DNA from: an uncultured Gammaproteobacteria bacterium
GTDB lineage: Bacteria > Pseudomonadota > Gammaproteobacteria > Steroidobacterales > Steroidobacteraceae
Direction of reading: 5' to 3'
Length of the DNA stretch: 64,000 nt
Assembly: GCA_963813755.1 (NCBI GenBank)
Contig: CAWEZY010000004.1
Location: forward strand, 346,565 to 410,564
Shown here: one piece after another, positions 1 through 64,000 of the stretch
Numbering within the stretch: the first letter of the stretch is position 1
Layout: every line of letters starts with the position of its first letter
Made by a program: the position numbers and the translations under genes
Notes under the pieces: generated by a model
Databases searched by the model: none
Seen by the model: only the letters and a program-made list of their open reading frames with translations
What the model was told of the DNA's origin: nothing

Positions 1-1005
1 CAACAGGATCAGGGCAAAAGCGGCGTAGAACCAAGGAGCTTGCAGCGGATGGTGTTCCAGCGAGTGATGAACGCCGGCCACTTCGCCCAACGCCCAGGCC
101 GCCGTAAGGCACACCGTTACGGTGGCGACCAGCGCCCCGCCGCCCAGGCCGGCGACGAACACCAAATGACCAACGATGGGTCCGAGTGTGGCGCTGAAGG
201 CCGTGGCGATTTGCGGCACGTTTTCCAGCTGCACGGGCTGCTGATGTTGGCCAAACGTCGCTGCCGCGGCGATCAATACCGCGGCGGTTACGGTCTGGCA
301 AAGCACGGCACCGATCAATATGTCGAGCCTGGCGATTCTCAGGTGCCCGATCCCCAATCCTTTGTCGATCATGGCTGACTGTTGGTAGAAAATCGCCCAA
401 GGCATCACGCTGGTGCCTAGGTTTGCCGCCAGCAGATAGAGATAGTCGCGGTTTCCGAGCGGCATCTGATAAAGACCCGCGGTGAGTTTAGCCATGTCGG
501 GATGCGCCTCCCAAGCCATGATCAAAAAGCCCAGCTCGAAGAGGCCGAATGCAATGACCATGCGCTCCACGGATCGGTGAGCCCCCAGGCCGACCATCAG
601 AAGAATGGCTACGATCAGCAGGACGATCGATACCCAGACAGGGGCGCCAAACAATTGGCCAATACCCGCCAATCCGACCATTTGAGTGACCAGCGTGCCG
701 AAACAACTCACCGTCAGCGCCGTAATCGCGACAATGGTCATGAGGCGGCCGAAGTTCTGGTGGATCAGCTCGGCGTAGCCTATTCCCGTTTCAAGCGCCA
801 GGCGTGCCGCCAGCTCTTGCACCGTGTAGAGCAGCGGAATAATCAGGAACTGGAGCAGCAACAACCGGTAGCCCCATTTCGCGCCGCTTTGAGCCGCCGT
901 AATCACACTTCCGACTTCCGTGTTGGCCAGCATGACCACCAAGCCCGGGCCGAACGTCACCAGCACCTGTCGCCAGTTGAACTGCTTTTTCGGTGTTTCA
1001 ACCAT
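1..1005 (-). CDS. Nramp/SLC11-family divalent metal cation transporter, 5' part (3' end lies beyond window start)
   Basis: Absent from the ORF track because no stop lies in the window. My minus-strand translation from ATG 1005-1003 reads MVETPKKQFNWRQVLVTFGPGLVVMLANTEVGSVITAAQSGAKWGYRLLLLQFLIIPLLY... and stays open to nt 1 (...LEHHPLQAPWFYAAFALILL). The polytopic hydrophobic pattern and the GPG / ITAAQSGAxWGY / SVMPW segments resemble Nramp TM1-TM6. The ATG overlaps the hflC stop by 1 nt. Confidence 0.7.
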   Translation of the reverse strand, partial: MVETPKKQFNWRQVLVTFGPGLVVMLANTEVGSVITAAQSGAKWGYRLLLLQFLIIPLLYTVQELAARLALETGIGYAELIHQNFGRLMTIVAITALTVSCFGTLVTQMVGLAGIGQLFGAPVWVSIVLLIVAILLMVGLGAHRSVERMVIAFGLFELGFLIMAWEAHPDMAKLTAGLYQMPLGNRDYLYLLAANLGTSVMPWAIFYQQSAMIDKGLGIGHLRIARLDILIGAVLCQTVTAAVLIAAAATFGQHQQPVQLENVPQIATAFSATLGPIVGHLVFVAGLGGGALVATVTVCLTAAWALGEVAGVHHSLEHHPLQAPWFYAAFALILL

Positions 1006-1886
1006 TAATGCTTGGTGAGCGTGCCAGGGCCGGTTTTGAAGTAGCGCAGAAAATCGGTGTCCGGCGACAGCACAATCGTCGGGCCGGCATTCGCCAAGGC
1101 TTGTCGGTATGTCTGCAGGGACCGGTACAGCTTGTAGAACTGGGGATCCTTGCCGAACGCGCTGGAGAGAATTTGGTTGGCCTCGGCGTCGGCCGCACCG
1201 CGAGTGATCTTGGCTTGGCGTTGCGCTTCGGAGAGGATTACGGTGCGTTCGCGATCGGCTTTTGCCTGGATTTCCTGAGCCCATTCGAAGCCCTGCGCCC
1301 TTAATTCCTTGGCTTCGCGTTGCCGTTCCGAGGTCATCCGATCATAGATGGCCTGACTTGTTTCCAGCGGTAGATCCGCGCGGTGAAAGCGCACTTCCAC
1401 GACATCGATTCCAACATCTTTGGCCTTGTCGGCCACCTCCTTCTCTATCAGCTCGACGATGTGGGACCGATTTTCCGACAGCAGCGACGGCAGCATCACC
1501 TGACCGAGCTCTCGGCGCAATGACGAACTCACCAGCTGAGCGAGTTGCGGCTCGGCCGATTCCACCGTGCGCACCGCGTTATAGAAGCGCAAGGGGTCGG
1601 CGATGCGGAATCGCGTGTAGGTCTGCACCTCGATGCGCTTCTGGTCCCCCAGAATGACCTGCTCAACTGCCGGCTCCATGGTCAGCAATCGGCGATCATA
1701 AAAAATGACCGAATCGACCAACGGCAGTTTGAATTTCAACCCGGGTTCGTTCACGACGCCGATCGGCGCTCCGAGCCGGACAATCAAGGCCTGCTGCACT
1801 TCACTGACCGTGTAGAGCGTGGCCGAGAGCAGCCACAGCATAAGAAACGCACCAACACCAATGGCAAGACGTTGCTTCGCACTCAT
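1005..1886 (-). CDS. hflC: HflC, SPFH/band-7 modulator of FtsH protease
   Basis: 293-aa ORF with one N-terminal TM (AIGVGAFLMLWLLSATLY), an SPFH domain (IVRLGAPIGVVNEPGLKFKLPLVDSV...RFHRADLP) and a charged coiled C-terminal part (ERQREAKELRAQGFEWAQEIQAKADRERTVILSEAQRQAK). It has a 4-nt overlap with hflK upstream. Confidence 0.9.
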   Translation of the reverse strand: MSAKQRLAIGVGAFLMLWLLSATLYTVSEVQQALIVRLGAPIGVVNEPGLKFKLPLVDSVIFYDRRLLTMEPAVEQVILGDQKRIEVQTYTRFRIADPLRFYNAVRTVESAEPQLAQLVSSSLRRELGQVMLPSLLSENRSHIVELIEKEVADKAKDVGIDVVEVRFHRADLPLETSQAIYDRMTSERQREAKELRAQGFEWAQEIQAKADRERTVILSEAQRQAKITRGAADAEANQILSSAFGKDPQFYKLYRSLQTYRQALANAGPTIVLSPDTDFLRYFKTGPGTLTKH

Positions 1887-2944
1887 TTCGGCGGCTCCTT
1901 GACTGCCTCCGGCTTGTCCTTATCTGCCAGCGACAAGTACGGGACGATGCCGGACATGGCCTTGCCGGAACTATCGACGATGACCCTCGTGGCCTTTTTC
2001 AACATCTCGTCGACACTTTCGAGGTATAGCCGCCAAGCCGTTACGTCCTTGTCCGCGGCATAGCTCGCATAGATCAACTGGAAGCTCTTGGCGTCACCTT
2101 GGGCCAGATTGGTCACCTGCGACTTGTAGGCTTCTGATTCCTGGGCGATGTGCGATGCCTCCCCGCGAGCCCGTGGAAGGATGTCATTGGCGTAGGCTTC
2201 GGCTTCATTGCGCGTACGCTCCTGATCGGCTCGGGCCCGCTGCACGTCGTTGAACGCGTCGATGACAACGCTCGGCGGATCGACCCGCTGCAATTGCACC
2301 TGGGTGACTAAAATCCCCGAATCGGCCTTGTCGAGCAGGGTCTGCAGCAGATCTCTGGTCTGTTCGGCGACCTGTTCGCGCTTGTCCGACATGGCCGCCT
2401 GAATCGGCGTACGGCTGATGATCTCGCGCAGCGCGCTTTCCGCCACCACCTTGAGCGCGGCTTCCGGGTTGTTGACCTTGAAGAGGAACTTGCCGGCATC
2501 CTTGATGCGCCATGACACGGCACAGTCGGCTTCCACAATATTCTCGTCTCCCGTGAGCATCTGCCGCTCATGCGAGGAATCAGCGGTGTTGGCGCGGGCC
2601 GCAACGAAGTGAGCAGTGCCGAGTTGCAGCTGATTGACCTGGGTGACCTTGGGCAGCAGCACGGTTTCAATGGGGTACGGCAGATGGTAGTGCAGGCCGG
2701 AGCTGGTGGTTTCCACCCATTTGCCAAAACGCAGCACCACGCCTTGTTCGTCAGGCTGCACCTTGTAGATGCCGGCGCTGACCCAGGCAATGGCCAGCAG
2801 GCCCAGAATAAGCGCCATGCCTTTGCCGCGCAGTCCAAACAATTGGATATACGAGTCGAGCCATTGGCTGATCTCGGCGGCCCTTGAAGGACTTTCGACG
2901 GACGGCGCCGGGCTTGATGAATCTTCGACGGAGTTTGGTGGCAT
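1883..2944 (-). CDS. hflK: HflK, SPFH/band-7 modulator of FtsH protease
   Basis: The listed ORF runs to 3139, but residues before Met-66 overlap ribE and are Arg/His-rich. From ATG 2944 (overlapping the ribE stop) it reads MPPNSVEDSS..., then a TM (GMALILGLLAIAWVSAGIY) and an SPFH domain (KVQPDEQGVVLRFGKW...LTGDENIVEADCAVSWRI). Confidence 0.85.
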   Translation of the reverse strand: MPPNSVEDSSSPAPSVESPSRAAEISQWLDSYIQLFGLRGKGMALILGLLAIAWVSAGIYKVQPDEQGVVLRFGKWVETTSSGLHYHLPYPIETVLLPKVTQVNQLQLGTAHFVAARANTADSSHERQMLTGDENIVEADCAVSWRIKDAGKFLFKVNNPEAALKVVAESALREIISRTPIQAAMSDKREQVAEQTRDLLQTLLDKADSGILVTQVQLQRVDPPSVVIDAFNDVQRARADQERTRNEAEAYANDILPRARGEASHIAQESEAYKSQVTNLAQGDAKSFQLIYASYAADKDVTAWRLYLESVDEMLKKATRVIVDSSGKAMSGIVPYLSLADKDKPEAVKEPPK

Positions 2945-3555
2945 CAGCGAGGTTCCGGTGGAGTTTGCAAGTTTGCAAGACGTTCGAGGTATCGCGCGAT
3001 CGTATCGATCTCGATATTGACCATGGCCCCGGCGCGCAGTTCTCCCAATGTCGTCGCCTCGCGCGTGTGCGGGATGATGTTGACATCGAAGCGGCGCCCG
3101 CCGACCTTGTTGACCGTCAGGCTCACGCCGCTGATGCAAATGGATCCCTTGGGCGCCACGTAGCGCATCAGCGCGGCCGGCAGTTCGAACCCCAAACGCC
3201 AGGATCGCGCATCCTCATCGGCGCTGATCAATGTGCCAACCGCATCGACATGGCCGCTCACCAAATGACCGCCGAGGGGATCGCCGGCCCGCAGGCTCGG
3301 CTCCAGATTTACGCGTGCGCCGTTCTTGAGCATTCCCAGGGTCGTCTTGGCCAGGGTCTCGCGCGACACATCGGCGTAGAAGACCGCGCCGTCGAGCCGC
3401 GTCACCGTGAGGCAGACGCCCTCGACGCTCACACTGTCGCCCACCGCCAGGCGCCCGGCCCCCAACGTCGCCGCATCGATGCCCAACTGCAGATCACCGC
3501 CCCTCGCGACCGCTGCGACCAGCCGGCCCGTGGCGAGAACAATCCCGGTAAACAT
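2944..3555 (-). CDS. ribE: riboflavin synthase (alpha chain)
   Basis: Reads MFTGIVLATGRLV... with two lumazine-binding repeats (GDSVSVEGVCLTV and GSICISGVSLTV). Start taken at the second Met of the listed ORF (the ORF Met is at 3561). Confidence 0.9.
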   Translation of the reverse strand: MFTGIVLATGRLVAAVARGGDLQLGIDAATLGAGRLAVGDSVSVEGVCLTVTRLDGAVFYADVSRETLAKTTLGMLKNGARVNLEPSLRAGDPLGGHLVSGHVDAVGTLISADEDARSWRLGFELPAALMRYVAPKGSICISGVSLTVNKVGGRRFDVNIIPHTREATTLGELRAGAMVNIEIDTIARYLERLANLQTPPEPR

Positions 3556-3567
3556 CCTCAACGCTCC

Positions 3568-4692
3568 TTAGGTATTTGCGTTGCGGGGTGTCAGTACGAG
3601 CCGCAGGTCCGCGCCCATGCGTTCAACGCTCGCGAAATCGAATGACGGCGGCAGCGCACCCTTCGCCGCCAGACCGCTCAACGCCGTCAGCGGCGGCGCA
3701 TCCGCACCCAGCAGGATCGGCGCAACGTACAGGATCAGTTCGTCGACCAGGTTCGCTTCGAGGAAAGCCGCCGCCAAGCGCGGCCCGCACTCGACCCAAA
3801 GTTCGTTGACCTCGCGCAACGTCAAGCGCTCGATGACGGCGGCGAGGTCGAGTCCGTGCCCCGCCGCACGGCACATGCTCGACGTCGAAGGGCGGCGCCG
3901 CGGCACGTACGCGCGGCATCCCGCGGCGACGAACACCAGCGCGCCGCCGCCGGCGAAGATTTTCGCGCTCGGCGCGCATGACTGCGCGGGATCGAGAACC
4001 ACACGCAGCGGCTGCCTGACCCATGGGCCGTAGTGCAAGCGCACATCGAGGCGCGGATCATCCGCGCGTATCGTGCCCGCGCCGGTCAGGACCGCGGAGC
4101 TGCGGGCGCGCCACTTTTGCACGTCCGCGCGCGATTCCTCGCCGCTGATCCACATCCTGCCGCCTTCGGCGGGCGCCGTGCGCGCATCGAGGCTCATCGC
4201 GAGCTTGAGACGAATCAGCGGCCGTGCGCGTTCGAAGCGCGAAAAAAAGCCGGGATTGAGTGCGCGCGCTTCGCCCGCCAGCGCACCCACCGACACGGTG
4301 ATTCCGGCGGCTTGCAGACGCTTGATGCCGTCGCCCGCCACTTTCGGATTGGGATCCGCCGAACAGCACACCACGCGGCGGATACCCGCCGCGATCAACG
4401 CACCCGCGCACGGCGGCGTGCGCCCGGTGTGACTGCACGGTTCGAGCGTGACATAGGCGGTGGCGCCCGCCGCGCCGGAACCCGCCGCACGCAGCGCCGC
4501 GACCTCCGCATGCGCTTCTCCGGCGCGCTCATGCCAGCCCTCGCCGATTATCGCTCCGCCGCGCACCAAGACGCAGCCGACTCGCGGATTCGGATCGGTG
4601 GTGTACAGGCCGCGTGCAGCGAGCTCAAGCGCGCGCGCCAGGTAGACCCGGTCCTGCGTGCTGATCGCAGCCGCGCCGATCGCCGGGGTCAT
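3568..4692 (-). CDS. ribD: bifunctional diaminohydroxyphosphoribosylaminopyrimidine deaminase / 5-amino-6-(5-phosphoribosylamino)uracil reductase
   Basis: 374-aa ORF with a cytidine-deaminase-type zinc motif (HAEVAAL ... [11 protein letters not shown]) followed by the RibD C-terminal reductase domain (...[13 protein letters not shown]...). Confidence 0.9.
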
Positions 4693-5213
4693 TTGCCCGC
4701 GCCGCTGGGTTCATCGCCCGGCAGGAGCGGCAATTGATCCTTGCTCGTGTCGCGGCGGCGGCGATGGCGGCGCAACAGGTCGATTTCCGTGCGGAACGCC
4801 TCGACGTCCTGAAAGCTGCGGTAGACCGACGCGAACCTCACGTAGCCGACCTCGTCCAAATGCCGCAGCTCCTCCATGACCATCTCACCGATGGCGCGCG
4901 AGGCGATTTCCCGCTCGCCCAGGCTGCGCAACTTGTGGCAAATCCGCGCCGCCGCCGCTTCGATTGATTCGCGGCTCACGGGGCGCTTCTCGAGCGCCTT
5001 GAGCATACCGGAGAGCAGCTTGGTCTCGTCGAAGGGCTCGCGGCTGCGATCGCCCTTGATGACCGTGGGCAGCAACAGCTCCGCCGCCTCGAAGGTCGTG
5101 AAGCGCTCCGCGCATTCCAGGCACTCGCGGCGGCGGCGGATCTGCCGCCCTTCGCCTGCCAGGCGCGAGTCGATAACCTTAGTCTCCGAATGACCGCAAA
5201 ATGGGCAGTGCAT
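4689..5213 (-). CDS. nrdR: transcriptional repressor NrdR
   Basis: Zinc ribbon [17 protein letters not shown]...[16 protein letters not shown] plus an ATP-cone. 4-nt overlap with ribD. Confidence 0.95.
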
Positions 5214-5252
5214 CGCGGCTACCCGGGAGCCTGTCCGAGCACCCGCTCGTCA

Positions 5253-6507
5253 TCAGCCATAAACGGGAAATCGCCGGCACAGCGCCATCACCTGGTCGCG
5301 TACCCGATCCACCGCCGACTCATCGCCCATATGATCGAGAACGTCGGCGATCCAATGGGACAATTGTTCCGCTTCGGGCTCCTTGAATCCGCGGGTGGTC
5401 ACCGCCGGCGTGCCGATCCGCAGGCCGCTGGTCACGGCCGGCGGACGCGGATCGTTCGGCACCGCATTCTTGTTGACGGTGATGTGGGCGCGTCCCAAGG
5501 AGGCGTCGGCATCCTTGCCGGTGATGTTCTTGTCGATCAGGTCGAGCAGGAACAGATGATTGTCGGTGCCGCCGGATACGATCTTGTAGCCGCGCTGCTG
5601 CAGCACCCGGGTCATGGCACGCGCATTGGCGATGACTTGCGCGGAATATTGCTTGAATTCGGGCTGCAGCGCCTCGTGGAAGGCCACCGCCTTGGCGGCG
5701 ATGACGTGCATCAGCGGGCCGCCCTGCGTTCCCGGAAACACCATGGAATTGAACTTCTTGTGCAATTCCGCGTGCGGCCCGCGCCAAAATCAGGCCGCCG
5801 CGCGGTCCGCGCAGCGTCTTGTGCGTGGTGGTCGTCACCACGTCGGCGAACGGCAGCGGATTCGGATACAGGCCGGCGGCGACCAGCCCCGCGACGTGCG
5901 CCATGTCCACAAAGAAATACGCGCCCACCGAGTCGGCGATGGCGCGAAACCGCGCCCAGTCGATGGCGCGCGAATACGCCGAAAAGCCCGCCACGATCAT
6001 CTTCGGCCGATGCTCCCGCGCCAGCCGCTCCACTTGGTCGTAGTCGATCTCGCCCGTGTCGGGCTTGATGCCATATTGCGCGGCCTTGAACAACTTGCCG
6101 GAAAAATTCACTTTGGCGCCGTGCGTCAGGTGGCCGCCATGGTCGAGGCTCATGCCGAGAATCGCATCGCCGGGGTTGAGCAGCGCCAGATACACCGCGG
6201 CGTTCGCCTGCGAGCCCGAATGCGGCTGAACGTTCGCGTACGCGGCGCCGAACAATTTTTTGGCTCGCTCGATCGCCAGGGATTCCGCCACGTCGACGTA
6301 TTCGCAGCCGCCGTAGTAGCGCTTGCCGGGATAGCCTTCCGCGTATTTGTTGGTGAGCACCGAGCCCTGCGCCTCGAGCACGCGCGGGCTGGCGTAGTTT
6401 TCCGAGGCGATCAGCTCGATGTGGTCTTCCTGGCGTTTGCGCTCGCCGGCGATCGCCTGCGCGAGTTCTGGATCGAAACCGGCAATCGTCATTTTCGCAT
6501 TGAACAT
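5253..6507 (-). pseudogene. glyA: serine hydroxymethyltransferase, one frame disruption (probably an assembly indel)
   Basis: ORF fragments 5320..6507 and 5253..5765 together give a full SHMT ([18 protein letters not shown]-Lys region [35 protein letters not shown]). The frame changes between GLILAR and PHAELHKKF at about 5775-5782, inside adjacent G/C runs. Confidence 0.9.
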
Positions 6508-6685
6508 GAGATGGACCTCGCGGTGGACAGCCAGTAATTGTAGCCGATGCGGCTAGGGTTCCCTAATGGCGGGCCAATTGGATCGGTTGCGCGACCGATG
6601 CGCCTAATCGCCGTGACAAGTTGCATGGTCGCGCGGATAATTCACCGGTTCCCCCCGCTACACAGCGCTTCAACATAGGTAATAA

Positions 6686-8359
6686 ATGGCTCAGTTCATC
6701 TACACCATGAACCGGGTTGGCAAGGTTGTGCCGCCCAAGCGCATGATTTTGCGCGATATCACTTTGAGTTTCTTCCCCGGCGCGAAGATCGGGGTGCTTG
6801 GCCTCAACGGCTCGGGCAAGTCGACGCTGCTGAAGATCATGGCCGGCGTGGACAAGGAAATCGAGGGTGAGGCCCGCCCGCAACCCGGCATCAAGGTCGG
6901 TTACCTGCCGCAGGAGCCGCTGCTCGACGAGGCCAAGACGGTGCGCCAGGTGGTGGGCGAAGGCGTGGGCGACGTGCAGGGCTTGATCGACCGCTTCAAC
7001 GCGATCAGCGACCGATTCGCCGAGCCCATGTCGGACGAGGAAATGAACAAAGCTCTCGAAGAGCAGGCGAAATTGCAGGACAAGATCGATGCGGTCGGCG
7101 GCTGGGAGCTCGAGCGCAAGCTCGAAATCGCGGCGGACGCGCTGCGCCTGCCGCCCTGGGAAGCCCTCGTCGGCAGGCTGTCCGGCGGCGAAAAGCGGCG
7201 CGTGGCGCTGTGCCGTCTGCTGCTCTCGAAGCCCGACATGTTGCTCCTCGACGAGCCGACCAATCACCTGGATGCCGAATCGGTCGCCTGGCTGGAGCAT
7301 TTTCTCGAGGAGTACCCGAGCACGGTCATCGCGGTCACCCACGATCGGTACTTTCTCGATAATGTCGCCGAATGGATTCTCGAGCTGGATCGCGGCCATG
7401 GAATTCCCTGGGAGGGCAATTACTCCTCCTGGCTCGAGCAGAAGAGCCAGAGGCTTGCGCAGGAACAGAGCCAGCAGGATGCGCTCGCCAAGACGCTCAA
7501 ACGTGAGCTCGAATGGGTTCGGACCAACCCGAAGGCGCGACAGGCGAAATCCAAAGCCCGCTTGCAGCGCTACGAGGAGCTCGCTTCGCAGGAATTCCAG
7601 AAGCGCAACGAAACCAACGAAATCTACATCCCTCCGGGCGATCGGCTCGGCGATCTGGTGATCGAATGCATGGGCGTGCGCAAGGGCTATGGCGATCGAC
7701 TGCTCATCGAAAGCTTGAGCTTCCGCCTGCCCCCCGGCGGCATCGTCGGCATCATCGGCCCGAACGGCGCGGGCAAAACTACGCTGTTCCGCATGCTGGC
7801 GGGCGTCGAACGGCCCGATGCGGGCGAGATTCGCGTCGGACCGAGCGTCAAGCTCGCCTATGTCGACCAGTCGCGCCAGGCGCTCAACGACAAGAACACC
7901 GTGTGGCAGGAGATCTCCGGCGGACTCGACCTGATCAAGGTCGGAAACTACGAAACCTCATCGCGCGGCTACGTCGGGCGCTTCAATTTCAAGGGTGCGC
8001 AGCAGCAACAATTCATCGGCGATCTGTCCGGCGGCGAGCGCAATCGGGTGCATCTGGCGAAAGTGCTGAAATCCGGGGGCAACGTGCTGCTGCTGGACGA
8101 GCCCACCAACGACCTCGACATCGAAACGCTGCGCGCGCTCGAAGAGGCGCTGGTGGCCTTTCCCGGCTGCGCGGTGGTCATCTCGCACGACCGCTGGTTC
8201 CTCGACCGTATTGCAACCCACATACTGGCGTTCGAGGGCGACTCGCAAGTAGTATGGTTCGAGGGCAACTATCAGGAATATGTTGAAGACCACAAGCGGC
8301 GCAAGGGCGAGGACGCCGCGCAGCCGCACCGAATTCGTTACAAACCGTTGACGGGTTGA
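6686..8359 (+). CDS. ettA: energy-dependent translational throttle protein EttA (ABC-F ATPase)
   Basis: 557 aa with two Walker A motifs ([18 protein letters not shown]), two ABC signatures ([16 protein letters not shown]) and no TM. The N-terminus [19 protein letters not shown] is typical of EttA. Confidence 0.9.
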
Positions 8360-8389
8360 AAATCATGAGTATCTACATCACACCGCACG

Positions 8390-9057
8390 ATGAAATTGCA
8401 TTTCGAATGCCAGGGCATCGCACTGACCTGCCCGCATTGCCAGACCTTGACGCATCTGACCGCCGGCGGCGGTCCCGAAATTCGAGGATCTCGAGCCGGC
8501 GCAGGCCGAAGCAGATCGGCATCGTTTTTGCGTGCGATGCCTGCGGTGAGCCCGTGTTCCTAAAGTTCTTCGTGAAAAGCTACACGCGCTTGCGCATCGA
8601 GCTCGCCCCGAATTACCTGGAAGTTGAGCGCGCGCGGGAAAATTTTCCGCTGACCTATCTGCCGCAAGAAGCCGAACGCTTGTTCAAGGAAACGCTCGGC
8701 TGTTACGCGGCCGGCTGCTTCAACGCCTTCGGATCCATGTGCCGGCGCACGGCGCAGTCGCTGTTCCGCGAGCTCGGCGAGCGCGGCAAGCTGGAGCTGT
8801 TCGATGCGCTGCAGGAAATTCGCACGCTCGCGGAACTCGATGACGACAACTTTGCCGCATTGCGCAGCGTGCTGTTCGGCAGCGACAGCGATCCGTGGCC
8901 GAATCAGCCGCATCTCGATGCCGAACGCGCCGGCATCCTGCTCGAAGTCATGCGCGACCTGTTGTATCAAACCTTCGTGCGCAAGGCGCGGCTGATGCAA
9001 GCGCTAAAGTTTCGCAAATTCGTGGCGCCGCCGGCGCAGATCGAGGCGGGCGCCTGA
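8390..9057 (+). pseudogene. Zn-ribbon + DUF4145-like protein, about 2 frame disruptions
   Basis: The ATG 8390 frame reads MKLHFECQGIALTCPHCQTLTHLTA..., and a third frame reads ...PKFEDLEPAQAEAD.... The frame of listed ORF 8356..9057 then reads ...IGIVFACDACGEPVFLKFFVKSYTRLRIELAPNYLEVERARENFPLTYLPQEAERLFKETLGCYAAGCFNAFGSMCRRTAQSLFRELGERG.... The paired CxxC motifs suggest a zinc ribbon. The helical C-terminal half resembles DUF4145 as I remember it. The Arg-rich N-terminus of the listed ORF is not credible. Confidence 0.5.
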
Positions 9058-9096
9058 CCGCGGCCGCTTAGCGGCGCAACCGGTTACGCCGGTCTC

Positions 9097-12000
9097 TCAG
9101 CCAAGGTACGCCCGCGCATTGCGGAACAGCCGCATCCAGCCGCCGTCTTCGCCCCAGCCTTTCGGCGCCCACGAGTGTTGCATCGTGCGAAACACGCGTT
9201 CGGGGTGCGGCATGAGCGCGGTGACGCGGCCATCGGCGCTGCATACCCCGGCGACCCCGAGCGGCGAGCCGTTCGGGTTGCAGGGATATTGCTCCGTCGG
9301 CTCATCGCGGTTATCGACGAATTGCAAAGTTATCCTGCCCTCCGCGAGCAGCTTGCGCGGGATCCGAACGGCTGCCGAATTCCGCGAAGCCCTCGCCATG
9401 CGCCACCGCGATCGGCAGCACCGAGCCGTGCATGCCGCAGAGCAGCACCGAATTCGAACGCGGCACCTGCACCAGGGACAAGCGCGCCTCGTACTGCTCG
9501 GAGCGGTTGCGCACGAAGCGCGGCCAATCCTCGGCGCCGGGGATCAACTCGCTCAGCACCGACAGCATTTGGCAGCCGTTGCACACGCCCAGGGTGAACG
9601 TGGCGTCGCGCTCGAAGAAGGCCGCGAACTCGTCGCGGGCCAGCGGATTGAAGAGAATCGATTTGGCCCAACCCTCGCCCGCCCCGAGCACATCGCCGTA
9701 GGAAAAGCCGCCGCAGGCCACCAGGCCGTGGAATCGAGAAAGTCGCGCGCGCCGCGCGAAAATATCGGTCATGTGCACGTCATATGCGTCGAAACCGGCG
9801 CGCGTAAACACCGCCGCCATTTCCGATTGGCTGTTGACCCCCTGTTCGCGCAGCACCGCAATCGCGGGTCGAGCGCCGCTCATGATGTAGGGAGCCGCGA
9901 TGTCCTGCGCCGGATCGAAGCTTAAGGCGGCATGCAGACCCGGGTCTTGCTCGTCCAGGAGACGGGAATACTCTTCGCGGGCGCATTCCGGATTGTCGCG
10001 CAACGCCTGCATGCGAAACGACACCTCGCTCCAGCGGCGGTGAAGATCGATGCGCGACGCCGAATACGCCACTTGCCCGTCGATGCGCACGCTGAATCGC
10101 GCTGCCGGCCACGGGTTCGCCAATTTCCGCGAAGTGCGCACCGAGCCCATGGCGCTCGAGAATCAGGCGTGCCTCCGGCACCCGCGCCGACGGAATTTGC
10201 ACGACCGCTCCGAGTTCTTCGGCAAAACACGCGGCGATCGAATCCGCTTGCGCGCCCAAGGAGATGTCGAGCCCGCAATGCGCGGCGAAGGCCATTTCCA
10301 GCAGCGTCACCAGCAGCCCACCGTCGGAGCGGTCGTGATAGGCCAGTAATAATCCCCGATCCTTCAGTTCGCGTACGGCCGCGAAGAAATCGCGCAGCAG
10401 GGCCGGGTCGTCGCAGATCGGCCGGGGTCGCCGCCGGTCGACTCGAATACCTGCGCCCAGCACGATCCTCCCAAGCGATTCTTGCCGGCCCCCAGGTCGA
10501 TCAGCAACAGACGCGAGGGCTGCGAGATATCGAGTTCCGCGGTCAGCGTGCGGCGCGCGTCGGCGACCGGAGCGAACGCGGAGATGACCAGCGACACCGG
10601 CGCGATGACCGAGTGCGCGCCGTTGCGCATCGGTCCACGCGGTGCGCATCGACAGCGAATCCTTGCCCACCGGAATCGTGATGCCAAGCGTGGCGCACAA
10701 CTCCATGCCGACCGCGCGCACCGTGGCGTGCAGGTCCGCATCCTCGCCCGGCTCGCCGCAAGCGGCCATCCAGTTCGCCGAGAGGCGTATGTCGGTGAGG
10801 TTGCGGATATCGGCCGCGGCGATATTGGTGATCGCCTCCGCCGACGGCGAGGCGGCCGGAGGCCGGCGCATTCAGCAGCGCCACCGGCGCGCGCTCGCCC
10901 ATCGCCATGGCTTCGCCGCCATAGCCCTCGAAGCCGCTCAAGCTGACCGCCACGTCCGCGACCGGCACCTGCCACGGTCCCACCATCTGATCGCGGCTGA
11001 TCATGCCGCCGACGGTGCGGTCGCCGATGGTGATCAGAAACGACTTGTCGGCGATCGTCGGCAGGCACAACAGACGATCGAGCGAATCGGCGATGGTTGC
11101 ATCGGCCGTCGACAGCGCTCGGCGCCCCTTCGGCACCTGCGCACGTGTGCGCGTCATGCGCGGCGCCTTGCCGAGCAGCACCTCGATCGGCATGTCGACC
11201 GGCGTGCTCGACAGCAACGGATCGATCACGCGCATGCGCCCGTCGCCGGTGATCTCGCCCACCACCGCAAAAGGACAGCGTTCGCGCTCGCACAAGGCCG
11301 CGAACCGCTCGACGCTTCCCGGAGCGAGCGCCAGGACATAGCGCTCCTGCGCTTCGTTGCACCAGATCTCCATCGGCGAGAGGCCGGATTCGGCGCTCGG
11401 TATTTTGCGCAAATCGATCCGCCCGCCGCGCCGGCTGTGGGCGATGGCTTCGGGCAGCGCGTTCGACAATCCGCCGGCGCCCACATCGTGAATCAGCAGA
11501 ATCGGGTTGGCGGCGCCCTGCGCCCAGCAGCGGTCGATGACCTCTTGCGCGCGACGCTGCATTTCCGCGTTGGCGCGCTGCACCGATGCGAAATCCAGAT
11601 CCGAAGAGCTTTGCCCGCTGCCGACCGAGGAGGCGGCGCCGCCGCCCAAACCGATCAGCATGCGAGGGTCCGCCGAGAACGACCAGCGGCGCGCCGACCA
11701 CCACATCGCGCTTTTCCACATCGCCGCGGCGCACATTGCCGAGTCCGCCGGCAATCATGATGGGCTTGTGATAGCCGCGGACCACGCAGCCGATCGGCCG
11801 GCCTCTTCGCGCTGCTCGAACGTGCGGAAATAGCCGCAGGTGGCCGGGCGGCCGAATTCGTTGTTGAAGGCGGCGGCCCCCAAGGGAGCGGCGATCATGA
11901 TCTCGAGCGCCGAGGCGATCCGTTCCGGTTTGCCGAAATCCGCCTCCCACGGCTGCACCATGCCGGGAATTCGCAAGTTCGACACCGAAAATCCCGTCAA

Positions 12001-12996
12001 GCCCGCCTTGGGTTTGGCGCCGATGCCGGTGGCGCCCTCGTCGCGAATCTCGCCGCCCGAGCCGGTCGCGGCGCCCGCAAAGGGCGAGATGGCCGTGGGG
12101 TGGTTGTGGGTTTCCACCTTCATCAAGATGTCGACCGGCTCGGTGATGCTCGCGTAGCGTTGAGTCGCCGGATCCGGAAAGAACCGCGCCGCATGCGATC
12201 CCTCGATCACCGCCGCGTTGTCGCGATAGGCGGACAGCACGCCCGCAGAATTCGCACTCGTAGGTGGCGCGAATCATGGCGAACAGCGACATGGGGCTCT
12301 TGGCGCCGTCCACGATGAACTCGCGCGTTGAATATCTTGTGGCGGCAATGCTCGGAATTCGCCTGCGCGAACATCATCAGTTCCACATCGGTCGGATCGC
12401 GCCCGAGGGTGCCGAACGCCCTCACCAGATAATCGATCTCCTCGCTCGACAGGGCGAGGCCCCAGTCGGCATTGGCGCGCTCGAGGGCGGCATGCCCATC
12501 CTCGCCGAGGCTCACGCTGCGCAGCGGCCGCGGCTCGGCCGCGCTGAAACAACTCCGCGGGATCCTGCGTGTCGACCATCAGCGATTCGGTCATGCGGTC
12601 ATGCAGCAGCGCGCCGAGATCGCGCAGCTCCTCGCCGCCGAGCGCGGCCGCGGCCTCGATGAAATACAGCGTTCCGCGCTCCAGCCGGCGCACGCCCTCG
12701 AGGCCGCATACGTGAGCGATGTCGGTGGCCTTGCTCGACCAGGACGAGACGGTGCCCACGCGCGGCGTGACCAGCAATCGCTGCCCGCGCTCCGCCTGCA
12801 ATTGCGCGCGCGGCCCGTAGGTCAGCAATTTGCCGAGCAATTCGAGCTGGGATTCGTCGAGCGGCACGCTCGAGTCGACGAAATGGATCAGACGGGAGGA
12901 TACCGCTCGAACGCGCGAGTCCCTCCCCTGCAACGCCTGCAGCAGTTTATCGAGCCGGAATTGCGACAGCGCGGGCGCGCCGAGCAAACTGAACAT
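9097..12996 (-). pseudogene. purL: phosphoribosylformylglycinamidine synthase (single-chain PurL), >=9 frame disruptions (probably assembly indels)
   Basis: Minus-strand fragments (12274..12996, 12207..12515, parts of 10364..12313, 11755..12240, 10543..11754, 9780..10871, 9311..10150, 9097..9399) tile a ~1300-codon FGAM synthase. Landmarks are MFSLLGAPALSQFRLDKLL..., [62 protein letters not shown], the glutaminase part GVCNGCQML and [11 protein letters not shown]...[13 protein letters not shown]. The span is 3900 nt, in frame end to end. Confidence 0.9.
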
Positions 12997-13097
12997 ACGA
13001 AATTCTAACAGACTTCAATCATACGGGCCCGGGCCAGCCCCGCGGTGCGGATATCATTGCGCCGCGGCGCGGGCCAAGTTAATCGCCGGGCGCTGCC

Positions 13098-13439
13098 TTA
13101 TTTGCGGGCGTTCGAATCCCCGCCCGGCGTATATATCGGGACCGGGAACTGCGATACGTTCGAACCCTCGAGCGCCACGATCTTGGCTTGACCGTGTTTT
13201 TTGACTTCGTCGATCCGCAACACCGAATGCAAGGGCAGGTAGGTGCGCTTTACTTCGTTGAATTCGGCCTTTATCTTCTCCTCCGTGGGGTCCACCACCA
13301 CGGTCGAACGTTCGCCGAACACCAGTTCCTCAACCTCGATGAAGCCGAATAGGCTACCGTGACTTACTTTGCGGGCGTAGATCTCATAGATCTTGCCTTG
13401 ATTCACGAACAGAACTTTGAAAATGTGACTCGCGGCCAT
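13098..13439 (-). CDS. DUF1820-family protein
   Basis: Intact 113-aa ORF: MAASHIFKVLFVNQGKIYEIYARKVSHGSLFGFIEVEELVFGERSTVVVDPTEEKIKAEFNEVKRTYLPLHSVLRIDEV.... It matches my memory of the gammaproteobacterial DUF1820 family. Confidence 0.65.
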   Translation of the reverse strand: MAASHIFKVLFVNQGKIYEIYARKVSHGSLFGFIEVEELVFGERSTVVVDPTEEKIKAEFNEVKRTYLPLHSVLRIDEVKKHGQAKIVALEGSNVSQFPVPIYTPGGDSNARK

Positions 13440-13524
13440 TTAGAAGGCTCCAAGCGTTGTTAGCATTTCACCATATTATACGGGCACTTAGCGCAATCCT
13501 TGAGACGTGTTGGAGGGAGCGACC

Positions 13525-14843
13525 ATGACCTTGCGCTTAAGCGTTGTCAGCGAACATGGAATCCGGCTCGGGCAGCACTCCACCAAAGTCTTCGGCGTGC
13601 ACGGCGGCACCATCGGGCGCGGTACTGACAATGCCTGGATTCTACCCGACCCGGAGCGTTACCTTTCGGGAAAACACGTGCGCATCGATTTTAGGGCCGG
13701 ATCCTATGTGCTGGTCGATACCAGTTCGAACGGCACCTACATCAATGGCTCGCAGGTGCCCCTGGGCAAGTATCACGACTACGTACTGAAGGACGGCGAC
13801 TTCGTCCGGCTCGGCGAGTACGAACTGCTGGTCAGCATCGACAAGGGCACGGACTTCCCGCCCGACTCGGATGCCGTGGTCGCCTACGACGGACAATCGC
13901 CCTCCTCGGCGGTCAAGAAATCCACGGCCAACGATTTGGGCGCCGACCTCGATCTCAGCCAGCTGCTCGAGCCCAGCGATCAATTGGACGTCGACACCGG
14001 AATTCGCCCGCGCAATGCCTATGGCCAGTCGGTGACGGAGGATCGCGACGCGAATGCGCCGTCAGCCAATTCGCCATCGGCAAATGCGCCCACACCCTGG
14101 CACATGATGACCCGGCCGCTCAAAGTGGAGGGCAAGACGGACGCCGAGCTGGCGCCATTGACGCGTTCGCAGGGTCCGACGCTCTACGAGGGCGATTTCG
14201 ATCTGGGGTTGGCCGCGTTCTGCCGCGGCGCGGGTGTCGATCCGCGCACCATAACTCCCGACGCCCGCAACAATGCGCTGCAGCTGGCCGGCCAACTGCT
14301 GCGCGAAGCGGTGCTCGGACTCATGGATCTCAATCAGGGCCGCAACGAATTTCGCAACCGATTTCGGATACCGACCCGCCCAACAGCGGCCCGGAATCGC
14401 CCCTGAACCTGTCGCAGGGCGTCGACGAAGCCTTGGTGCGCTTGTTGACCACCGTGTCGACCCGCGCCGGCTCGGTCGAGGCGATTCGCGAAAACTTCCG
14501 CGAATTGAAGGCCCAAAGCGTCGCCTCGTTGACGGCCATGCGCGCCGCATTCGAGGAATTCCTCGGGCGCGTCGACCCGAAGGAGCTCGAAGAGCGCTTC
14601 GAGCGCGCCACCAAGCGCGGCGTGTTCGGATCCCAGAACAAGGCCAAGTACTGGGATCTTTATGCGGAGATGTTCGGCGCCCTGGCGCAGCGTCCGGCGG
14701 AGGGGTTTCCGCATCTGTTTACCGAGGCGTTCGCCAAAGCCTACGAAGCCAAATTTCGCGCCTTGGTTCCGCCCCGACGCGCGCCTTTCGCCGGCGAACC
14801 CGGCGGTCCGCGCGAATCCGCGCGTGACGACGGCGGATTGTAG
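13525..14843 (+). pseudogene. tagH: TagH-like FHA-domain protein (T6SS-associated family, orphan here), one frame disruption
   Basis: ATG 13525 follows a GGAGGGAG RBS. FHA domain: MTLRLSVVSEHG...GGTIGRGTDNAWILPDPERYLSGKHVRIDFRAGSYVLVDTSSNGTYINGSQV...GDFVRLGEYELLV. The TagH-type C-terminal region (AAFCRGAGVDPRTITPD...LLREAVLGLMDLNQGRNEFRNRF) continues after a frame change near 14370-14385 as ...ESPLNLSQGVDEALVRLLTTVSTRAGSVEAIRENFRELKA.... Confidence 0.7.
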
Positions 14844-14890
14844 TGCCGTTGGCGCACGGCAGACCTCGCTCACCCGCGGCGGCCGGCCGT

Positions 14891-15563
14891 ATGCGGCTCT
14901 TAGTCATCGAGGATGACGATATCGTCGCCGACGCCATCACCCGTGGATTGTCGGCGGCCAATTATTCCGTGCATCGAGTGGCGAGCGCCGAAGCGGCGCT
15001 CTCGGCACTCGCGGACGAGGAATTCGCGCTCGCGGTCATCGATGTCGGGCTGCCGGGCACCGACGGATTGACGCTGGTGCGCCGCTTGCGCAACGCCGGC
15101 AACACCATACCGACGCTCATGCTGACCGCGCGCTGCACGCTCTCCGATAAGGTCAAGGCGCTCGATATCGGCGCCGACGATTTTTTGGGCAAGCCGTTCG
15201 AGCCGGCCGAACTCGCCGCACGCTGCCGCGCATTGATGCGCCGCTCGAGCGGCGCGCTCGACGGCATCATCAAACTCAATCGCATGAGCGTCGACATCGC
15301 GGGTCGGCGGCTGTGCATCGATGACGCCGAAATCGACCTGACGGCCCGCGAATGGCTGATCCTCGAATGCCTGGTGCGCCGCACCGGTCAAATCGTCTCC
15401 AAAGAGCGGGTCCAGCAGGCGCTGGCCGAGTCCGGAGCAAGACCTCAGCGCCAATGCGGTCGAGGTGCACGTATCGCGATTGCGGGCCAAGCTCGGCAAT
15501 GCCGCGCTGATCCGCAGCTTGCGCGGCTTGGGTTATCGGCTGGAAGAAGCGAAATCCGCGTGA
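14891..15563 (+). pseudogene. OmpR/PhoB-family response regulator, one frame disruption
   Basis: Receiver domain MRLLVIEDDDIVADAITRGL...IDVGLPGTDGL...MLTAR plus a winged helix (LTAREWLILECLVRRTGQIVSKERV). After a frame change near 15425-15440 it continues DLSANAVEVHVSRLRAKLGNAALIRSLRGLGYRLEEAKSA*. Confidence 0.85.
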
Positions 15564-16906
15564 ATTCGTCCATCAGCCGCCAATTGGTGCTCTGGCTTGC
15601 GGTGCCGCTCATGCTGCTGGCGCTGTGCGGCGCGCTGGTACACTACTTTAATAGCGTTGCTCCGGGAGTGATCAGCAGCGATCGGCGGCTGAAGGAAACC
15701 GCGAACGCCTTGATGGCTCGCCTGCAAACCGATAGCGGTCCGCTCACCCTCGATACCGATCCGAACCGCACGCCGCCCCTGCCCGCCGCCGACTCCGTCG
15801 CCTACGCCTTTCGCGACGCCCAGGGACGGCTGCTGCTCGGCGACGCGCGCTTGCCGGCGGTTGCGGCATGACCGAGCGAGCCGCGGAAATGTTTGCCATG
15901 GCGCAGGTCGATCGGCGCAGCGTGCGCACGCTGGTGAGCCGATTCGACACCCGCGCCGGCGCTCATGATCCTCACGGTGGCGGATATGAAAGCCACGGGC
16001 GAACCGGCCGCGCGCTTCGGCCTGATGAGCACCTTGCTGTGGGACTTCGTGCAGCTCGACATCACGTTGGTGCTGGTGTGGGTCGGCATTCAAGTCGGTC
16101 TGCGCCCGGTTAAACGGCTGCGCGACGAGATCGCCCGGCGCTCGCCGCTCGATCTGCGCCCCATCGACGAAGTCTCGGTGCCGCGCGAAATCGCCCCGGT
16201 TGTCGTCACGCTCAATCGCCTGTTCCAGATGCTGAAGACCTCGGTGCAATCGCAGCAGCAGTTCATCGCCAATACCGCCCATCAATTGCGCACGCCCATC
16301 ACCGGCATGCAGGCCCAATTGGAGCTGCTCGCCGCGGAACCCGCCGCGGCGCCCATCAAACACCGCCTCGCGACGCTGCAGGAAGGGATCCGCCAATTGG
16401 CGCATTCGGCCAATCAGCTTCTTACCTTGGCGCGCGCGGACCCGGCGGTGAATTTCGCCGCCAAGAACCGCATCGTGGGGCTGGATGCGATCGCGGGCGA
16501 GGTTGTGGCCAAGTTCTTCGATCGCGCCTTGCAGTCGAACATCGATTTCGGGGTCGAGGCGCAGCCGGTATCGGTTCTCGCGGATCCCTCGCTGCTCGAC
16601 GACCTGCTGAGCAATCTCGTGGACAATGCCCTCAAGTACACGCCCGAATGGGGTTCGGTCACGGTCAGCGCCGGAGAACTCGGCGGCAAACCCTATGTCG
16701 CGGTGGAGGATACGGGGCCGGGCATTCCCGAGAATGAACGCGAACGCGTGCGCCAGAGATTCTATCGAATGCCCAATTCACGCGGCCATGGCAGCGGCCT
16801 CGGCCTGGCGATCGTCGAGGAGATCGCGCGGGTTTATGGCGCGGCGGTAGCCATCGGCGCAGGCGCCCAAGGCCGGGGCACCCGGGTGGTGGTGCAATTT
16901 CCGTGA
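15560..16906 (+). pseudogene. sensor histidine kinase (partner of the upstream regulator), two frame disruptions
   Basis: GTG 15560 overlaps the regulator stop (GTGA). Two TM segments (QLVLWLAVPLMLLALCGALV; LLWDFVQLDITLVLVWVGIQV), H-box FIANTAHQLRTPIT, and ATPase boxes LVDNALKYTP, EDTGPGIPENERERVRQRFYR, GSGLGLAIVEEI. Frame changes near 15868 and 15960. Confidence 0.85.
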
Positions 16907-16980
16907 ACGGCGTCGCAATCCGGCCATGCAAATCCTGGGTCGTCAGCTTCGAGCAAGTTTCCTTTTCTAGGATACGCCCC

Positions 16981-17553
16981 ATGAACGGATCGATTCCAAA
17001 TACCGGCTCCGCCGGCTTCACCCTGACTGAACTGGTAATCGTCATGTCGATCGTGGCGATTCTGGCCGCCATCGGCGTTCCCTCGTTCAAGTACGTGACG
17101 ACCTCCAACCGGATTGCGACCGAGATCAACGGCCTGCTCGGCGACATGCAGTTCGCGCGCAGCGAGGCGATCAAAGAGGGGCAGTCGGTCACCGTTTGTG
17201 CGTCCGCGAGCCCATACACGCAATGCACCGGCAGCCCCGCCGGCAGTGCCTGGCAAAACGGCTGGATCGTCTTCTTGGACGCGAACACCAGTGAAACGGT
17301 GGACCCGGGTGAGGCGATTTTACGCGTTCAGCCGGCGTTCAGCGGCACGGATACCTTCGTCGCGAGCACCAACACCTTCTCGGCGATCACCTTCAACCGC
17401 ATGGGGTACGCGCCAACGGGTGTGGCGGCCAATATCACCATCAACCTGCACGATTCGACCAACAACACCGCTTGGACCCGCTGCCTCCAAATCACCCCGG
17501 TGGGCACGCCGACGACCGAAATACATGGGGCCGGTACGCCGCCATGCACCTGA
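16981..17553 (+). CDS. type IV minor pilin, GspH/FimT/FimU family
   Basis: Internal Met of ORF 16903..17553. Prepilin N-terminus ...SAG|FTLTELVIVMSIVAILAAIGVPSF, then a FimT-type body (IATEINGLLGDMQFARSEAIKEGQSVTVCA...WQNGWIVFLD). Confidence 0.75.
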   Translation: MNGSIPNTGSAGFTLTELVIVMSIVAILAAIGVPSFKYVTTSNRIATEINGLLGDMQFARSEAIKEGQSVTVCASASPYTQCTGSPAGSAWQNGWIVFLDANTSETVDPGEAILRVQPAFSGTDTFVASTNTFSAITFNRMGYAPTGVAANITINLHDSTNNTAWTRCLQITPVGTPTTEIHGAGTPPCT

Positions 17554-17582
17554 CCGTCATGCACCCGAGCATCGCTGAGCGG

Positions 17583-18140
17583 ATGAAGGCATCGTCGTCG
17601 CCGGCCGGCGTTGCAGCCGGCGGGCGGGCCTGCGCGAAGCGCGCGCGCGGCTTCAGCTTGGTCGAAGTCATGGTGGCGCTGGTGGTGTGCGCGGTCGGGC
17701 TTTTGGGTCTTGCCAAGATGGAGTCGCTCGCCTTGTCGAGCACCAGCGTCGCCAGTTCGCGCTCGATCGCGGCCATCGAAGCGTCCAGTCTCGCAGCCGC
17801 CATGCACGCGAACCCCGGCTACTGGGCGGGAGGATTTGCGCCGGCCACGACCATCGTCAGCGCCGCGAACAATTTTGCCGCCGCCGCCCCGTGCCTGACC
17901 GCCGGCGCGGCCAGCTGCATTCCGAGCGCCATGGCCTTCTACGACCTGCAGCAGTGGGCAACGGCGCTTGCCGCGGTGCTCCCCGGGTATCTCGCGACCA
18001 TCACGTGCTCGACGGCCGGCTTTCCGGTGACCTGCACCATTCAGATCCAATGGACGGAAAACGCCGTGGCCTCGAATGCCACGCAAACGAATATCGGCGC
18101 GTTGGCGCAGCCGACTTACCTGTTGTACGTGCAGCCATGA
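17583..18140 (+). CDS. pilV: type IV pilus minor pilin PilV
   Basis: Leader ...KRARG|FSLVEVMVALVVCAVGLLGLAKMESLALSSTSVASSRSIAAIEASSLAAAMHAN is the typical PilV N-terminus. An earlier in-frame Met at 17544 is an alternative start. Confidence 0.75.
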   Translation: MKASSSPAGVAAGGRACAKRARGFSLVEVMVALVVCAVGLLGLAKMESLALSSTSVASSRSIAAIEASSLAAAMHANPGYWAGGFAPATTIVSAANNFAAAAPCLTAGAASCIPSAMAFYDLQQWATALAAVLPGYLATITCSTAGFPVTCTIQIQWTENAVASNATQTNIGALAQPTYLLYVQP

Positions 18141-18919
18141 CGAACTCGCCCGCACCGTTGAAATCCGGGCGGTTCGCCGAGCGCGGATTGACGCTGGTCG
18201 AGATGATGATCGCGATTCTGATCGGCTTGTTCTTGACCGGCGGCCTTCTGACGCTGGTTCAGGCGATGAAGCGCGCCAACTTGAATCAAAGCGGCCTGTC
18301 GCAGCTGCAGGACAACGAACGCATGGCGATGACGCTGATCACCGACGTGATCAAGTCGACCGGTTATTACTACGGTCCTCTGGTCAACACGGCGGTGTCC
18401 TCCTTTCCGGTGAAGAATTACAATGCCAACGCGAACTTCACCTTCGCCGGACAGGCGCTGGTGGGCACCGGCACCTACGCCGCGGGCAACAACGTCATTA
18501 CCTCGCGCTACCTGACGGCGGGTGGTGACAACATCATCAATTGCACCGGCAATCCCTCGGGGGTGGCCGCCACCTTCGTCAATACGTTCAGTCTCGACGG
18601 CAACGGCAATCTGCAATGCACGCTCATCGTCAACGGCGGTAACCCGACCACGGTCCCGCTGATCAGCGGCATATCGAACATGCAGATCTACTACGGCGTG
18701 CAAACCAATGGCGCCGCCGGCACCAATTCGGTCGACACCTACATGGACGCCGCCGCGGTGACCGCCGGGAGCTACTGGCCCAGTGTGAAATCGGTCCAGG
18801 TCACCCTGTGGTTCGTCAATCCGTTGTTCGGACAGCCCGGGCAAACCAACGCGGCGCTGAAAAATATTCCTTTCACCCGCGTCATTGCGGTCATGGACAA
18901 GACCGGGGTCACGACATGA
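18137..18919 (+). CDS. pilW: type IV pilus minor pilin PilW
   Basis: ATG overlaps the pilV stop (ATGA). Reads ...ERG|LTLVEMMIAILIGLFLTGGLLTLVQAMKRANLNQSGLSQLQDNERMAMTLITDVIKSTGY, PilW-like. Confidence 0.75.
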   Translation: MTNSPAPLKSGRFAERGLTLVEMMIAILIGLFLTGGLLTLVQAMKRANLNQSGLSQLQDNERMAMTLITDVIKSTGYYYGPLVNTAVSSFPVKNYNANANFTFAGQALVGTGTYAAGNNVITSRYLTAGGDNIINCTGNPSGVAATFVNTFSLDGNGNLQCTLIVNGGNPTTVPLISGISNMQIYYGVQTNGAAGTNSVDTYMDAAAVTAGSYWPSVKSVQVTLWFVNPLFGQPGQTNAALKNIPFTRVIAVMDKTGVTT

Positions 18920-19479
18920 CCGCCCGGGCACAGCGCTCCAACCGGCGCCAGCGCGGCATGGTTCTCATCACCGCGCTGCTGCTGTTGATCGTGGTCACTC
19001 TGCTGGCGGTCAGCATGTTCCGCAGTTTCGGGCTGGACGAGAAAATCGCCGGCAACGTGCGCGAGAAGCAGCGCGCCCTGAATGCCGCGGAAACCGCGGA
19101 GCAATATGCGGAATATTGGCTGGCGAGCGGCGCAGCCACGGCGGCGGTCGCCTGTACCCCCCCTCTGGTCGCCGCTGCGCTCGGCCAGGTGTGCACCCTT
19201 CCGCTCGCGAGCTTCACCGCCAGCCTGCCGTGGACGATTGGAGTGGCGTATACACCGGCCGCGCCCGCCGCGATGAACGTCACGACGACGCCGGGTCAGG
19301 GAACCTATTACTTCACGCCCACGTTTTATATCACCTACCTGGGCCCGAACGGCGCCGGCAACGGGAAAATCTATCAAATCGACGCAGCTGCGTACGGGGG
19401 CAGCCCGGACACGGCTGCCGTCGTCGAATCGACGTACCTCGTTCAATCCAGTGTCTCATGCTTGGGATGTAACCAATGA
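18916..19479 (+). CDS. pilX: type IV pilus minor pilin PilX
   Basis: ATG overlaps the pilW stop (ATGA). Reads RQRGMVLITALLLLIVVTLLAVSMFRSFGLDEKIAGNVREKQRALNAAETAEQYA, a PilX N-terminal pattern. Confidence 0.7.
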   Translation: MTARAQRSNRRQRGMVLITALLLLIVVTLLAVSMFRSFGLDEKIAGNVREKQRALNAAETAEQYAEYWLASGAATAAVACTPPLVAAALGQVCTLPLASFTASLPWTIGVAYTPAAPAAMNVTTTPGQGTYYFTPTFYITYLGPNGAGNGKIYQIDAAAYGGSPDTAAVVESTYLVQSSVSCLGCNQ

Positions 19480-22400
19480 ATACCAAACTCATCGTGCTGG
19501 CCTTGGTCCTGGCGTTCGCTTGCTCGCTGCCCAAGGGTGCGCACGCGCAATCCTGCTCGAACACCAATGTGACCGAGAATTTCACGGGCACGACCACCAA
19601 TTGCTCGTGGAACTATTTCGGCGGCGCCTGCCTCACGGCGAGCAAGACACCGGGATCGGGCAATCCGGGACAGCTGCCGGGCTGCGTGGCCTCGCCCTAC
19701 TACAACGGGGTGACCCTGGTGGGCGGCAACACCGGAACCCTTCCGGATTTGCCCCCTCCCGCCGTCGGCGGCGGCGGCGCCTTGCGCTTGACCAACGATT
19801 CCGACCAGGAACGCGGCACCATCATTTCCAACGTGCCCTTTTCGCTCAGCGCCTCGGGGCTGCAGGTCACCTTCACCACCGAAACCTACGAAGGCGACAG
19901 CGGCGGTGCCAATAAAGACGGCGCGGACGGCATCAGCTTCTTCCTGCAGGACGCGAGCGCGCCGGTGAACTATGGCGATGCGGGCGGCAGCTTGGGCTAC
20001 ACCTGCTCCAACCAGAACGGCCCCCCTACGGGATACCCCTCTTATGACGGCATGGTCGGCGGCTATCTCGGGCTCGGCATCGACGAGTTCGGCAACTTTT
20101 TGAACGGCAACACCATCAACTCCTCGGGCGTGTCTACTTATTCCGGCGACAACACCTCGAGCGGCTATGGTTACGTGCCCAACCGGGTGGGGCTGCGCGG
20201 CGCCGGCAGCACGGCCTGGGCGAATCTGAGCACGAATGCGGCGACCATAATCTACTACCCGTTGACGCTGACCGCCGCTCAGCAGCAAGCCGCGGTGCGG
20301 CAGGCCTGCCAGACCGGGTATGCGTGGAATTATTCGAGCATGGCGTCTCCGGCAGGCGGGGGACCCAACGTCAACGGCGTGCCGAACCCCTATGGTGCGA
20401 CTCCGGTGACCTCGGTCAAGTTGCCGAACTACGCCGCGATTCCGAACGCCTGGAGGCTTCTCAGCAAGAACATCGCGAACGAGGCGGCGCTGTATCGAGG
20501 CTACGGCACCGCCTCGACCAGCGGCGCCAATTACGGCGTGCCCATCAGCTACAATTTGACCATTACCAAAGACGGGCTGTTGACCCTCTCGTACAGTTAC
20601 AACGGCGGCAATTACCAGCCCGTCATCACCGGGCAGAGCATCCTGGCCGCCAACGGCCCGCTGCCGGCCAACGTCCGCTTCGGCTTCGCCGGTTCGACCG
20701 GCGGCTCGCGGAACATTCACGAGATCATGTGTTTTCAGGCGCAGCCGCAGAACAGCGCATCGAGCTCCGCCGGCCTCAACCAAAAGCAGACCGCCAAGGT
20801 CCAGACCGGCACCCAGGTTTACTTCGCCTTCTACAACGCGAACAACTGGACCGGGGCGCTGACCTCGCAGTACCTGGATTCGCCCGACGGTAATCCGAAC
20901 GACCTGCAGATCGACCCGGCCGTCAACTGGGATGCATCCTGCGTCCTTACCGGCCTGGCGGAGGGCGCCACCTGCCCGACGAGCGGCGCACCGAGCGTCG
21001 CGGCCGAGGACCCGGATGCCGGACGAGTCATTATCACGGCCACCAACCCCCTGCCCGTCGTAAGCCCTGCCGGAACCCAAGCCGCCACGGGCATCCCGTT
21101 CACCTGGACTACCGCCGGCGCCACCAGCTTATCGGCCGCTCAACAGACGAACTTGAATTACGGCGATCCGGCGGCGACGGCGGGCAATTGGCCGTACAAG
21201 TCGAATTTGCGGCTGGAGTATCTGCGCGGCCTGCGCAGCAATGAACAAAACTCATCCGGGGTCGATCCCAATACGCCGGCGATCAATCCGAGCGGCTTTC
21301 GCAAGCGCACCAGCGTGCTCGGCGACATCGTCGATTCGAGCCCGACCTGGGTGGGAGCTCCTTCGGCCACCTTCCCCGCGACCTGGACGGACAATCTGTA
21401 CACGGGCACGGCGCTGCCGGAAAACAGCGGCTCCAGCTACGCCAGTTTTGAATCGACGTACGTATCTCGCATGAACGTCGTCTATGCGGGCGCCAACGAC
21501 GGCTTCCTGCACGGCTTTCGCACGGGATATTTCGACAGCAACGGCAAGTACGACGGCTCCACCAATATCGAGCGGCACCTTTGTCGGCACCGATAACGAC
21601 GGCCAGGAAGTCTTGGCGTACATGCCCGCCTACGTGGTCAACTCCATCAACAGTTCCACGACATTCGAACCACGAACGGCAACCACCAGTCCGAATATCG
21701 CGAACGATTACACCAATCCGCAGTACGCGCATAAATTCAACGTCGACGCCACGCCCGGGACCGGCGATCTGTTCTACGGCGGCCAGTGGCATTCCTGGCT
21801 GGTCGGGGGACTCGGCGCGGGCGGCAGCGCGATCTACGCCCTCGATATCACCAACCCCGGCACGGCGCCCACGTTTGCGGACAGCAAATTCACGCAAGGC
21901 AATGCGTCGGGCCTGGTCGATCGGCGAGTGGAGCAGCGCGCTCGTCACCACCACGACCAACACCGGTGGCGTCTACTCTTACCACGGTGACCGGCGGTTC
22001 CGCCACCTTTGTGTGCGCGGGCAATACGACCTGCGGCTATAGTTTGGGCAAGACCTACGGCACGCCCCAGATCCGGCGATTTCACAACACCCCCGCCAAC
22101 ACGGCCGGAGGCGCCACTTCGTGGGGGGCGGTGTTCGGCAACGGTACCGGCAGCTACAACGGCGATGCCGGCATTTTCGTCATGCTGGCGAGCAACACGG
22201 TGGGAGCGCAGCCCACATTTTATTATCTCAGCACCGGAGTGGGCTCGAGAACGGGTACTCCCAACGGGATTTACTATGTCACGGCCGGCCGATCTCGACG
22301 GCGATCACCTCATCGACTACGTCTACGCCGGCGACCTTCTGGGCAATGTCTGGCGCTTCGATTTGACCAGCCAGGATCCCAGCAAATGGGCGGTGACCAA

Positions 22401-23341
22401 GGTGGGCGGCACCCCGACGCCGATCTATACGACGCCGGGAGGCAAGCTGCAGCCGATCACCACCAAGCTCGTGGTCGCCTCGGTCGCCTCGACCAGCACC
22501 AATCCCCGGGTCATGGTGGAGTTCGGCACCGGGCAGCAAACTGCGTTCACCAATAACGCTCCCGCCACCTACTCCACCTCGCAGCAATATCTCATCGGCG
22601 TGTGGGACTGGAATCTGAGCGCGTGGAACAGCGACGACATCGCCCGTGAAATACGACGCCTTGTCCTCGAGCTCGACGCCGGTGGCGCCGGCTTCGGCCC
22701 TGTCCGGTCTCGAGCCAGCTGCAGCAGCAGACCATCACCGGCACCTACGATCCCAACTCGGCGGCCAGCAGCGCCTCGAGCACGGCGGCCAACAACGCCT
22801 ACTACCGGACCGTATCGAACAGCGGCCATTTGCTGGGCCGACCAGAGCGGCTGTTCGGGTGCTCGGGACAATACGGCTGGTATATGGCGCTCGGCACCGG
22901 ATTACGCGAATCAATACGATCCGAATTACCCGACCGGCAGCATCACCACCAGTTCGCAGCAGGTCTACGAGCAGGTCATATTCAGCCCCACTTTGGCGGA
23001 CGGCGCTTTCCTGGTGAACACCACGATTCCGCCGACCACCGTCGCTGGCCGAATGCTTGGCGACCTCGGCGGGCGGCTGGACCATGGCGATCAATCCGGC
23101 CACCGGGGGTGCGTTCACCAATTCGTTCTTCGGCGATGCGAACCACAATTTTCTCAACATCAACAATCAAATCCGTGAGCGGCATCGCGTTGAGCGGCAC
23201 CGGCAGTCGCCTCGGTGGTGACTGCGGGAACCAACACGTTCCTTGTCACCCAGACGTCGGCGGAACGGGCGCACTCGCGCAGATCAATCCGCCCGGCGGG
23301 CCACCAAGGGCAGTCGGCTCACCTGGATCGAGAAACGCTAA
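19476..23341 (+). pseudogene. pilY1: PilY1-family pilus tip adhesin with lectin-like N-terminal module, >=6 frame disruptions downstream of 21.6 kb
   Basis: ATG overlaps the pilX stop. 19476..21596 is an intact 706-aa segment with signal peptide MNTKLIVLALVLAFACSLPKGAHA. Later segments in shifting frames carry PilY1/PilC propeller hallmarks: GFLHGFRTGYFD, YAHKFNVDATPGTGDLFYGGQWHSWLVGGLGAGGSAIYALDITNP, a Ca-site-like ADLDGDHLIDYVYAGDLLGNVWRFDL, and VMVEFGTGQ...QQYLIGVWDW. It ends ...RLTWIEKR* at 23341. Confidence 0.8.
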
Positions 23342-23369
23342 CCGTGAAAACGCGATCCAGCGAAAGGCG

Positions 23370-23870
23370 ATGCCCCATGAACACGACATCTTTCGGCGCG
23401 GCAGATCGCCGAGCCGCAGGTTGAAGGCTCGGGGGTTCACCCTCATCGAGCTGCTCATCGCCATGGTGATCGTGGCGATTCTGGCCTCCATCGCCATTCC
23501 CTCGTACCAGGCGTACGTGCTCAGATCGCACCGCACCGACGCCAAGTCGGCGTTGCTCGACATGGCGAGCCTGGAGGAGCGCTTTTTCAGCACCAACAAC
23601 ACCTACAGTCAGACGCCGACCGATCTTGGCTACACCGGTGCGGTGGTACCATTCACCATCGGCCAACGGCTACTACCAGATCACCGCCCTCACGGTGGTC
23701 GCGCCGGCTCCGCCCGCCGGCGGAATCAACGGAACGCCGGCGACCTATGCGATCACCGCCCGGCGATCGGCAATCAAGCCCAAGATACCACAGTGCCTGA
23801 CGTTCACCATCAATTCCGCGGGGCAGCAAACCGCCACCCCCGACCGGCCGGGAGATTGCTGGTCAGATAG
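23370..23870 (+). pseudogene. pilE: type IV minor pilin PilE-like, >=2 frame disruptions; 3' end uncertain
   Basis: ATG 23370. Reads ...RRLKARG|FTLIELLIAMVIVAILASIAIPSYQAYVLRSHRTDAKSALLDMASLEERFFSTNNTY. The C-terminal part is in other frames (NGYYQITALTV..., QCLTFTINSAGQQTATPDRPGDCW disulfide loop). Confidence 0.65.
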
Positions 23871-24438
23871 CTTCGTGTCTAGCGCATTCGGCGTCGGCGG
23901 CCGGTTCGGTTTCCGCGCCCGCCCGACTGCCGCCCTACTGCGCGCTGTATCCGCGCCCTTCGATGCAGGCCATCATCGCCCGCTGATAATCGGAAGCCGC
24001 CCGCCGCGCCCTGCCCGTTCTGCTGCGCGGCCCATTGCTGGCATTCGCGCCGGTCGGTGGCCTGCTGCTCTCGCTTTGGCCATTCATCGGGTACATGAAG
24101 ATCTGCCCCGATTGACCCGCAGATCGCCCGGCCCCGACGCTCGCCGCTGGCCGGTCGTCCCCGCCGCGGCGCCGCTCGGATCCGCCACCGGCGGCGGATC
24201 GGTCGCCGTATAGCCCTGGTAGTCCGGGTTCCAGGTGTAGTACACGTCATTGGCGTAGTAGTACGGGACGCCGGCGTACCAGTAGGTCACGTAGGCAACT
24301 GGCAGCACCGGCAGAAACCAGGCAAAGCCCGTAGCCGTAGTAGGCCCGCGGCCAGTAGCCGCCATGCCAATAGCCGCCGCCCCAATAGGCGCCGGTCGAA
24401 TAGCCGTGATAGCCGGCGTAACCGCCACGATAGGCGCC

Positions 24439-24522
24439 GCCATGATAGCCGCCGTAACCGCCACGATAGCCGCCGTAGCCGCCATGATAGCCGCCATAAC
24501 CGCCACGATAGCCGCCGTAGCC
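24439..24522 (-). repeat. 42-nt tandem repeat x2 (one mismatch) encoding GGY(R/H)GGYGGY units
   Basis: Units 24439-24480 and 24481-24522 (gccatgatagccgccgtaaccgccacgatagccgccgtagcc) differ at one base. The flanks continue the 9/12-nt GGY periodicity. Confidence 0.9.
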
Positions 24523-24665
24523 GCCACGATAACCGTTCGTCGACGCATGATAACCGCCCCCGGGGGCACTGTAGCCATGCGCTCCACCCGCATAGGCCGC
24601 CGCATGAGCGCTCCCGCCCCAATGCCCACCACCCAACGCCGACCCACGGCCCCTGCCACCCATAT

Positions 24666-24719
24666 GCCCGCCGCCGCCCGTGTGCCCGCCGCCGCCCGTG
24701 TGCCCACCGCCGCCCGTGT
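24666..24719 (-). repeat. 18-nt tandem repeat x3 encoding HTGGGG
   Basis: gcccgccgccgcccgtgt occurs three times (the third copy has one substitution). The minus-strand translation is HTGGGGHTGGGGHTGGGGH. Confidence 0.95.
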
Positions 24720-24930
24720 GCGCTTGTGCAAGCCCGGCCGCAAGCGCCAGGGTGGACCCCAAGAGTCCGGCCGCCAGAAGCTGTCGTTTAATCATGATTG
24801 CACCCTCCGGAGAAGCCACTCGGATGGCAAACCAGTTCACCCTTGTGGGAATTAACGCAGATCAAGGCATTTGGTGCACATGACTCATTCAAGGCCGCCG
24901 GGCATGCCGATGCCGGCGCGATGCCCCGCG

Positions 24931-27081
24931 CTAATTCACCCGCCATGCGGCAGTGAACATAATATAGGCTACCCGGCCGGGTGCGGCTTCAAAATAGCGC
25001 GCATTGCTCTCATTCACGATGACGGAGCCGACATAGGTCCGGTTGGCGAGGTTGTCCACGCGAGCGAATTCGCTGAATCGCCAGCCTTCGGTTTCCTGTT
25101 CGAGGCCGGCCCCCAGGTTCCAAACCCAATAGCCCGCGGCCGCCGCCGTATTGCGGTCATTGGCGTAGATCTGTGCGCGCCCTTGAGTCTCGAGCAGGGT
25201 CGAAAAGCCCCATGGGCCATAACACCAGTTGAGATTCGCGTACAGCGCATTCAGGGGCACTGCGGGCAGGTAGCTGCCGGGCTCGACGATCGCGGGTTTG
25301 CACGGCGTGCCGACGCAGGTCGCATACGGTTGGTCCACCACCGCATGAATGTAGGTGTACGCCAGCCGCGAGCTGAATCCGCCCGCCCAGGACGCGTCGA
25401 CGGCGAGTTCAGCCCCGCGCCGCGTGGTGTCTCCAATGTTTTGTTCGACCGCCCGACCGTTGAAATTCTGCAGCACCGCGAGCTCATCGCGGGTCTCGAT
25501 ATAGAAGGCGGCAAGTTCGGCGCGCACCCGACCGGAAACCTGCTTGATGCCGACCTCGTAGTTATTGCTGCGCGCCGGCTGCAGCCCGATGTTCAGCCCC
25601 GGCAGGCTCCCATCCGCGGAGCGATAGGCGAGATCGTTCAGCGTCGGCGTTTCGAAGCCCTTGCCGTACGCGGCGTACAGAATGACGGCCGGGCTCGCAT
25701 GAAAGAGCGCGGCCGCCACCGGATCGACCGCCGTATAACGCAGGCTGCTGTGCGGCTGTCGGCACCCGGCAGATCGTCGTTCGAGCTCACCTCGACCAGG
25801 TTATTGCGCACGCCCGCGGTGAGGCGCCAGAGCGCATCGGGATCCCACTGCGTCTGCAGATATTGATCGAAGTCGTACACATGATTCGACTCGTTACGGC
25901 GCAGCTCGCCCTGGCACGCCCAATTCGTTGCCGACGTAGTTCAAGAACCCCATGCGCTGTTCTTCCAGATCGTCATAGGCGAGCCCGCCCACGGTCTGCA
26001 GCGCGGTGCCGCCGAGCGCGCGCTGATCGGTCATATGCACATCGATGCCCCAAAAATCGCGGTCCAGATCGATGACTCCGCCCGGATACAGCGGCCTCGC
26101 CTCCTCGGTCGCTTGCGGAATGGCTTGAAACTGCGTAGTGGCACGATGCCCCGCGTAGAGCGTGGCGGACAGATCGTCGGCCGAGGTGAGCTTGTCGTCG
26201 AACACCGCGCCGATCTGCTCCTGAGCGAGCGATTTGCGCGTGTTGTACGGCACGGCGCCGGTGCCCGCCTGACTCGGGTTTGCCGCGAGCTGCGCTTGTG
26301 TGAGACCCAGAGGATCCTGCACGAAGGGGGTTTCGACCACATTCGCCACGAAAGTCAGGGTCGCCGCGGAGCTCAGCGGGAGGCGCAGCTTCGCGTTGAA
26401 ATTGTTGCGCTCCGCGTTACTGTGGAAGCGATAGCCGTCGGTTTGAAAATGCACGGCATCCACCACGTAATTGACGATGCCGTCGTCGCCCGTCGTCTTC
26501 AGCGCGTAGCGCTGGGTGTTGAACGTGCCGTACTGCGCCGTGCCGTCGATGAAGTAACCTGGTTTGGCGTCCTCGGTGAAGATCGCGATCACGCCGCCCG
26601 ACGAATTGCCATAGAGCGCCGAGAACGGACCGCGCAGCACCTCCATGCGGCCGGCGGATCCCAAATCGAATTGCGAGAACTGGCCCTGACCGTCGGGCAT
26701 GGTGCCGGGAATGCCGTCCGAGTACAGCCGCACGCCGCGCACGCCGAAGCTCGCGCGTGCGCCGAAGCCGCGCACCGACAGCTGCTCGTCCTGTGCGTAG
26801 TTCTGCCGGCTCTGCGCCGACACGCCGGGCACGGTCACCAGGGACTCGGAGATGTTCACCTGCAGTTGCCCTACTTGAATGGTGGCTTGATCCACCCGAT
26901 CGATCGAGGCGGGAATATCGAAGCTCGATTGCAGAACCCGGGTCGCGGTCACCACCAGGGGCGATAAATCCGGCGCGGATTCAACCGCGACTTCGGCACG
27001 GGCGCCGCCCTGATAAGCGCACGCCAACAAAAGCGACCACCCGGCCAAATCGCCATTGATCTTCGCATAGACGGTGATCAT
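24931..27081 (-). pseudogene. TonB-dependent outer-membrane receptor, two frame disruptions
   Basis: Fragments 25894..27081, 25638..25880 and 24931..25719 give a signal peptide, a plug (LVVTATRV...DIPASIDRVD...ESLVTVPGV...RGFG...VLRGPFSALYGNSSGGVI), a long beta-barrel and the C-terminus ...RVAYIMFTAAWRVN*. Frame changes near 25890 and 25730. Confidence 0.85.
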
Positions 27082-27213
27082 CCCCCTCGTCCGCGGCGAT
27101 CCTCCGGCATTGGCCGCGCCGACATGTTCAAACCCTTAACGGCATGTTATGTGATCGCGGCGACGAGCGCATCGAGCGGCGATCCCGCATCGCTGTCGGA
27201 TCGGCCGGCGCTT

Positions 27214-27293
27214 GTGCGAACTGGTCCACAAAAAGCGGCATGCATTGGCCCGCGCGGCCGGATCCGGCGCTTCCTTGAGTCGAACTGCGACAT
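27214..27293 (+). promoter_or_regulatory. P1 leader with two sequence islands shared with the P2 leader
   Basis: GTGCGAACTGG(n)CCACAAAA lies at 27214-27234 (212 nt before the ATG) and CTGCGACAT at 27285-27293 (141 nt before the ATG). The same islands recur before P2 at 210 nt and 141 nt. Confidence 0.35.
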
Positions 27294-27425
27294 GGTACGG
27301 ACGCAGCGGCAGATTTGTTCGCTAGCATCGAAATCGGACGCAGCCGCGGTACGCCGCCGAGCGCGCATGTGGTTGGCATCTCAACGAGCGGAGCCCCAAT
27401 GCGTACAGGACAGAGGACGCCCATC

Positions 27426-28061
27426 ATGAAAACACCGGTTGTCTTGAGAATTGCTGGGCGCTGCATCATTGGCACTGCCGCTCATGGCGTTCGCGGAATC
27501 GAATGTTCAAACGGGTGCGGCGACCGCCGCGCCGGGTGCGACCGCGCACGTGGATTTCTCGATCGTGATTCCGAAGATCCTTTATTTGCGCGTCGGCACC
27601 GGATCCAGTTACACGGTTGGGACACTGAGCAACAAGCGACCGTCAATCTGATCACATTTTCCCCGACCGCGGCCCAGGTCGGAAACGGCACCGCGGTTGC
27701 CGGCGCCGGCAGGCAATCTTGCGCGGCGGCACGGTGACCGCGGCCCTCGTCAGCAACAGCGGCAACGTCACGCTGAAGGCCACCGCGGCCGGCGCGCTCC
27801 TCGACGTCGCCGGCGACTCGATTGGGTTCACACAAATCAAAACGACCTCTGCGGCCGGCTTCTATCCCACCCTTCTACCCGCGCCGGTTCTGCAGAACGG
27901 CGTCAGCGCCAATATCCTCATACGGCGCCGGCCTCGAAGATCATCAAAACGGAGCCAGGTGGACGTTCACCTACGCCAACGCCAATCTGGTGCCGGCCGG
28001 CACCTACGGCGGTGTCAACGTGCGCAACGGCCGCGTGGTCTACACGGCGACGATGCCGTGA
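27426..28061 (+). pseudogene. secreted beta-rich fibre-subunit candidate P1 (unknown family), >=4 frame disruptions
   Basis: Read across the frame changes: MKTPVVLR.LLGAASLALPLMAFA|ESNVQTGAATAAPGATAHVDFSIVIPKILYLRVGTGSSYTVGTLSNK.ATVNLITFSPTAAQVGNGTAVAGAG..GTVTAALVSNSGNVTLKATAAGALLDVAGDSIGFTQIKTTSAAGFYPTLLPAPVLQNGVSANIL.TAPASKIIKTE.RWTFTYANANLVPAGTYGGVNVRNGRVVYTATMP*. In the two N-terminal segments I compared codon by codon, differences from P2 are mostly third-position in the chosen frame, which supports those frames as coding. ATG and stop are in the same frame, 636 nt apart. Confidence 0.6.
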
Positions 28062-28063
28062 GG

Positions 28064-28094
28064 GTTCGCACGCGCCTCCGATCTGCGTGCGAAC
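28064..28094 (+). terminator. perfect 10-bp stem-loop 3 nt after the P1 stop (attenuator or mRNA-stabilising hairpin candidate; no U-tract)
   Basis: GTTCGCACGC (28064-28073), an 11-nt loop, then GCGTGCGAAC (28085-28094), followed by TGGCGCACAAAATCC rather than a T-run. Confidence 0.4.
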
Positions 28095-28164
28095 TGGCGC
28101 ACAAAATCCAAAGCGAAATTGCCGTTGCAGTCGAGTTCTCGAGCCGGCCACAAATCTGCGACAT
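28087..28164 (+). promoter_or_regulatory. P2 leader with the same two islands as the P1 leader
   Basis: GTGCGAACTGGCGCACAAAA lies at 28087-28106 and CTGCGACAT at 28156-28164, at 210 and 141 nt before ATG 28297. The first island doubles as the 3' arm of the post-P1 hairpin. Confidence 0.35.
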
Positions 28165-28296
28165 CGTTCAATTCCGCCGCAAACCTTAATCCGTAGTATT
28201 GTCCCGCGAATGAAGCTGCGATAGGCGGCCAGGCGCTTCAGGCAGCCGATACCAAATTAAAGAACCGTACCGTCACCACAGCACAGGAAGCAGATC

Positions 28297-28932
28297 ATGA
28301 AGACATCGATGGCATTGAAAACCTTGTTGGGCGCAGCGTCACTGGCGCTGCCGCTCATGGCGTTCGCGGAATCGAACGTTCAAACGGGTGCCGGCCCGCT
28401 CACCGCGACGGCGCACGTCGACTTTCAGATCGTGATTCCGAAGATTCTGTACCTGCGCGTCGGCACCGGCTCCGCGTACACGACCGGGGCGCTGGTCAGC
28501 GATCCGACACGGTCGATCTGATCACCTTTTCGCCCACGGCAGCTCAGGTGGGCAACGGCACCGCCATGGCCGGCATCGGCGGCGATCTGACGGCGGCGTC
28601 GAGACCGCGGCCGTGGTGAGCAACAGCGGCAACGTCACGCTGAACGCCACGGCCACCGGCGCTGACGCGACGGCCGCGGGCGACGTCATTCCGTACACTC
28701 AGATCACCGCGACCGCCGCGACGCTGACCTCTGCCACTGCGCTGCCTGCGTCCGGTGGTGAACAACGGCACCAGTGCGCAACGTCGTGATCACCGCGCCG
28801 GCCACCAAGGTCATCGTTCAAGATGCCAAGTGGACGTTCGCCTACGCCAACCCGCGCTGCCTGCCGACCGGCACGTACGGCGGTGTCAACACCAACAGCG
28901 GCCGCGTGGTCTACACGGCCACGATGCCGTAA
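28297..28932 (+). pseudogene. secreted beta-rich fibre-subunit candidate P2 (tandem paralogue of P1), 4 frame disruptions
   Basis: AGGAAG RBS. Reads MKTSMALKTLLGAASLALPLMAFA|ESNVQTGAGPLTATAHVDFQIVIPKILYLRVGTGSAYTTGALVSD.DTVDLITFSPTAAQVGNGTAMAGIGGDLT.GGVETAAVVSNSGNVTLNATATGADATAAGDVIPYTQITATAATLTSATALPA.PVVNNGTSA.NVVITAPATKVIVQDAKWTFAYANPRCLPTGTYGGVNTNSGRVVYTATMP*. Also exactly 636 nt from ATG to an in-frame stop. Confidence 0.6.
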
Positions 28933-28955
28933 CGCGAGCGGAACGGCGCCTTGCG

Positions 28956-29709
28956 ATGCGCGACAACTCGCCATTGCCGCCGGCGTCACTGCCCGCGGTG
29001 ACGCCGGCAAAGCTCGGGGCGCGAGTCTCCGATTTCGCGCAACCCGAGAGGATCACGCTGCGCCGAGTCCTGTGCGCCGCGGCCCTGGTCGCGGCCCTGA
29101 GTCGGTGGCGATCGCAAAAGCATCCGGCGTTCACGGTCACGATGAGCCGCGGCCACGCCGCAGACCATTTACCTGCAGGTCGGCGTCGGCAGCTTCACGA
29201 CCGACTACATCGCCGGCGGCCAGCCGCAGAACAACGCCACCATCAACATGGTATCGGCGACGGTGGCCGCGACGGCGCTCTGGGCAACGGCACCGCGCAG
29301 GCGATGACGACGAACAGCACCACCACGCAAGAGCTTTTATGACGGCTACGCGTATTGCACGCGTGCCGGCGGGCCAGCTCTACATCGGCGGCTTCTATCG
29401 CACCACCGGCGCGACCGGCGCCGCGGCCCAGGTCACCGCCACCGTGCCGGCGGCATTGACCAACGCCGGCGGCAGCACGATTCCGTTTTCAAAAATCAGT
29501 TGGACCTCGAGCGGCAACGGCGATACGGGCAGCCCTGCCCGAGCCGTTTCCCGCGGGCACCTTCGTCAACGGCGGCGTGCAGAACGTGGGCTCCATGGCG
29601 CAGCAACACCTGGAACGAGAGCTGCTGGACGTTCTCCTATCTGAACAACACCGTCCCGCCGGCCGGCACCTTCACCGGGCGGGTCGTGTACACGCTGACC
29701 TCGCCATGA
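28956..29709 (+). pseudogene. secreted fibre-subunit candidate P3 (divergent paralogue of P1/P2), >=3 frame disruptions; start uncertain
   Basis: Begins 23 nt after the P2 stop. Hydrophobic signal-like RRVLCAAALVAALS, then in shifting frames ...TPQTIYLQVGVGSFTTDYIAGGQPQNNATINMVSATVAATAL..., ...IARVPAGQLYIGGFYRTTGATGAAAQVTATVPAALTNAGGSTIPFSKISWTSSGNGDTGS..., ...FPAGTFVNGGVQNVG... and ...CWTFSYLNNTVPPAGTFTGRVVYTLTSP*. It shares the YL(R/Q)VG(T/V)GS and WTF.Y.N...P.GT..G.V.YT.T.P strands with P1/P2. Confidence 0.5.
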
Positions 29710-30188
29710 TCGCCGCCCGCCGCACCGCGCCGGCGACTTTTTTTTTGGCCTGTGCATTTAGCATAATCTGGGCCGCCGCCGCGCAGGCGAAAACGACCAC
29801 GATCGATGATTCGGGCACGCAGGCGCTCGAACCCGTCGTGAACATGCGCTGGAAGAACGCGACCGCCGCCGCGCTCGGGCGCCGACGACCTGATGGTCGG
29901 CACGACGACGATTCGAGTGCGGCTCAACGTCATGCCCTGGCTCAGGCGCTCGGGGCGGATCTATCTGTCGTTGCCGGCGCAGCAGCCGGGCCCCATCGGC
30001 GCCTCGTGGGTCGCGCAAGGCCGATTCCTCTCGGGACGGGTTCAGTCCGGCAATCGCGTGCTGGTCTATGCGGGCCCCATCACCACGCCCTTCATGGAGG
30101 ACGTGCTCAAGTTTCAGTTCAGGTGAACGGGACGCTGATCCGGCGCCCCTTCCCGGTGAGCTTTCACTTCGAGATGGATGAGGATTGA
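29706..30188 (+). pseudogene. small secreted protein P4 of unknown family (compensating pair of frame changes)
   Basis: ATG overlaps the P3 stop (ATGA). Signal peptide MIAARRTAPATFFLACAFSIIWAAAAQA|KTTTIDDSG.... The middle ~230 nt is protein-like only in another frame (ADDLMVGTTTIRVRLNVMPWLRRSGRIYLSLPAQQPGPIGASWVAQGRFLSGRVQSGNRVLVYAGPITTPFMEDVLKFQF). It then returns to the first frame (VNGTLIRRPFPVSFHFEMDED*). Confidence 0.5.
29738..29746 (+). repeat. T9 homopolymer inside the P4 signal-peptide codons
   Basis: gcgac-ttttttttt-ggcc encodes T-F-F-L. This is an unusually long A/T run for this GC-rich sequence. Confidence 0.9.
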
Positions 30189-30190
30189 TC

Positions 30191-30985
30191 ATGCGACGCA
30201 GTGTCCTGTTTCTGATCTCGTTGATCGGTGTCGCGCTCTCGGCGTCCGTGCAAGGCGCAGGGGTTTGCGGCGCTGGTCTCGCCGCCGCGCTTCGAGCTCG
30301 CCGCGAAACCCGGCAAGACCCTGCGCAGCGTGATCGAGGTGAGCAACCGCTCGACGGCACCCGCCAAGTACCTCGTCCATACCGCAGACTGGACCTTGAC
30401 GCCGGATTTCGGCGTGAATTTCCACGACGATCTGCAGGAGGGCAGCTGCCGCCCCTGGGTCGCGATCGAGCGTCCCGAGGTCGTGGTGCCCGGCGGCGGA
30501 ACCCTGCGCTACCGCTTCGAGGTGACCGTGCCGGCGGATGCGCAGGCCGGTGAATGCCGTTTCGCCGTGATGATCGAAGGCGCCGAACCCTCGATCGCCC
30601 GCAGCAAGGGCCTCAACTTGCCGATCACGGGGCGCATCGGCGTCATCGTCTACGTGGGCATCGGCGACGGTGACGCCGGATCTCGAGATATTGGGTCCCG
30701 AGGTCGTGGCCTTCAATGGCCAGCAGGTGCCGAGCCTGCGCGTGCACAACGGCGGCACCGCTCACGGCCGCATGACCGGATTCCTCGACCGGCACGGACG
30801 CGAAGGGAATCTCCTACGACTTCACGCCCTTGGACTTTCCGATCCTGCCTCACGAAGAGCGTGAGATCTTCTTGACTCCGTCGACGGCCAGCGAAGATCA
30901 CCCGACGCTCACCTTCCCGGTGACGGTGAAGGGCACGCTCGAGTGGGGCCAACACAGGACTGAATTCAATCAGCGCTTTGAATGA
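30191..30985 (+). pseudogene. periplasmic PapD/FimC-like chaperone candidate, >=3 frame disruptions
   Basis: ATG lies 2 nt after the P4 stop. Signal peptide MRRSVLFLISLIGVALSASVQG, then ...FAALVSPPRFELAAKPGKTLRSVIEVSNRSTAPAKYLVHTADWTLTPDFGVNFHDDLQEGSCRPWVAIERPEVVVPGGGTLRYRFEVTVPADAQAGECRFAVMIEG...PITGRIGVIVYVGIGDVTPDLEILGPEVVAFNGQQVPSLRVHNGGTAHGRMTGFLDGTDAKGISYDFTPLDFPILPHEEREIFLTP...TVKGTLEWGQHRTEFNQRFE*. The ~264-aa length, the all-beta two-lobe pattern and the opening VSP.R.EL..PG......I.V.N resemble pilus chaperones (from memory, not searched). Confidence 0.5.
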
Positions 30986-33031
30986 CACCCCGTGCGAAAC
31001 TCGCGCCCCGGCTCGCGCTCGGCCTGTCCGGGCTGGGGGGATTCGCCTGGCTCGGCGCAGCGCAGGCGCAAGCGCGAAGTACCGACCCCGACGGTACCCG
31101 CGAGCGCCGGCACACCGATTGCGGCACCGGCTTATCAGGATCGATACATCGGCGGCGGATCGCTCGCCCCCGACATCTCCGCGGAAGACGGTAATACCAG
31201 CGATAGCACGAGGGTTGGCGCGCTCGGTGCAGATCGACGCGAGTCGCGAGCAGGCTGACCGCTTCCGGGGCCGGTGCGATCCAGCACTTTTCGGAGAACG
31301 GCATCGTCGCCAAGTCGCAATGGGACACCGCCGTCTACGGTGCGTGGTCCCTCGATGCCTCCGCGCGCACCGGAGGCTCCGACAATGCGCTGTCCGGGTC
31401 AGGGTCAGGGCGGCGTGGTCACGCTCCGGCAGCGCGGCATGCCCTTCGACGGCAATTGGCAGGCCGACAATGCCTTGGGCGATCTCAACTCGCCCGACGT
31501 CGGCTTGGCCCGAGTTCAATCGCGATTTTATTTGCCCACCGGACCGATGCAGGGCCTCACCACGGAATGGCGTGGTCCGTCCGACCTGCAGATCGTCGCG
31601 GGCGGCGGAGTGCCCGGCATATACGACGGTATTCTCGTGCCGGATTTTCACACGCTGGGCGGATCCACTGCGACCGCCGGCGCGCAGTGGTCTCCGGCCT
31701 CTCACTGGACGGTCGGCGGACAGTTCATCGAGGCTCACGACGTGAACCTTGCCGTCGGCCCGATAATCGACAACGCATCGCTCCTTTCCTCGAACACCGG
31801 ACTCCTGAGCGCCGCCTGGCAAGACCAGGGTGAGCGCGTTCAGATGAATCTCCTCGACGGCGAAGTCAGCGGCAGATCGAATGCCATTGGCGGTTGGGTC
31901 GACGGCTCGATGACTCAGGGCCGAGTGACGCAGAACGCCGGCCTGTTTCGCATCGACCCTAATGTGACCTGGGGCAACCAGCTGATTTCGAGCGACCTGC
32001 AAGGCGGCTACTACCGGCTCGGCTACCAAAGCCGGCAATGGCTGGCGGATGGCGGTATCGATGAAGTGCGCTCCGTTTCCGGCCTCGGCACCAACACCAC
32101 GTTCCTCACCGGCGAAACTCGCTATCAGATGTTCCGCGACTGGGGGGTCGGAAGCGTCGGCAATCTCAGTCTTGCCGACGGCGGCAACGGTTGGTCGCTG
32201 GAGGGCTATGTCGATCACGTGAATTCCTGGGGCAGCGGCCGCGCGCAGGCCGATTTCGCCGAGACCCCGACCAACAAGGGCACGATGCTGACTCTGGATC
32301 AGACATGGTCGACACCCGCCGGCATCCGGCTCAGCACGTCGGCCTCCGCGGCGCGCCTCACGGGCGCCCCGCTCAACGGCATCGGTCAGGACAGCACGGT
32401 GCTCGGCCTCGCCGTGTATGGCGGCGGTCAGATCACCGCCAAGTTGGAAATCGAGGGCAATGTGCTTTGGGCGACCGTGGTGCAAGGGCGGGCGGCACCG
32501 GCCATATCCGCCAATGTCTCGTTGTCTTATCAGCTCTCCAATAATTGGAAGATCCTCGCCACTTATTACGACAGCCATGTCGGCTCCTGGACGCCGCTCG
32601 CCGTCAACTCGCCTATCGCGCCTCCGGTGGCCGCCACGATTCCGTCGGTCAGCGATCGCGGCATGTTTTTGACCTTCCGCTATCAGCGGGCTTCGGGAAT
32701 GCACTTCGCGCCGCTCGGCGGCGCACCCGGCGCCGGGTCCGGCGCAATATCGGGTATCGTCTATCTCGACGCGAACAGCAACGGACGCCTCGACGCCGCG
32801 GAAGCCGGCGCGCCCAACGTGACGGTGGTGCTGGATGGGCGGTTTTCGGTGCGGACGGACGCCAGCGGCCGATTCAGTTTCCCGGCGGTGGCTTCGGGCC
32901 AACACGTGATTACGGTCGTGCCGGACAACCTTCCGCTTCCATGGGTCCTCGTCAACGACGGCCGAACCGAGCTGGTCGTCACCACCCGGGGCCGCACCGA
33001 CATCAGCATCGGCGCGCAGCGCCCGCGCTAG
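30982..33031 (+). pseudogene. outer-membrane protein (~683 aa) with C-terminal carboxypeptidase-regulatory/SdrD-B-like beta-sandwich; usher-like by position only; >=3 frame disruptions in the first ~130 codons
   Basis: ATG overlaps the chaperone stop (ATGA). Signal peptide MTPRAKLAPRLALGLSGLGGFAWLGAAQAQA. 31274..33031 is one uninterrupted 585-aa segment with a barrel-like alternating pattern (GGYYRLGYQSRQW, WKILATYYDSHVGSW, GMFLTFRYQR). Its C-terminal module reads GIVYLDANSNGRLDAAEAGAPNVTVVLDGRFSVRTDASGRFSFPAVASGQHVITV. Confidence 0.55.
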
Positions 33032-33073
33032 CGCAAGCCCGCGGCCTGCGCCAGGACCAGCGCCGCCCATCGG

Positions 33074-34376
33074 CTATACCGCACGAAGCGCCCTCTCGAG
33101 GTCGGCAACCAGGTCGTCGGGGTCCTCGATGCCCACCGAAATCCGGATCAGCGCATCGGTGATCCCGATGCGGTCGCGGGTTTCCTTGGGCAGGCCGGAA
33201 TGCGTGGTGCTGGCGGGATGGGAAATCAACGTTTCGGTCCCGCCGAGGCTCACCGCCAACTTGATGACCTGTAGCCCATCCAGCAGGCGGAACGCTTCCG
33301 CCTCGCCCCCGTGAACGGTGAAGCCGAAGGTCGAACCCGCGCTGCCGCACTGCCGGTCGAAAACCGCCCGTCGAGGATCGTTCGCGCCCAGAAAGCCAAG
33401 ATAATTCACATCCGCGATCTTCGGGTGGGTACGCAGGTAATTCGCCACCAATGCGGCGTTTTGCGCCGCCTTGTGCATGCGTAAGGACAGGGTCTCCATG
33501 GAGCGCATGATCATCCACGCGGTGTTCGGATCCAATTGAGTGCCGAGAGCGCCTCGCAAGCGCTTGATCGGGCCGACCACATCGCGCCCGCCGACTACTC
33601 CGCCCGCCACCAGATCCGAATGACCGCCGACGTACTTGGTCAGCGAGTACATTACCGAGGTCCGCGCCGTGAGCGAGCGGACGCTGAAAGACGGGGCCGA
33701 GAAAGGTGTTGTCGACCAGTACCGGGGGGCGACCGCCCCACTGGCGGGTGCCGATTTGCTCCGAGATCTCGCGCATCAACGCGAGATCGACCAGCGAGTT
33801 GGTCGGATTCGCCGGTGTCTCGGTCATCATCAAACAGATCCGGCCTTCGGTCTCCGCTGCCCGCGCGGATGCGAGTTCGGCGGCTTGCGTCACCGCGACC
33901 CGATCGTAGCCCTGCGTGAAACTCACGGCACTGACACCGAAAGCCGGCAGAGTTTTTTCGATCAACGTCTCGGTGCCGCCATACAGCGGCTGACTCATCA
34001 AAATCACATCGCCCGGGCGCACGTAGTGCCACAGCGCTGTCGAGATGGCCGCCATGCCGCTCGAGAACACCGCGGCGGTCTCGCCCTGCTCCCACAGCGC
34101 CAGCCTATCCTCGAGCACCTCCAGGTTCGGATTATTGAATCGCGAATAGATCAAGCCGCTCGACTGGCCCGCCCTCGGCTCGCGGCGGCCGGAGGTAAAG
34201 TCGAAGAAATCCTTGCCGTCTTGCGCGGTCTTGAAAACAAAGGTCGAGGTCAAGAATATCGGCGGCTTGAGCGAACCCTCCGACAACGAAGGGTCGTAGC
34301 CGTAGCCCATCATCTGGGTCTCCGGCTTGAGCACGTGGTCGCCGATTTTGCGTTTATGATAAGCGTCGTAGCTCAC
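33074..34376 (-). pseudogene. Cys/Met-metabolism PLP-dependent enzyme (cystathionine gamma-synthase / O-acylhomoserine sulfhydrylase family), one frame disruption
   Basis: The N-terminal part comes from ORF 33003..34376 (MSYDAYHKRKIGDHVLKPETQMMGYGYDPSLSEGSLKPPIFLTSTFVF...YSRFNNPNLEVLEDRLALWEQGE...). The C-terminal part comes from ORF 33074..33652 (YSLTKYVGGHSDLVAGGVVG PLP-Lys region ...LAVSLGGTETLISHPASTTHS...IRISVGIEDPDDLVADLERAL). Frame change near 33655. Confidence 0.8.
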
Positions 34377-34479
34377 GTTGCCGCCCCCATCAATTATCTA
34401 CGGTGGCGCAATATAACCCGGCGGCGGCGCGCCGTGGGAATTCGCGCCTTGCGAGGTATGCCTTGGGAATGTCTGGACC

Positions 34480-35184
34480 GTGTTACTCATAGTCATCGCC
34501 GCCGGGGCGTTCGCGAGCACGCTGCTCGGCGGATTGCTCGCGCTCAAGCTCCGCGACAAGCTGCATCTGATACTCGGGTTCAGCGCCGGTGCGGTCATCG
34601 GCGTCGCCTTCTTCGATCTGCTGCCCGAAGCGGTCAATTTCGGCGTCAATTTTCATAGCCCGAGCGTGATTCTCTCCTGGACCGCCCTCGGCTTTCTGTT
34701 CTATCTGTTGGTGGATCGGATGCTGTTGATTCACGGCGCTGGCGCATCCGCGCCGCGCGGCAGCGTGGCCGCGGGCGTGCTGTGCTGCCACAGCTTGCTG
34801 GACGGAGTCGCCATCGGGCTGGCGTTCCAGGCCTCGCGCGCCATCGGCATCGTGGTCGCAATCGCGGTGTTGACCCACGATTTTTCGGACGGAATCAACA
34901 CCACGAACATGGTTTTGAAGAATCACGGCGATCGATCCACGGCACGGCGCTGGTTGCTGCTGGATGCCGTGGCGCCCACCCTGGGGATCGCCGCCACGCG
35001 AATGCTCGCCGTACGCGGCGACGGGCTCGGCCTTGCGCTCGCGCTGTTCGCCGGATTTTTCCTGTATATCGGGGCGAGCGATCTGATCCCCGAGAGCTAC
35101 CACTCTCATCCGAAATTTCTCACCACCGCCATGACCCTATTGGGCGCGGCGGTTCTGTTTTTGGCCGTCGCCTTCATCGCTTGA
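34480..35184 (+). CDS. ZIP-family metal (zinc/iron) permease
   Basis: 234 aa and polytopic, with ZIP motifs (GFSAGAVIGVAFFDLLPEA; HSLLDGVAIG; LTHDFSDGINT). Confidence 0.85.
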   Translation: MLLIVIAAGAFASTLLGGLLALKLRDKLHLILGFSAGAVIGVAFFDLLPEAVNFGVNFHSPSVILSWTALGFLFYLLVDRMLLIHGAGASAPRGSVAAGVLCCHSLLDGVAIGLAFQASRAIGIVVAIAVLTHDFSDGINTTNMVLKNHGDRSTARRWLLLDAVAPTLGIAATRMLAVRGDGLGLALALFAGFFLYIGASDLIPESYHSHPKFLTTAMTLLGAAVLFLAVAFIA

Positions 35185-35362
35185 CCCGGCTCGGGGCCGC
35201 GATTTCCAGCGCCGCCGCAATGCCGGGCGCTATCCGGTCCAGCGACAGATAGAAGACAGAATGCTCGCCATGGCGATGATCAGCGCGCGCGACCGGCAGC
35301 GCAATCGATTGAGAGTTGAAGGATGAACGCAGCGTCACAATAATTCCAGGATCGCCGGGTGC

Positions 35363-36094
35363 GTGAGGTTACCATTGCGCGGGCGCGCCGGTGCGCGGCA
35401 AAAGGAGAGCTTGAGCTTGCCAGTCCCCTGTGTTCGTTCAAACCCTGCCATCGCGAGGCGCGCGGCTGACGTACCCAAGCGCGCGGCCCGCAGCCCGCGG
35501 ATCGCGCTACCTCCTCTCGAGCGGGCCCGCGTGCCGCGGGACACGGTGGCGCTCGCCCGCTTTCTGCTCGGTAAAATGCTGGTGCGGCAGATGGCCTGGG
35601 GCATCGCTACGGGGCGCATCGTGGAAACCGAGGCGTATCTCGAGGCCGATCCCGCCTGTCACGCGTTTCGCGGCATGACCCGGCGCAACCGGTCGCTGTT
35701 CCTCGATGTGGGACACGCCTACGTGTATCTGTGCTACGGCACCTCGTATCTGCTCAACGTGTCGAGCGAAGAGGCCGGCACCGGCGCCGGCGTGCTGCTG
35801 CGCGCGCTGGAGCCGCTCGCAGGCTTCGAGCATTTGAGGCGCGCCCGCGCGGGCCGCCGGCGCGATCTCGCCCGAGGCCCCGGGCGGTTGACGGCCGCGC
35901 TTCAAGTCGATCGGCGGCTCGACGGGATCGACCTCTTCGCCCGCGGCCCCTTGTGGATAGGCAGCGACGGCACCGAGATCGAGTCGATCGGCGAAAGCGT
36001 GCGCATCGGTGTCAGCAAGGCTGCCGACGCGCGCTTGCGCTTCTTCGTGGCCGGCAGCGACTATCTCAGCGGCGCACGGCGGCTCAATGTTTAG
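35363..36094 (+). CDS. DNA-3-methyladenine glycosylase (Mpg/AAG family); true start probably downstream of the listed Met
   Basis: Reads ...TVALARFLLGKMLVRQ...GRIVETEAYLEADPACHAFRGMTRRNRSLFLDVGHAYVYLCYGTSYLLNVS...GAGVLLRALEP...GPGRLTAAL. The first ~60 listed residues are Arg/Ala-rich and doubtful. Confidence 0.8.
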   Translation: MRLPLRGRAGARQKESLSLPVPCVRSNPAIARRAADVPKRAARSPRIALPPLERARVPRDTVALARFLLGKMLVRQMAWGIATGRIVETEAYLEADPACHAFRGMTRRNRSLFLDVGHAYVYLCYGTSYLLNVSSEEAGTGAGVLLRALEPLAGFEHLRRARAGRRRDLARGPGRLTAALQVDRRLDGIDLFARGPLWIGSDGTEIESIGESVRIGVSKAADARLRFFVAGSDYLSGARRLNV

Positions 36095-37027
36095 CCCGAT
36101 CGCGGAATTCCTCGGCCGGCGGCCGCTTGCTGGTGTTGGACGGCGCGCTCGCCACGGAACTCGAGCGTCGAGGCGCGGATCTTTTGGATCCGCTCTGGTC
36201 CGCGAAATATCTGCTCGAACAGCCGCAGATGATTCGCGCGGTGCATCTTGACTACTTCAGGGCCGGAGCCGACGTCGCGACCACGGCGACTTACCAGGCG
36301 ACCTTCGAAGGCTTTGCCCGTCGCGGCGTCGCGCATGACGAGGCGGCGCAATTGATGCGCGATGCCGTGGCGCTCGCCGCCGCCGCGCGCGATGAGTTTT
36401 GGTCCGCGCCTGAGAGTCGGGCGGATCGGTTGCGGCCGCTCATCGCGGCGTCCGTCGGGCCCTACGGCGCGATGCTGGGGGACGGCGCTGAATACCGCGG
36501 ACACTACGCCGTGAGCGATCAAGCGCTCGCGGCATTCCACCGGCCGCGGCTCGAAGTGCTGGCTAGATCCGGCGCTGATCTTCTGGCATGCGAAACCCTA
36601 CCCTGTCTGCGCGAGGCGCTGGTCTTGGCGCGTCTGCTGGCGGATTTTCCCTCGATCACGGCATGGATCAGCTTTTCCTGCCGGGACGGCGCCCACAACT
36701 GCGAGGGCGACGAGATCGAGCGTTGCGCCGCCGCGCTGCAGGAGTGCTCTCAGATGGCCGCCGTCGGCGTGAATTGCACTGCGCCCGAATATGTCGCCGA
36801 TCTGCTGCGGCACATGCGCGAGCGCACCGATAAGCCGCTGCTCGCCTATCCGAATTCCGGTGAGCGATACGAAGCGCTCACCAAGCGCTGGAGCAGGATC
36901 GCAGAACGCGACGCCGTTCGCCGACATGGCCCGCCTCTGGTATCAAGCGGGCGCTCGGCTGATCGGGGGCTGCTGCCGCACGACGCCCGAGGATATCCGC
37001 GCGATCGGCGAATGGCGCGGCGCCTAG
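36087..37027 (+). pseudogene. mmuM: homocysteine S-methyltransferase, two frame disruptions
   Basis: ATG 36087 overlaps the mpg end. Reads MFSPIAEFLG..LLVLDGALATELERRGADLLDPLWSAKYLLEQPQMIRAVHLDYFRAGADVATTATYQAT...LLACETLPCL...[12 protein letters not shown]...LLAYPNSGE, then after a frame change ...[18 protein letters not shown]. Changes near 36115 and 36890. Confidence 0.8.
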
Positions 37028-37053
37028 CGCAGCGCGCACAGTCCTCGGCGCGC

Positions 37054-37848
37054 TCAGTGCTCGGAAAAATGCGGCTCCCGCTTCTCGAAGAAGGCGCGCA
37101 CCCCTTCCACGCAGTCATGATTCTCGAGGGTCATTTCCTGGGCGCTGCGTTCCGCGCGTAGCTGCTCCTGCAGCGAATGATCGAAGGTCGAGGCGTGCAA
37201 CGCGCGAATCTGGGCAAGCACCGCACACGGCCCGGTCGCGAGCCGGTGCGCCACCTCCTGCGCGCGCGGCAACACCTCGGCATCCGCAACCACCGAATAC
37301 GCCAGACCCCACTCATGCGCGTTTTTGGCGGGGATTTTTTCCGCCAGCATCAGCGCGGCCAACGAGCGTCCGCCGCCGATTCGGCGCGCCAGATGGAAGG
37401 TGATGCCGGCGTCGGGCACCAGACCGAGGCGGGCGAAGGACGGGCAAAAGTATGCGCTTTCGCCGACCACGATGATGTCGCTCGCGAGCGCGAGGCTCAT
37501 GCCGGCGCCGACCGCCGCGCCGTTGACGGCCGCGACGATCGGATAGCGAAAGCCGCTGAGCCGCAAGATCAAGGGGTCCATGAAGCGGCGCATCTCAAAA
37601 TGCGCGCGCTGCCGCGCCTGCTCGGTCTTCAAATCGATCGAATGCAAATCCAGGCCGCTGCAAAAAACGGCGTCGCTGCCGGTGATCACGACCGCCCGTG
37701 CGCCGCTGTCGCCTTTTTGTATTTGATCGAGTGCGGCATGTATCGCGCGGATGATGGTGATATCGATCGCGTTGCTGACCGCAGGGCGTTGGATGCTCAA
37801 GCTCGCCACGCCCTCCGACACCGTGAAGGATAATGAACTCATGCGCAC
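37054..37848 (-). CDS. enoyl-CoA hydratase/isomerase (crotonase) family protein
   Basis: 264 aa: ...ASLSIQRPAVSNAIDITIIRAIHAAL...ARAVVITGSDAVFCSGLDL...YPIVAAVNGAAVGAGMSLALASDI.... Confidence 0.8.
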   Translation of the reverse strand: MRMSSLSFTVSEGVASLSIQRPAVSNAIDITIIRAIHAALDQIQKGDSGARAVVITGSDAVFCSGLDLHSIDLKTEQARQRAHFEMRRFMDPLILRLSGFRYPIVAAVNGAAVGAGMSLALASDIIVVGESAYFCPSFARLGLVPDAGITFHLARRIGGGRSLAALMLAEKIPAKNAHEWGLAYSVVADAEVLPRAQEVAHRLATGPCAVLAQIRALHASTFDHSLQEQLRAERSAQEMTLENHDCVEGVRAFFEKREPHFSEH

Positions 37849-37965
37849 CCCCTAAAGTCAGGCACTCCGGCCGGCACAGCGATCATGCCCCCCGTCCGGC
37901 ACCGCCGCAACAGGAGCGCGGCAAGCCCGCGCCCTGGTCAAATTGCCGGAGTTACACGCGGCGCG

Positions 37966-39165
37966 TCAGGGTTTATTGCCCTCTTTGTTGTTTTCGTTCT
38001 CATTCCTTTTCTCGGCCGGCGGCTTCGGATGAGCGGGGTTCGGCGGCAGCGGCTTGGCCGCCGGCACCGGTGCGGGCGCCGCCGCCGGGTGTGCGGTCCC
38101 GCCGGTGGCCGGGTAACCTGCCGGCGCCTGAGCGGGCGCGCCGGGCGGATGCCCGTATGCGCCGGCTGCCGGGTGCACGTTCTCGTAAGCCGGCTGATGA
38201 CGGGCTCCCGGTGTGGCATAGGCGGGTTGGGCGTTGCCATGAGCGCCGTACGCGAGAGGCACGGGGGCCGCCACTCGCGGCGGCGCGCCCCTCGCGCCCA
38301 CCACGCCGGGCGCGTTAAATACCGCCGGCCTTAGTGTCGCCGCGATCGGCGGATGGCCGCCGTTCGCTCTGGCGGCGAGCTGCGGATTCCTAACGGCCTC
38401 CTGCACGTGCTGGTGCTGAATCGGGGTGGGCGCCACATGGGGCTCCTGCATGGCCACGCGTTCATGCGGCGTCGGCTGCACGCGCACGCCGCCCGCACCG
38501 CCGTTGTAGCTCACCCGGTTGACGGTGGTGTTGTTCACCGTCGTATTGTTGACGACGGTGTTGTTCACATAGGTGTTGTGCACGACCGTCGTGTTGACGT
38601 TGACGACGGCGGTATTGTAGGCGAACCGATTGCCGGCCCAGTGCCCGCCGACATATCCGGAACCGGCATAGCCGTAGCCATAATTCACGCCCCCATAAAA
38701 GCCGACGTGCGGGCCCCAATAGCCGGCATGAAACGCATAGAATCCGCCAACGAAGCCCCAGTAGCCCGGTGTCCACAGGAGCCCGACTCGCGGCGGCGCA
38801 ACCCAGGTACCGGGTACCCAGTAATAGCCCCCGTTGGCGTAGGCCCAATAGCCCGGTGTCCACAGATATCCCTCCTCGGGACAGGGGGGCTGCACGTATT
38901 CCGGCAGCGGCGGCGGCGGTTGCGGGGCCTGCATCTCGACCGTCACAGCCGGCTCCGCATATCCGGGCTGCGGCTCCCCGTAGGCGGGCTGCGGCTCCCC
39001 GTAGGCGGGCTGCGGCGGCGGCGCATAGGCGGGAGGCGGCGGCTCGTAGACGCGAGGCGCCGGAGCCGGTGCGACTACGCAGCCGCCGAGCAGGGCCGCG
39101 GCGGACATCGATAGGCAAATGAGGTGTCGAACGTTCACGCTGGTTGACTCCGGTAATCTTGACAT
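37966..39165 (-). CDS. YXWGXW-repeat lipoprotein with Pro-rich and Asn/Thr/Val-rich repeat regions
   Basis: From the internal Met of ORF 37966..39423: MSRLPESTSVNVRHLICLSMSAAALLGGC (lipobox LGGC). Then a PAYGEPQ repeat, YLWTPGYWAYANGGYYWVPGTWVAPPRVGLLWTPGYWGF (YxWxxGxW units), NTTVVHNTYVNNTVVNNTTVNNTTVNRV, and a long Ala/Pro/His tail ending KRNENENNKEGNKP. Confidence 0.7.
   Translation of the reverse strand: MSRLPESTSVNVRHLICLSMSAAALLGGCVVAPAPAPRVYEPPPPAYAPPPQPAYGEPQPAYGEPQPGYAEPAVTVEMQAPQPPPPLPEYVQPPCPEEGYLWTPGYWAYANGGYYWVPGTWVAPPRVGLLWTPGYWGFVGGFYAFHAGYWGPHVGFYGGVNYGYGYAGSGYVGGHWAGNRFAYNTAVVNVNTTVVHNTYVNNTVVNNTTVNNTTVNRVSYNGGAGGVRVQPTPHERVAMQEPHVAPTPIQHQHVQEAVRNPQLAARANGGHPPIAATLRPAVFNAPGVVGARGAPPRVAAPVPLAYGAHGNAQPAYATPGARHQPAYENVHPAAGAYGHPPGAPAQAPAGYPATGGTAHPAAAPAPVPAAKPLPPNPAHPKPPAEKRNENENNKEGNKP
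38965..39016 (-). repeat. 21-nt tandem repeat x2.5 (encodes PAYGEPQ units)
   Basis: gggctgcggctccccgtaggc occurs at 38965-38985 and 38986-39006, with a partial third copy to 39016. Confidence 0.9.
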
Positions 39166-39283
39166 GTTGACCGCCATGGTGAGGTTGTATGCCGCAGCAT
39201 AGGTTAAATGCGCCGCTCCTGGCCTATATAACGTCACACTTTCGCGATGGACCAGTTCCGTGAAGGAAATGTAACGCAACGGC

Positions 39284-39640
39284 TCAGTGCTCGATCTGGC
39301 GATTGAACGTCTCCGGCAGAAAAAGCAGCCCCACGATGAGCGTGGCGGTGGTCTGAATCCGGCTGGTATACACACCGCGCTTGCCCGGCGGCGCATGTTC
39401 GGCCACATAGGTTGCGGCACCACCGTATTCGCCGCCGAGCGCCGGACCTTGCAGCAACCTCAACAGCACCAAGGCGACCGGTGCCGTCACTCCGATTGCC
39501 GCGTAGTTCGCCAGCAATCCGTACAGATAAAAATCGTACCATTCGAACACCGTGCCGAGCGATGAGGCGCCGATTACCAGCCACTGATTGGAGACTACGG
39601 TTTGCTCGCCGCGCAATTCGGCCGAGGCCTTTCTGTTCAT
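39284..39640 (-). pseudogene. remnant of an MFS metabolite:H+ symporter (MHS/ProP-KgtP-like)
   Basis: The 118-aa ORF keeps ...FEWYDFYLYG... and ...LLRLLQGPALGGEYGGAATYVAEHAPPGKRGVYTSRIQTTATL.... It lacks the ~60 residues normally between these motifs and everything after about TM5 (full-length relatives are >400 aa). Confidence 0.65.
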
Positions 39641-39673
39641 GCGATCCCCAGTCCCTTTTTTTCTTTTAGCCGT

Positions 39674-40465
39674 TCAATGCTTGGGCGGCGGCGCCGCGGT
39701 GACGATCGCGCGCAGCTCCACGAGTTTGGCCTTGATTACGGCCGCATTCTCCGGGCCCATCCGCAACAGAATCTTTTGACCCGCCGGGCGGGCCTCGAGC
39801 GCCGGATCGGCGAATGTGTACATGACATTCGGCCGGGTCAGTACGAGCGTGCCCGCAGGCTTCGGCGTCGCGAGCAGCGAATCGATCACCTGCACCAGTC
39901 GATCGTTGAAGTAGCCATTCGGATATCCGAGGTCCTGATAGACGTGTTGGAACAAGGGATAGAAGTGCAGGTACACATTGGCGAGCCGCTGCATGTCGAG
40001 CTTGCGGATCACATCGACCATCGGCTCATAGCGTGCGAAATTTTGCGGATCGAGCATCGCATGCAGCTCGTCGCCCCTGGCCTGAAAGGTGCCCGGCACC
40101 GGGAGCGTGGGGCGCTTGTCGACCGGCGCCTTTTGGCGCGGCAGATTGTCGATGGTCACCACGATGCGCCGGATGAGGCCATCGGGTACCAGGTATCGAG
40201 TGACCGCGTCGCTGCCGGCGACTTCGCCGAGCGCGTCCCTGATCGCCGGATCGCTGTCGCCCAAGGCCGGCAGCGGACCCTGCGACGCCGAGTCGCCTGC
40301 CTGGGGCACCGGGTGTTGAATCGCCGGCTCCCCCGGCGCGGCCGTCGGCGCGGCGGCGGGCACCGGCGGCTGCGCGCCGCGGGTGTGCAGGTAATACGCG
40401 ATACCCGACGCGCCCACGACCACCACCGCGGCCACCACAATCATCGGCTTGTTGATCATCGACAC
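39674..40465 (-). CDS. DUF3014-like membrane-anchored protein
   Basis: 263 aa with an N-terminal TM (MIVVAAVVVVGASGIAYYL), a Pro/Ala linker, then ...LPALGDSDPAIRDALGEVAGSDAVTRYLVPDGLIRRIVVTIDNLPRQKAPVDKRP.... It matches my memory of DUF3014. Confidence 0.6.
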   Translation of the reverse strand: MSMINKPMIVVAAVVVVGASGIAYYLHTRGAQPPVPAAAPTAAPGEPAIQHPVPQAGDSASQGPLPALGDSDPAIRDALGEVAGSDAVTRYLVPDGLIRRIVVTIDNLPRQKAPVDKRPTLPVPGTFQARGDELHAMLDPQNFARYEPMVDVIRKLDMQRLANVYLHFYPLFQHVYQDLGYPNGYFNDRLVQVIDSLLATPKPAGTLVLTRPNVMYTFADPALEARPAGQKILLRMGPENAAVIKAKLVELRAIVTAAPPPKH

Positions 40466-40562
40466 TCCTGCGCATGGCGTGCGCTGCGGTCATTCTCGCG
40501 CAATTGCGAGCAAAAAGCAGCGCCGGCCTCCGCGGCGCCGGCCTCGCAAGCCGGCCGGGGAT

Positions 40563-41598
40563 TCAGCCGCGCTTCGCCATGCGCATCTGCAATTCGTGCC
40601 GGCGATAATCGATGATGAGGGTATCAAGCGTGCCGAGCGCATCCATGCCGATCATGATCGCGGGATCCTTAGTGAACTTCCAATGCTTAAAAATATAGAC
40701 ATCCGCGAACGTCACGCGGGAATTGTTTATGGCGATGTTGCCGAATTCGATCGCCGGCGTGGCGGCGAGTTCGCCTTTCTCAATCGCCAAGGTCGCTCCC
40801 TGGATTTGATCGGGTTTGCCGTGGAATCCAAGGGTGTGATGTAGCAAGGCCTGGCGCAGCGCCAGATTGCCGATGGTGCTTTGACCGCCGGTGTCGATGA
40901 TGGCCTTGGTGCGCACCGGACCCACCATGGCATCGATGATGATCAGCTGCCCGGCATTCGATCGAAACGGCACGCTGAAGAAACCACGTGCCGAGCGCTC
41001 GCCGCGAGAATAGGTAATGGCGATTTTGTCATGGTTGAAATCGATGAATATGCGCTTGTTCACCAGGCCCTCGGAGCCCAGGATTCCCTGCGCCCCTCCG
41101 AATGCGTCCGGGATGATCGGCAGGACCGCCGAATCCACCGACAGATCGCCCACGCTCAGCGTATCGACGTGGATGGCCGGCACTTCCGCCGATCCGGTGA
41201 CGCCGCGCAACGTCACATGCGGGGACTGATCGGTGGGAATGCCGAGCGCCAGTGCGACCATCGCCGTCACGCCGGAGTTGCTCGCGCCCGTATCGAGGAC
41301 CAAGCCGGAACGGACCCCGGCCATTGATGAAGACCGGCGCCCAAATGCGCCCGATTTGATCGCGCTGGGTCGGTGCGACATAGCGCGGCTGGCGCGCCTC
41401 GACCATGATTTCCGCGAGTTCCTCCGCGGCGTCGTTTACGGACAGAGCCGGCGGCGGCGCGGGTGGGGAGACCGTCGGCGCCGTTGCATCGGCCCATCGC
41501 GGCAACAACCCGAGCGCCGCAAGCAACAGCGCGGCGGAACTGCAGCGCATGATACCGCGGGACCCGGGATGCGAATCCATGCCCGTTAATCGATTCAT
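40563..41598 (-). pseudogene. secreted retropepsin-like aspartic protease with two DTG lobes, one frame disruption
   Basis: The N-terminal part (ORF 41029..41598) has signal-like MRCSSAALLLAALGLL and ...IWAPVFINGRGPFRL. After a frame change near 41300 it continues VLDTGASNSGVTAMVALALGIP..., with a second lobe ...AIIDTGGQSTIGNLAL.... An alternative start is Met at 41550. Confidence 0.6.
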
Positions 41599-41855
41599 CG
41601 CCGAACGCCTCCGCCATTAATTAAGACGCGATAGCTGCGCGAGAATTTCCAGTTGCGTTTCATTATAGGCGCGGGCCCTCCGGGGCACGACGCCCAGGCC
41701 CGCGAACACCCGCTTGCGCCGCAGCGGCGCCGCCTCGGGCACCTTCTGCTGCATAGCGATTGGGGAATGCGGCCAAATTCAAGGCGGGCCTCCCGGTGTC
41801 GCTTTCGGGCCTGAGATGTGCGCGCGGCATAGGGGTACTCGGCCACGAATCGGGG

Positions 41856-41865
41856 TAATATATCA
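41856..41865 (-). promoter_or_regulatory. TGATATATTA motif (minus-strand orientation) in the fdsG upstream region
   Basis: The plus strand reads TAATATATCA at 41856-41865, 43 nt before fdsG ATG 41908. It is identical to the two copies upstream of fhs. Confidence 0.3.
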
Positions 41866-41907
41866 GTGTATGATTATCGTTTCGGCTGCATCAATGTCGA
41901 GGCTTCC

Positions 41908-42445
41908 ATGACTAGCCCCTTGTCTCGGCGGGTGATTCCGCTCAAGGCCGAACCGCCTTTGGCGCTGAGTGCGGCGGAGCGCAAAACGATTGAAGGCGCA
42001 TGCGAACGCCTGAAGGCGCTGCCGGGGGCATTCCTGCCGATTTTGCACGCGGTGCAGGAAGAGCTGGGTTCTGTTCCCAAGGATGCGGTACCGCTGATCG
42101 CGCGGCAGTTGAACCTGTCGATCGCCGAAGTGCACGGGGTAGTGGGCTTTTACCATTATTTTCGCCAGCATCGCGGCGGCCGGCACGTCGTGCATCTATG
42201 TCGCGCGGAGGCCTGCCAGGCGCTCGGTGCGGCGGCCTTGGAGGCGCATGCGAAACGCTCATTGGGCATCGATTTTCACGGCACCACGGCCGACGGCGCG
42301 ATCAGCCTCGAGCCGGTGTATTGCCTGGGCAATTGCGCCTTGGGCCCCTCCATGATGATCGACGAAGACGTTGCAGGGGCGCGTTTCGGCGCAGCGCTTC
42401 GATGCGTTGATGGCGCAAGTTCGCGCACAGGCGGCAAAGCCATGA
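41908..42445 (+). pseudogene. fdsG: NAD-dependent formate dehydrogenase gamma subunit (NuoE-like), 1-nt frame disruption near the 3' end
   Basis: MTSPLSRR...[43 protein letters not shown]...[16 protein letters not shown]...[19 protein letters not shown]. From about 42375 the other frame reads ...[22 protein letters not shown] with TGA at 42443-42445 overlapping the fdsB ATG. A GGGG run at the switch point creates the listed 717-aa G-B fusion ORF. Confidence 0.85.
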
Positions 42446-44019
42446 GCGCGGTGAGGATTTTCGTCCCCATCGATGCGGCCGCGCGCTCGGTCGGTGCCGA
42501 TGAGACCGCGGCCGCCATTGCCGCCGAAGCGCAACGGCGCAAGATCGATATCGAACTGATTCGCAACGGTTCACGCGGCCTGTTATGGCTCGAGCCACTG
42601 GTGGAAGTCGAGATTGCGGGGCGGCGGTTCGCGTATGGACCGGTGGCCGATCACGAAGTGGCAAGCCTGTTCGACGCCGGGTTTGCCTTGGGCGCGGAGT
42701 CCCGGGGGGCCAAGCCCCACCCCAAGGCCCAGGGACCGACCGAAGAGATCCCTTATTTGAAGCGCCAGCAACGGCTCACCTTTGCGCGCGTGGGGATCAC
42801 GGACCCGAAGTCTTTGAGCGATTACCTCGCGCACGGCGGCTACCGGGGACTCACCGCGGCGATGACGCTGAAACCCGCCGATATCGTCGCGAGCGTCACC
42901 GCCTCGGGTTTGCGCGGGCGCGGCGGCGCCGCGTTCCCGGCCGGAATCAAATGGCAGACCGTGCTCAAGGCCCCGGGGGCGCAGAAATACGTCGTGTGCA
43001 ATGCCGACGAGGGCGATTCGGGCACCTTCTCGGATCGGATGCTGATGGAAGGGGATCCCTTCGTGCTGATCGAGGGGATGACGATCGCGGCGTTGGCGAC
43101 CGGCGCCACGCGCGGCTATATCTACCTGCGTTGGGAGTACCCGGACGCGAAGCGGGCGCTCGAGGCCGCCATCGCGGCCGCTTACGCCGCGCACTATTTG
43201 GGCGAGAACATTCAAGGCAGCGGCGCACGCTTCGACTTGGAGGTGCGCATGGGGGCCGGCGCCTATATCTGCGGCGAGGAGACCTCGCTCCTCGAGTCCT
43301 TGGAAGGCAAGCGCGGGCAGGTGCGTTTCAAGCCGCCCTTGCCGGCCGTCGCCGGCCTCTGGGGCATGCCCACGGTGATCAACAACGTCATCACCTTCGC
43401 CTCGGTTCCGATCATTCTGGAACGCGGCGGCCCGTACTATCAGAATTTTGGCAGCGGCCGGTCGCGCGGCACGCTGCCGCTGCAACTGGCCGGCAACATC
43501 AAGCACGGCGGGCTGGTCGAGATCGCGTTCGGCTTGAGCCTGCGCGAAGTGCTGTACGAGTACGGCGGCGGCAGCTTGAGCGGCCGGCCGATCCGCGCGG
43601 TTCAGGTGGGCGGCCCGTTGGGAGCCTATTTGCCCGCCTCGCAATTCGACACGCCGATCGACTACGAGGCGTTCGCGGAGATCCAGGGGATGCTCGGGCA
43701 CGGCGGCATCGTGGCCTTCGACGACAGCGTCGACATGGCCGCGCAGGCGCGCTATGCGATGGAATTTTGCGCCATCGAGTCGTGCGGCAAATGCACCCCG
43801 TGCCGCATCGGCTCGACCCGCGGGGTGGAGGTCATCGACCGTCTGGTCGCCGGCGAGAACGCGTCCATGCAGGAGGCTCTGCTGCGCGATCTGTGCGAGA
43901 CGCTCACATTAGGCTCGCTGTGCGCTCTCGGTGGCTTGACGGCCTACCCGGTGCTCTCGGCTTTGAACCATTTTCCCGAGGATTTTGTCAAATCAAAACG
44001 GGCGTCGGCCACCGCTTAG
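42442..44019 (+). CDS. fdsB: NAD-dependent formate dehydrogenase beta subunit (NuoF-like, FMN/NAD/4Fe-4S)
   Basis: [21 protein letters not shown]...[16 protein letters not shown]..., [45 protein letters not shown]. Confidence 0.9.
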
Positions 44020-44059
44020 GGCTGCTGCATCCGCACTCAATGAGATAGAGGATCCTGCC

Positions 44060-46918
44060 ATGTTGTCGATTGTCGAACAGGATTTTGGTACTCCGGAGCG
44101 CACCAGCGCGAAGCTCGTGACCCTCACCATCGACGGGTTCGAGGTGACGGTGCCCGAAGGAACCTCGGTGATGCGTGCCGCGGCACTCTCGAGGATCAAG
44201 ATACCGAAGCTCTGCGCCACCGAGCAATTGGAGGCCTTCGGTTCCTGCCGGTTATGCCTGGTGCAGATCGAGGGCATGAAGGGAATGCCGGCCTCCTGCA
44301 CCACGCCGGTGGCGCAGGGAATGAAGGTGACGACCCAGAACAGGCAACTCGCGCAAGTGCGCCGCGGAGTGATGGAGCTGTACATCTCCGATCACCCGCT
44401 GGACTGCTTGACCTGCCCCGCGAACGGCCATTGCGAACTGCAGGACATGGCCGGCGTCGTGGGCCTGCGCGAGGTGCGTTACGGGTATGACGGGGCGAAC
44501 CACTTGGATGCCCCCAAGGACACCAGCAATCCCTACTTCACCTTCGATCCCAGCAAGTGCATCGTCTGTTCGCGCTGTGTGCGCGCCTGCGACGAGCAGC
44601 AGGGCACATTCGCGCTCACCATTCAGGGCCGCGGCTTCGATTCGAAAGTGGCGGCCAGCCAGGACGCGCCGTTCATGGATTCCGAATGCGTATCTTGCGG
44701 GGCCTGTGTGCAAGCCTGCCCCACGGCCACCCTGTCCGAGAACACGCTGATCCAAAAGGGTCAGGCCGAGCACAGCATCACGACGACTTGCGCGTACTGC
44801 GGCGTGGGCTGCTCGTTCCGCGCCGAGATGCAAGGCGAGGAAGTGGTTCGCATGGTGCCGAACAAGGATGGGCATGCCAATCACGGGCACTCCTGCGTCA
44901 AGGGCCGCTTCGCGATCGGCTATGCGACGCACGCGGATCGGATCGTCAAGCCGATGATCCGCAGCAAGATCTCCGATCCGTGGCGCGAGGTCTCCTGGGA
45001 AGAAGCGATTGGGCATGCGGCGAGCGAACTGAAGCGCATCCAAGCGAAATACGGCCGCGACTCGATCGGCGGCATCACCTCCTCCCGCTGCACCAACGAG
45101 GAAACGTATCTGGTGCAGAAGCTGGTGCGCGCGGCCTTCGGCAACAACAACGTCGACACCTGCGCGCGGGTGTGCCATTCCCCGACCGGCTACGGCCTGA
45201 AGAACACCTTGGGCGAGTCGGCCGGCACCCAGAACTTCGACTCCGTGATGAAGGCCGACGTGATCGTCGTGATCGGCGCGAATCCGACCGACGGGCATCC
45301 GGTGTTCGCCTCGCAAATGAAGCGCCGCCTGCGTCAGGGGGCGCGCTTGATCGTCGCCGACCCGCGCACCATCGATCTGGTGCGCACGCCGCACATCGCG
45401 GCGGACCATCACCTGAAGCTGCGGCCCGGCACCAACGTCGCGCTGATCAACAGCATCGCCCACGTCGTCGTCACCGAGGGGCTGGTCAAGGAGGACTTCG
45501 TGCGCGAGCGCTGCGAGGCGGACTCGTTCGCGAAGTGGCGCAGCTTCATCGCGCTCGAGAAGAATTCTCCGGAGGCGATGGAACCGGTCACCGGAGTGCC
45601 CGCGAGCGACGTGCGCGCGGCCGCGCGCCTGTATGCCACGGCCGGCAACGGCGCCATTTACTACGGACTGGGCGTCACCGAGCACAGCCAGGGCTCGACC
45701 ATGGTGATGGGCATTGCGAATCTCGCGATGGCCACCGGCAACCTGGGACGCGAGGGGGTTGGCGTCAATCCGCTGCGCGGCCAGAACAATGTGCAGGGCT
45801 CGTGCGACATGGGCTCCTTCCCGCACGAATTCCCCGGCTATCGGCACGTGTCGGATGACTCGGTGCGGCATCAGTTCGAGAGCGCCTGGGGAGTCGCGCT
45901 GCGCAGCGACCCGGGCTTGCGCATTCCGAACATGTTCGAGGCGGCGCTCGATGGAGAGTTCAAGGGCCTGTACGTCGAGGGCGAGGACATCGCGCAGTCC
46001 GACCCGAATACTCAGCACGTCACCGCCGCCTTGACCTCGATGGAGTGCATCATCGTGCAGGATCTGTTCCTGAACGAGTCGGCGAAGTTCGCGCACGTCT
46101 TCCTACCCGGCTCCTCGTTCCTGGAGAAGGACGGCACCTTCACCAATGCCGAGCGGCGCATCTCGCCCGTGCGCAAGGTGATGGAGCCCAAAGGGGGCTA
46201 TGCCGATTGGCAGATCACGCAGCTGCTCGCCAATGCGGTCGGCTATCCGATGAACTACGCTCACCCGTCCGAGATCATGGACGAGATTGCCCGCCTCACG
46301 CCCACCTTCACCGGTGTGAGCTTCGCGCGCTTGGATGAGCTCGGCAGCATCCAATGGCCCTGCAACGCGGAGCATCCCGACGGCACGCCGACCATGCACA
46401 TCGGCGCCTTCGTGCGCGGCAAGGGCAAGTTCCTGGTCACCGAGTACGTGCCGACCCAGGAGAAGGTCAACGCCAAGTATCCGCTGCTGCTCACCACGGG
46501 CCGGATCCTGAGCCAGTACAACGTCGGCGCCCAGACCCGGCGCACCGAAAACAATCGCTGGCACGATGAGGATCGCGTCGAGATTCATCCGAACGACGCG
46601 GAAGAGCGCGGCATCACCGAAGGCGATTGGGTCGGCATCGCGAGCCGCGCCGGAGAGACGGTGCTGCGCGCGCGCGTCACCGAACGGGTGCAGCCGGGAG
46701 TGGTGTACACCACCTTCCACTTCCCCGAATCGGGCGCCAACGTGATCACCACCGAAAACTCGGACTGGGCCACCAACTGCCCCGAGTACAAGGTCACCGC
46801 GGTGCAGGCGACCCGCGTCACCCAGCCCTCCGAGTGGCAGAGGCGGTTTCGCAAGTTCAGCGACACTCAGCAAGCGCTGTTGAAAAGCGCCGGCGCCGAT
46901 GTCTTCGCCGGCAAGTGA
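44060..46918 (+). CDS. fdsA: NAD-dependent formate dehydrogenase alpha subunit (Mo-bis-MGD, Cys type)
   Basis: From Met-26 of ORF 43985..46918: 2Fe-2S region (FGSCRLCLVQIEG), 4Fe-4S motifs (CIVCSRCVRACDE; CVSCGACVQACP; TTCAYCGVGCSF) and the active-site region NNVDTCARVCHSPTGYG (Cys, no in-frame TGA). Intact over ~950 codons. Confidence 0.95.
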   Translation: MLSIVEQDFGTPERTSAKLVTLTIDGFEVTVPEGTSVMRAAALSRIKIPKLCATEQLEAFGSCRLCLVQIEGMKGMPASCTTPVAQGMKVTTQNRQLAQVRRGVMELYISDHPLDCLTCPANGHCELQDMAGVVGLREVRYGYDGANHLDAPKDTSNPYFTFDPSKCIVCSRCVRACDEQQGTFALTIQGRGFDSKVAASQDAPFMDSECVSCGACVQACPTATLSENTLIQKGQAEHSITTTCAYCGVGCSFRAEMQGEEVVRMVPNKDGHANHGHSCVKGRFAIGYATHADRIVKPMIRSKISDPWREVSWEEAIGHAASELKRIQAKYGRDSIGGITSSRCTNEETYLVQKLVRAAFGNNNVDTCARVCHSPTGYGLKNTLGESAGTQNFDSVMKADVIVVIGANPTDGHPVFASQMKRRLRQGARLIVADPRTIDLVRTPHIAADHHLKLRPGTNVALINSIAHVVVTEGLVKEDFVRERCEADSFAKWRSFIALEKNSPEAMEPVTGVPASDVRAAARLYATAGNGAIYYGLGVTEHSQGSTMVMGIANLAMATGNLGREGVGVNPLRGQNNVQGSCDMGSFPHEFPGYRHVSDDSVRHQFESAWGVALRSDPGLRIPNMFEAALDGEFKGLYVEGEDIAQSDPNTQHVTAALTSMECIIVQDLFLNESAKFAHVFLPGSSFLEKDGTFTNAERRISPVRKVMEPKGGYADWQITQLLANAVGYPMNYAHPSEIMDEIARLTPTFTGVSFARLDELGSIQWPCNAEHPDGTPTMHIGAFVRGKGKFLVTEYVPTQEKVNAKYPLLLTTGRILSQYNVGAQTRRTENNRWHDEDRVEIHPNDAEERGITEGDWVGIASRAGETVLRARVTERVQPGVVYTTFHFPESGANVITTENSDWATNCPEYKVTAVQATRVTQPSEWQRRFRKFSDTQQALLKSAGADVFAGK

Positions 46919-46927
46919 CGGCTCGTC

Positions 46928-47194
46928 GTGAGCGGCGTCGAGCATCTGGTGCAGATGGCGAACGACATCGGCAACTTCTTTCGCTCGGAACCGAAGCGCG
47001 AGGACGCCATCGCCGGCATCGCCAATCACATCGATAAGTTTTGGACCCGGCGCATGCGTGACAAGCTCACCGCCCACCTGGCCGACCACGGCGCCGACGC
47101 GCTCGATGAGCTGCCGCGCGAGGCACTGCGCAGCCTCTCCGGGAACCCAGGCGCCACCAAGCGACCGGAACCGCATGGGGGCGACGCCGGCTAG
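46928..47194 (+). CDS. fdsD: formate dehydrogenase delta subunit
   Basis: 88 aa, beginning 10 nt after fdsA: ...LVQMANDIGNFFRSEPKREDAIAGIANHIDKFWTRRMRDKL, as in the FdsD family. Confidence 0.8.
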   Translation: MSGVEHLVQMANDIGNFFRSEPKREDAIAGIANHIDKFWTRRMRDKLTAHLADHGADALDELPREALRSLSGNPGATKRPEPHGGDAG

Positions 47195-47215
47195 CGGATG
47201 CGCGTAACTGCGGAG

Positions 47216-48148
47216 TCAGAGTTCAGCTAACGTCCTGACGTGCGCCACCACGCTGCGCCCGAGCGCCGGCAGGTGGTATCCGCCTTCCAGCATCGACACC
47301 ACGCGCCTTTGCGCGTGATTCGCGGCCACGGCCATTAATTCACGGGTCAGCCACGCATAATCGTCTTCGACGAGCGCCAGGCCGCCCAACAGATCTTCGC
47401 GATGGGCATCGAATCCGGCTGAAATCAGGATCATCTGCGGCTTGAACAGTTCGAGCGCGGGCCGCCAGTACCGCTCCATCACCTGCTTCGCCGCCTCACC
47501 GTCGCTGCCGGCGGCCAGCGGCACGTTGATCATGTTGGGTGCCGGATTCGCCGTGCCGCTATGCGGATAAAACGGATGCTGGAACAAGCTCGCCATCAGC
47601 ACCCGCTCGCGCCACTGGGGCGCGCTGAATATGTCCTCCGTGCCGTTGCCGTGGTGTACGTCGAAATCGACGATGGCGACCCGTTCGAGGCCCTTGACCT
47701 CGAGCGCGTAGGCCGCCGCCACGCCGACATTGTTGAAAATGCAGAAACCCATCGAGCGCGCCGGCGTCGCATGATGGCCGCAGGGGCGCACCGCGCAAAA
47801 CGCGTTCTGCGCACGGCCGGCCATCACCTCATCGACCGCCAGAAGCCCGGCGCCCGCCGCACGCCGGGCGGCGGCGAGGCTGTACGGATTCATGGCCGTG
47901 TCGGGATCGAGCTGCAGATAGCCCTCGGTCGGCGCGTTCTCGAAAATCTCATCGACATAGGATGCGAGGTGCACCCGCCCGAGGTCCGCGGCATCCGCCA
48001 GCGGCGCCTCCAGGCAGCGCAGCTCCTCGAGCAGCCCCGAGGCGCGCAGGTGCTCGTTGATGGCGCTCAGGCGCTCGGGACGCTCGGGGTGGCCCGCACC
48101 CATTTCATGGCGCAGGCAGTCGGCATGCGTGATGTAGGCCGTTGTCAT
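47216..48148 (-). CDS. histone deacetylase-family (HDAC-like) amidohydrolase
   Basis: 310 aa: HPERPERL...AFCAVRPCGHHA...GFCIFNNVGVAAAYA...IVDFDVHHGNGTEDIF...ISAGFDAH...LEGGY. Confidence 0.85.
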   Translation of the reverse strand: MTTAYITHADCLRHEMGAGHPERPERLSAINEHLRASGLLEELRCLEAPLADAADLGRVHLASYVDEIFENAPTEGYLQLDPDTAMNPYSLAAARRAAGAGLLAVDEVMAGRAQNAFCAVRPCGHHATPARSMGFCIFNNVGVAAAYALEVKGLERVAIVDFDVHHGNGTEDIFSAPQWRERVLMASLFQHPFYPHSGTANPAPNMINVPLAAGSDGEAAKQVMERYWRPALELFKPQMILISAGFDAHREDLLGGLALVEDDYAWLTRELMAVAANHAQRRVVSMLEGGYHLPALGRSVVAHVRTLAEL

Positions 48149-48169
48149 CAGTTGTCCTCCTCCGTGAGC

Positions 48170-49170
48170 CTAGGCCTGCGCACCGGGCGCGGTGTACAGC
48201 CCCGCGGTTCGGCCGCGCTCCTGGATCAGCGCCAACACGGCATCGATCAGGGGGGTCGGCACGCCGGTCAGGCGGCCGAGCTCCTGGACCGCGGTCACCA
48301 GCGCATCGATCTCGAGCGGGCGGCCGCGCTCCAGATCTTGCAGCATCGACATTTTATGACGGCCGACCGTGGCCGCCAGCCCGAAAAGATGCTCGATCAT
48401 TTGCGCGGGGATCTTGAGCCCTAGGGCCTCATTGACCGCCTTGGCCTCGAGCATCATCGATTTACACAGGTTGAGCAGCGCCGGCACTCCGATCAGCCGG
48501 TCGAGGGTGGCACCGGTGAGTGCGCTGATGGGATTGAAGCACACATTGCCCCACAGCTTGAGCCAGATGTTCGAGCGGATATCCTCGCGAACCGGCGCGT
48601 CGAACCCCGCCTCGCCGAGCGCCCGGGCGAGCGCCAGTACGCGCTCCGATCGGCTGCCATCAGGTTCGCCGATCGGTGAATCGCTTGAGCGCGTGATGCC
48701 GGATGACCCCCGGGGCGACACCTCGCAGGCGGGCTCGATGACGCAGCCGATCACGCGCTGCGGCTGGATCGCACTCCCACTGGCGGCCGTCGAGGTCCAC
48801 GGATTTGAGACGGTGGCCCTCGAAGCGCCCGCCGCTCTTGTAAAAGTACCACCAGGGGACGCCGTTCATCGCGGTCACCACGGCGGTGGAGGGCCCGAGC
48901 AGCGGCGCGAAGGTTCGCGCGCTGTGCATAGGCCTGGTGCGCCTTGAGCGCGCAAATCACGAAATCCTGGGGACCAAAATCGCGCGGATCCTCGCTCGCG
49001 GCGACCCGAGCCACTTTTTCACGGCCGTCGATCAGCAGTTTGAGCCCGCGCTCGCTGATGGCCTGCAAATGCGCGCCGCGCGCGATCACGCACACCTCGT
49101 GGCCCGCCGATGCCAATTCGACCGCCATCAGGCCGCCGATCGCTCCCGCGCCATAGACGCAAAATTTCAT
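48170..49170 (-). pseudogene. 2-dehydropantoate 2-reductase (PanE/ApbA) family oxidoreductase, two frame disruptions
   Basis: MKFCVYGAGAIGGLMAVELASAGHEVCVIARGAHLQAI... (ORF 48751..49254 from the Met at 49170), ...TAMNGVPWWYF... (48660..48929), ...NIWLKLWGNVCFNPISALTGATL...HKMSMLQDLERGRPLEIDAL... (48170..48754). Confidence 0.75.
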
Positions 49171-49210
49171 CCCATCTACGGTCAGTGGCGGCTGCGCGGC
49201 CGGTCCGCGC

Positions 49211-49984
49211 TCAGGTCCACGCCAGCAGCTCCCAGCGGAAGCCGGGTTCGTCATAGGGCGTATCGACGGAGGAATCGTCTATGTAGTAGCTGCCCATGCT
49301 CTCGCGCACCACCCATCGGCCGATCTCGGGTGCGAACCAAATCGTTTCCGTGCGTTGAGCGGCAGTCCGTGAGAAATCAGCCGAGCGGAAGTTGATCAAA
49401 TTCGTGTATCGCAGCGCCTTGAACGTCCCTGCAGGCACGGTAACCGACTCCCAGGCGAGCGCCTTCATCGTCTGATCCCACGGCAATCCGTCCTGGTTGC
49501 TGGGTGTCTTGTACTTCGTGATGACGTGATACTTCCAGTCCGATCGCAACTGGATCGGCCAAAGCGGAATCGGGGTCTCGTAAACCTGGACCTGGCTCCA
49601 GTGCGGATCCACCAAGACCTTGCCCCACGGCTGTTGTATCTCGCTCGGCAAAGCACTGTCGGGGGGCGAGTCGGGATGGGGGACATATTTGCTCAGCCAC
49701 GAGCTGCCCCATGACGAGCGCTCGGTCTTGGCGGCGCGGACCGCCTCGCTTTGCGAATCGATATCGACGGTGCTGCCGAGGGCGGCGACGCGATCGGTTT
49801 GGTCGTCGACGAGCTTACGGCTGTATAAATCGTGCTTGGCGTAGCGCCACGATTGCCCCACGGCCGGCTGCCTAACGCTCGACGCGGGCGCCCGCGGCTG
49901 CGCGGCACCCTGCCGGCGCGACGCGCAGCCGGCCGAGAAGGCGGCGGCGGACAGCAAGAAGAATCTTCGAGTCACCTGAACCAT
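49211..49984 (-). CDS. Tat-signal lipoprotein of unknown function
   Basis: Internal Met of the composite ORF 49211..50824. MVQVTRRFFLLSAAAFSAGC carries a twin-arginine-like TRRFFL plus a lipobox (SAGC). 258 codons, intact, Trp-rich, no family recognised. Confidence 0.6.
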   Translation of the reverse strand: MVQVTRRFFLLSAAAFSAGCASRRQGAAQPRAPASSVRQPAVGQSWRYAKHDLYSRKLVDDQTDRVAALGSTVDIDSQSEAVRAAKTERSSWGSSWLSKYVPHPDSPPDSALPSEIQQPWGKVLVDPHWSQVQVYETPIPLWPIQLRSDWKYHVITKYKTPSNQDGLPWDQTMKALAWESVTVPAGTFKALRYTNLINFRSADFSRTAAQRTETIWFAPEIGRWVVRESMGSYYIDDSSVDTPYDEPGFRWELLAWT

Positions 49985-50161
49985 GTTTCGCTCCGAATGT
50001 ATTGCGTTGTTTGCCGGCGGTCGCGGACCGCTCATTGGTGGCCGCATGACTTCAACCGCCCGGAGACCGCGGTCACCATGCGATAGGATAATATTAAATC
50101 CAAGGACCCATGGGGCCAATGAGGAGCCCCGGGCGCCGATGATCACGCAGGAGGGGTGCGA

Positions 50162-51159
50162 ATGTCCGTACCGCAGGAAATGATGGTGGTCGAAATCGCC
50201 GCGCCGGGCGGCCCGGACCAGCTGAAACCGGCGCGAAGGCCCGTGCCCGAGCCCGCGGCCGGCGAAGTGTTGGTGCGCGTCGCCGCGGCCGGCGTCAACC
50301 GTCCGGATGTCATGCAGCGGCAGGGCCGCTATCCGCCGCCCCCGGGTGCCTCGGACCTCCCCGGGCTCGAGATCGCGGGCGAAGTCGTCGCGCTCGGTGC
50401 GGGCGTGTCGGGGCTGAAGCTCGGCGATCCGGTCACTGCGCTGTTGCCGGGCGGCGGCTATGCCGAATACGCGGTGGCGGCCGCGCCGCTGTGCCTGCCG
50501 GTCCCGGACGGCTTGAACATGGTTGAAGCGGCTGCGCTGCCCGAGACGTTTTTCACCGTATGGACCAATTTGTTCGATCGCGGCGGGTGCAAGGCGGGTG
50601 AGACCGTTCTGATTCACGGCGGGACCAGCGGAATCGGCACCACCGCCATCCAGCTCGCCACGGCCTGGGGGGCGCGGGTGTTCGCAACCGCCGGCACGGA
50701 AGAGAAGGCGCGCGCCTGCGAGCGCTTCGGTGCCGTGCGCGGCATCGACTACCGCACCGAGGATTTCGTCGAGGTGATCCGGCAGGAGACCGCAAGGCCG
50801 CGGGGTGGATCTGATTCTTGACATGGTCGGCGGCAGCTATCTCGTCCGCAATCTCGACGCCGCGGCGGTCGAGGGCCGCATCGTGATCATTTCGCTGATC
50901 GGCGGCGCGAAAGCGGAGATCAATCTGCTCACGATCATGAATAAGCGGCTCACGCTCACCGGCTCGACCTTGCGGGCCCGCACGCGTGGCGCAAAAGGCC
51001 GCCGTCGCCGAGGCGGTGCGTCGCAACATCTGGCCGCTGCTGTCCGCGGGACGGGTGCGGCCCGTCATTCATGCGACCTTTCCGCTCGCCGAGGCGAGCG
51101 AAGCGCACCGGCTCATGGAGAGCTCCCGGCACATCGGCAAGATCGTCCTGACGACCTAG
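50162..51159 (+). pseudogene. NAD(P)H:quinone oxidoreductase (zeta-crystallin/PIG3-type MDR), two frame disruptions
   Basis: [12 protein letters not shown]...[42 protein letters not shown]...[18 protein letters not shown]..., then [33 protein letters not shown]..., then ...VAEAVRRNIWPLLSAGRVRPVIHATFPLAEASEAHRLMESSRHIGKIVLTT*. Frame changes near 50800 and 50985. Confidence 0.8.
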
Positions 51160-51210
51160 GCCGTCCCGCCAGTTCCTTAGCGGCGCGAGCCCTCATTGGC
51201 AGGCGCCAAC

Positions 51211-51248
51211 CGCGTGATATATTAGGCGCCGCAGCGCGTGATATATTA
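51211..51248 (+). promoter_or_regulatory. tandem CGCGTGATATATTA elements (24-nt period) upstream of fhs; extended -10-like or operator
   Basis: CGCGTGATATATTA occurs at 51211-51224 and 51235-51248, 86-123 nt before fhs GTG 51334. TGATATATT fits TGnTATAAT (extended -10) in 5 of 6 hexamer positions. The second copy is flanked by CGCGT/ACGCG arms. Confidence 0.35.
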
Positions 51249-51333
51249 CGCGGCGCAATTAACAACAATGCCGGGCCAGAGCCATCCGCCGCGAAGATTG
51301 CGGCCTCATCCAGCAGTTATATTGGGAGTACAC

Positions 51334-53008
51334 GTGCGTTCCGACATAGAGATCGCCCAAAGCGCCACCCTGAAGCCAATCGCCGAAATCGCTGCCCGGC
51401 TCGGCATACCGTCGACCAGCGTCGAGAACTATGGGCACTACAAAGCCAAGATCGCCCTCGATTACATCGACAGCCTGAAGGACAAGCCCGACGGCAAGCT
51501 GATTTTGGTGACGGCGTTGAGCCCCACGCCCGCCGGCGAAGGCAAGACCACGACCACGGTCGGACTCGGCGATGCGCTGAATAAGATCGGCAAGAAGGCG
51601 GTCATCTGTCTGCGCGAGCCCAGCCTGGGGCCGGTATTCGGCATGAAGGGGGGAGCGGCAGGCGGCGGCTTCGCCCAGGTCGTGCCGATGGAGGACATCA
51701 ATCTGCACTTCACCGGGGACTTCGGCGCCATCGGGCTCGCGCACAATCTGCTGTCCGCGCTCCTCGACAATCACGTCTACCACGGCAATGAGCTAGGGCT
51801 CGACACGCGGCGTATCGCCTGGAAGCGGGTGATCGACATGAACGACCGCGCGCTGCGCGACATCGTGGTCGGTCTCGGGGGCTCCGCCAACGGATTCCCG
51901 CGCGAGGACGGCTTCGATATCGTGGTGGCATCGGAAGTCATGGCCATTTTCTGCCTGTCGCGCAGCCTGGCCGATCTCAAACAGCGGCTCGGCAACATCG
52001 TGATCGGCTACCGCCGCGACCTGAGCCCGATTCGGGCCCGCGACCTGAACGCGCAGGGCGCGATGACGGTGCTGCTGAAGGAAGCGCTCAAGCCGAATCT
52101 GGTGCAGACGCTGGAGAACAATCCGGCCTTCATCCACGGCGGTCCGTTCGCCAATATCGCGCACGGCTGCAATTCGGTGCTGGCGACCGCGACCGCCCTG
52201 AAGCTTGCCGACTACGTCGTGACCGAGGCGGGTTTCGGCGCGGACTTCGGCGCGGAAAAGTTCATCGACATCAAGTGCCGCAAATCCGGACTGCGCCCGG
52301 CGGCCGTGGTGATCGTCGCGACCATCCGTGCGCTGAAGTATCACGGCGGATGCGACTTGAAGCAGATCAACACCGAGAACCTCGCGGCTCTCGAGAAAGG
52401 CATCGCCAATCTGGAGCGTCACGTGAACAACGTGCGCAATCATTACGGCCTGCCCTGCGTCGTGTCGGTCAACCATTTCACGGCCGATACCGCCGCGGAG
52501 CATGCGCTGCTCGCCAAGACGATGGCGACGCCTCGAGGTTCCGCTGGTGCTCGCCCGGCATTGGGCCGAGGGCGGTGCCGGCGCCGTCGACGTCGCGCGC
52601 AAGGTGGTGGAGATCGCGCAGCGTGGAGAGTCGAACTTCCGCTTCGTCTACGACGAGCAGCAGCCGCTGTGGGACAAGGTGAAGACCATCGCCACGAAGA
52701 TCTACGGCGCCGCGGATATCTCGGCGGACTCCAAGATCCGCGCGCAGATCGATAAATTGCAGGCCGACGGCTACGGGAATTACCCGGTCTGCATCGCCAA
52801 GACGCAGTACTCGTTCTCGACCGATGCGGCGCTGCGCGGCGCGCCGAGCAGGCACACGGTCAATATCCGCGAGGTGCGGCTCGCCGCGGGCGCGGAATTC
52901 ATCGTGATGGTCTGCGGCGATGTGATGACCATGCCGGGGCTGCCGAAGGTGCCGTCGGCCGAGCGGATCGACATCGATGCGCAGGGCCGGGTGGTGGGGC
53001 TCTTTTAG
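51334..53008 (+). pseudogene. fhs: formate--tetrahydrofolate ligase, one frame disruption
   Basis: GTG 51334 follows a GGGAG RBS. Reads [20 protein letters not shown]...[21 protein letters not shown]...[18 protein letters not shown]...[14 protein letters not shown].... After a frame change near 52520-52545 it continues ...[20 protein letters not shown]...[12 protein letters not shown]...[21 protein letters not shown]...GLF*. Confidence 0.9.
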
Positions 53009-53023
53009 CAGCTGCCCCGCGCC

Positions 53024-53958
53024 TCACGCGCCGAGCACGGTCCCCGGGACGAGGCCGGCTGCGGCGCAGAATTCCGCAGCCGGCAGTTTCTTGCCGTCCT
53101 CGTAGCGTAGCGTGAACACTTCGATCTGCCCGCCCTGCGCCGTCACGAACAGGCTCTTGATCGGACACCGCCGTCACCGCGCCGATGCGGCCCTTGACCT
53201 GGGAGAAGGTGCGCGCCAGGTGCTTGCGTGACTCGAGCAGCAGCAGCTTCTTGCCGTTCAAGAGCGTCCATGCGGCCGGCGCCGGGTTGCAGCCGCGGAT
53301 GAGGTTGTAAACCATGTCGACGTGGTTATGCCAATTGATGCGCGCTTCGGCCTCGCGGCACCAGCCCTCGTAGCTCGCCTGCGACTCGTCTTGAACGGTG
53401 CTCGTGGCGCGGCCGCCGAGCACGAGATCGGCGGCTTCCAGCAAGGCGGCAATCCCCATGGGAAACAGCCGCTCGAAATACACGCTGCCGAGCGTGTCGT
53501 CGGGGCCGATCGGCGTTTCCTTTTGCAAGAGGATCGGCCCTTCGTCGAGGCCATCGGTCGGCCGGAAGATCGTCAGCCCGGTTCGCGTATCGCCGCGGAT
53601 GATCGGCCAGTTGATGGAACTCGGGCCCCGATAGCGCGGCAGCAGGGACGGATGGAACTGGATCATGCCGTGGCGCGGGATGGCGGTGAACTCCTGCGGA
53701 GCGAACTGCAGCACGTAGGCCATGATGCCGATATCGACGTCGAGATCGCGCAAGGCGCGAATGGCCTCGGGGGCCTTGAGCGAGGGCAGCTGAAACGGGC
53801 GCATGCCCCGCTCCTCCGCCGCAACTCGCAAGGGATCGGGCGCGGAGCCCGGCTTTTCGGGCGCGCAGAACACGCCGGCGACGCGTATCGCCCCGGTCGA
53901 TGAAGGCCTCGAGGACCGCCTTGCCGAATTTCTGTTGTCCAATGATGGCAATTCGCAT
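53024..53958 (-). pseudogene. stand-alone formyltransferase-fold protein resembling the N-terminal hydrolase domain of 10-formyl-THF dehydrogenase, two frame disruptions
   Basis: MRIAIIGQQKFGKAVLEAFIDRGD (ORF 53326..53958), then ...IRVAGVFCAPEKPGSAPDPLRVAAEERGMRPFQ...MIQFHPSLLPRYRGPSSINWPIIRGDTRTGLTIFRPTDGLDEGPILLQKE...ASYEGWCREAEARINW...IRGCNPAPAAWT... (52899..53972). The tail ...IKSLFVTAQGGQIEVFTLRYEDGKKLPAAEF...GA* is in a third frame. It recalls MKIAVIGQSLFG...HPSLLPRHRGASAINW... of ALDH1L1. Confidence 0.7.
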
Positions 53959-54038
53959 AAATTCCCTCCCACCCCCGAGCGGTTCGATGCCGGATGGAGC
54001 GGCTGCCGCTCACTGCTGCTAGCTGTGATTCATTCTCA

Positions 54039-54055
54039 TGATATCTCATATATCA
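54039..54055. promoter_or_regulatory. inverted repeat TGATAT-N5-ATATCA in the divergent formyltransferase/sgaA intergenic region
   Basis: TGATAT lies at 54039-44 and ATATCA at 54050-55. The minus strand reads TGATATAT at 54055-54048, the same 8-mer as the fhs and fdsG upstream sites. Confidence 0.3.
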
Positions 54056-54098
54056 TAGGGTGAATTCCCCGGGAATAGCTAATTATAAGGAGCCCAAT

Positions 54099-55297
54099 AT
54101 GGCTGGTCGCAATTTCTTGTTCGTCCCTGGTCCGACCAACGTACCCGACCGCGTCACGCGCGCGATGATGGTCGCGATGGAGGACCACCGGTCCCCGATA
54201 TTCCCGGAGCTCTCTCTCGCCTGTCTCAGGGCTCTGAAGCCGGTGTTCAAAACCGCCTCCGCGGTCCCCATCTTGTTTCCCTCCTCCGGCACCGGCTGCT
54301 GGGAAGCGGCGCTGACCAACTGCCTGAACGCGGGCGACAAGGTGCTGGCGTCGCGCTTCGGTCAATTCAGCCATCTCTGGGTCGACATGTGCACGCGGCT
54401 TGGTTATCGAGGTCGAGGTGCTCGAGACGCCGTGGGGAGAAGGCGCGCCGGTCGAGCGCTATCTGGCCTCGTTGAGCGCCGACAAGCAGCACAAGATCAA
54501 GGCCGTGCTGGTATGCCAAAACGAAACCGCCACCGGGGTCACCAGCGATGTGGCCGCCGTGCGCCAGGCGATGGACAGCGTCAAGCACCCGGCTCTTTTG
54601 TTCGTCGACTCGGTGAGCGCGCTCGCCAGCATCGACTTTCGCATGGATCGAATGGGGCGTGGACGTCTGCGTCAGCGGCTCGCAAAAAGGCCTGATGCTG
54701 CCGGCCGGCATGGGAGTGACCTGCGTCAGCCAGAAAGCGCTCGAAGCGGCCAAGACCGCCAGCTCGAAACGCTGCTATTTCGATTACGGCGACATGGTGC
54801 AGGCCAACGCCAGCGGCTATTTCCCCTACACGCCCTCGCTGCCGATGCTGTACGGCCTGCGCGAGTCGCTCGCCATGCTCGCCGAGGAAGGCTTGGAGAA
54901 CGTGTTTCAGCGGCACACCTACCTCGCCTCCGGCGTGCGCGCCGCCGTCATCGAGGGCTGGAAATTGAAGCTGTGCGCGACCGCCCCGAAATGGCACTCC
55001 GACACGGTCTCCGCGATCATGGTGCCCGAGGGCATCAACGGCGCCGAAGTCATTGCGCGCGCCTTCAACCGCTACAATCTGGCGCTCGGCGCCGGGTTGT
55101 CCAAAGTGGCCGGCAAGCTGTTCCGTATCGGCCATATGGGCGATCTCAATGAACTCATGCTGCTCGGCGCGATCGCGGGCGCCGAGATGGCCATGCTCGA
55201 CGTCGGCGTCAAGATCGAACCGGGCAGCGGCGTCGCTGCCGCGCAGACATATTGGCGCAACCGTGGCGCCGGGGCCAAACCGGGCAGCCGCGCATGA
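54099..55297 (+). pseudogene. sgaA: serine--glyoxylate aminotransferase (class V / AGXT family), two frame disruptions
   Basis: AAGGAG RBS. Reads MAGRNFLFVPGPTNVPDRVTRAMMVAMEDHRSP...LFPSSGTGCWEAAL..., ...VIEVEVLETPWGEGAP...LVCQNETATGVTSD..., ...VDVCVSGSQKGLMLPAGMG (PLP-Lys)...FRIGHMGDLNELMLLG.... Frame changes near 54398 and 54645. Confidence 0.85.
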
Positions 55298-56244
55298 CGC
55301 TGCGCGTCGTGTTTCTGGATCGCGCCTCGCTCAAGGCGACGGTGCGCAAGCCCTCTTGCGCCGCCGACTACGTGGAACACGAAAAGACCGCCGTCGAGGA
55401 AATCGTGCCGCGGCTTGCCGGAGCGAGCGTCGCGATCGTCAACAAGGTGCCGCTGCGGGCGCAGACGCTCGCACAACTGCCGCAGCTGAAAATGATCGCG
55501 GTCGCCGCAACCGGCTACGATGTGGTCGACGTCGCATACTGCAAAGAGCACGGCATCGCGGTGGCGAACATCCGCAATTACGCGGTGCACACGGTGCCCG
55601 AGCACGCGTTCGCGATGATCCTGGCATTGCGCCGCAATCTGCTCGCCTACCGGCAGGATGTCGAAAACGGCGTTTGGAACAAATCCGAACAATTCTGTTT
55701 TTTCACTCACGACATCGGCGATCTGTACGGCGCCACGCTCGGCATCATCGGCGAGGGCGCGATCGGCCAGGGCACGGCGGCGATCGGGCGCGCGTTCGGC
55801 ATGCGCGTCCTGTTCGCCGACCACGCGCCGCCGAAGATGGAGGGCGTGACGTTCACTGCGCACGACCAGGTGCTGGCCGAATCCGACGTCATTTCGCTGC
55901 ACTGTCCGCTCATGCCCGCCACGCGCAATCTCATCGACCTGGCGGCGTTTCGAAAAATGAAGCGCAATGCGCTGCTCATCAATACGGCGCGCGGCGGGCT
56001 TGTCGAGGAGGCGGCGTTGATCCAGGCGCTCGACGAAGGGTTGATCGGCGGCGCGGGCTTCGACGTGCTGACCGTGGAGCCGCCGAGAAACGGACATCCG
56101 CTGCTCGACGTGCGGCGCACGAATTTCATCCTCACACCGCACGTCGCGTGGGCTTCCGACGGCGCCATGCAATTCCTCGCGGACCAGTTGATCGATAACA
56201 TCGAGCGATGGGCCGCCGGCAAACCGCAGCATCTGGTGACTTGA
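55294..56244 (+). CDS. hprA: D-2-hydroxyacid dehydrogenase, hydroxypyruvate reductase / glycerate dehydrogenase by context
   Basis: ATG overlaps the sgaA stop (ATGA). Reads MTLRVVFLD...GATLGIIGEGAIGQGTAAIGRAFGMRV...LINTARGGLVEE...GGAGFDV...TPHVAWAS. Confidence 0.8.
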   Translation: MTLRVVFLDRASLKATVRKPSCAADYVEHEKTAVEEIVPRLAGASVAIVNKVPLRAQTLAQLPQLKMIAVAATGYDVVDVAYCKEHGIAVANIRNYAVHTVPEHAFAMILALRRNLLAYRQDVENGVWNKSEQFCFFTHDIGDLYGATLGIIGEGAIGQGTAAIGRAFGMRVLFADHAPPKMEGVTFTAHDQVLAESDVISLHCPLMPATRNLIDLAAFRKMKRNALLINTARGGLVEEAALIQALDEGLIGGAGFDVLTVEPPRNGHPLLDVRRTNFILTPHVAWASDGAMQFLADQLIDNIERWAAGKPQHLVT

Positions 56245-56260
56245 AGCCCGCGAGCCGCAC

Positions 56261-56282
56261 GCGGCGCCGGCTCCGGCGCCGC
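56261..56282 (+). other. GC-only hairpin between hprA and mtdA
   Basis: GCGGCGCCG (56261-56269) and CGGCGCCGC (56274-56282) are perfectly complementary around a 4-nt loop. No T-run follows. Confidence 0.3.
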
Positions 56283-56308
56283 CCCACCAACCCGTGACCC
56301 GTAGACCC

Positions 56309-57169
56309 ATGAAAAAACTGCTGTACCAATTCGACACCGATCCGCTGCCGGCGGTTTTCGACAATGTCGTGGGCTACGACGGTGGAGCCGATCACATCAC
56401 CGCATACGGCGGAGTCGGCGCCGGCAATGTGGGCGGCCTGATCGAGGGCGCCATGTTCACCCGCTCGCCGAAGGACAAGAAATACACGGCGATCTTCATC
56501 GGCGGCGGCAACATGGCCGAGGGCCAGGCGCTGCTCGGCGCGGTACAGAAGAAATTCTTCGGCAAATTTCGCGTCTCGGTGATGTTCGACTGCAATGGTT
56601 CGAACACCACGGCCGCGGCTGCCGTGGCCTGGCTCGCGCACGGCCGCTCGCTCAACGGCAAGCGTGCCGTCGTGTTGGGCGGCACCGGGCCGGTGGGCCA
56701 ACGGGCGGCCGCGCTGCTCGCGAGGGAAGGCGCCACGGTGTCGATCACGGGGCGCAAGATCGAGGTGGTGCAGGCGGCATGCGAGTCGATCAAGGGGCGC
56801 TTCGCCGCCGAGGTCAAGGCGATCGCGGCGCCGACGAATCTCGAGCGGGGCGCGGCCCTCGGCGGCGCACACATCGTGCTCGCCACCGGCGCCGCGGGCA
56901 TCACGCTGCTCGAAGCGACGCAATGGCAAGACAGTTCGTCGTTGGAGCTCATTGCCGACGCCAATGCCTCGCCGCCCGCCGGCATCGAGGGGGTGGCCGC
57001 GGGCGATCGCGGGACGCAAAGTCACGGTAAGATTCTGTTCGGGGCCTTGGGTTTCGGCGCCTTGAAGCTCGCCCTGCACCGCGCCTGCATCGCGCGCCTG
57101 TTCGAGCGAAACGATCTGCTGCTCGATGCCGAAGAGATATACGCTCTCGCCAAGACGATGGTCGGTTGA
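56309..57169 (+). CDS. mtdA: NADP-dependent methylene-H4F/methylene-H4MPT dehydrogenase MtdA
   Basis: MKKLLYQFDTDPLPAVFDNVVGYDGGADHITAYGGV...FRVSVMFDCNGSNTTAAAAVAW...VVLGGTGPVGQRAAALLAREGA...FGALGFGALKLALHRACIARLFE...AEEIYALAKTM closely parallels Methylobacterium MtdA as I recall it. Confidence 0.85.
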   Translation: MKKLLYQFDTDPLPAVFDNVVGYDGGADHITAYGGVGAGNVGGLIEGAMFTRSPKDKKYTAIFIGGGNMAEGQALLGAVQKKFFGKFRVSVMFDCNGSNTTAAAAVAWLAHGRSLNGKRAVVLGGTGPVGQRAAALLAREGATVSITGRKIEVVQAACESIKGRFAAEVKAIAAPTNLERGAALGGAHIVLATGAAGITLLEATQWQDSSSLELIADANASPPAGIEGVAAGDRGTQSHGKILFGALGFGALKLALHRACIARLFERNDLLLDAEEIYALAKTMVG

Positions 57170-57197
57170 ACGCTGCCGACAAGGACGATGCCCTCTC

Positions 57198-57827
57198 GTG
57201 ATCACGCACAACTCGATTGACCAATTCCTGGAGCGCCTCGCAAGCGTCGATGCGACGCCGGGCGGCGGCAGCGCCGCCGCGATCATGGGAGCCATGGGCG
57301 CGGCGCTGGTGTCCATGGTGTGCAATGTGTCGATCGGCAAAAAGGCTTGCGAAGCGTCCGAGCCGGAGCTCAAGGCGGTGCGCGCGCAATCGGAAACGTT
57401 GCGCCTGCGCTTGACGGCGATGGTGGCGGAGGATGTCGCCGCCTTCGACAGCCTGATAGCCGCCTACAAGCTCGCGAAGGAATCGGACTCGAACAAGGCC
57501 CGGCGAGCCGATGCGATCCAGGCGGCGCTGCGCCTCGCGACCGAAGTGCCGCTCGACTGCGCCCGCGTGTGCGCGCAGGTGGTCGAACTCGCCCGCCGCG
57601 CGGCCGAACACGGTTATCGAGGCATCATCAGCGATGCCGGTGTCGGCGTGCTGGCCGCCAATTCGGCGGCCCGCAGCGCGGCGCTCAACGTGTTCATCAA
57701 TGCGCCCGCCCTCAGGGACCGGAATTTCGCGCAGACCTCGGTCGCGGACCTCGAAAAGCTGCTGTCCTGGTGCGCGCTCGAGAGCGAGGCGGTGTACGCG
57801 CTGGTGCGCAAGAAACTGGAGTCCTGA
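57198..57827 (+). CDS. fch: methenyltetrahydrofolate cyclohydrolase (Fch; FTCD-C cyclodeaminase fold)
   Basis: GTG 57198, in frame within ORF 57126..57827. Reads ...IDQFLERLASVDATPGGGSAAAIMGAMGAALVSMVCNVSIGKK...AEDVAAFDSLIAAYKL...NVFINA.... Confidence 0.85.
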   Translation: MITHNSIDQFLERLASVDATPGGGSAAAIMGAMGAALVSMVCNVSIGKKACEASEPELKAVRAQSETLRLRLTAMVAEDVAAFDSLIAAYKLAKESDSNKARRADAIQAALRLATEVPLDCARVCAQVVELARRAAEHGYRGIISDAGVGVLAANSAARSAALNVFINAPALRDRNFAQTSVADLEKLLSWCALESEAVYALVRKKLES

Positions 57828-57830
57828 CCG

Positions 57831-58364
57831 GTGCCGGGTGGCAGGATCGATGCGGATCGGCCGTTCACGCCGCTGGGCATCGCGGTTCTGACCATTTCCG
57901 ATTCCCGGGACCTAAGCACCGACACCTCGGGCGATCTGTTGGCCGAGCGAGTCGCCTCCGCCGGCCATGAACTGCGGGCACGCGCGCTGGTCGGCGGCGG
58001 CAAGGCGGCGATCCAACGGCAAGCGCGCCTGTGGATCGAGGATCCCGCGGTGGACGTCATCGTCTCCACCGGCGGCACCGGCCTCACACCCTCGGATGTG
58101 GCGCCGGAAGCGTTTCGCGAACTTTTCGACCGAGAGCTCGAGGGATTCACGGTGCTGTGGCACCTTGTGTCCTATGAGACCGTCGGCGTCTCCACCATGC
58201 AATCACGAGCCTGCGCCGGCATCGCCGGCAGCACCGTGATCTACGCGCTGCCCGGCTCGAACGGCGCGTGCCGCGATGGCTGGGACCTCTTGATCAGCCG
58301 GCAGCTCGACAGCCGCCACCGGCCGTGTTCGATCCTGGAGGTCATGACGCATCGCCGGGGATGA
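57831..58364 (+). CDS. moaB: molybdenum cofactor biosynthesis protein B (MoaB/Mog family)
   Basis: ...LGIAVLTISDSRDLSTDTSGDLL...VDVIVSTGGTGLTPSDVAPEA...AGIAGSTVIYALPGS.... Its 3' end overlaps the convergent glycerate kinase gene by 23 nt. Confidence 0.8.
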   Translation: MPGGRIDADRPFTPLGIAVLTISDSRDLSTDTSGDLLAERVASAGHELRARALVGGGKAAIQRQARLWIEDPAVDVIVSTGGTGLTPSDVAPEAFRELFDRELEGFTVLWHLVSYETVGVSTMQSRACAGIAGSTVIYALPGSNGACRDGWDLLISRQLDSRHRPCSILEVMTHRRG

Positions 58365-59646
58365 GACCGCCCGCGATGAGGATGGCGCGAAAGTCGTTGA
58401 CGTTGGTCAGCGTCGGCCCGGTGATCACCGAGTCCCCAAGGGCCATGAACAGGCTGTGGGCGTCGTTGTTCGCCAGCATCTCCTTCGGCCGCAGGCCGCG
58501 CTCCCAGGCGCGTGCGAGCGTGTCGGGCGCCATGCAGGCGCCGGCGATCTCCTCCTGCCCGTCGACTCCGTCGGTGTCCCCCGCGAGCGCGTGGATGCGC
58601 GGGTGGCCGTCGAGCGCAATGGCGAGCGACAACAGGAATTCGACGTTGCGCCCGCCGCGACCCTTGCCGCGCACCGTCACCGTGGTCTCCCCCCCCGACA
58701 AGAGCACGCAGGGCGCCGCGAAGGGCTGGCCGCGCTCGGCGACCTGCAGCGCAATCCCCGCCAACACCGTGCCCACGTCGCGCGCCTCTCCCTCGATGGC
58801 ATCTCCCAGGATATGCGTCGTGACGCCTGCGGCGCGTGCGGCCGCGGCGGCCGCTTCGAGCGCCGATTGCGGAGTGGCGACGATGTGCGCCTCGGCGCCG
58901 CTCAAGCGGGGGTCCCCGGGTTTCACCGATTCGCCCCGGCCGCTTTCCAAGAGTTCGAGCACCGCATCGGGCACGTCGATCTCATAGCGGCGCAAAATGC
59001 GCAAGGCGTCGGCACAGGTGGTCGGATCGGCCACCGTCGGGCCGGAGGCGATATCGACGGGCCGGTCGCCGGGCACATCGGAGATCAGCAGCGTGAGCAC
59101 TCTCGCCGGGTGGCATGCGGCGGCCAGCCGGCCGCCCTTGATGGCCGACAAATGACGGCGTACGCAGTTCATTTCGCGGATGGTTGCGCCTGAGCTCAAG
59201 AGCGCGCGGCTTATTTTTTGCTTGAGGTCGAGCCCCAACCCCGCCGCAGGCAGCGGCAGCAGCGCAGAGCCTCCGCCCGAAATCAGGCAAAGCACCAAAT
59301 CATCCGCGCCGAGGTGCCGCACCAGATCGAGCATGCGCTGCGCCCCTCGGTGCCCGGCCTCATCGGGCACCGGATGCGCCGCCTCGATGATGTCGACGTG
59401 CTCGCACGGCACCGCATAGCCATAGCGCGTGACCACCAAGCCCGAAAGCGGACCCGGCCAATGCTGCTCAACGGCACGCGCCATTGCCGCCGAGGCCTTG
59501 CCGGCGCCGATGACGATGAGCCGGCCGCGGGGCGGCGCGGGCAAATGCGCCGGGATGCACTTCGCGGGCTGCGCCGAGGCGATCGCGGCCTCGAACATCT
59601 TCCGCAGTAGCGCACCCGGGTTCGCGCGGCCGGCCGATCCCTTCAT
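58342..59646 (-). CDS. glycerate 2-kinase (MOFRL/TtuD-type)
   Basis: From the Met at 59646 of ORF 58342..59952: MKGSAGRANPGALLRKMFEAAI...LIVIGAGKASAAMA...LISGGGSALL...LSAIKGGRL...LSGGETTVTVRGKGRGGRNVEF...AGDTDGVDG...TGPTLTNVNDF. The ATG overlaps the FAH stop. Confidence 0.85.
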   Translation of the reverse strand: MKGSAGRANPGALLRKMFEAAIASAQPAKCIPAHLPAPPRGRLIVIGAGKASAAMARAVEQHWPGPLSGLVVTRYGYAVPCEHVDIIEAAHPVPDEAGHRGAQRMLDLVRHLGADDLVLCLISGGGSALLPLPAAGLGLDLKQKISRALLSSGATIREMNCVRRHLSAIKGGRLAAACHPARVLTLLISDVPGDRPVDIASGPTVADPTTCADALRILRRYEIDVPDAVLELLESGRGESVKPGDPRLSGAEAHIVATPQSALEAAAAAARAAGVTTHILGDAIEGEARDVGTVLAGIALQVAERGQPFAAPCVLLSGGETTVTVRGKGRGGRNVEFLLSLAIALDGHPRIHALAGDTDGVDGQEEIAGACMAPDTLARAWERGLRPKEMLANNDAHSLFMALGDSVITGPTLTNVNDFRAILIAGGLIPGDAS

Positions 59647-60419
59647 CGAGGCGCGAGCGTATTGTTCAAGGAACCGACGCCATCGATCCGAACCTCCACC
59701 GTGGAGCCGTCGCGGATGGAGCCGATGCCGAGCGAGGTGCCGCACGCGATGACATCGCCCGGCAAGAGCGTCATGTCCTGGGAAATTCGGCCGACCAGTT
59801 CCGCGGGCGAAAAAATCATGTCCGCCATCGGGTAATTTTGGCGCTCGACACCGTCGAGCCGGGTCACCACGTGCGCCGCCTGCCAATCGAACTCCGTGGC
59901 GATGACCGGCCCGAGACAGCCGAACGTGTCGTGGCCCTTGGATCGGCACCACTGCGCAAAGTCGGGGTTCTCGTTGAGCACCTCGCCGGCGGTGACGTCA
60001 TTGACGCAGGTGTACCCGAAAATATAGTCGCCGGCGCCGCTCCCCGAAACCTCTTTGCAGCGGCGGCCGATGACGATGCCGAGTTCGCCCTCATAGGCGA
60101 TCTTGCCGGCATAGCCGGCCGGCCGCAGGATCGGATCCTCCGGACCGATGACGCAGGTGCTCGGCTTGAGGAGATACAGCGGATGCGCGGGGGCCTGCTT
60201 GCCGAGTTTGGCCGCCAGCGCATGGAAGTTGTTCCACAGCGCGACGATCTTGGAGGGATGACACGGACTCTCGAGGGCAAAGGTGCCGGCGGCGAGCATC
60301 GCGCCGGTCGGGCGCGCTTCGCCGAACATATTCCCTTCGCATTCGGCGATGGCGCCGCCTTCGTAAATGCCGAAGCCCTTTCGACCGTCCTTCGACCGGA
60401 AACGCGCCCAGCAGGTCAT
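59643..60419 (-). CDS. fumarylacetoacetate hydrolase (FAH) family protein
   Basis: 258 aa: ...KIVALWNNF...YLLKPSTCVIGPEDPI...YEGELGIVIGR...GYTCVNDVTA...KGHDTFGCLGP...LLPGDVIACGT. Confidence 0.8.
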   Translation of the reverse strand: MTCWARFRSKDGRKGFGIYEGGAIAECEGNMFGEARPTGAMLAAGTFALESPCHPSKIVALWNNFHALAAKLGKQAPAHPLYLLKPSTCVIGPEDPILRPAGYAGKIAYEGELGIVIGRRCKEVSGSGAGDYIFGYTCVNDVTAGEVLNENPDFAQWCRSKGHDTFGCLGPVIATEFDWQAAHVVTRLDGVERQNYPMADMIFSPAELVGRISQDMTLLPGDVIACGTSLGIGSIRDGSTVEVRIDGVGSLNNTLAPR

Positions 60420-60444
60420 CGTGAACTCGCTTCGTGCTCGTGTG

Positions 60445-61320
60445 CTAGAGCACGGACTTCAGCAGTTTGCCCATGTCCGCGGGATTGCGCGTGACTTTGA
60501 TGCCGCATTCTTCCATCACGGCCAGCTTCTCCGCCGCCGTGCCCTTGCCGCCGGAAATGATCGCCCCCGCATGACCCATGCGCTTGCCCGGCGGCGCGGT
60601 CACTCCGGCGATGAAGCCGACCACCGGCTTTTTCATGTGATCCTTGATCCAGCGCGCGCAATTCTCCTCGTCGCCGCCGCCGATCTCGCCCACCATGATG
60701 ACCGCATCGGTCTCGGGATCCGCGTTGAACAACCGCATGATGTCGATGTGCTTCAGGCCGTTGACCGGATCGCCGCCGATGCCGACGCACGTCGATTGCC
60801 CCAGCCCCAATTCCATCAGCTGACCCACCGCTTCGTAGGTGAGCGTGCCCGAGCGCGACACCACGCCGGTGCGCCCTTTCTTGTGGATATGGCCCGGCAT
60901 GATGCCGATCTTGATCTCGTCCGGCGTGATCACCCCGGGGCAGTTGGGTCCGACCAGCAGGGTTTTCTTGCCGTGCATCCGATGGCGCGTGGCGATCATA
61001 TCGCGCACCGGCACTCCTTCGGTGATGCAGATCACGAGGTCGAGCTCCGCGTCCACCGCCTCGTCGATGGCGCTCGCGGCAAAGGGCGGAGGTACATAAA
61101 TGACCGACACGGTCGCTCCGGTGCGCTGCTTGGCTTCTTCGACGCTGCCGAAAATCGGAATGCCCTCGAAATTCTCGCCGGCCTTGTTCGGATTGACGCC
61201 GGCCACGAAACAGGCCTTGCCGTTGGCGTAGTCGCGGCACAAGCGGGTATGGAACGCCCCGGTCTTGCCGGTAATGCCCTGGGTGATCACCCGGGTGTTC
61301 CTGTCGATCAGGATGCTCAT
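60445..61320 (-). CDS. sucD: succinate--CoA ligase-type alpha subunit (SucD fold; malate thiokinase MtkB possible from context)
   Basis: [24 protein letters not shown]...[11 protein letters not shown]...[42 protein letters not shown]...[12 protein letters not shown]...[11 protein letters not shown] (catalytic His). Confidence 0.85.
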
Positions 61321-62501
61321 ACCGCGTGCTCCTGGTTCCCGCCGTCGACGGCGGCGACGATCCTTTGCGCCGCCTCCGCGATGCTGCCGGCGGAAATGAT
61401 CGGCAGACCGGATGCCTTGAGCAGCTGCCTGCCCAGCTCTTCGTTCGTGCCCTTCATACGAACCACCAACGGAACGCTGAGTTTCACCTCCTTCGCCGCC
61501 GCGATCACCCCCTCGGCGATCGTGTCGCAGCGCATAATGCCGCCGAAAATATTGACCAGTATGCCTTTGACCGCCGGGTTCTTCAGCATCAGCTTGAACG
61601 CCTCGGTGACCTTCTGCGTGGTGGCGCCGCCGCCGACGTCGAGAAAGTTGGCGGGCTCCGCGCCGAACAGCTTGATTGCGTCCATGGTGGCCATCGCGAG
61701 CCCCGCGCCGTTCACCAAACAGCCGATGTTGCCGTTGAGCGAAATATAGGAAAGGTCGAACTTGGAGGCCTCGACCTCGGCCGGATCCTCCTCGTCGAGA
61801 TCGCGCATGGCGACGATGTCGGGATGGCGGAACAGCGCGTTGTCGTCGAAATTCAATTTGGCGTCGAGCGCCAGCACCTTGCCATCGCCGGTGAGGATCA
61901 GCGGATTGATCTCGGCGAGCGAGGCATCGCAGTCGACGAATGCCCGGTACAGGCCGTGCATGAATTGGCGCGCCTGCGCGATGGAGGCCGGCGGTATGCC
62001 GATCTTGCGCGCGACCTCGTCCGCTTGGGCATCGGTCAGGCCCGCGACGGGATCGATCGCCACCTTGTGTATCTTCTCGGGCGTGCGGGCCGCGACCTCC
62101 TCGATTTCCATGCCGCCCTCGGAGCTCGCCATCAGCGTGACCCGCTGCGACGCGCGGTCCACCACCATGCCGACGTACAGCTCCTTGCGGATGTCGGCGC
62201 CCTCCTCCACCAGCAGGCGCTTGACCACGCGGCCTTGCGGGCCGGTTTGATGCGTGATGAGCGTCATACCGAGAATCTTCGAGGCATGGTCGTGCACTTC
62301 ATCGAGCGATTTGGCCACCTTGACGCCGCCGCCCTTGCCGCGGCCGCCGGCGTGGATCTGCGCCTTCACCACCCACACCTTGCCGCCGAGCGCGCGTGCC
62401 GCCGCATCCGCCTCGGCGACGGAGAAGCACGGCTCTCCGCGCGGGGTTGAGACGCCGTAGCGGCGCAGGATCTCTTTACCCTGGTATTCGTGAACATTCA
62501 T
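61317..62501 (-). CDS. sucC: succinate--CoA ligase-type beta subunit (SucC fold; MtkA possible from context)
   Basis: [22 protein letters not shown]...[26 protein letters not shown]...[27 protein letters not shown]...[11 protein letters not shown]...[11 protein letters not shown]. 4-nt overlap with the alpha-subunit gene. Confidence 0.85.
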
Positions 62502-62608
62502 ATCGGAATTCCTCGTGCGCCGGTCAAGTGCGGCTACCTCAACCTATTCGACTGGATGCTCCCACGCGAGAGCAACCTGCGCCGGCGGACTCCAGCGCGC
62601 GAGAGACT

Positions 62609-63637
62609 CTAAGCGGACACGCGATCGGCGGCGGCGTGTGCGCCGCCGAGCAGCGGCCTGTCTTCCTCGAGGCTCTTGGCCAAGAGCTTGCTGAGCGCAT
62701 ACACCGTGTCCAGGTGCGGTGTCGGCGTGTCGGTGAGCCGCGCCAGTTCGACCACGGAACCCAAGAGCGCGTCGATTTCGAGCGTGCGTCGGGCCTCGAC
62801 ATCCTGCAGCATCGAGGTCTTGTGGTGCCCGACCCGCTCGGCGCCGGCGATGCGCTTCTCGATGGGTACGCGGAAGGTGATGCCCAGCTTGTTGGCGATG
62901 CTCTGCGCCTCGCTCATCATGGTGTGCGCCAGGTTGCGGCTCAAGGGATACTGGCATATGCCCGCGAGCGTCGCTCGCGACAGCGCGCTGATGGGATTGA
63001 AGGTGAGGTTGCCCCAGAGCTTCAGCCAGATCTCCGCGCGGATGTCGCCGAGCACCGGCGCCTGCAGTCCGCCTCGGATGAAGCAGTCCGACACGCGCTT
63101 GACCCGCTCGCTCGTCGTGCCGTTCGGTTCGCCGACCGGGAACCGGTTGCCCTCCACGTGCTTGATCACGCCGGGGGTAAGCAATTCCGCCGCCGGATAG
63201 ACCACGCAGCCGATCACGCGCTCGCAGGGAATATGCTCACCGATCGATCCCGTGGGGTCGACGCTATGGATCCGCGTGCCCGCCAGCGCGCCGCCGTGCT
63301 GGTGGAAGTACCAGTAGGGGATGCCGTTTTGCATCGGCACCACCACCGTATCGGGGCCGAACAGCCTCGGCACCTCGCGCGCCACCGCTTCGACTTGATG
63401 CGCTTTCAGGGCCAGAATCACCATATCCTGCGGCCCCGCGGCGCCGTAATCCGATGTCGCGTTGACCCGCGGCACCGCTTGTTCGCTGCCGTCGCCCATC
63501 ACCAGCCGGATGCCGCGGGTGCGCAGCGCATCGAGATTCGCGCCGCGTGCGATGAAGGTCACGTCCTCGCCGGCGTGCGCGAGCCGCGCTCCGATGAAGC
63601 CGCCAATCGCACCGACACCGATGATCGCTATTTTCAC
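62609..63637 (-). CDS. 2-dehydropantoate 2-reductase (PanE/ApbA) family oxidoreductase, second copy
   Basis: GTG 63637 within ORF 62609..63697: VKIAIIGVGAIGGFIGARLAHAGEDVTFIARG...PMQNGIPYWYF...EIWLKLWGNLTFNPISALSRATL...HKTSMLQDVEARRTLEIDAL.... Paralogous to 48170..49170. Confidence 0.75.
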   Translation of the reverse strand: MKIAIIGVGAIGGFIGARLAHAGEDVTFIARGANLDALRTRGIRLVMGDGSEQAVPRVNATSDYGAAGPQDMVILALKAHQVEAVAREVPRLFGPDTVVVPMQNGIPYWYFHQHGGALAGTRIHSVDPTGSIGEHIPCERVIGCVVYPAAELLTPGVIKHVEGNRFPVGEPNGTTSERVKRVSDCFIRGGLQAPVLGDIRAEIWLKLWGNLTFNPISALSRATLAGICQYPLSRNLAHTMMSEAQSIANKLGITFRVPIEKRIAGAERVGHHKTSMLQDVEARRTLEIDALLGSVVELARLTDTPTPHLDTVYALSKLLAKSLEEDRPLLGGAHAAADRVSA

Positions 63638-63769
63638 TCGCGTCCGCCCGCCGGGCGCACGCATCCGCGCCCCAATTTTTATTCGCGATCGCGGCAAGCG
63701 GCCAGGAGCGAAGCCTCGTCCCTGGCCGCATGGCGCATACTCATCTCGTTCAACTTCCCGACTCGCGCC

Positions 63770-64000
63770 TCAGAACGTGTAGTGCAAGCCGGTGGAGATT
63801 CCGAGCGGACGGCATCCGCCCCAGGTCGTCGGTCCCGCGCTGCTGTAGTCGACGAACGCATAGGTCGTGCCGTCATGACAATCCGTCGTGATGCCGCGGC
63901 CGCCGGCGCCGATATCATAGTGGGCATTGTCGTGATTGACGGTTTCCGCCGCGTCGATATACCAGTACAGCTGCTTGTCGAAGCGGTACTTCCACGCGAT
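63770..64000 (-). CDS. outer-membrane beta-barrel (porin-like) protein, 3' end only
   Basis: My minus-strand translation reads ...IAWKYRFDKQLYWYIDAAETVNHDNAHYDIGAGGRGITTDCHDGTTYAFVDYSSAGPTTWGGCRPLGISTGLHYTF* (stop at 63770-63772). It has an aromatic C-terminal residue, alternating strands and a Cys-Cys loop. The ORF runs off the window. Confidence 0.45.
   Translation of the reverse strand: MAWKYRFDKQLYWYIDAAETVNHDNAHYDIGAGGRGITTDCHDGTTYAFVDYSSAGPTTWGGCRPLGISTGLHYTF

What the first reader, a model, noticed from the sequence alone, without database searches (positions are those of the whole stretch)
27426..33031. Candidate undescribed chaperone-assisted surface-fibre system: three paralogous subunits, small secreted protein, PapD-like chaperone, atypical OM protein
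Six plus-strand genes are packed with ATGA overlaps or tiny gaps: P3/P4 at 29706-29709, the chaperone 2 nt after P4, and chaperone/OMP at 30982-30985. All six have Sec-type signal peptides. P1 and P2 (~211 aa) and the divergent P3 are Cys-poor, Thr/Ala/Gly/Asn/Val-rich proteins that share an N-terminal strand and a C-terminal strand, the composition expected of beta-sandwich pilins. Gene 5 has the length and opening motif of a PapD/FimC-type chaperone. Gene 6 is a ~683-aa OM protein with a C-terminal carboxypeptidase-regulatory/SdrD-B-like sandwich. It is ~150 aa shorter than classical ushers, and I recognise no FimD/PapC signature in it. From memory I cannot place the subunits in the type 1/P, CS1, Csu/SCPU, curli or Fap families; DUF4402-like is the closest guess. 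No transposase or integrase flanks the locus. The only neighbour is a divergent TonB-dependent receptor.
Basis: inference. Interest (0 to 1): 0.85.

Follow-up and report, generated by a model that had tools for sequence, protein, structure and literature searches.

The report
Unannotated chaperone–usher-like surface fibre operon
Six tightly packed genes in a soil Steroidobacteraceae-like genome look like a very divergent pilus-assembly system whose periplasmic "chaperone" is related to a Gram-positive surface-protein partner (WxLIP), not to any known pilus chaperone; no protein-family database I scanned names the parts.

Summary
Window 27426-33031 carries six co-directional genes with the stated ATGA overlaps: two 70%-identical subunits, a divergent third, a small secreted protein, a two-domain periplasmic protein and a ~681-aa outer-membrane protein.

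The order subunit(s)-small-chaperone-OMP is conserved in all 80 related loci fetched, almost all uncultured Steroidobacterales MAGs.

No component reaches a Pfam or NCBIfam threshold. Profile comparison with E. coli FimC, FimD and FimA-type families finds nothing.

The "chaperone" is instead homologous over both domains to Gram-positive WxLIP (DUF916-DUF3324; hhalign 97.7-98.8%; PDB 9i25_C, E=4e-5) and lacks its membrane anchor.

AlphaFold models give weak fold-level links. The subunit's best PDB matches are donor-strand pilins (FimG first). The OMP is a ~24-26-strand barrel plus a C-terminal sandwich, with FimD and PapC ushers as best matches.

Best reading: a deeply divergent chaperone/usher-type assembly system, so far undescribed. 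Fibre formation is inferred, not shown.

The window copy carries 24 frameshifts but no in-frame stops, and dN/dS is near that of intact relatives. Consensus error is more likely than decay, but this is unproven.

The parts
27426..28061 (+). P1, subunit of the 'A' type (~208 aa after frame correction). It has a signal peptide. An N-terminal run of alternating hydrophobic residues follows (ATAHVDFSIVIP), then a KILYLRVGTG strand. The C-terminus reads WTFTYAN...AGTYGG...RVVYTATMP.
   Evidence: 5 frameshifts. It is 70% identical to P2. Orthologue family of 1963 proteins. AF2 model of the orthologue and its fold search.
28297..28932 (+). P2, tandem paralogue of P1 (~209 aa after correction).
   Evidence: 4 frameshifts. 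Two A-type copies also occur in several relatives, for example L008, L060, L068, L079.
28956..29709 (+). P3, divergent 'B'-type subunit (~220-245 aa; the start codon is uncertain). It shares the N-terminal strand (AFTVT...IYLQVGVGSF) and the C-terminal motif (ESCWTFSYLNNTVPPAGTFTGRVVYTLTSP). It carries a conserved Cys pair.
   Evidence: 6 frameshifts. A-type against B-type hhalign 99.2%. Alignment A10.
29706..30188 (+). Small secreted protein (~160 aa; mature form starts KTTTIDDSGT and ends FEMDED). It has no detectable relative outside this operon type. It lacks both subunit motifs.
   Evidence: 2 compensating frameshifts. Alignment A9. No PDB or Pfam match. Unrelated to the other parts by hhalign. 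Present at the same position in all 80 loci.
30191..30985 (+). Periplasmic two-domain Ig-like protein (263 aa), the putative chaperone. It is a homologue of Gram-positive WxLIP (DUF916 + DUF3324) without the C-terminal membrane helix. Conserved features: SPPRFEL, DW, SCRPW, ECRF, GRxxVIVYV, NxGxAHGR.
   Evidence: (3 frameshifts).
30982..33031 (+). Outer-membrane protein (~681 aa). It has a signal peptide and a ~60-residue low-confidence N-terminal segment with a conserved YQDRYIGGGSLxPDIS motif. A predicted ~24-26-strand beta-barrel follows, then a Gly/Pro linker and a C-terminal SdrD_B/CarboxypepD_reg-like beta-sandwich.
   Evidence: (4 frameshifts, the last near 31400). A distant relative carries an extra C-terminal OmpA domain, which places this end in the periplasm.

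Best explanation
The locus encodes a deeply divergent chaperone/usher-type assembly pathway for a surface polymer or fibre.

Proposed steps:
1. The three subunits, the small protein and the chaperone-like protein are exported by Sec (inferred from signal peptides).
2. In the periplasm the soluble WxLIP-like two-domain protein caps each Ig-like subunit by lending it a beta-strand. This is inferred from homology to WxLIP, which is predicted to complete the WxL sandwich with a parallel strand and has been solved in complex with a WxL protein.
3. The large barrel protein lets the subunits across the outer membrane. Its periplasmic C-terminal sandwich plays the part of an usher C-terminal domain (inferred from fold matches and gene linkage).
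4. At the pore each subunit's conserved N-terminal amphipathic strand, with five alternating hydrophobic residues, replaces the chaperone strand in the preceding subunit. This builds a polymer of A-type major subunits with B-type and 'mini' variants as minor subunits (inferred).
5. The small orphan protein is an accessory of unknown role, possibly a tip or initiator, or a stand-in for the missing usher plug or N-terminal domain (speculative).

The copy in this window is most likely intact in the organism. Its 24 frameshifts are most likely consensus errors.
For: Conservation.
- The gene order [mini]-A(1-2)-B-small-chaperone-OMP occurs in 80 of 80 loci. It recurs in more distant relatives: L091 with the same order, L094 with two subunits, chaperone-like and OMP but no small protein.

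Chaperone-like protein.
- Profile against PDB hits EfmWxLIP1 9i25_C and 9i1y_A at E=4e-5.
- 10 of 58 relatives hit Pfam WxLIP_PGBD.
- hhalign against 8 WxLIPs gives 97.7% local (E=1.6e-12) and 98.8% global over 241-280 columns, so both domains align.
- Some JGI records name relatives 'fimbrial chaperone protein'.
- WxLIP is predicted to insert a strand into WxL (PMC10599100). A WxL-WxLIP complex is in the PDB.
- Within the family an Arg in the first strand is conserved (R33, 53 of 58), as is a GR before the hydrophobic 'VIVYV' strand (R148, 48 of 58).

Subunits.
- AF2 best model has pLDDT 86.
- Top PDB fold matches are donor-strand pilins: FimG 3jwn_G (E=1.7e-3, prob 0.99), AbpA 7ueg, an ETEC type I pilus, the PapG pilin domain with PapD, PsaA, CS20, CsuA/B and CooA.
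- All paralogues and distant relatives share the N-terminal alternating-hydrophobic strand. They also share a C-terminal ...AGTYxGxVxYTxTxP-COOH motif with a nearly invariant terminal Pro.

OMP.
- The AF2 model is a large barrel plus a C-terminal sandwich.
- Best PDB matches are FimD 9fy9_D (E=2.4e-10), 3rfz and 9fw9, and PapC 6cd2.
- The OmpA domain at the C-terminus of a distant relative puts that end in the periplasm.

Integrity of the window copy.
- No in-frame stops occur in the corrected frames.
- dN/dS against the closest clean relative is 0.24-0.50. Among intact loci it is 0.12-0.49.
Against: - No sequence-level link to any chaperone-usher family exists. There are no PF00345, PF02753, PF00577, pilin or SCPU hits. 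hhalign against E. coli chaperones, ushers and pilins gives probabilities of 0.1-7%.
- Fold matches are weak in geometry: TM 0.28-0.37 for the subunit and 0.35-0.40 for the OMP.
- Only one of five subunit models is confident (pLDDT 86 against 60-65). The OMP model has mean pLDDT 64.
- Generic large barrels also match the OMP: MtrB, TonB-dependent receptors, LptD and porins.
- The OMP has no usher N-terminal domain and no plug-sized insertion.
- WxLIP itself is described as a surface anchor or partner, not as an assembly chaperone.
- One distant locus (L090) has the chaperone-like gene and two small downstream genes (one subunit-like) but no large OMP gene nearby.
Confidence: 0.6

Rival explanations
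1. Non-polymerising surface complex, the diderm counterpart of the Gram-positive WxL/WxLIP cluster. Here the WxLIP-like protein is a stable partner that holds one or a few Ig-like proteins. These are displayed through or on the barrel protein as a fixed outer-membrane complex. No fibre is formed.
For: - The only significant homology of any component is to WxLIP. WxLIP is described as a permanent partner of WxL on the cell surface (PMC10599100).
- The subunit C-terminus (AGTYxGxVxYTxTxP) resembles the distal WxL motif (xYxTTLTWxLxxxP) seen in the fetched WxL proteins.
- hhalign aligns the C-terminal halves co-linearly.
- MtrB, a sheath-type 26-strand barrel, has the highest TM score among the OMP matches (0.40).
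Against: - Similarity between WxL proteins and the subunits is not significant (probability 6% or less).
- The solved WxL chain 9i25_A is not among the top 50 fold matches of the subunit model, whereas donor-strand pilins lead the list.
- The protein here has no membrane anchor, so it is a soluble periplasmic protein.
- Several paralogous subunits share one conserved N-terminal amphipathic strand. That fits polymerisation better than a fixed complex.
Confidence: 0.2
2. In this particular genome the locus is a decaying pseudogene cluster. The 24 frameshifts are real and the system is no longer made.
For: - Frameshift density is about 24 in 4 kb here, against about 3 in 9 kb of neighbouring housekeeping genes.
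- Most of the flanking sequence contexts printed for the 24 sites contain no long single-base run.
- Other surface genes nearby are also hit: the C-terminal half of PilY1, a pilin and a Gly-rich protein.
- dN/dS of the chaperone gene is somewhat higher than among intact loci (0.24 against 0.12-0.14).
Against: - There is no in-frame stop codon in 5.6 kb of corrected frames, and no large deletion.
- Family-conserved residues are intact in the corrected chaperone-like protein (reconstruction, read by eye against the conserved columns).
- dN/dS stays well below 1. It is alike in the frameshifted and frameshift-free parts of the OMP gene (0.36 and 0.22).
- P1 and P2 both shift frame at the homologous position, which suggests a systematic consensus error.
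- Many related genomes are long-read metagenome bins. Errors there would concentrate in strain-variable surface genes.
Confidence: 0.25
3. The barrel protein is a solute or polymer channel, for example for a polysaccharide or a nutrient linked to the neighbouring TonB receptor. The small Ig-like proteins would then be periplasmic or surface binding modules rather than exported subunits.
For: - The OMP model also matches AlgE, OccK porins, TonB-dependent receptors and LptD at E of 1e-5 to 1e-6.
- A TonB-dependent receptor lies next to the locus in the window and in L001.
Against: - The TonB receptor is on the opposite strand and is absent from that position in L002 and L003.
- No glycosyltransferase, polysaccharide or transport gene is linked in the loci fetched with called genes and Pfam marks. 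In all 80 loci the genes between the subunits and the OMP are only those of the operon.
- Ushers are the top matches for the OMP model by 2-4 orders of magnitude in E-value.
Confidence: 0.05

Closest known systems
Chaperone-usher pili (classical Fim/Pap; archaic Csu/CupE; alternative CS1)
   Same: - Operon logic: several paralogous Sec-exported Ig-like subunits, one ~26-kDa two-domain periplasmic protein and one large outer-membrane barrel with a periplasmic C-terminal beta-sandwich, translationally coupled.
- The subunit model is most similar to FimG and other donor-strand pilins. The OMP model is most similar to FimD and PapC.
- Subunits have an N-terminal alternating-hydrophobic strand and a C-terminal Gly-x-Tyr...aromatic motif, as pilins do. 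The pilin comparison rests on my own knowledge of pilin sequences.
   Different: - No sequence homology is detectable by hmmscan or hhalign for the chaperone, usher or pilins.
- The OMP is ~150 aa shorter than classical ushers. It has no N-terminal domain, no plug insertion and only one C-terminal domain, of SdrD_B/CarboxypepD_reg type.
- The chaperone belongs to the WxLIP family.
- An extra conserved small orphan protein is present.
- Subunits end in an invariant Pro.
WxL / WxLIP (Csc, DUF916-DUF3324) surface-protein clusters of Lactobacillales and other Bacillota
   Same: - The chaperone-like protein is homologous to WxLIP across both Ig-like domains.
- Both clusters pair it with two or more small beta-rich secreted proteins encoded just upstream.
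- Strand insertion from WxLIP into its partner is predicted (PMC10599100), and a complex is solved (PDB 9i25).
- The C-terminal motifs of the partners look alike.
   Different: - The host is a diderm.
- There is no C-terminal membrane helix, no LPXTG protein or sortase and no large adhesin-type WxL protein.
- The partners are not recognisable WxL domains: no PF13731 hit and hhalign 6% or less.
- A dedicated outer-membrane barrel and a small orphan protein are added.
Other donor-strand fibres (TasA/TapA of Bacillus, archaeal bundling pili AbpA, archaeal threads, type V pili of Bacteroidia)
   Same: AbpA (7ueg) is the fourth-best fold match of the subunit model. The general principle is the same: beta-sandwich subunits joined by a donated strand.
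   Different: Those systems have no periplasmic two-domain chaperone and no usher-like barrel. Type V pili use lipoprotein sorting and proteolysis. None shares sequence families with this operon.

Membership tests
Chaperone-usher pathway | Periplasmic chaperone of the PapD family (Pfam PF00345 and PF02753) | tested here: not met
   There is no PapD_N or PapD_C hit for the window protein, for clean orthologues or for 58 diverse relatives. hhalign against FimC, YadV, SfmC, YehC and YraI gives probability 5.6%. EcpB appears in the PDB search only at E=1.4.
Chaperone-usher pathway | Outer-membrane usher of family PF00577 | tested here: not met
   No PF00577 hit appears in 8 OMPs scanned at E up to 5-10. 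hhalign against FimD, HtrE, SfmD, YehB and YraJ gives probability 0.1-0.3%.
Chaperone-usher pathway | Usher fold and layout: N-terminal domain, 24-strand barrel with plug, two C-terminal sandwich domains | tested here: inconclusive
   The AF2 model (pLDDT 64) shows a ~24-26-strand barrel and one C-terminal sandwich. No N-terminal domain and no plug-sized insertion are seen. FimD and PapC are the best PDB matches (E 2.4e-10 to 1e-7), but TM is only 0.3-0.4.
Chaperone-usher pathway | Ig-like pilin subunits with an N-terminal donor strand | tested here: inconclusive
   No pilin Pfam hit. hhalign against E. coli pilins gives 2-5%. The best AF2 model (pLDDT 86; the other four 60-65) matches FimG first (prob 0.99, TM 0.28-0.36) and then other pilins. 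A conserved N-terminal alternating-hydrophobic strand is present in all paralogues.
Chaperone-usher pathway | Polymerisation by donor-strand exchange at the usher | not testable with these tools
   This needs multimer modelling or experiment.
WxL/WxLIP cluster | WxLIP protein with DUF916 (PGBD) followed by DUF3324 (HBD) | tested here: met
   Profile against PDB EfmWxLIP1 gives E=4e-5. hhalign against 8 WxLIPs gives 97.7% local and 98.8% global over both domains. The Pfam WxLIP_PGBD hit is sub-threshold for this protein (E 0.03-0.06). It reaches E<0.01 in 10 of 58 relatives.
WxL/WxLIP cluster | C-terminal transmembrane helix on WxLIP | tested here: not met
   The protein ends right after the second domain (263 aa...EFNQRFE). 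WxLIPs run to 333-376 aa and end in a hydrophobic helix.
WxL/WxLIP cluster | Partner proteins carrying a WxL domain (two Trp-x-Leu motifs, PF13731) | tested here: not met
   There is no WxL Pfam hit in 29 diverse subunits at E up to 10. hhalign of WxL proteins against the subunits gives probability 6% or less. Only the C-terminal motif is alike.
WxL/WxLIP cluster | LPXTG protein or sortase in the cluster; monoderm host | tested here: not met
   No such genes occur in the loci. The hosts are Gammaproteobacteria-type MAGs, and an outer-membrane barrel gene is present.
   No hits for window fragments, clean orthologues or 29 diverse subunits.

The most novel reading that the evidence does not exclude
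This operon is the diderm member of one ancient assembly system that also gave rise to the Gram-positive WxL/WxLIP clusters. On this reading its subunits are true, very divergent homologues of WxL domains. WxLIP-type proteins are donor-strand chaperones in both cell types. The family is an independent lineage of chaperone-plus-pore fibre assembly, parallel to, or at the root of, the classical chaperone-usher pathway.
Probability: 0.3. Interest if true: 0.8.

Novelty: new variant of a known kind. Interest (0 to 1): 0.62.

Why it matters
If it is correct, chaperone/usher-type assembly is broader than the families now used to find it. A whole clade of soil Gammaproteobacteria would carry a surface-fibre system that every annotation source seen here, apart from some JGI records that name the chaperone-like gene 'fimbrial chaperone protein', labels 'hypothetical'. 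Relatives turn up in at least 397 species-level genomes by a narrow pattern search, and the chaperone family has about 1,700 clusters at 50% identity.

It would also give the poorly understood Gram-positive WxLIP proteins a mechanistic reading as strand-donating chaperones. That links a monoderm surface-display system and a diderm pilus-like system through one shared component.

In practice the clean orthologous operons (L001, L104) are small enough at about 5 kb to synthesise and express.

Tried and rejected
- Pfam and NCBIfam scans of window fragments and clean orthologues gave nothing but sub-threshold SdrD_B, CarboxypepD_reg, WxLIP_PGBD and NPCBM_assoc.
- PDB sequence searches found nothing for the subunits, for the small protein or for the OMP barrel (only SdrD-type repeats at the C-terminus).
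- hhalign against E. coli K-12 chaperones, ushers and pilins found no similarity.
- The idea that the small protein is a paralogue of the subunits or of the chaperone was rejected.
- The idea that the subunits are WxL domains is not supported statistically. I kept it only as the 'novel case'.
- tblastn of the chaperone-like protein against plasmids found no match.
- Rfam over the whole window gave no family. The promoter scan gave no sigma-70-like site, and the terminator-like sites are not convincing.
- A GC3-phase HMM meant to map frameshifts across the window was too crude to use. It misassigned strands in the subunit genes, so I replaced it with homologue-guided alignment.
- The attempt to identify the source record of the window through P0001 failed, because it is not on record.
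- Two alignments were too diverse for the locus scan.
- Literature searches for a described system of this kind found nothing. The cyanobacterial tubular pilus paper (PMC12397347) describes a different gene set.

Full report
**What is in the sequence**

Window 27426-33031 holds six + strand genes. There is an ATGA overlap at 29706-29709, a 2-nt gap before the ATG at 30191, and an ATGA overlap at 30982-30985.

The reading frames are badly broken. A homologue-guided, frameshift-aware alignment needs 24 frameshifts: P1 5, P2 4, P3 6, small protein 2, chaperone-like 3, OMP 4. All lie before about 31400. The corrected frames contain no stop codon.

After correction P1 and P2 are 70% identical, and each is 35-37% identical to P3.

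**Host and conservation**

Homologues of the OMP, the chaperone-like protein and the A-type subunit number in the hundreds to thousands. The named ones come from Steroidobacteraceae or Steroidobacterales MAGs.

Clean syntenic loci (L001, L002/L003, L104) give intact genes of 210-213, 222-245, 160-161, 263 and 681-688 aa.

A scan of one genome per species found 397 genomes with a relative of the chaperone-like gene. The 80 best are all MAGs: Steroidobacteraceae, 'Gammaproteobacteria', one Nevskiaceae and one Burkholderiaceae.

In all 80 the order is [optional 'mini' subunit]-A subunit (one or two copies)-B subunit-small protein-chaperone-like-OMP.

More distant relatives of the chaperone-like protein (25-46% identity) sit in related contexts:
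- L091 has three subunits, the small protein, the chaperone-like gene and a 702-aa OMP.
- L094 has two subunits, the chaperone-like gene and a 903-aa OMP.
- L090 has the chaperone-like gene and two small downstream genes (one subunit-like) but no large OMP nearby.

**Family membership by sequence**

Pfam and NCBIfam recognise none of the proteins. The only hits are a just-sub-threshold SdrD_B/CarboxypepD_reg match at the OMP C-terminus and sub-threshold WxLIP_PGBD/NPCBM_assoc matches on the chaperone-like protein.

I built reference alignments of five E. coli K-12 chaperones, five ushers and ten pilins. Profile-profile comparison gave probabilities of 0.1-7%. The system is therefore not a member of the chaperone-usher families by any sequence criterion I could apply.

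Within the operon the A, B and 'mini' subunits are homologous (99.2% and 99.7%). The small protein is unrelated to everything.

**The chaperone-like protein is a WxLIP homologue**

A profile of 58 diverse relatives hits the solved Enterococcus faecium WxLIP1 (PDB 9i25_C and 9i1y_A) at E=4e-5. Ten of the 58 hit Pfam WxLIP_PGBD.

I fetched eight annotated WxL loci from Gram-positive plasmids. hhalign of their WxLIPs against the family gives 97.7% local (E=1.6e-12) and 98.8% global over 241-280 columns. That span covers both DUF916 and DUF3324.

The protein here stops where WxLIP continues into its membrane helix.

WxLIP is described as two perpendicular Ig-like domains. AlphaFold predicts that it inserts a strand, in parallel, into a gap of the WxL sandwich (PMC10599100). 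PDB 9i25 holds a WxL protein (chain A) together with WxLIP1. That is chaperone-like behaviour in the PapD sense.

Within the family an Arg in the first strand (SPPRFEL) is conserved, as is a Gly-Arg ahead of a hydrophobic strand (GRxxVIVYV). A Cys pair is conserved too.

**Subunits**

All paralogues and distant relatives share two features.
- After the signal peptide come five alternating hydrophobic residues (for example A-x-V-x-F-x-I-x-I). A Pro or Gly follows, then an 'hxhxhRVGxG' strand.
- The C-terminus reads W-x-F-x-Y-x-N...P-x-A-G-T-Y-x-G-x-V-x-Y-T-x-T-x-P, with a nearly invariant terminal Pro.

The best AlphaFold model of the A subunit has pLDDT 86, but the other four models have only 60-65. 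Its best PDB matches are FimG, the Pyrobaculum bundling pilin AbpA, an ETEC type I pilus, the PapG pilin domain bound to PapD, PsaA, CS20, CsuA/B and CooA. Probabilities reach 0.99, but TM scores are only about 0.3.

The C-terminal motif resembles the distal WxL motif of the fetched WxL proteins (...Y-x-T-T-L-T-W-x-L-x-x-x-P), and hhalign aligns the C-terminal halves co-linearly. The score is not significant, at probability 6% or less. The solved WxL chain is not among the top 50 fold matches.

**Outer-membrane protein**

The AlphaFold model (pLDDT 64) has four parts:
- a ~60-residue unstructured N-terminal segment;
- about 24-26 long strands between residues 84 and 577, with no plug-sized insertion;
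- a Gly/Pro linker;
- a C-terminal beta-sandwich.

The best PDB matches are FimD (9fy9_D at E=2.4e-10; 3rfz; 9fw9) and PapC (6cd2). MtrB and many generic barrels follow, and TM scores are 0.3-0.4.

In the distant relative L094 the SdrD_B domain scores above threshold and is followed by an OmpA peptidoglycan-binding domain. This places the C-terminal part in the periplasm, where usher C-terminal domains act. The inference rests on the known periplasmic location of OmpA-like domains.

**Mechanism**

The best-supported reading is a very divergent chaperone/usher-type pathway. Sec exports the parts. The soluble WxLIP-like protein caps the subunits. The barrel exports them. The N-terminal strand drives polymerisation.

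What is shown:
- the gene set and its conservation;
- the WxLIP homology;
- the shared subunit motifs;
- the fold-level leaning toward pilins and ushers.

What is inferred:
- strand donation by the chaperone-like protein;
- export through the barrel;
- polymerisation into a fibre;
- any role for the small protein.

The main rival is a non-polymerising WxL-like surface complex.

**Are the frameshifts real?**

Neighbouring housekeeping genes carry about 3 disruptions in 9 kb. This locus carries 24 in about 4 kb. The nearby C-terminal half of PilY1, a pilin and a Gly-rich protein are also hit.

Three observations argue against decay.
- The corrected frames have no stops.
- P1 and P2 shift frame at the homologous position.
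- dN/dS against the closest clean relative (L104) is 0.31, 0.50, 0.24 and 0.25 for the B subunit, small protein, chaperone and OMP. Among intact loci the ranges are 0.25-0.29, 0.32-0.49, 0.12-0.14 and 0.16-0.25.

This favours consensus errors concentrated in strain-variable surface genes of a metagenome bin, or else very recent inactivation. It cannot be settled without reads.

**Novelty**

I found no paper describing such a system. No database name appears beyond 'hypothetical', 'SdrD B-like domain' and an occasional automatic 'fimbrial chaperone protein'.

I class it as a new variant of a known kind: chaperone-plus-outer-membrane-pore assembly of Ig-like subunits. It is unusual in that its one recognisable part belongs to a Gram-positive family.

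Noticed in passing
window 16981-23862: A type IV pilus minor-pilin and tip cluster lies just upstream. It comprises PilX-like (18931-19476), PilY1 (19476-23338) and a ComP_DUS-type pilin (23424-23862). The same cluster sits upstream in L001 and L002. The C-terminal half of PilY1 has 4-5 frame changes and the pilin has 1.
   Followed up: partly
window 24247-24840 (- strand): A secreted Gly/His/Tyr/Arg-rich repeat protein (HTGGGG x3, then GGYRGGYGGYHGG repeats). Conserved counterparts of 266 and 296 aa occur in L001 and L002 at the same position. It has no Pfam family and carries two frame changes here.
   Followed up: partly
window 25894-25896: The TonB-dependent receptor gene (24931-27081, - strand) aligns in one frame to its L001 orthologue but is interrupted by an in-frame stop codon.
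   Followed up: no
window 19476-41600: Frame disruptions cluster in surface-structure genes: PilY1, the pilin, the Gly-rich protein and the six-gene locus, at about 4-5 per kb. Housekeeping neighbours (PLP enzyme, Zip, DNA glycosylase, methyltransferase, enoyl-CoA hydratase, DUF3014, Asp protease) have 0-1 each.
   Followed up: partly
window 39338-39637 (- strand): Only two short pieces (residues 3-46 and 108-171) of the 557-aa MFS transporter found at this position in L002 are detectable. The gene seems largely deleted or replaced here.
   Followed up: no
L094 8851-11562; L095: In a distant lineage the operon's OMP is 903 aa. It has two CarboxypepD_reg/SdrD_B-type domains and a C-terminal OmpA peptidoglycan-binding domain. 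That operon has no small orphan protein.
   Followed up: partly
L090 8001-10011: A low-GC relative has the chaperone-like gene first, followed by two small genes of 175 and 205 aa. The second is A-subunit-like (hhalign 97.9%). No large barrel gene lies within 8 kb, so the chaperone-subunit pair can occur without a linked OMP.
   Followed up: partly
L002/L003/L006 and about 40 other loci, gene upstream of the A subunit (e.g. L002 6461-6943): A 'mini' subunit of 120-180 aa keeps the N-terminal strand and the C-terminal ...VCTASMP end but lacks the middle of the A subunit. It has its own Cys pair. It is absent from the window and from L001.
   Followed up: partly
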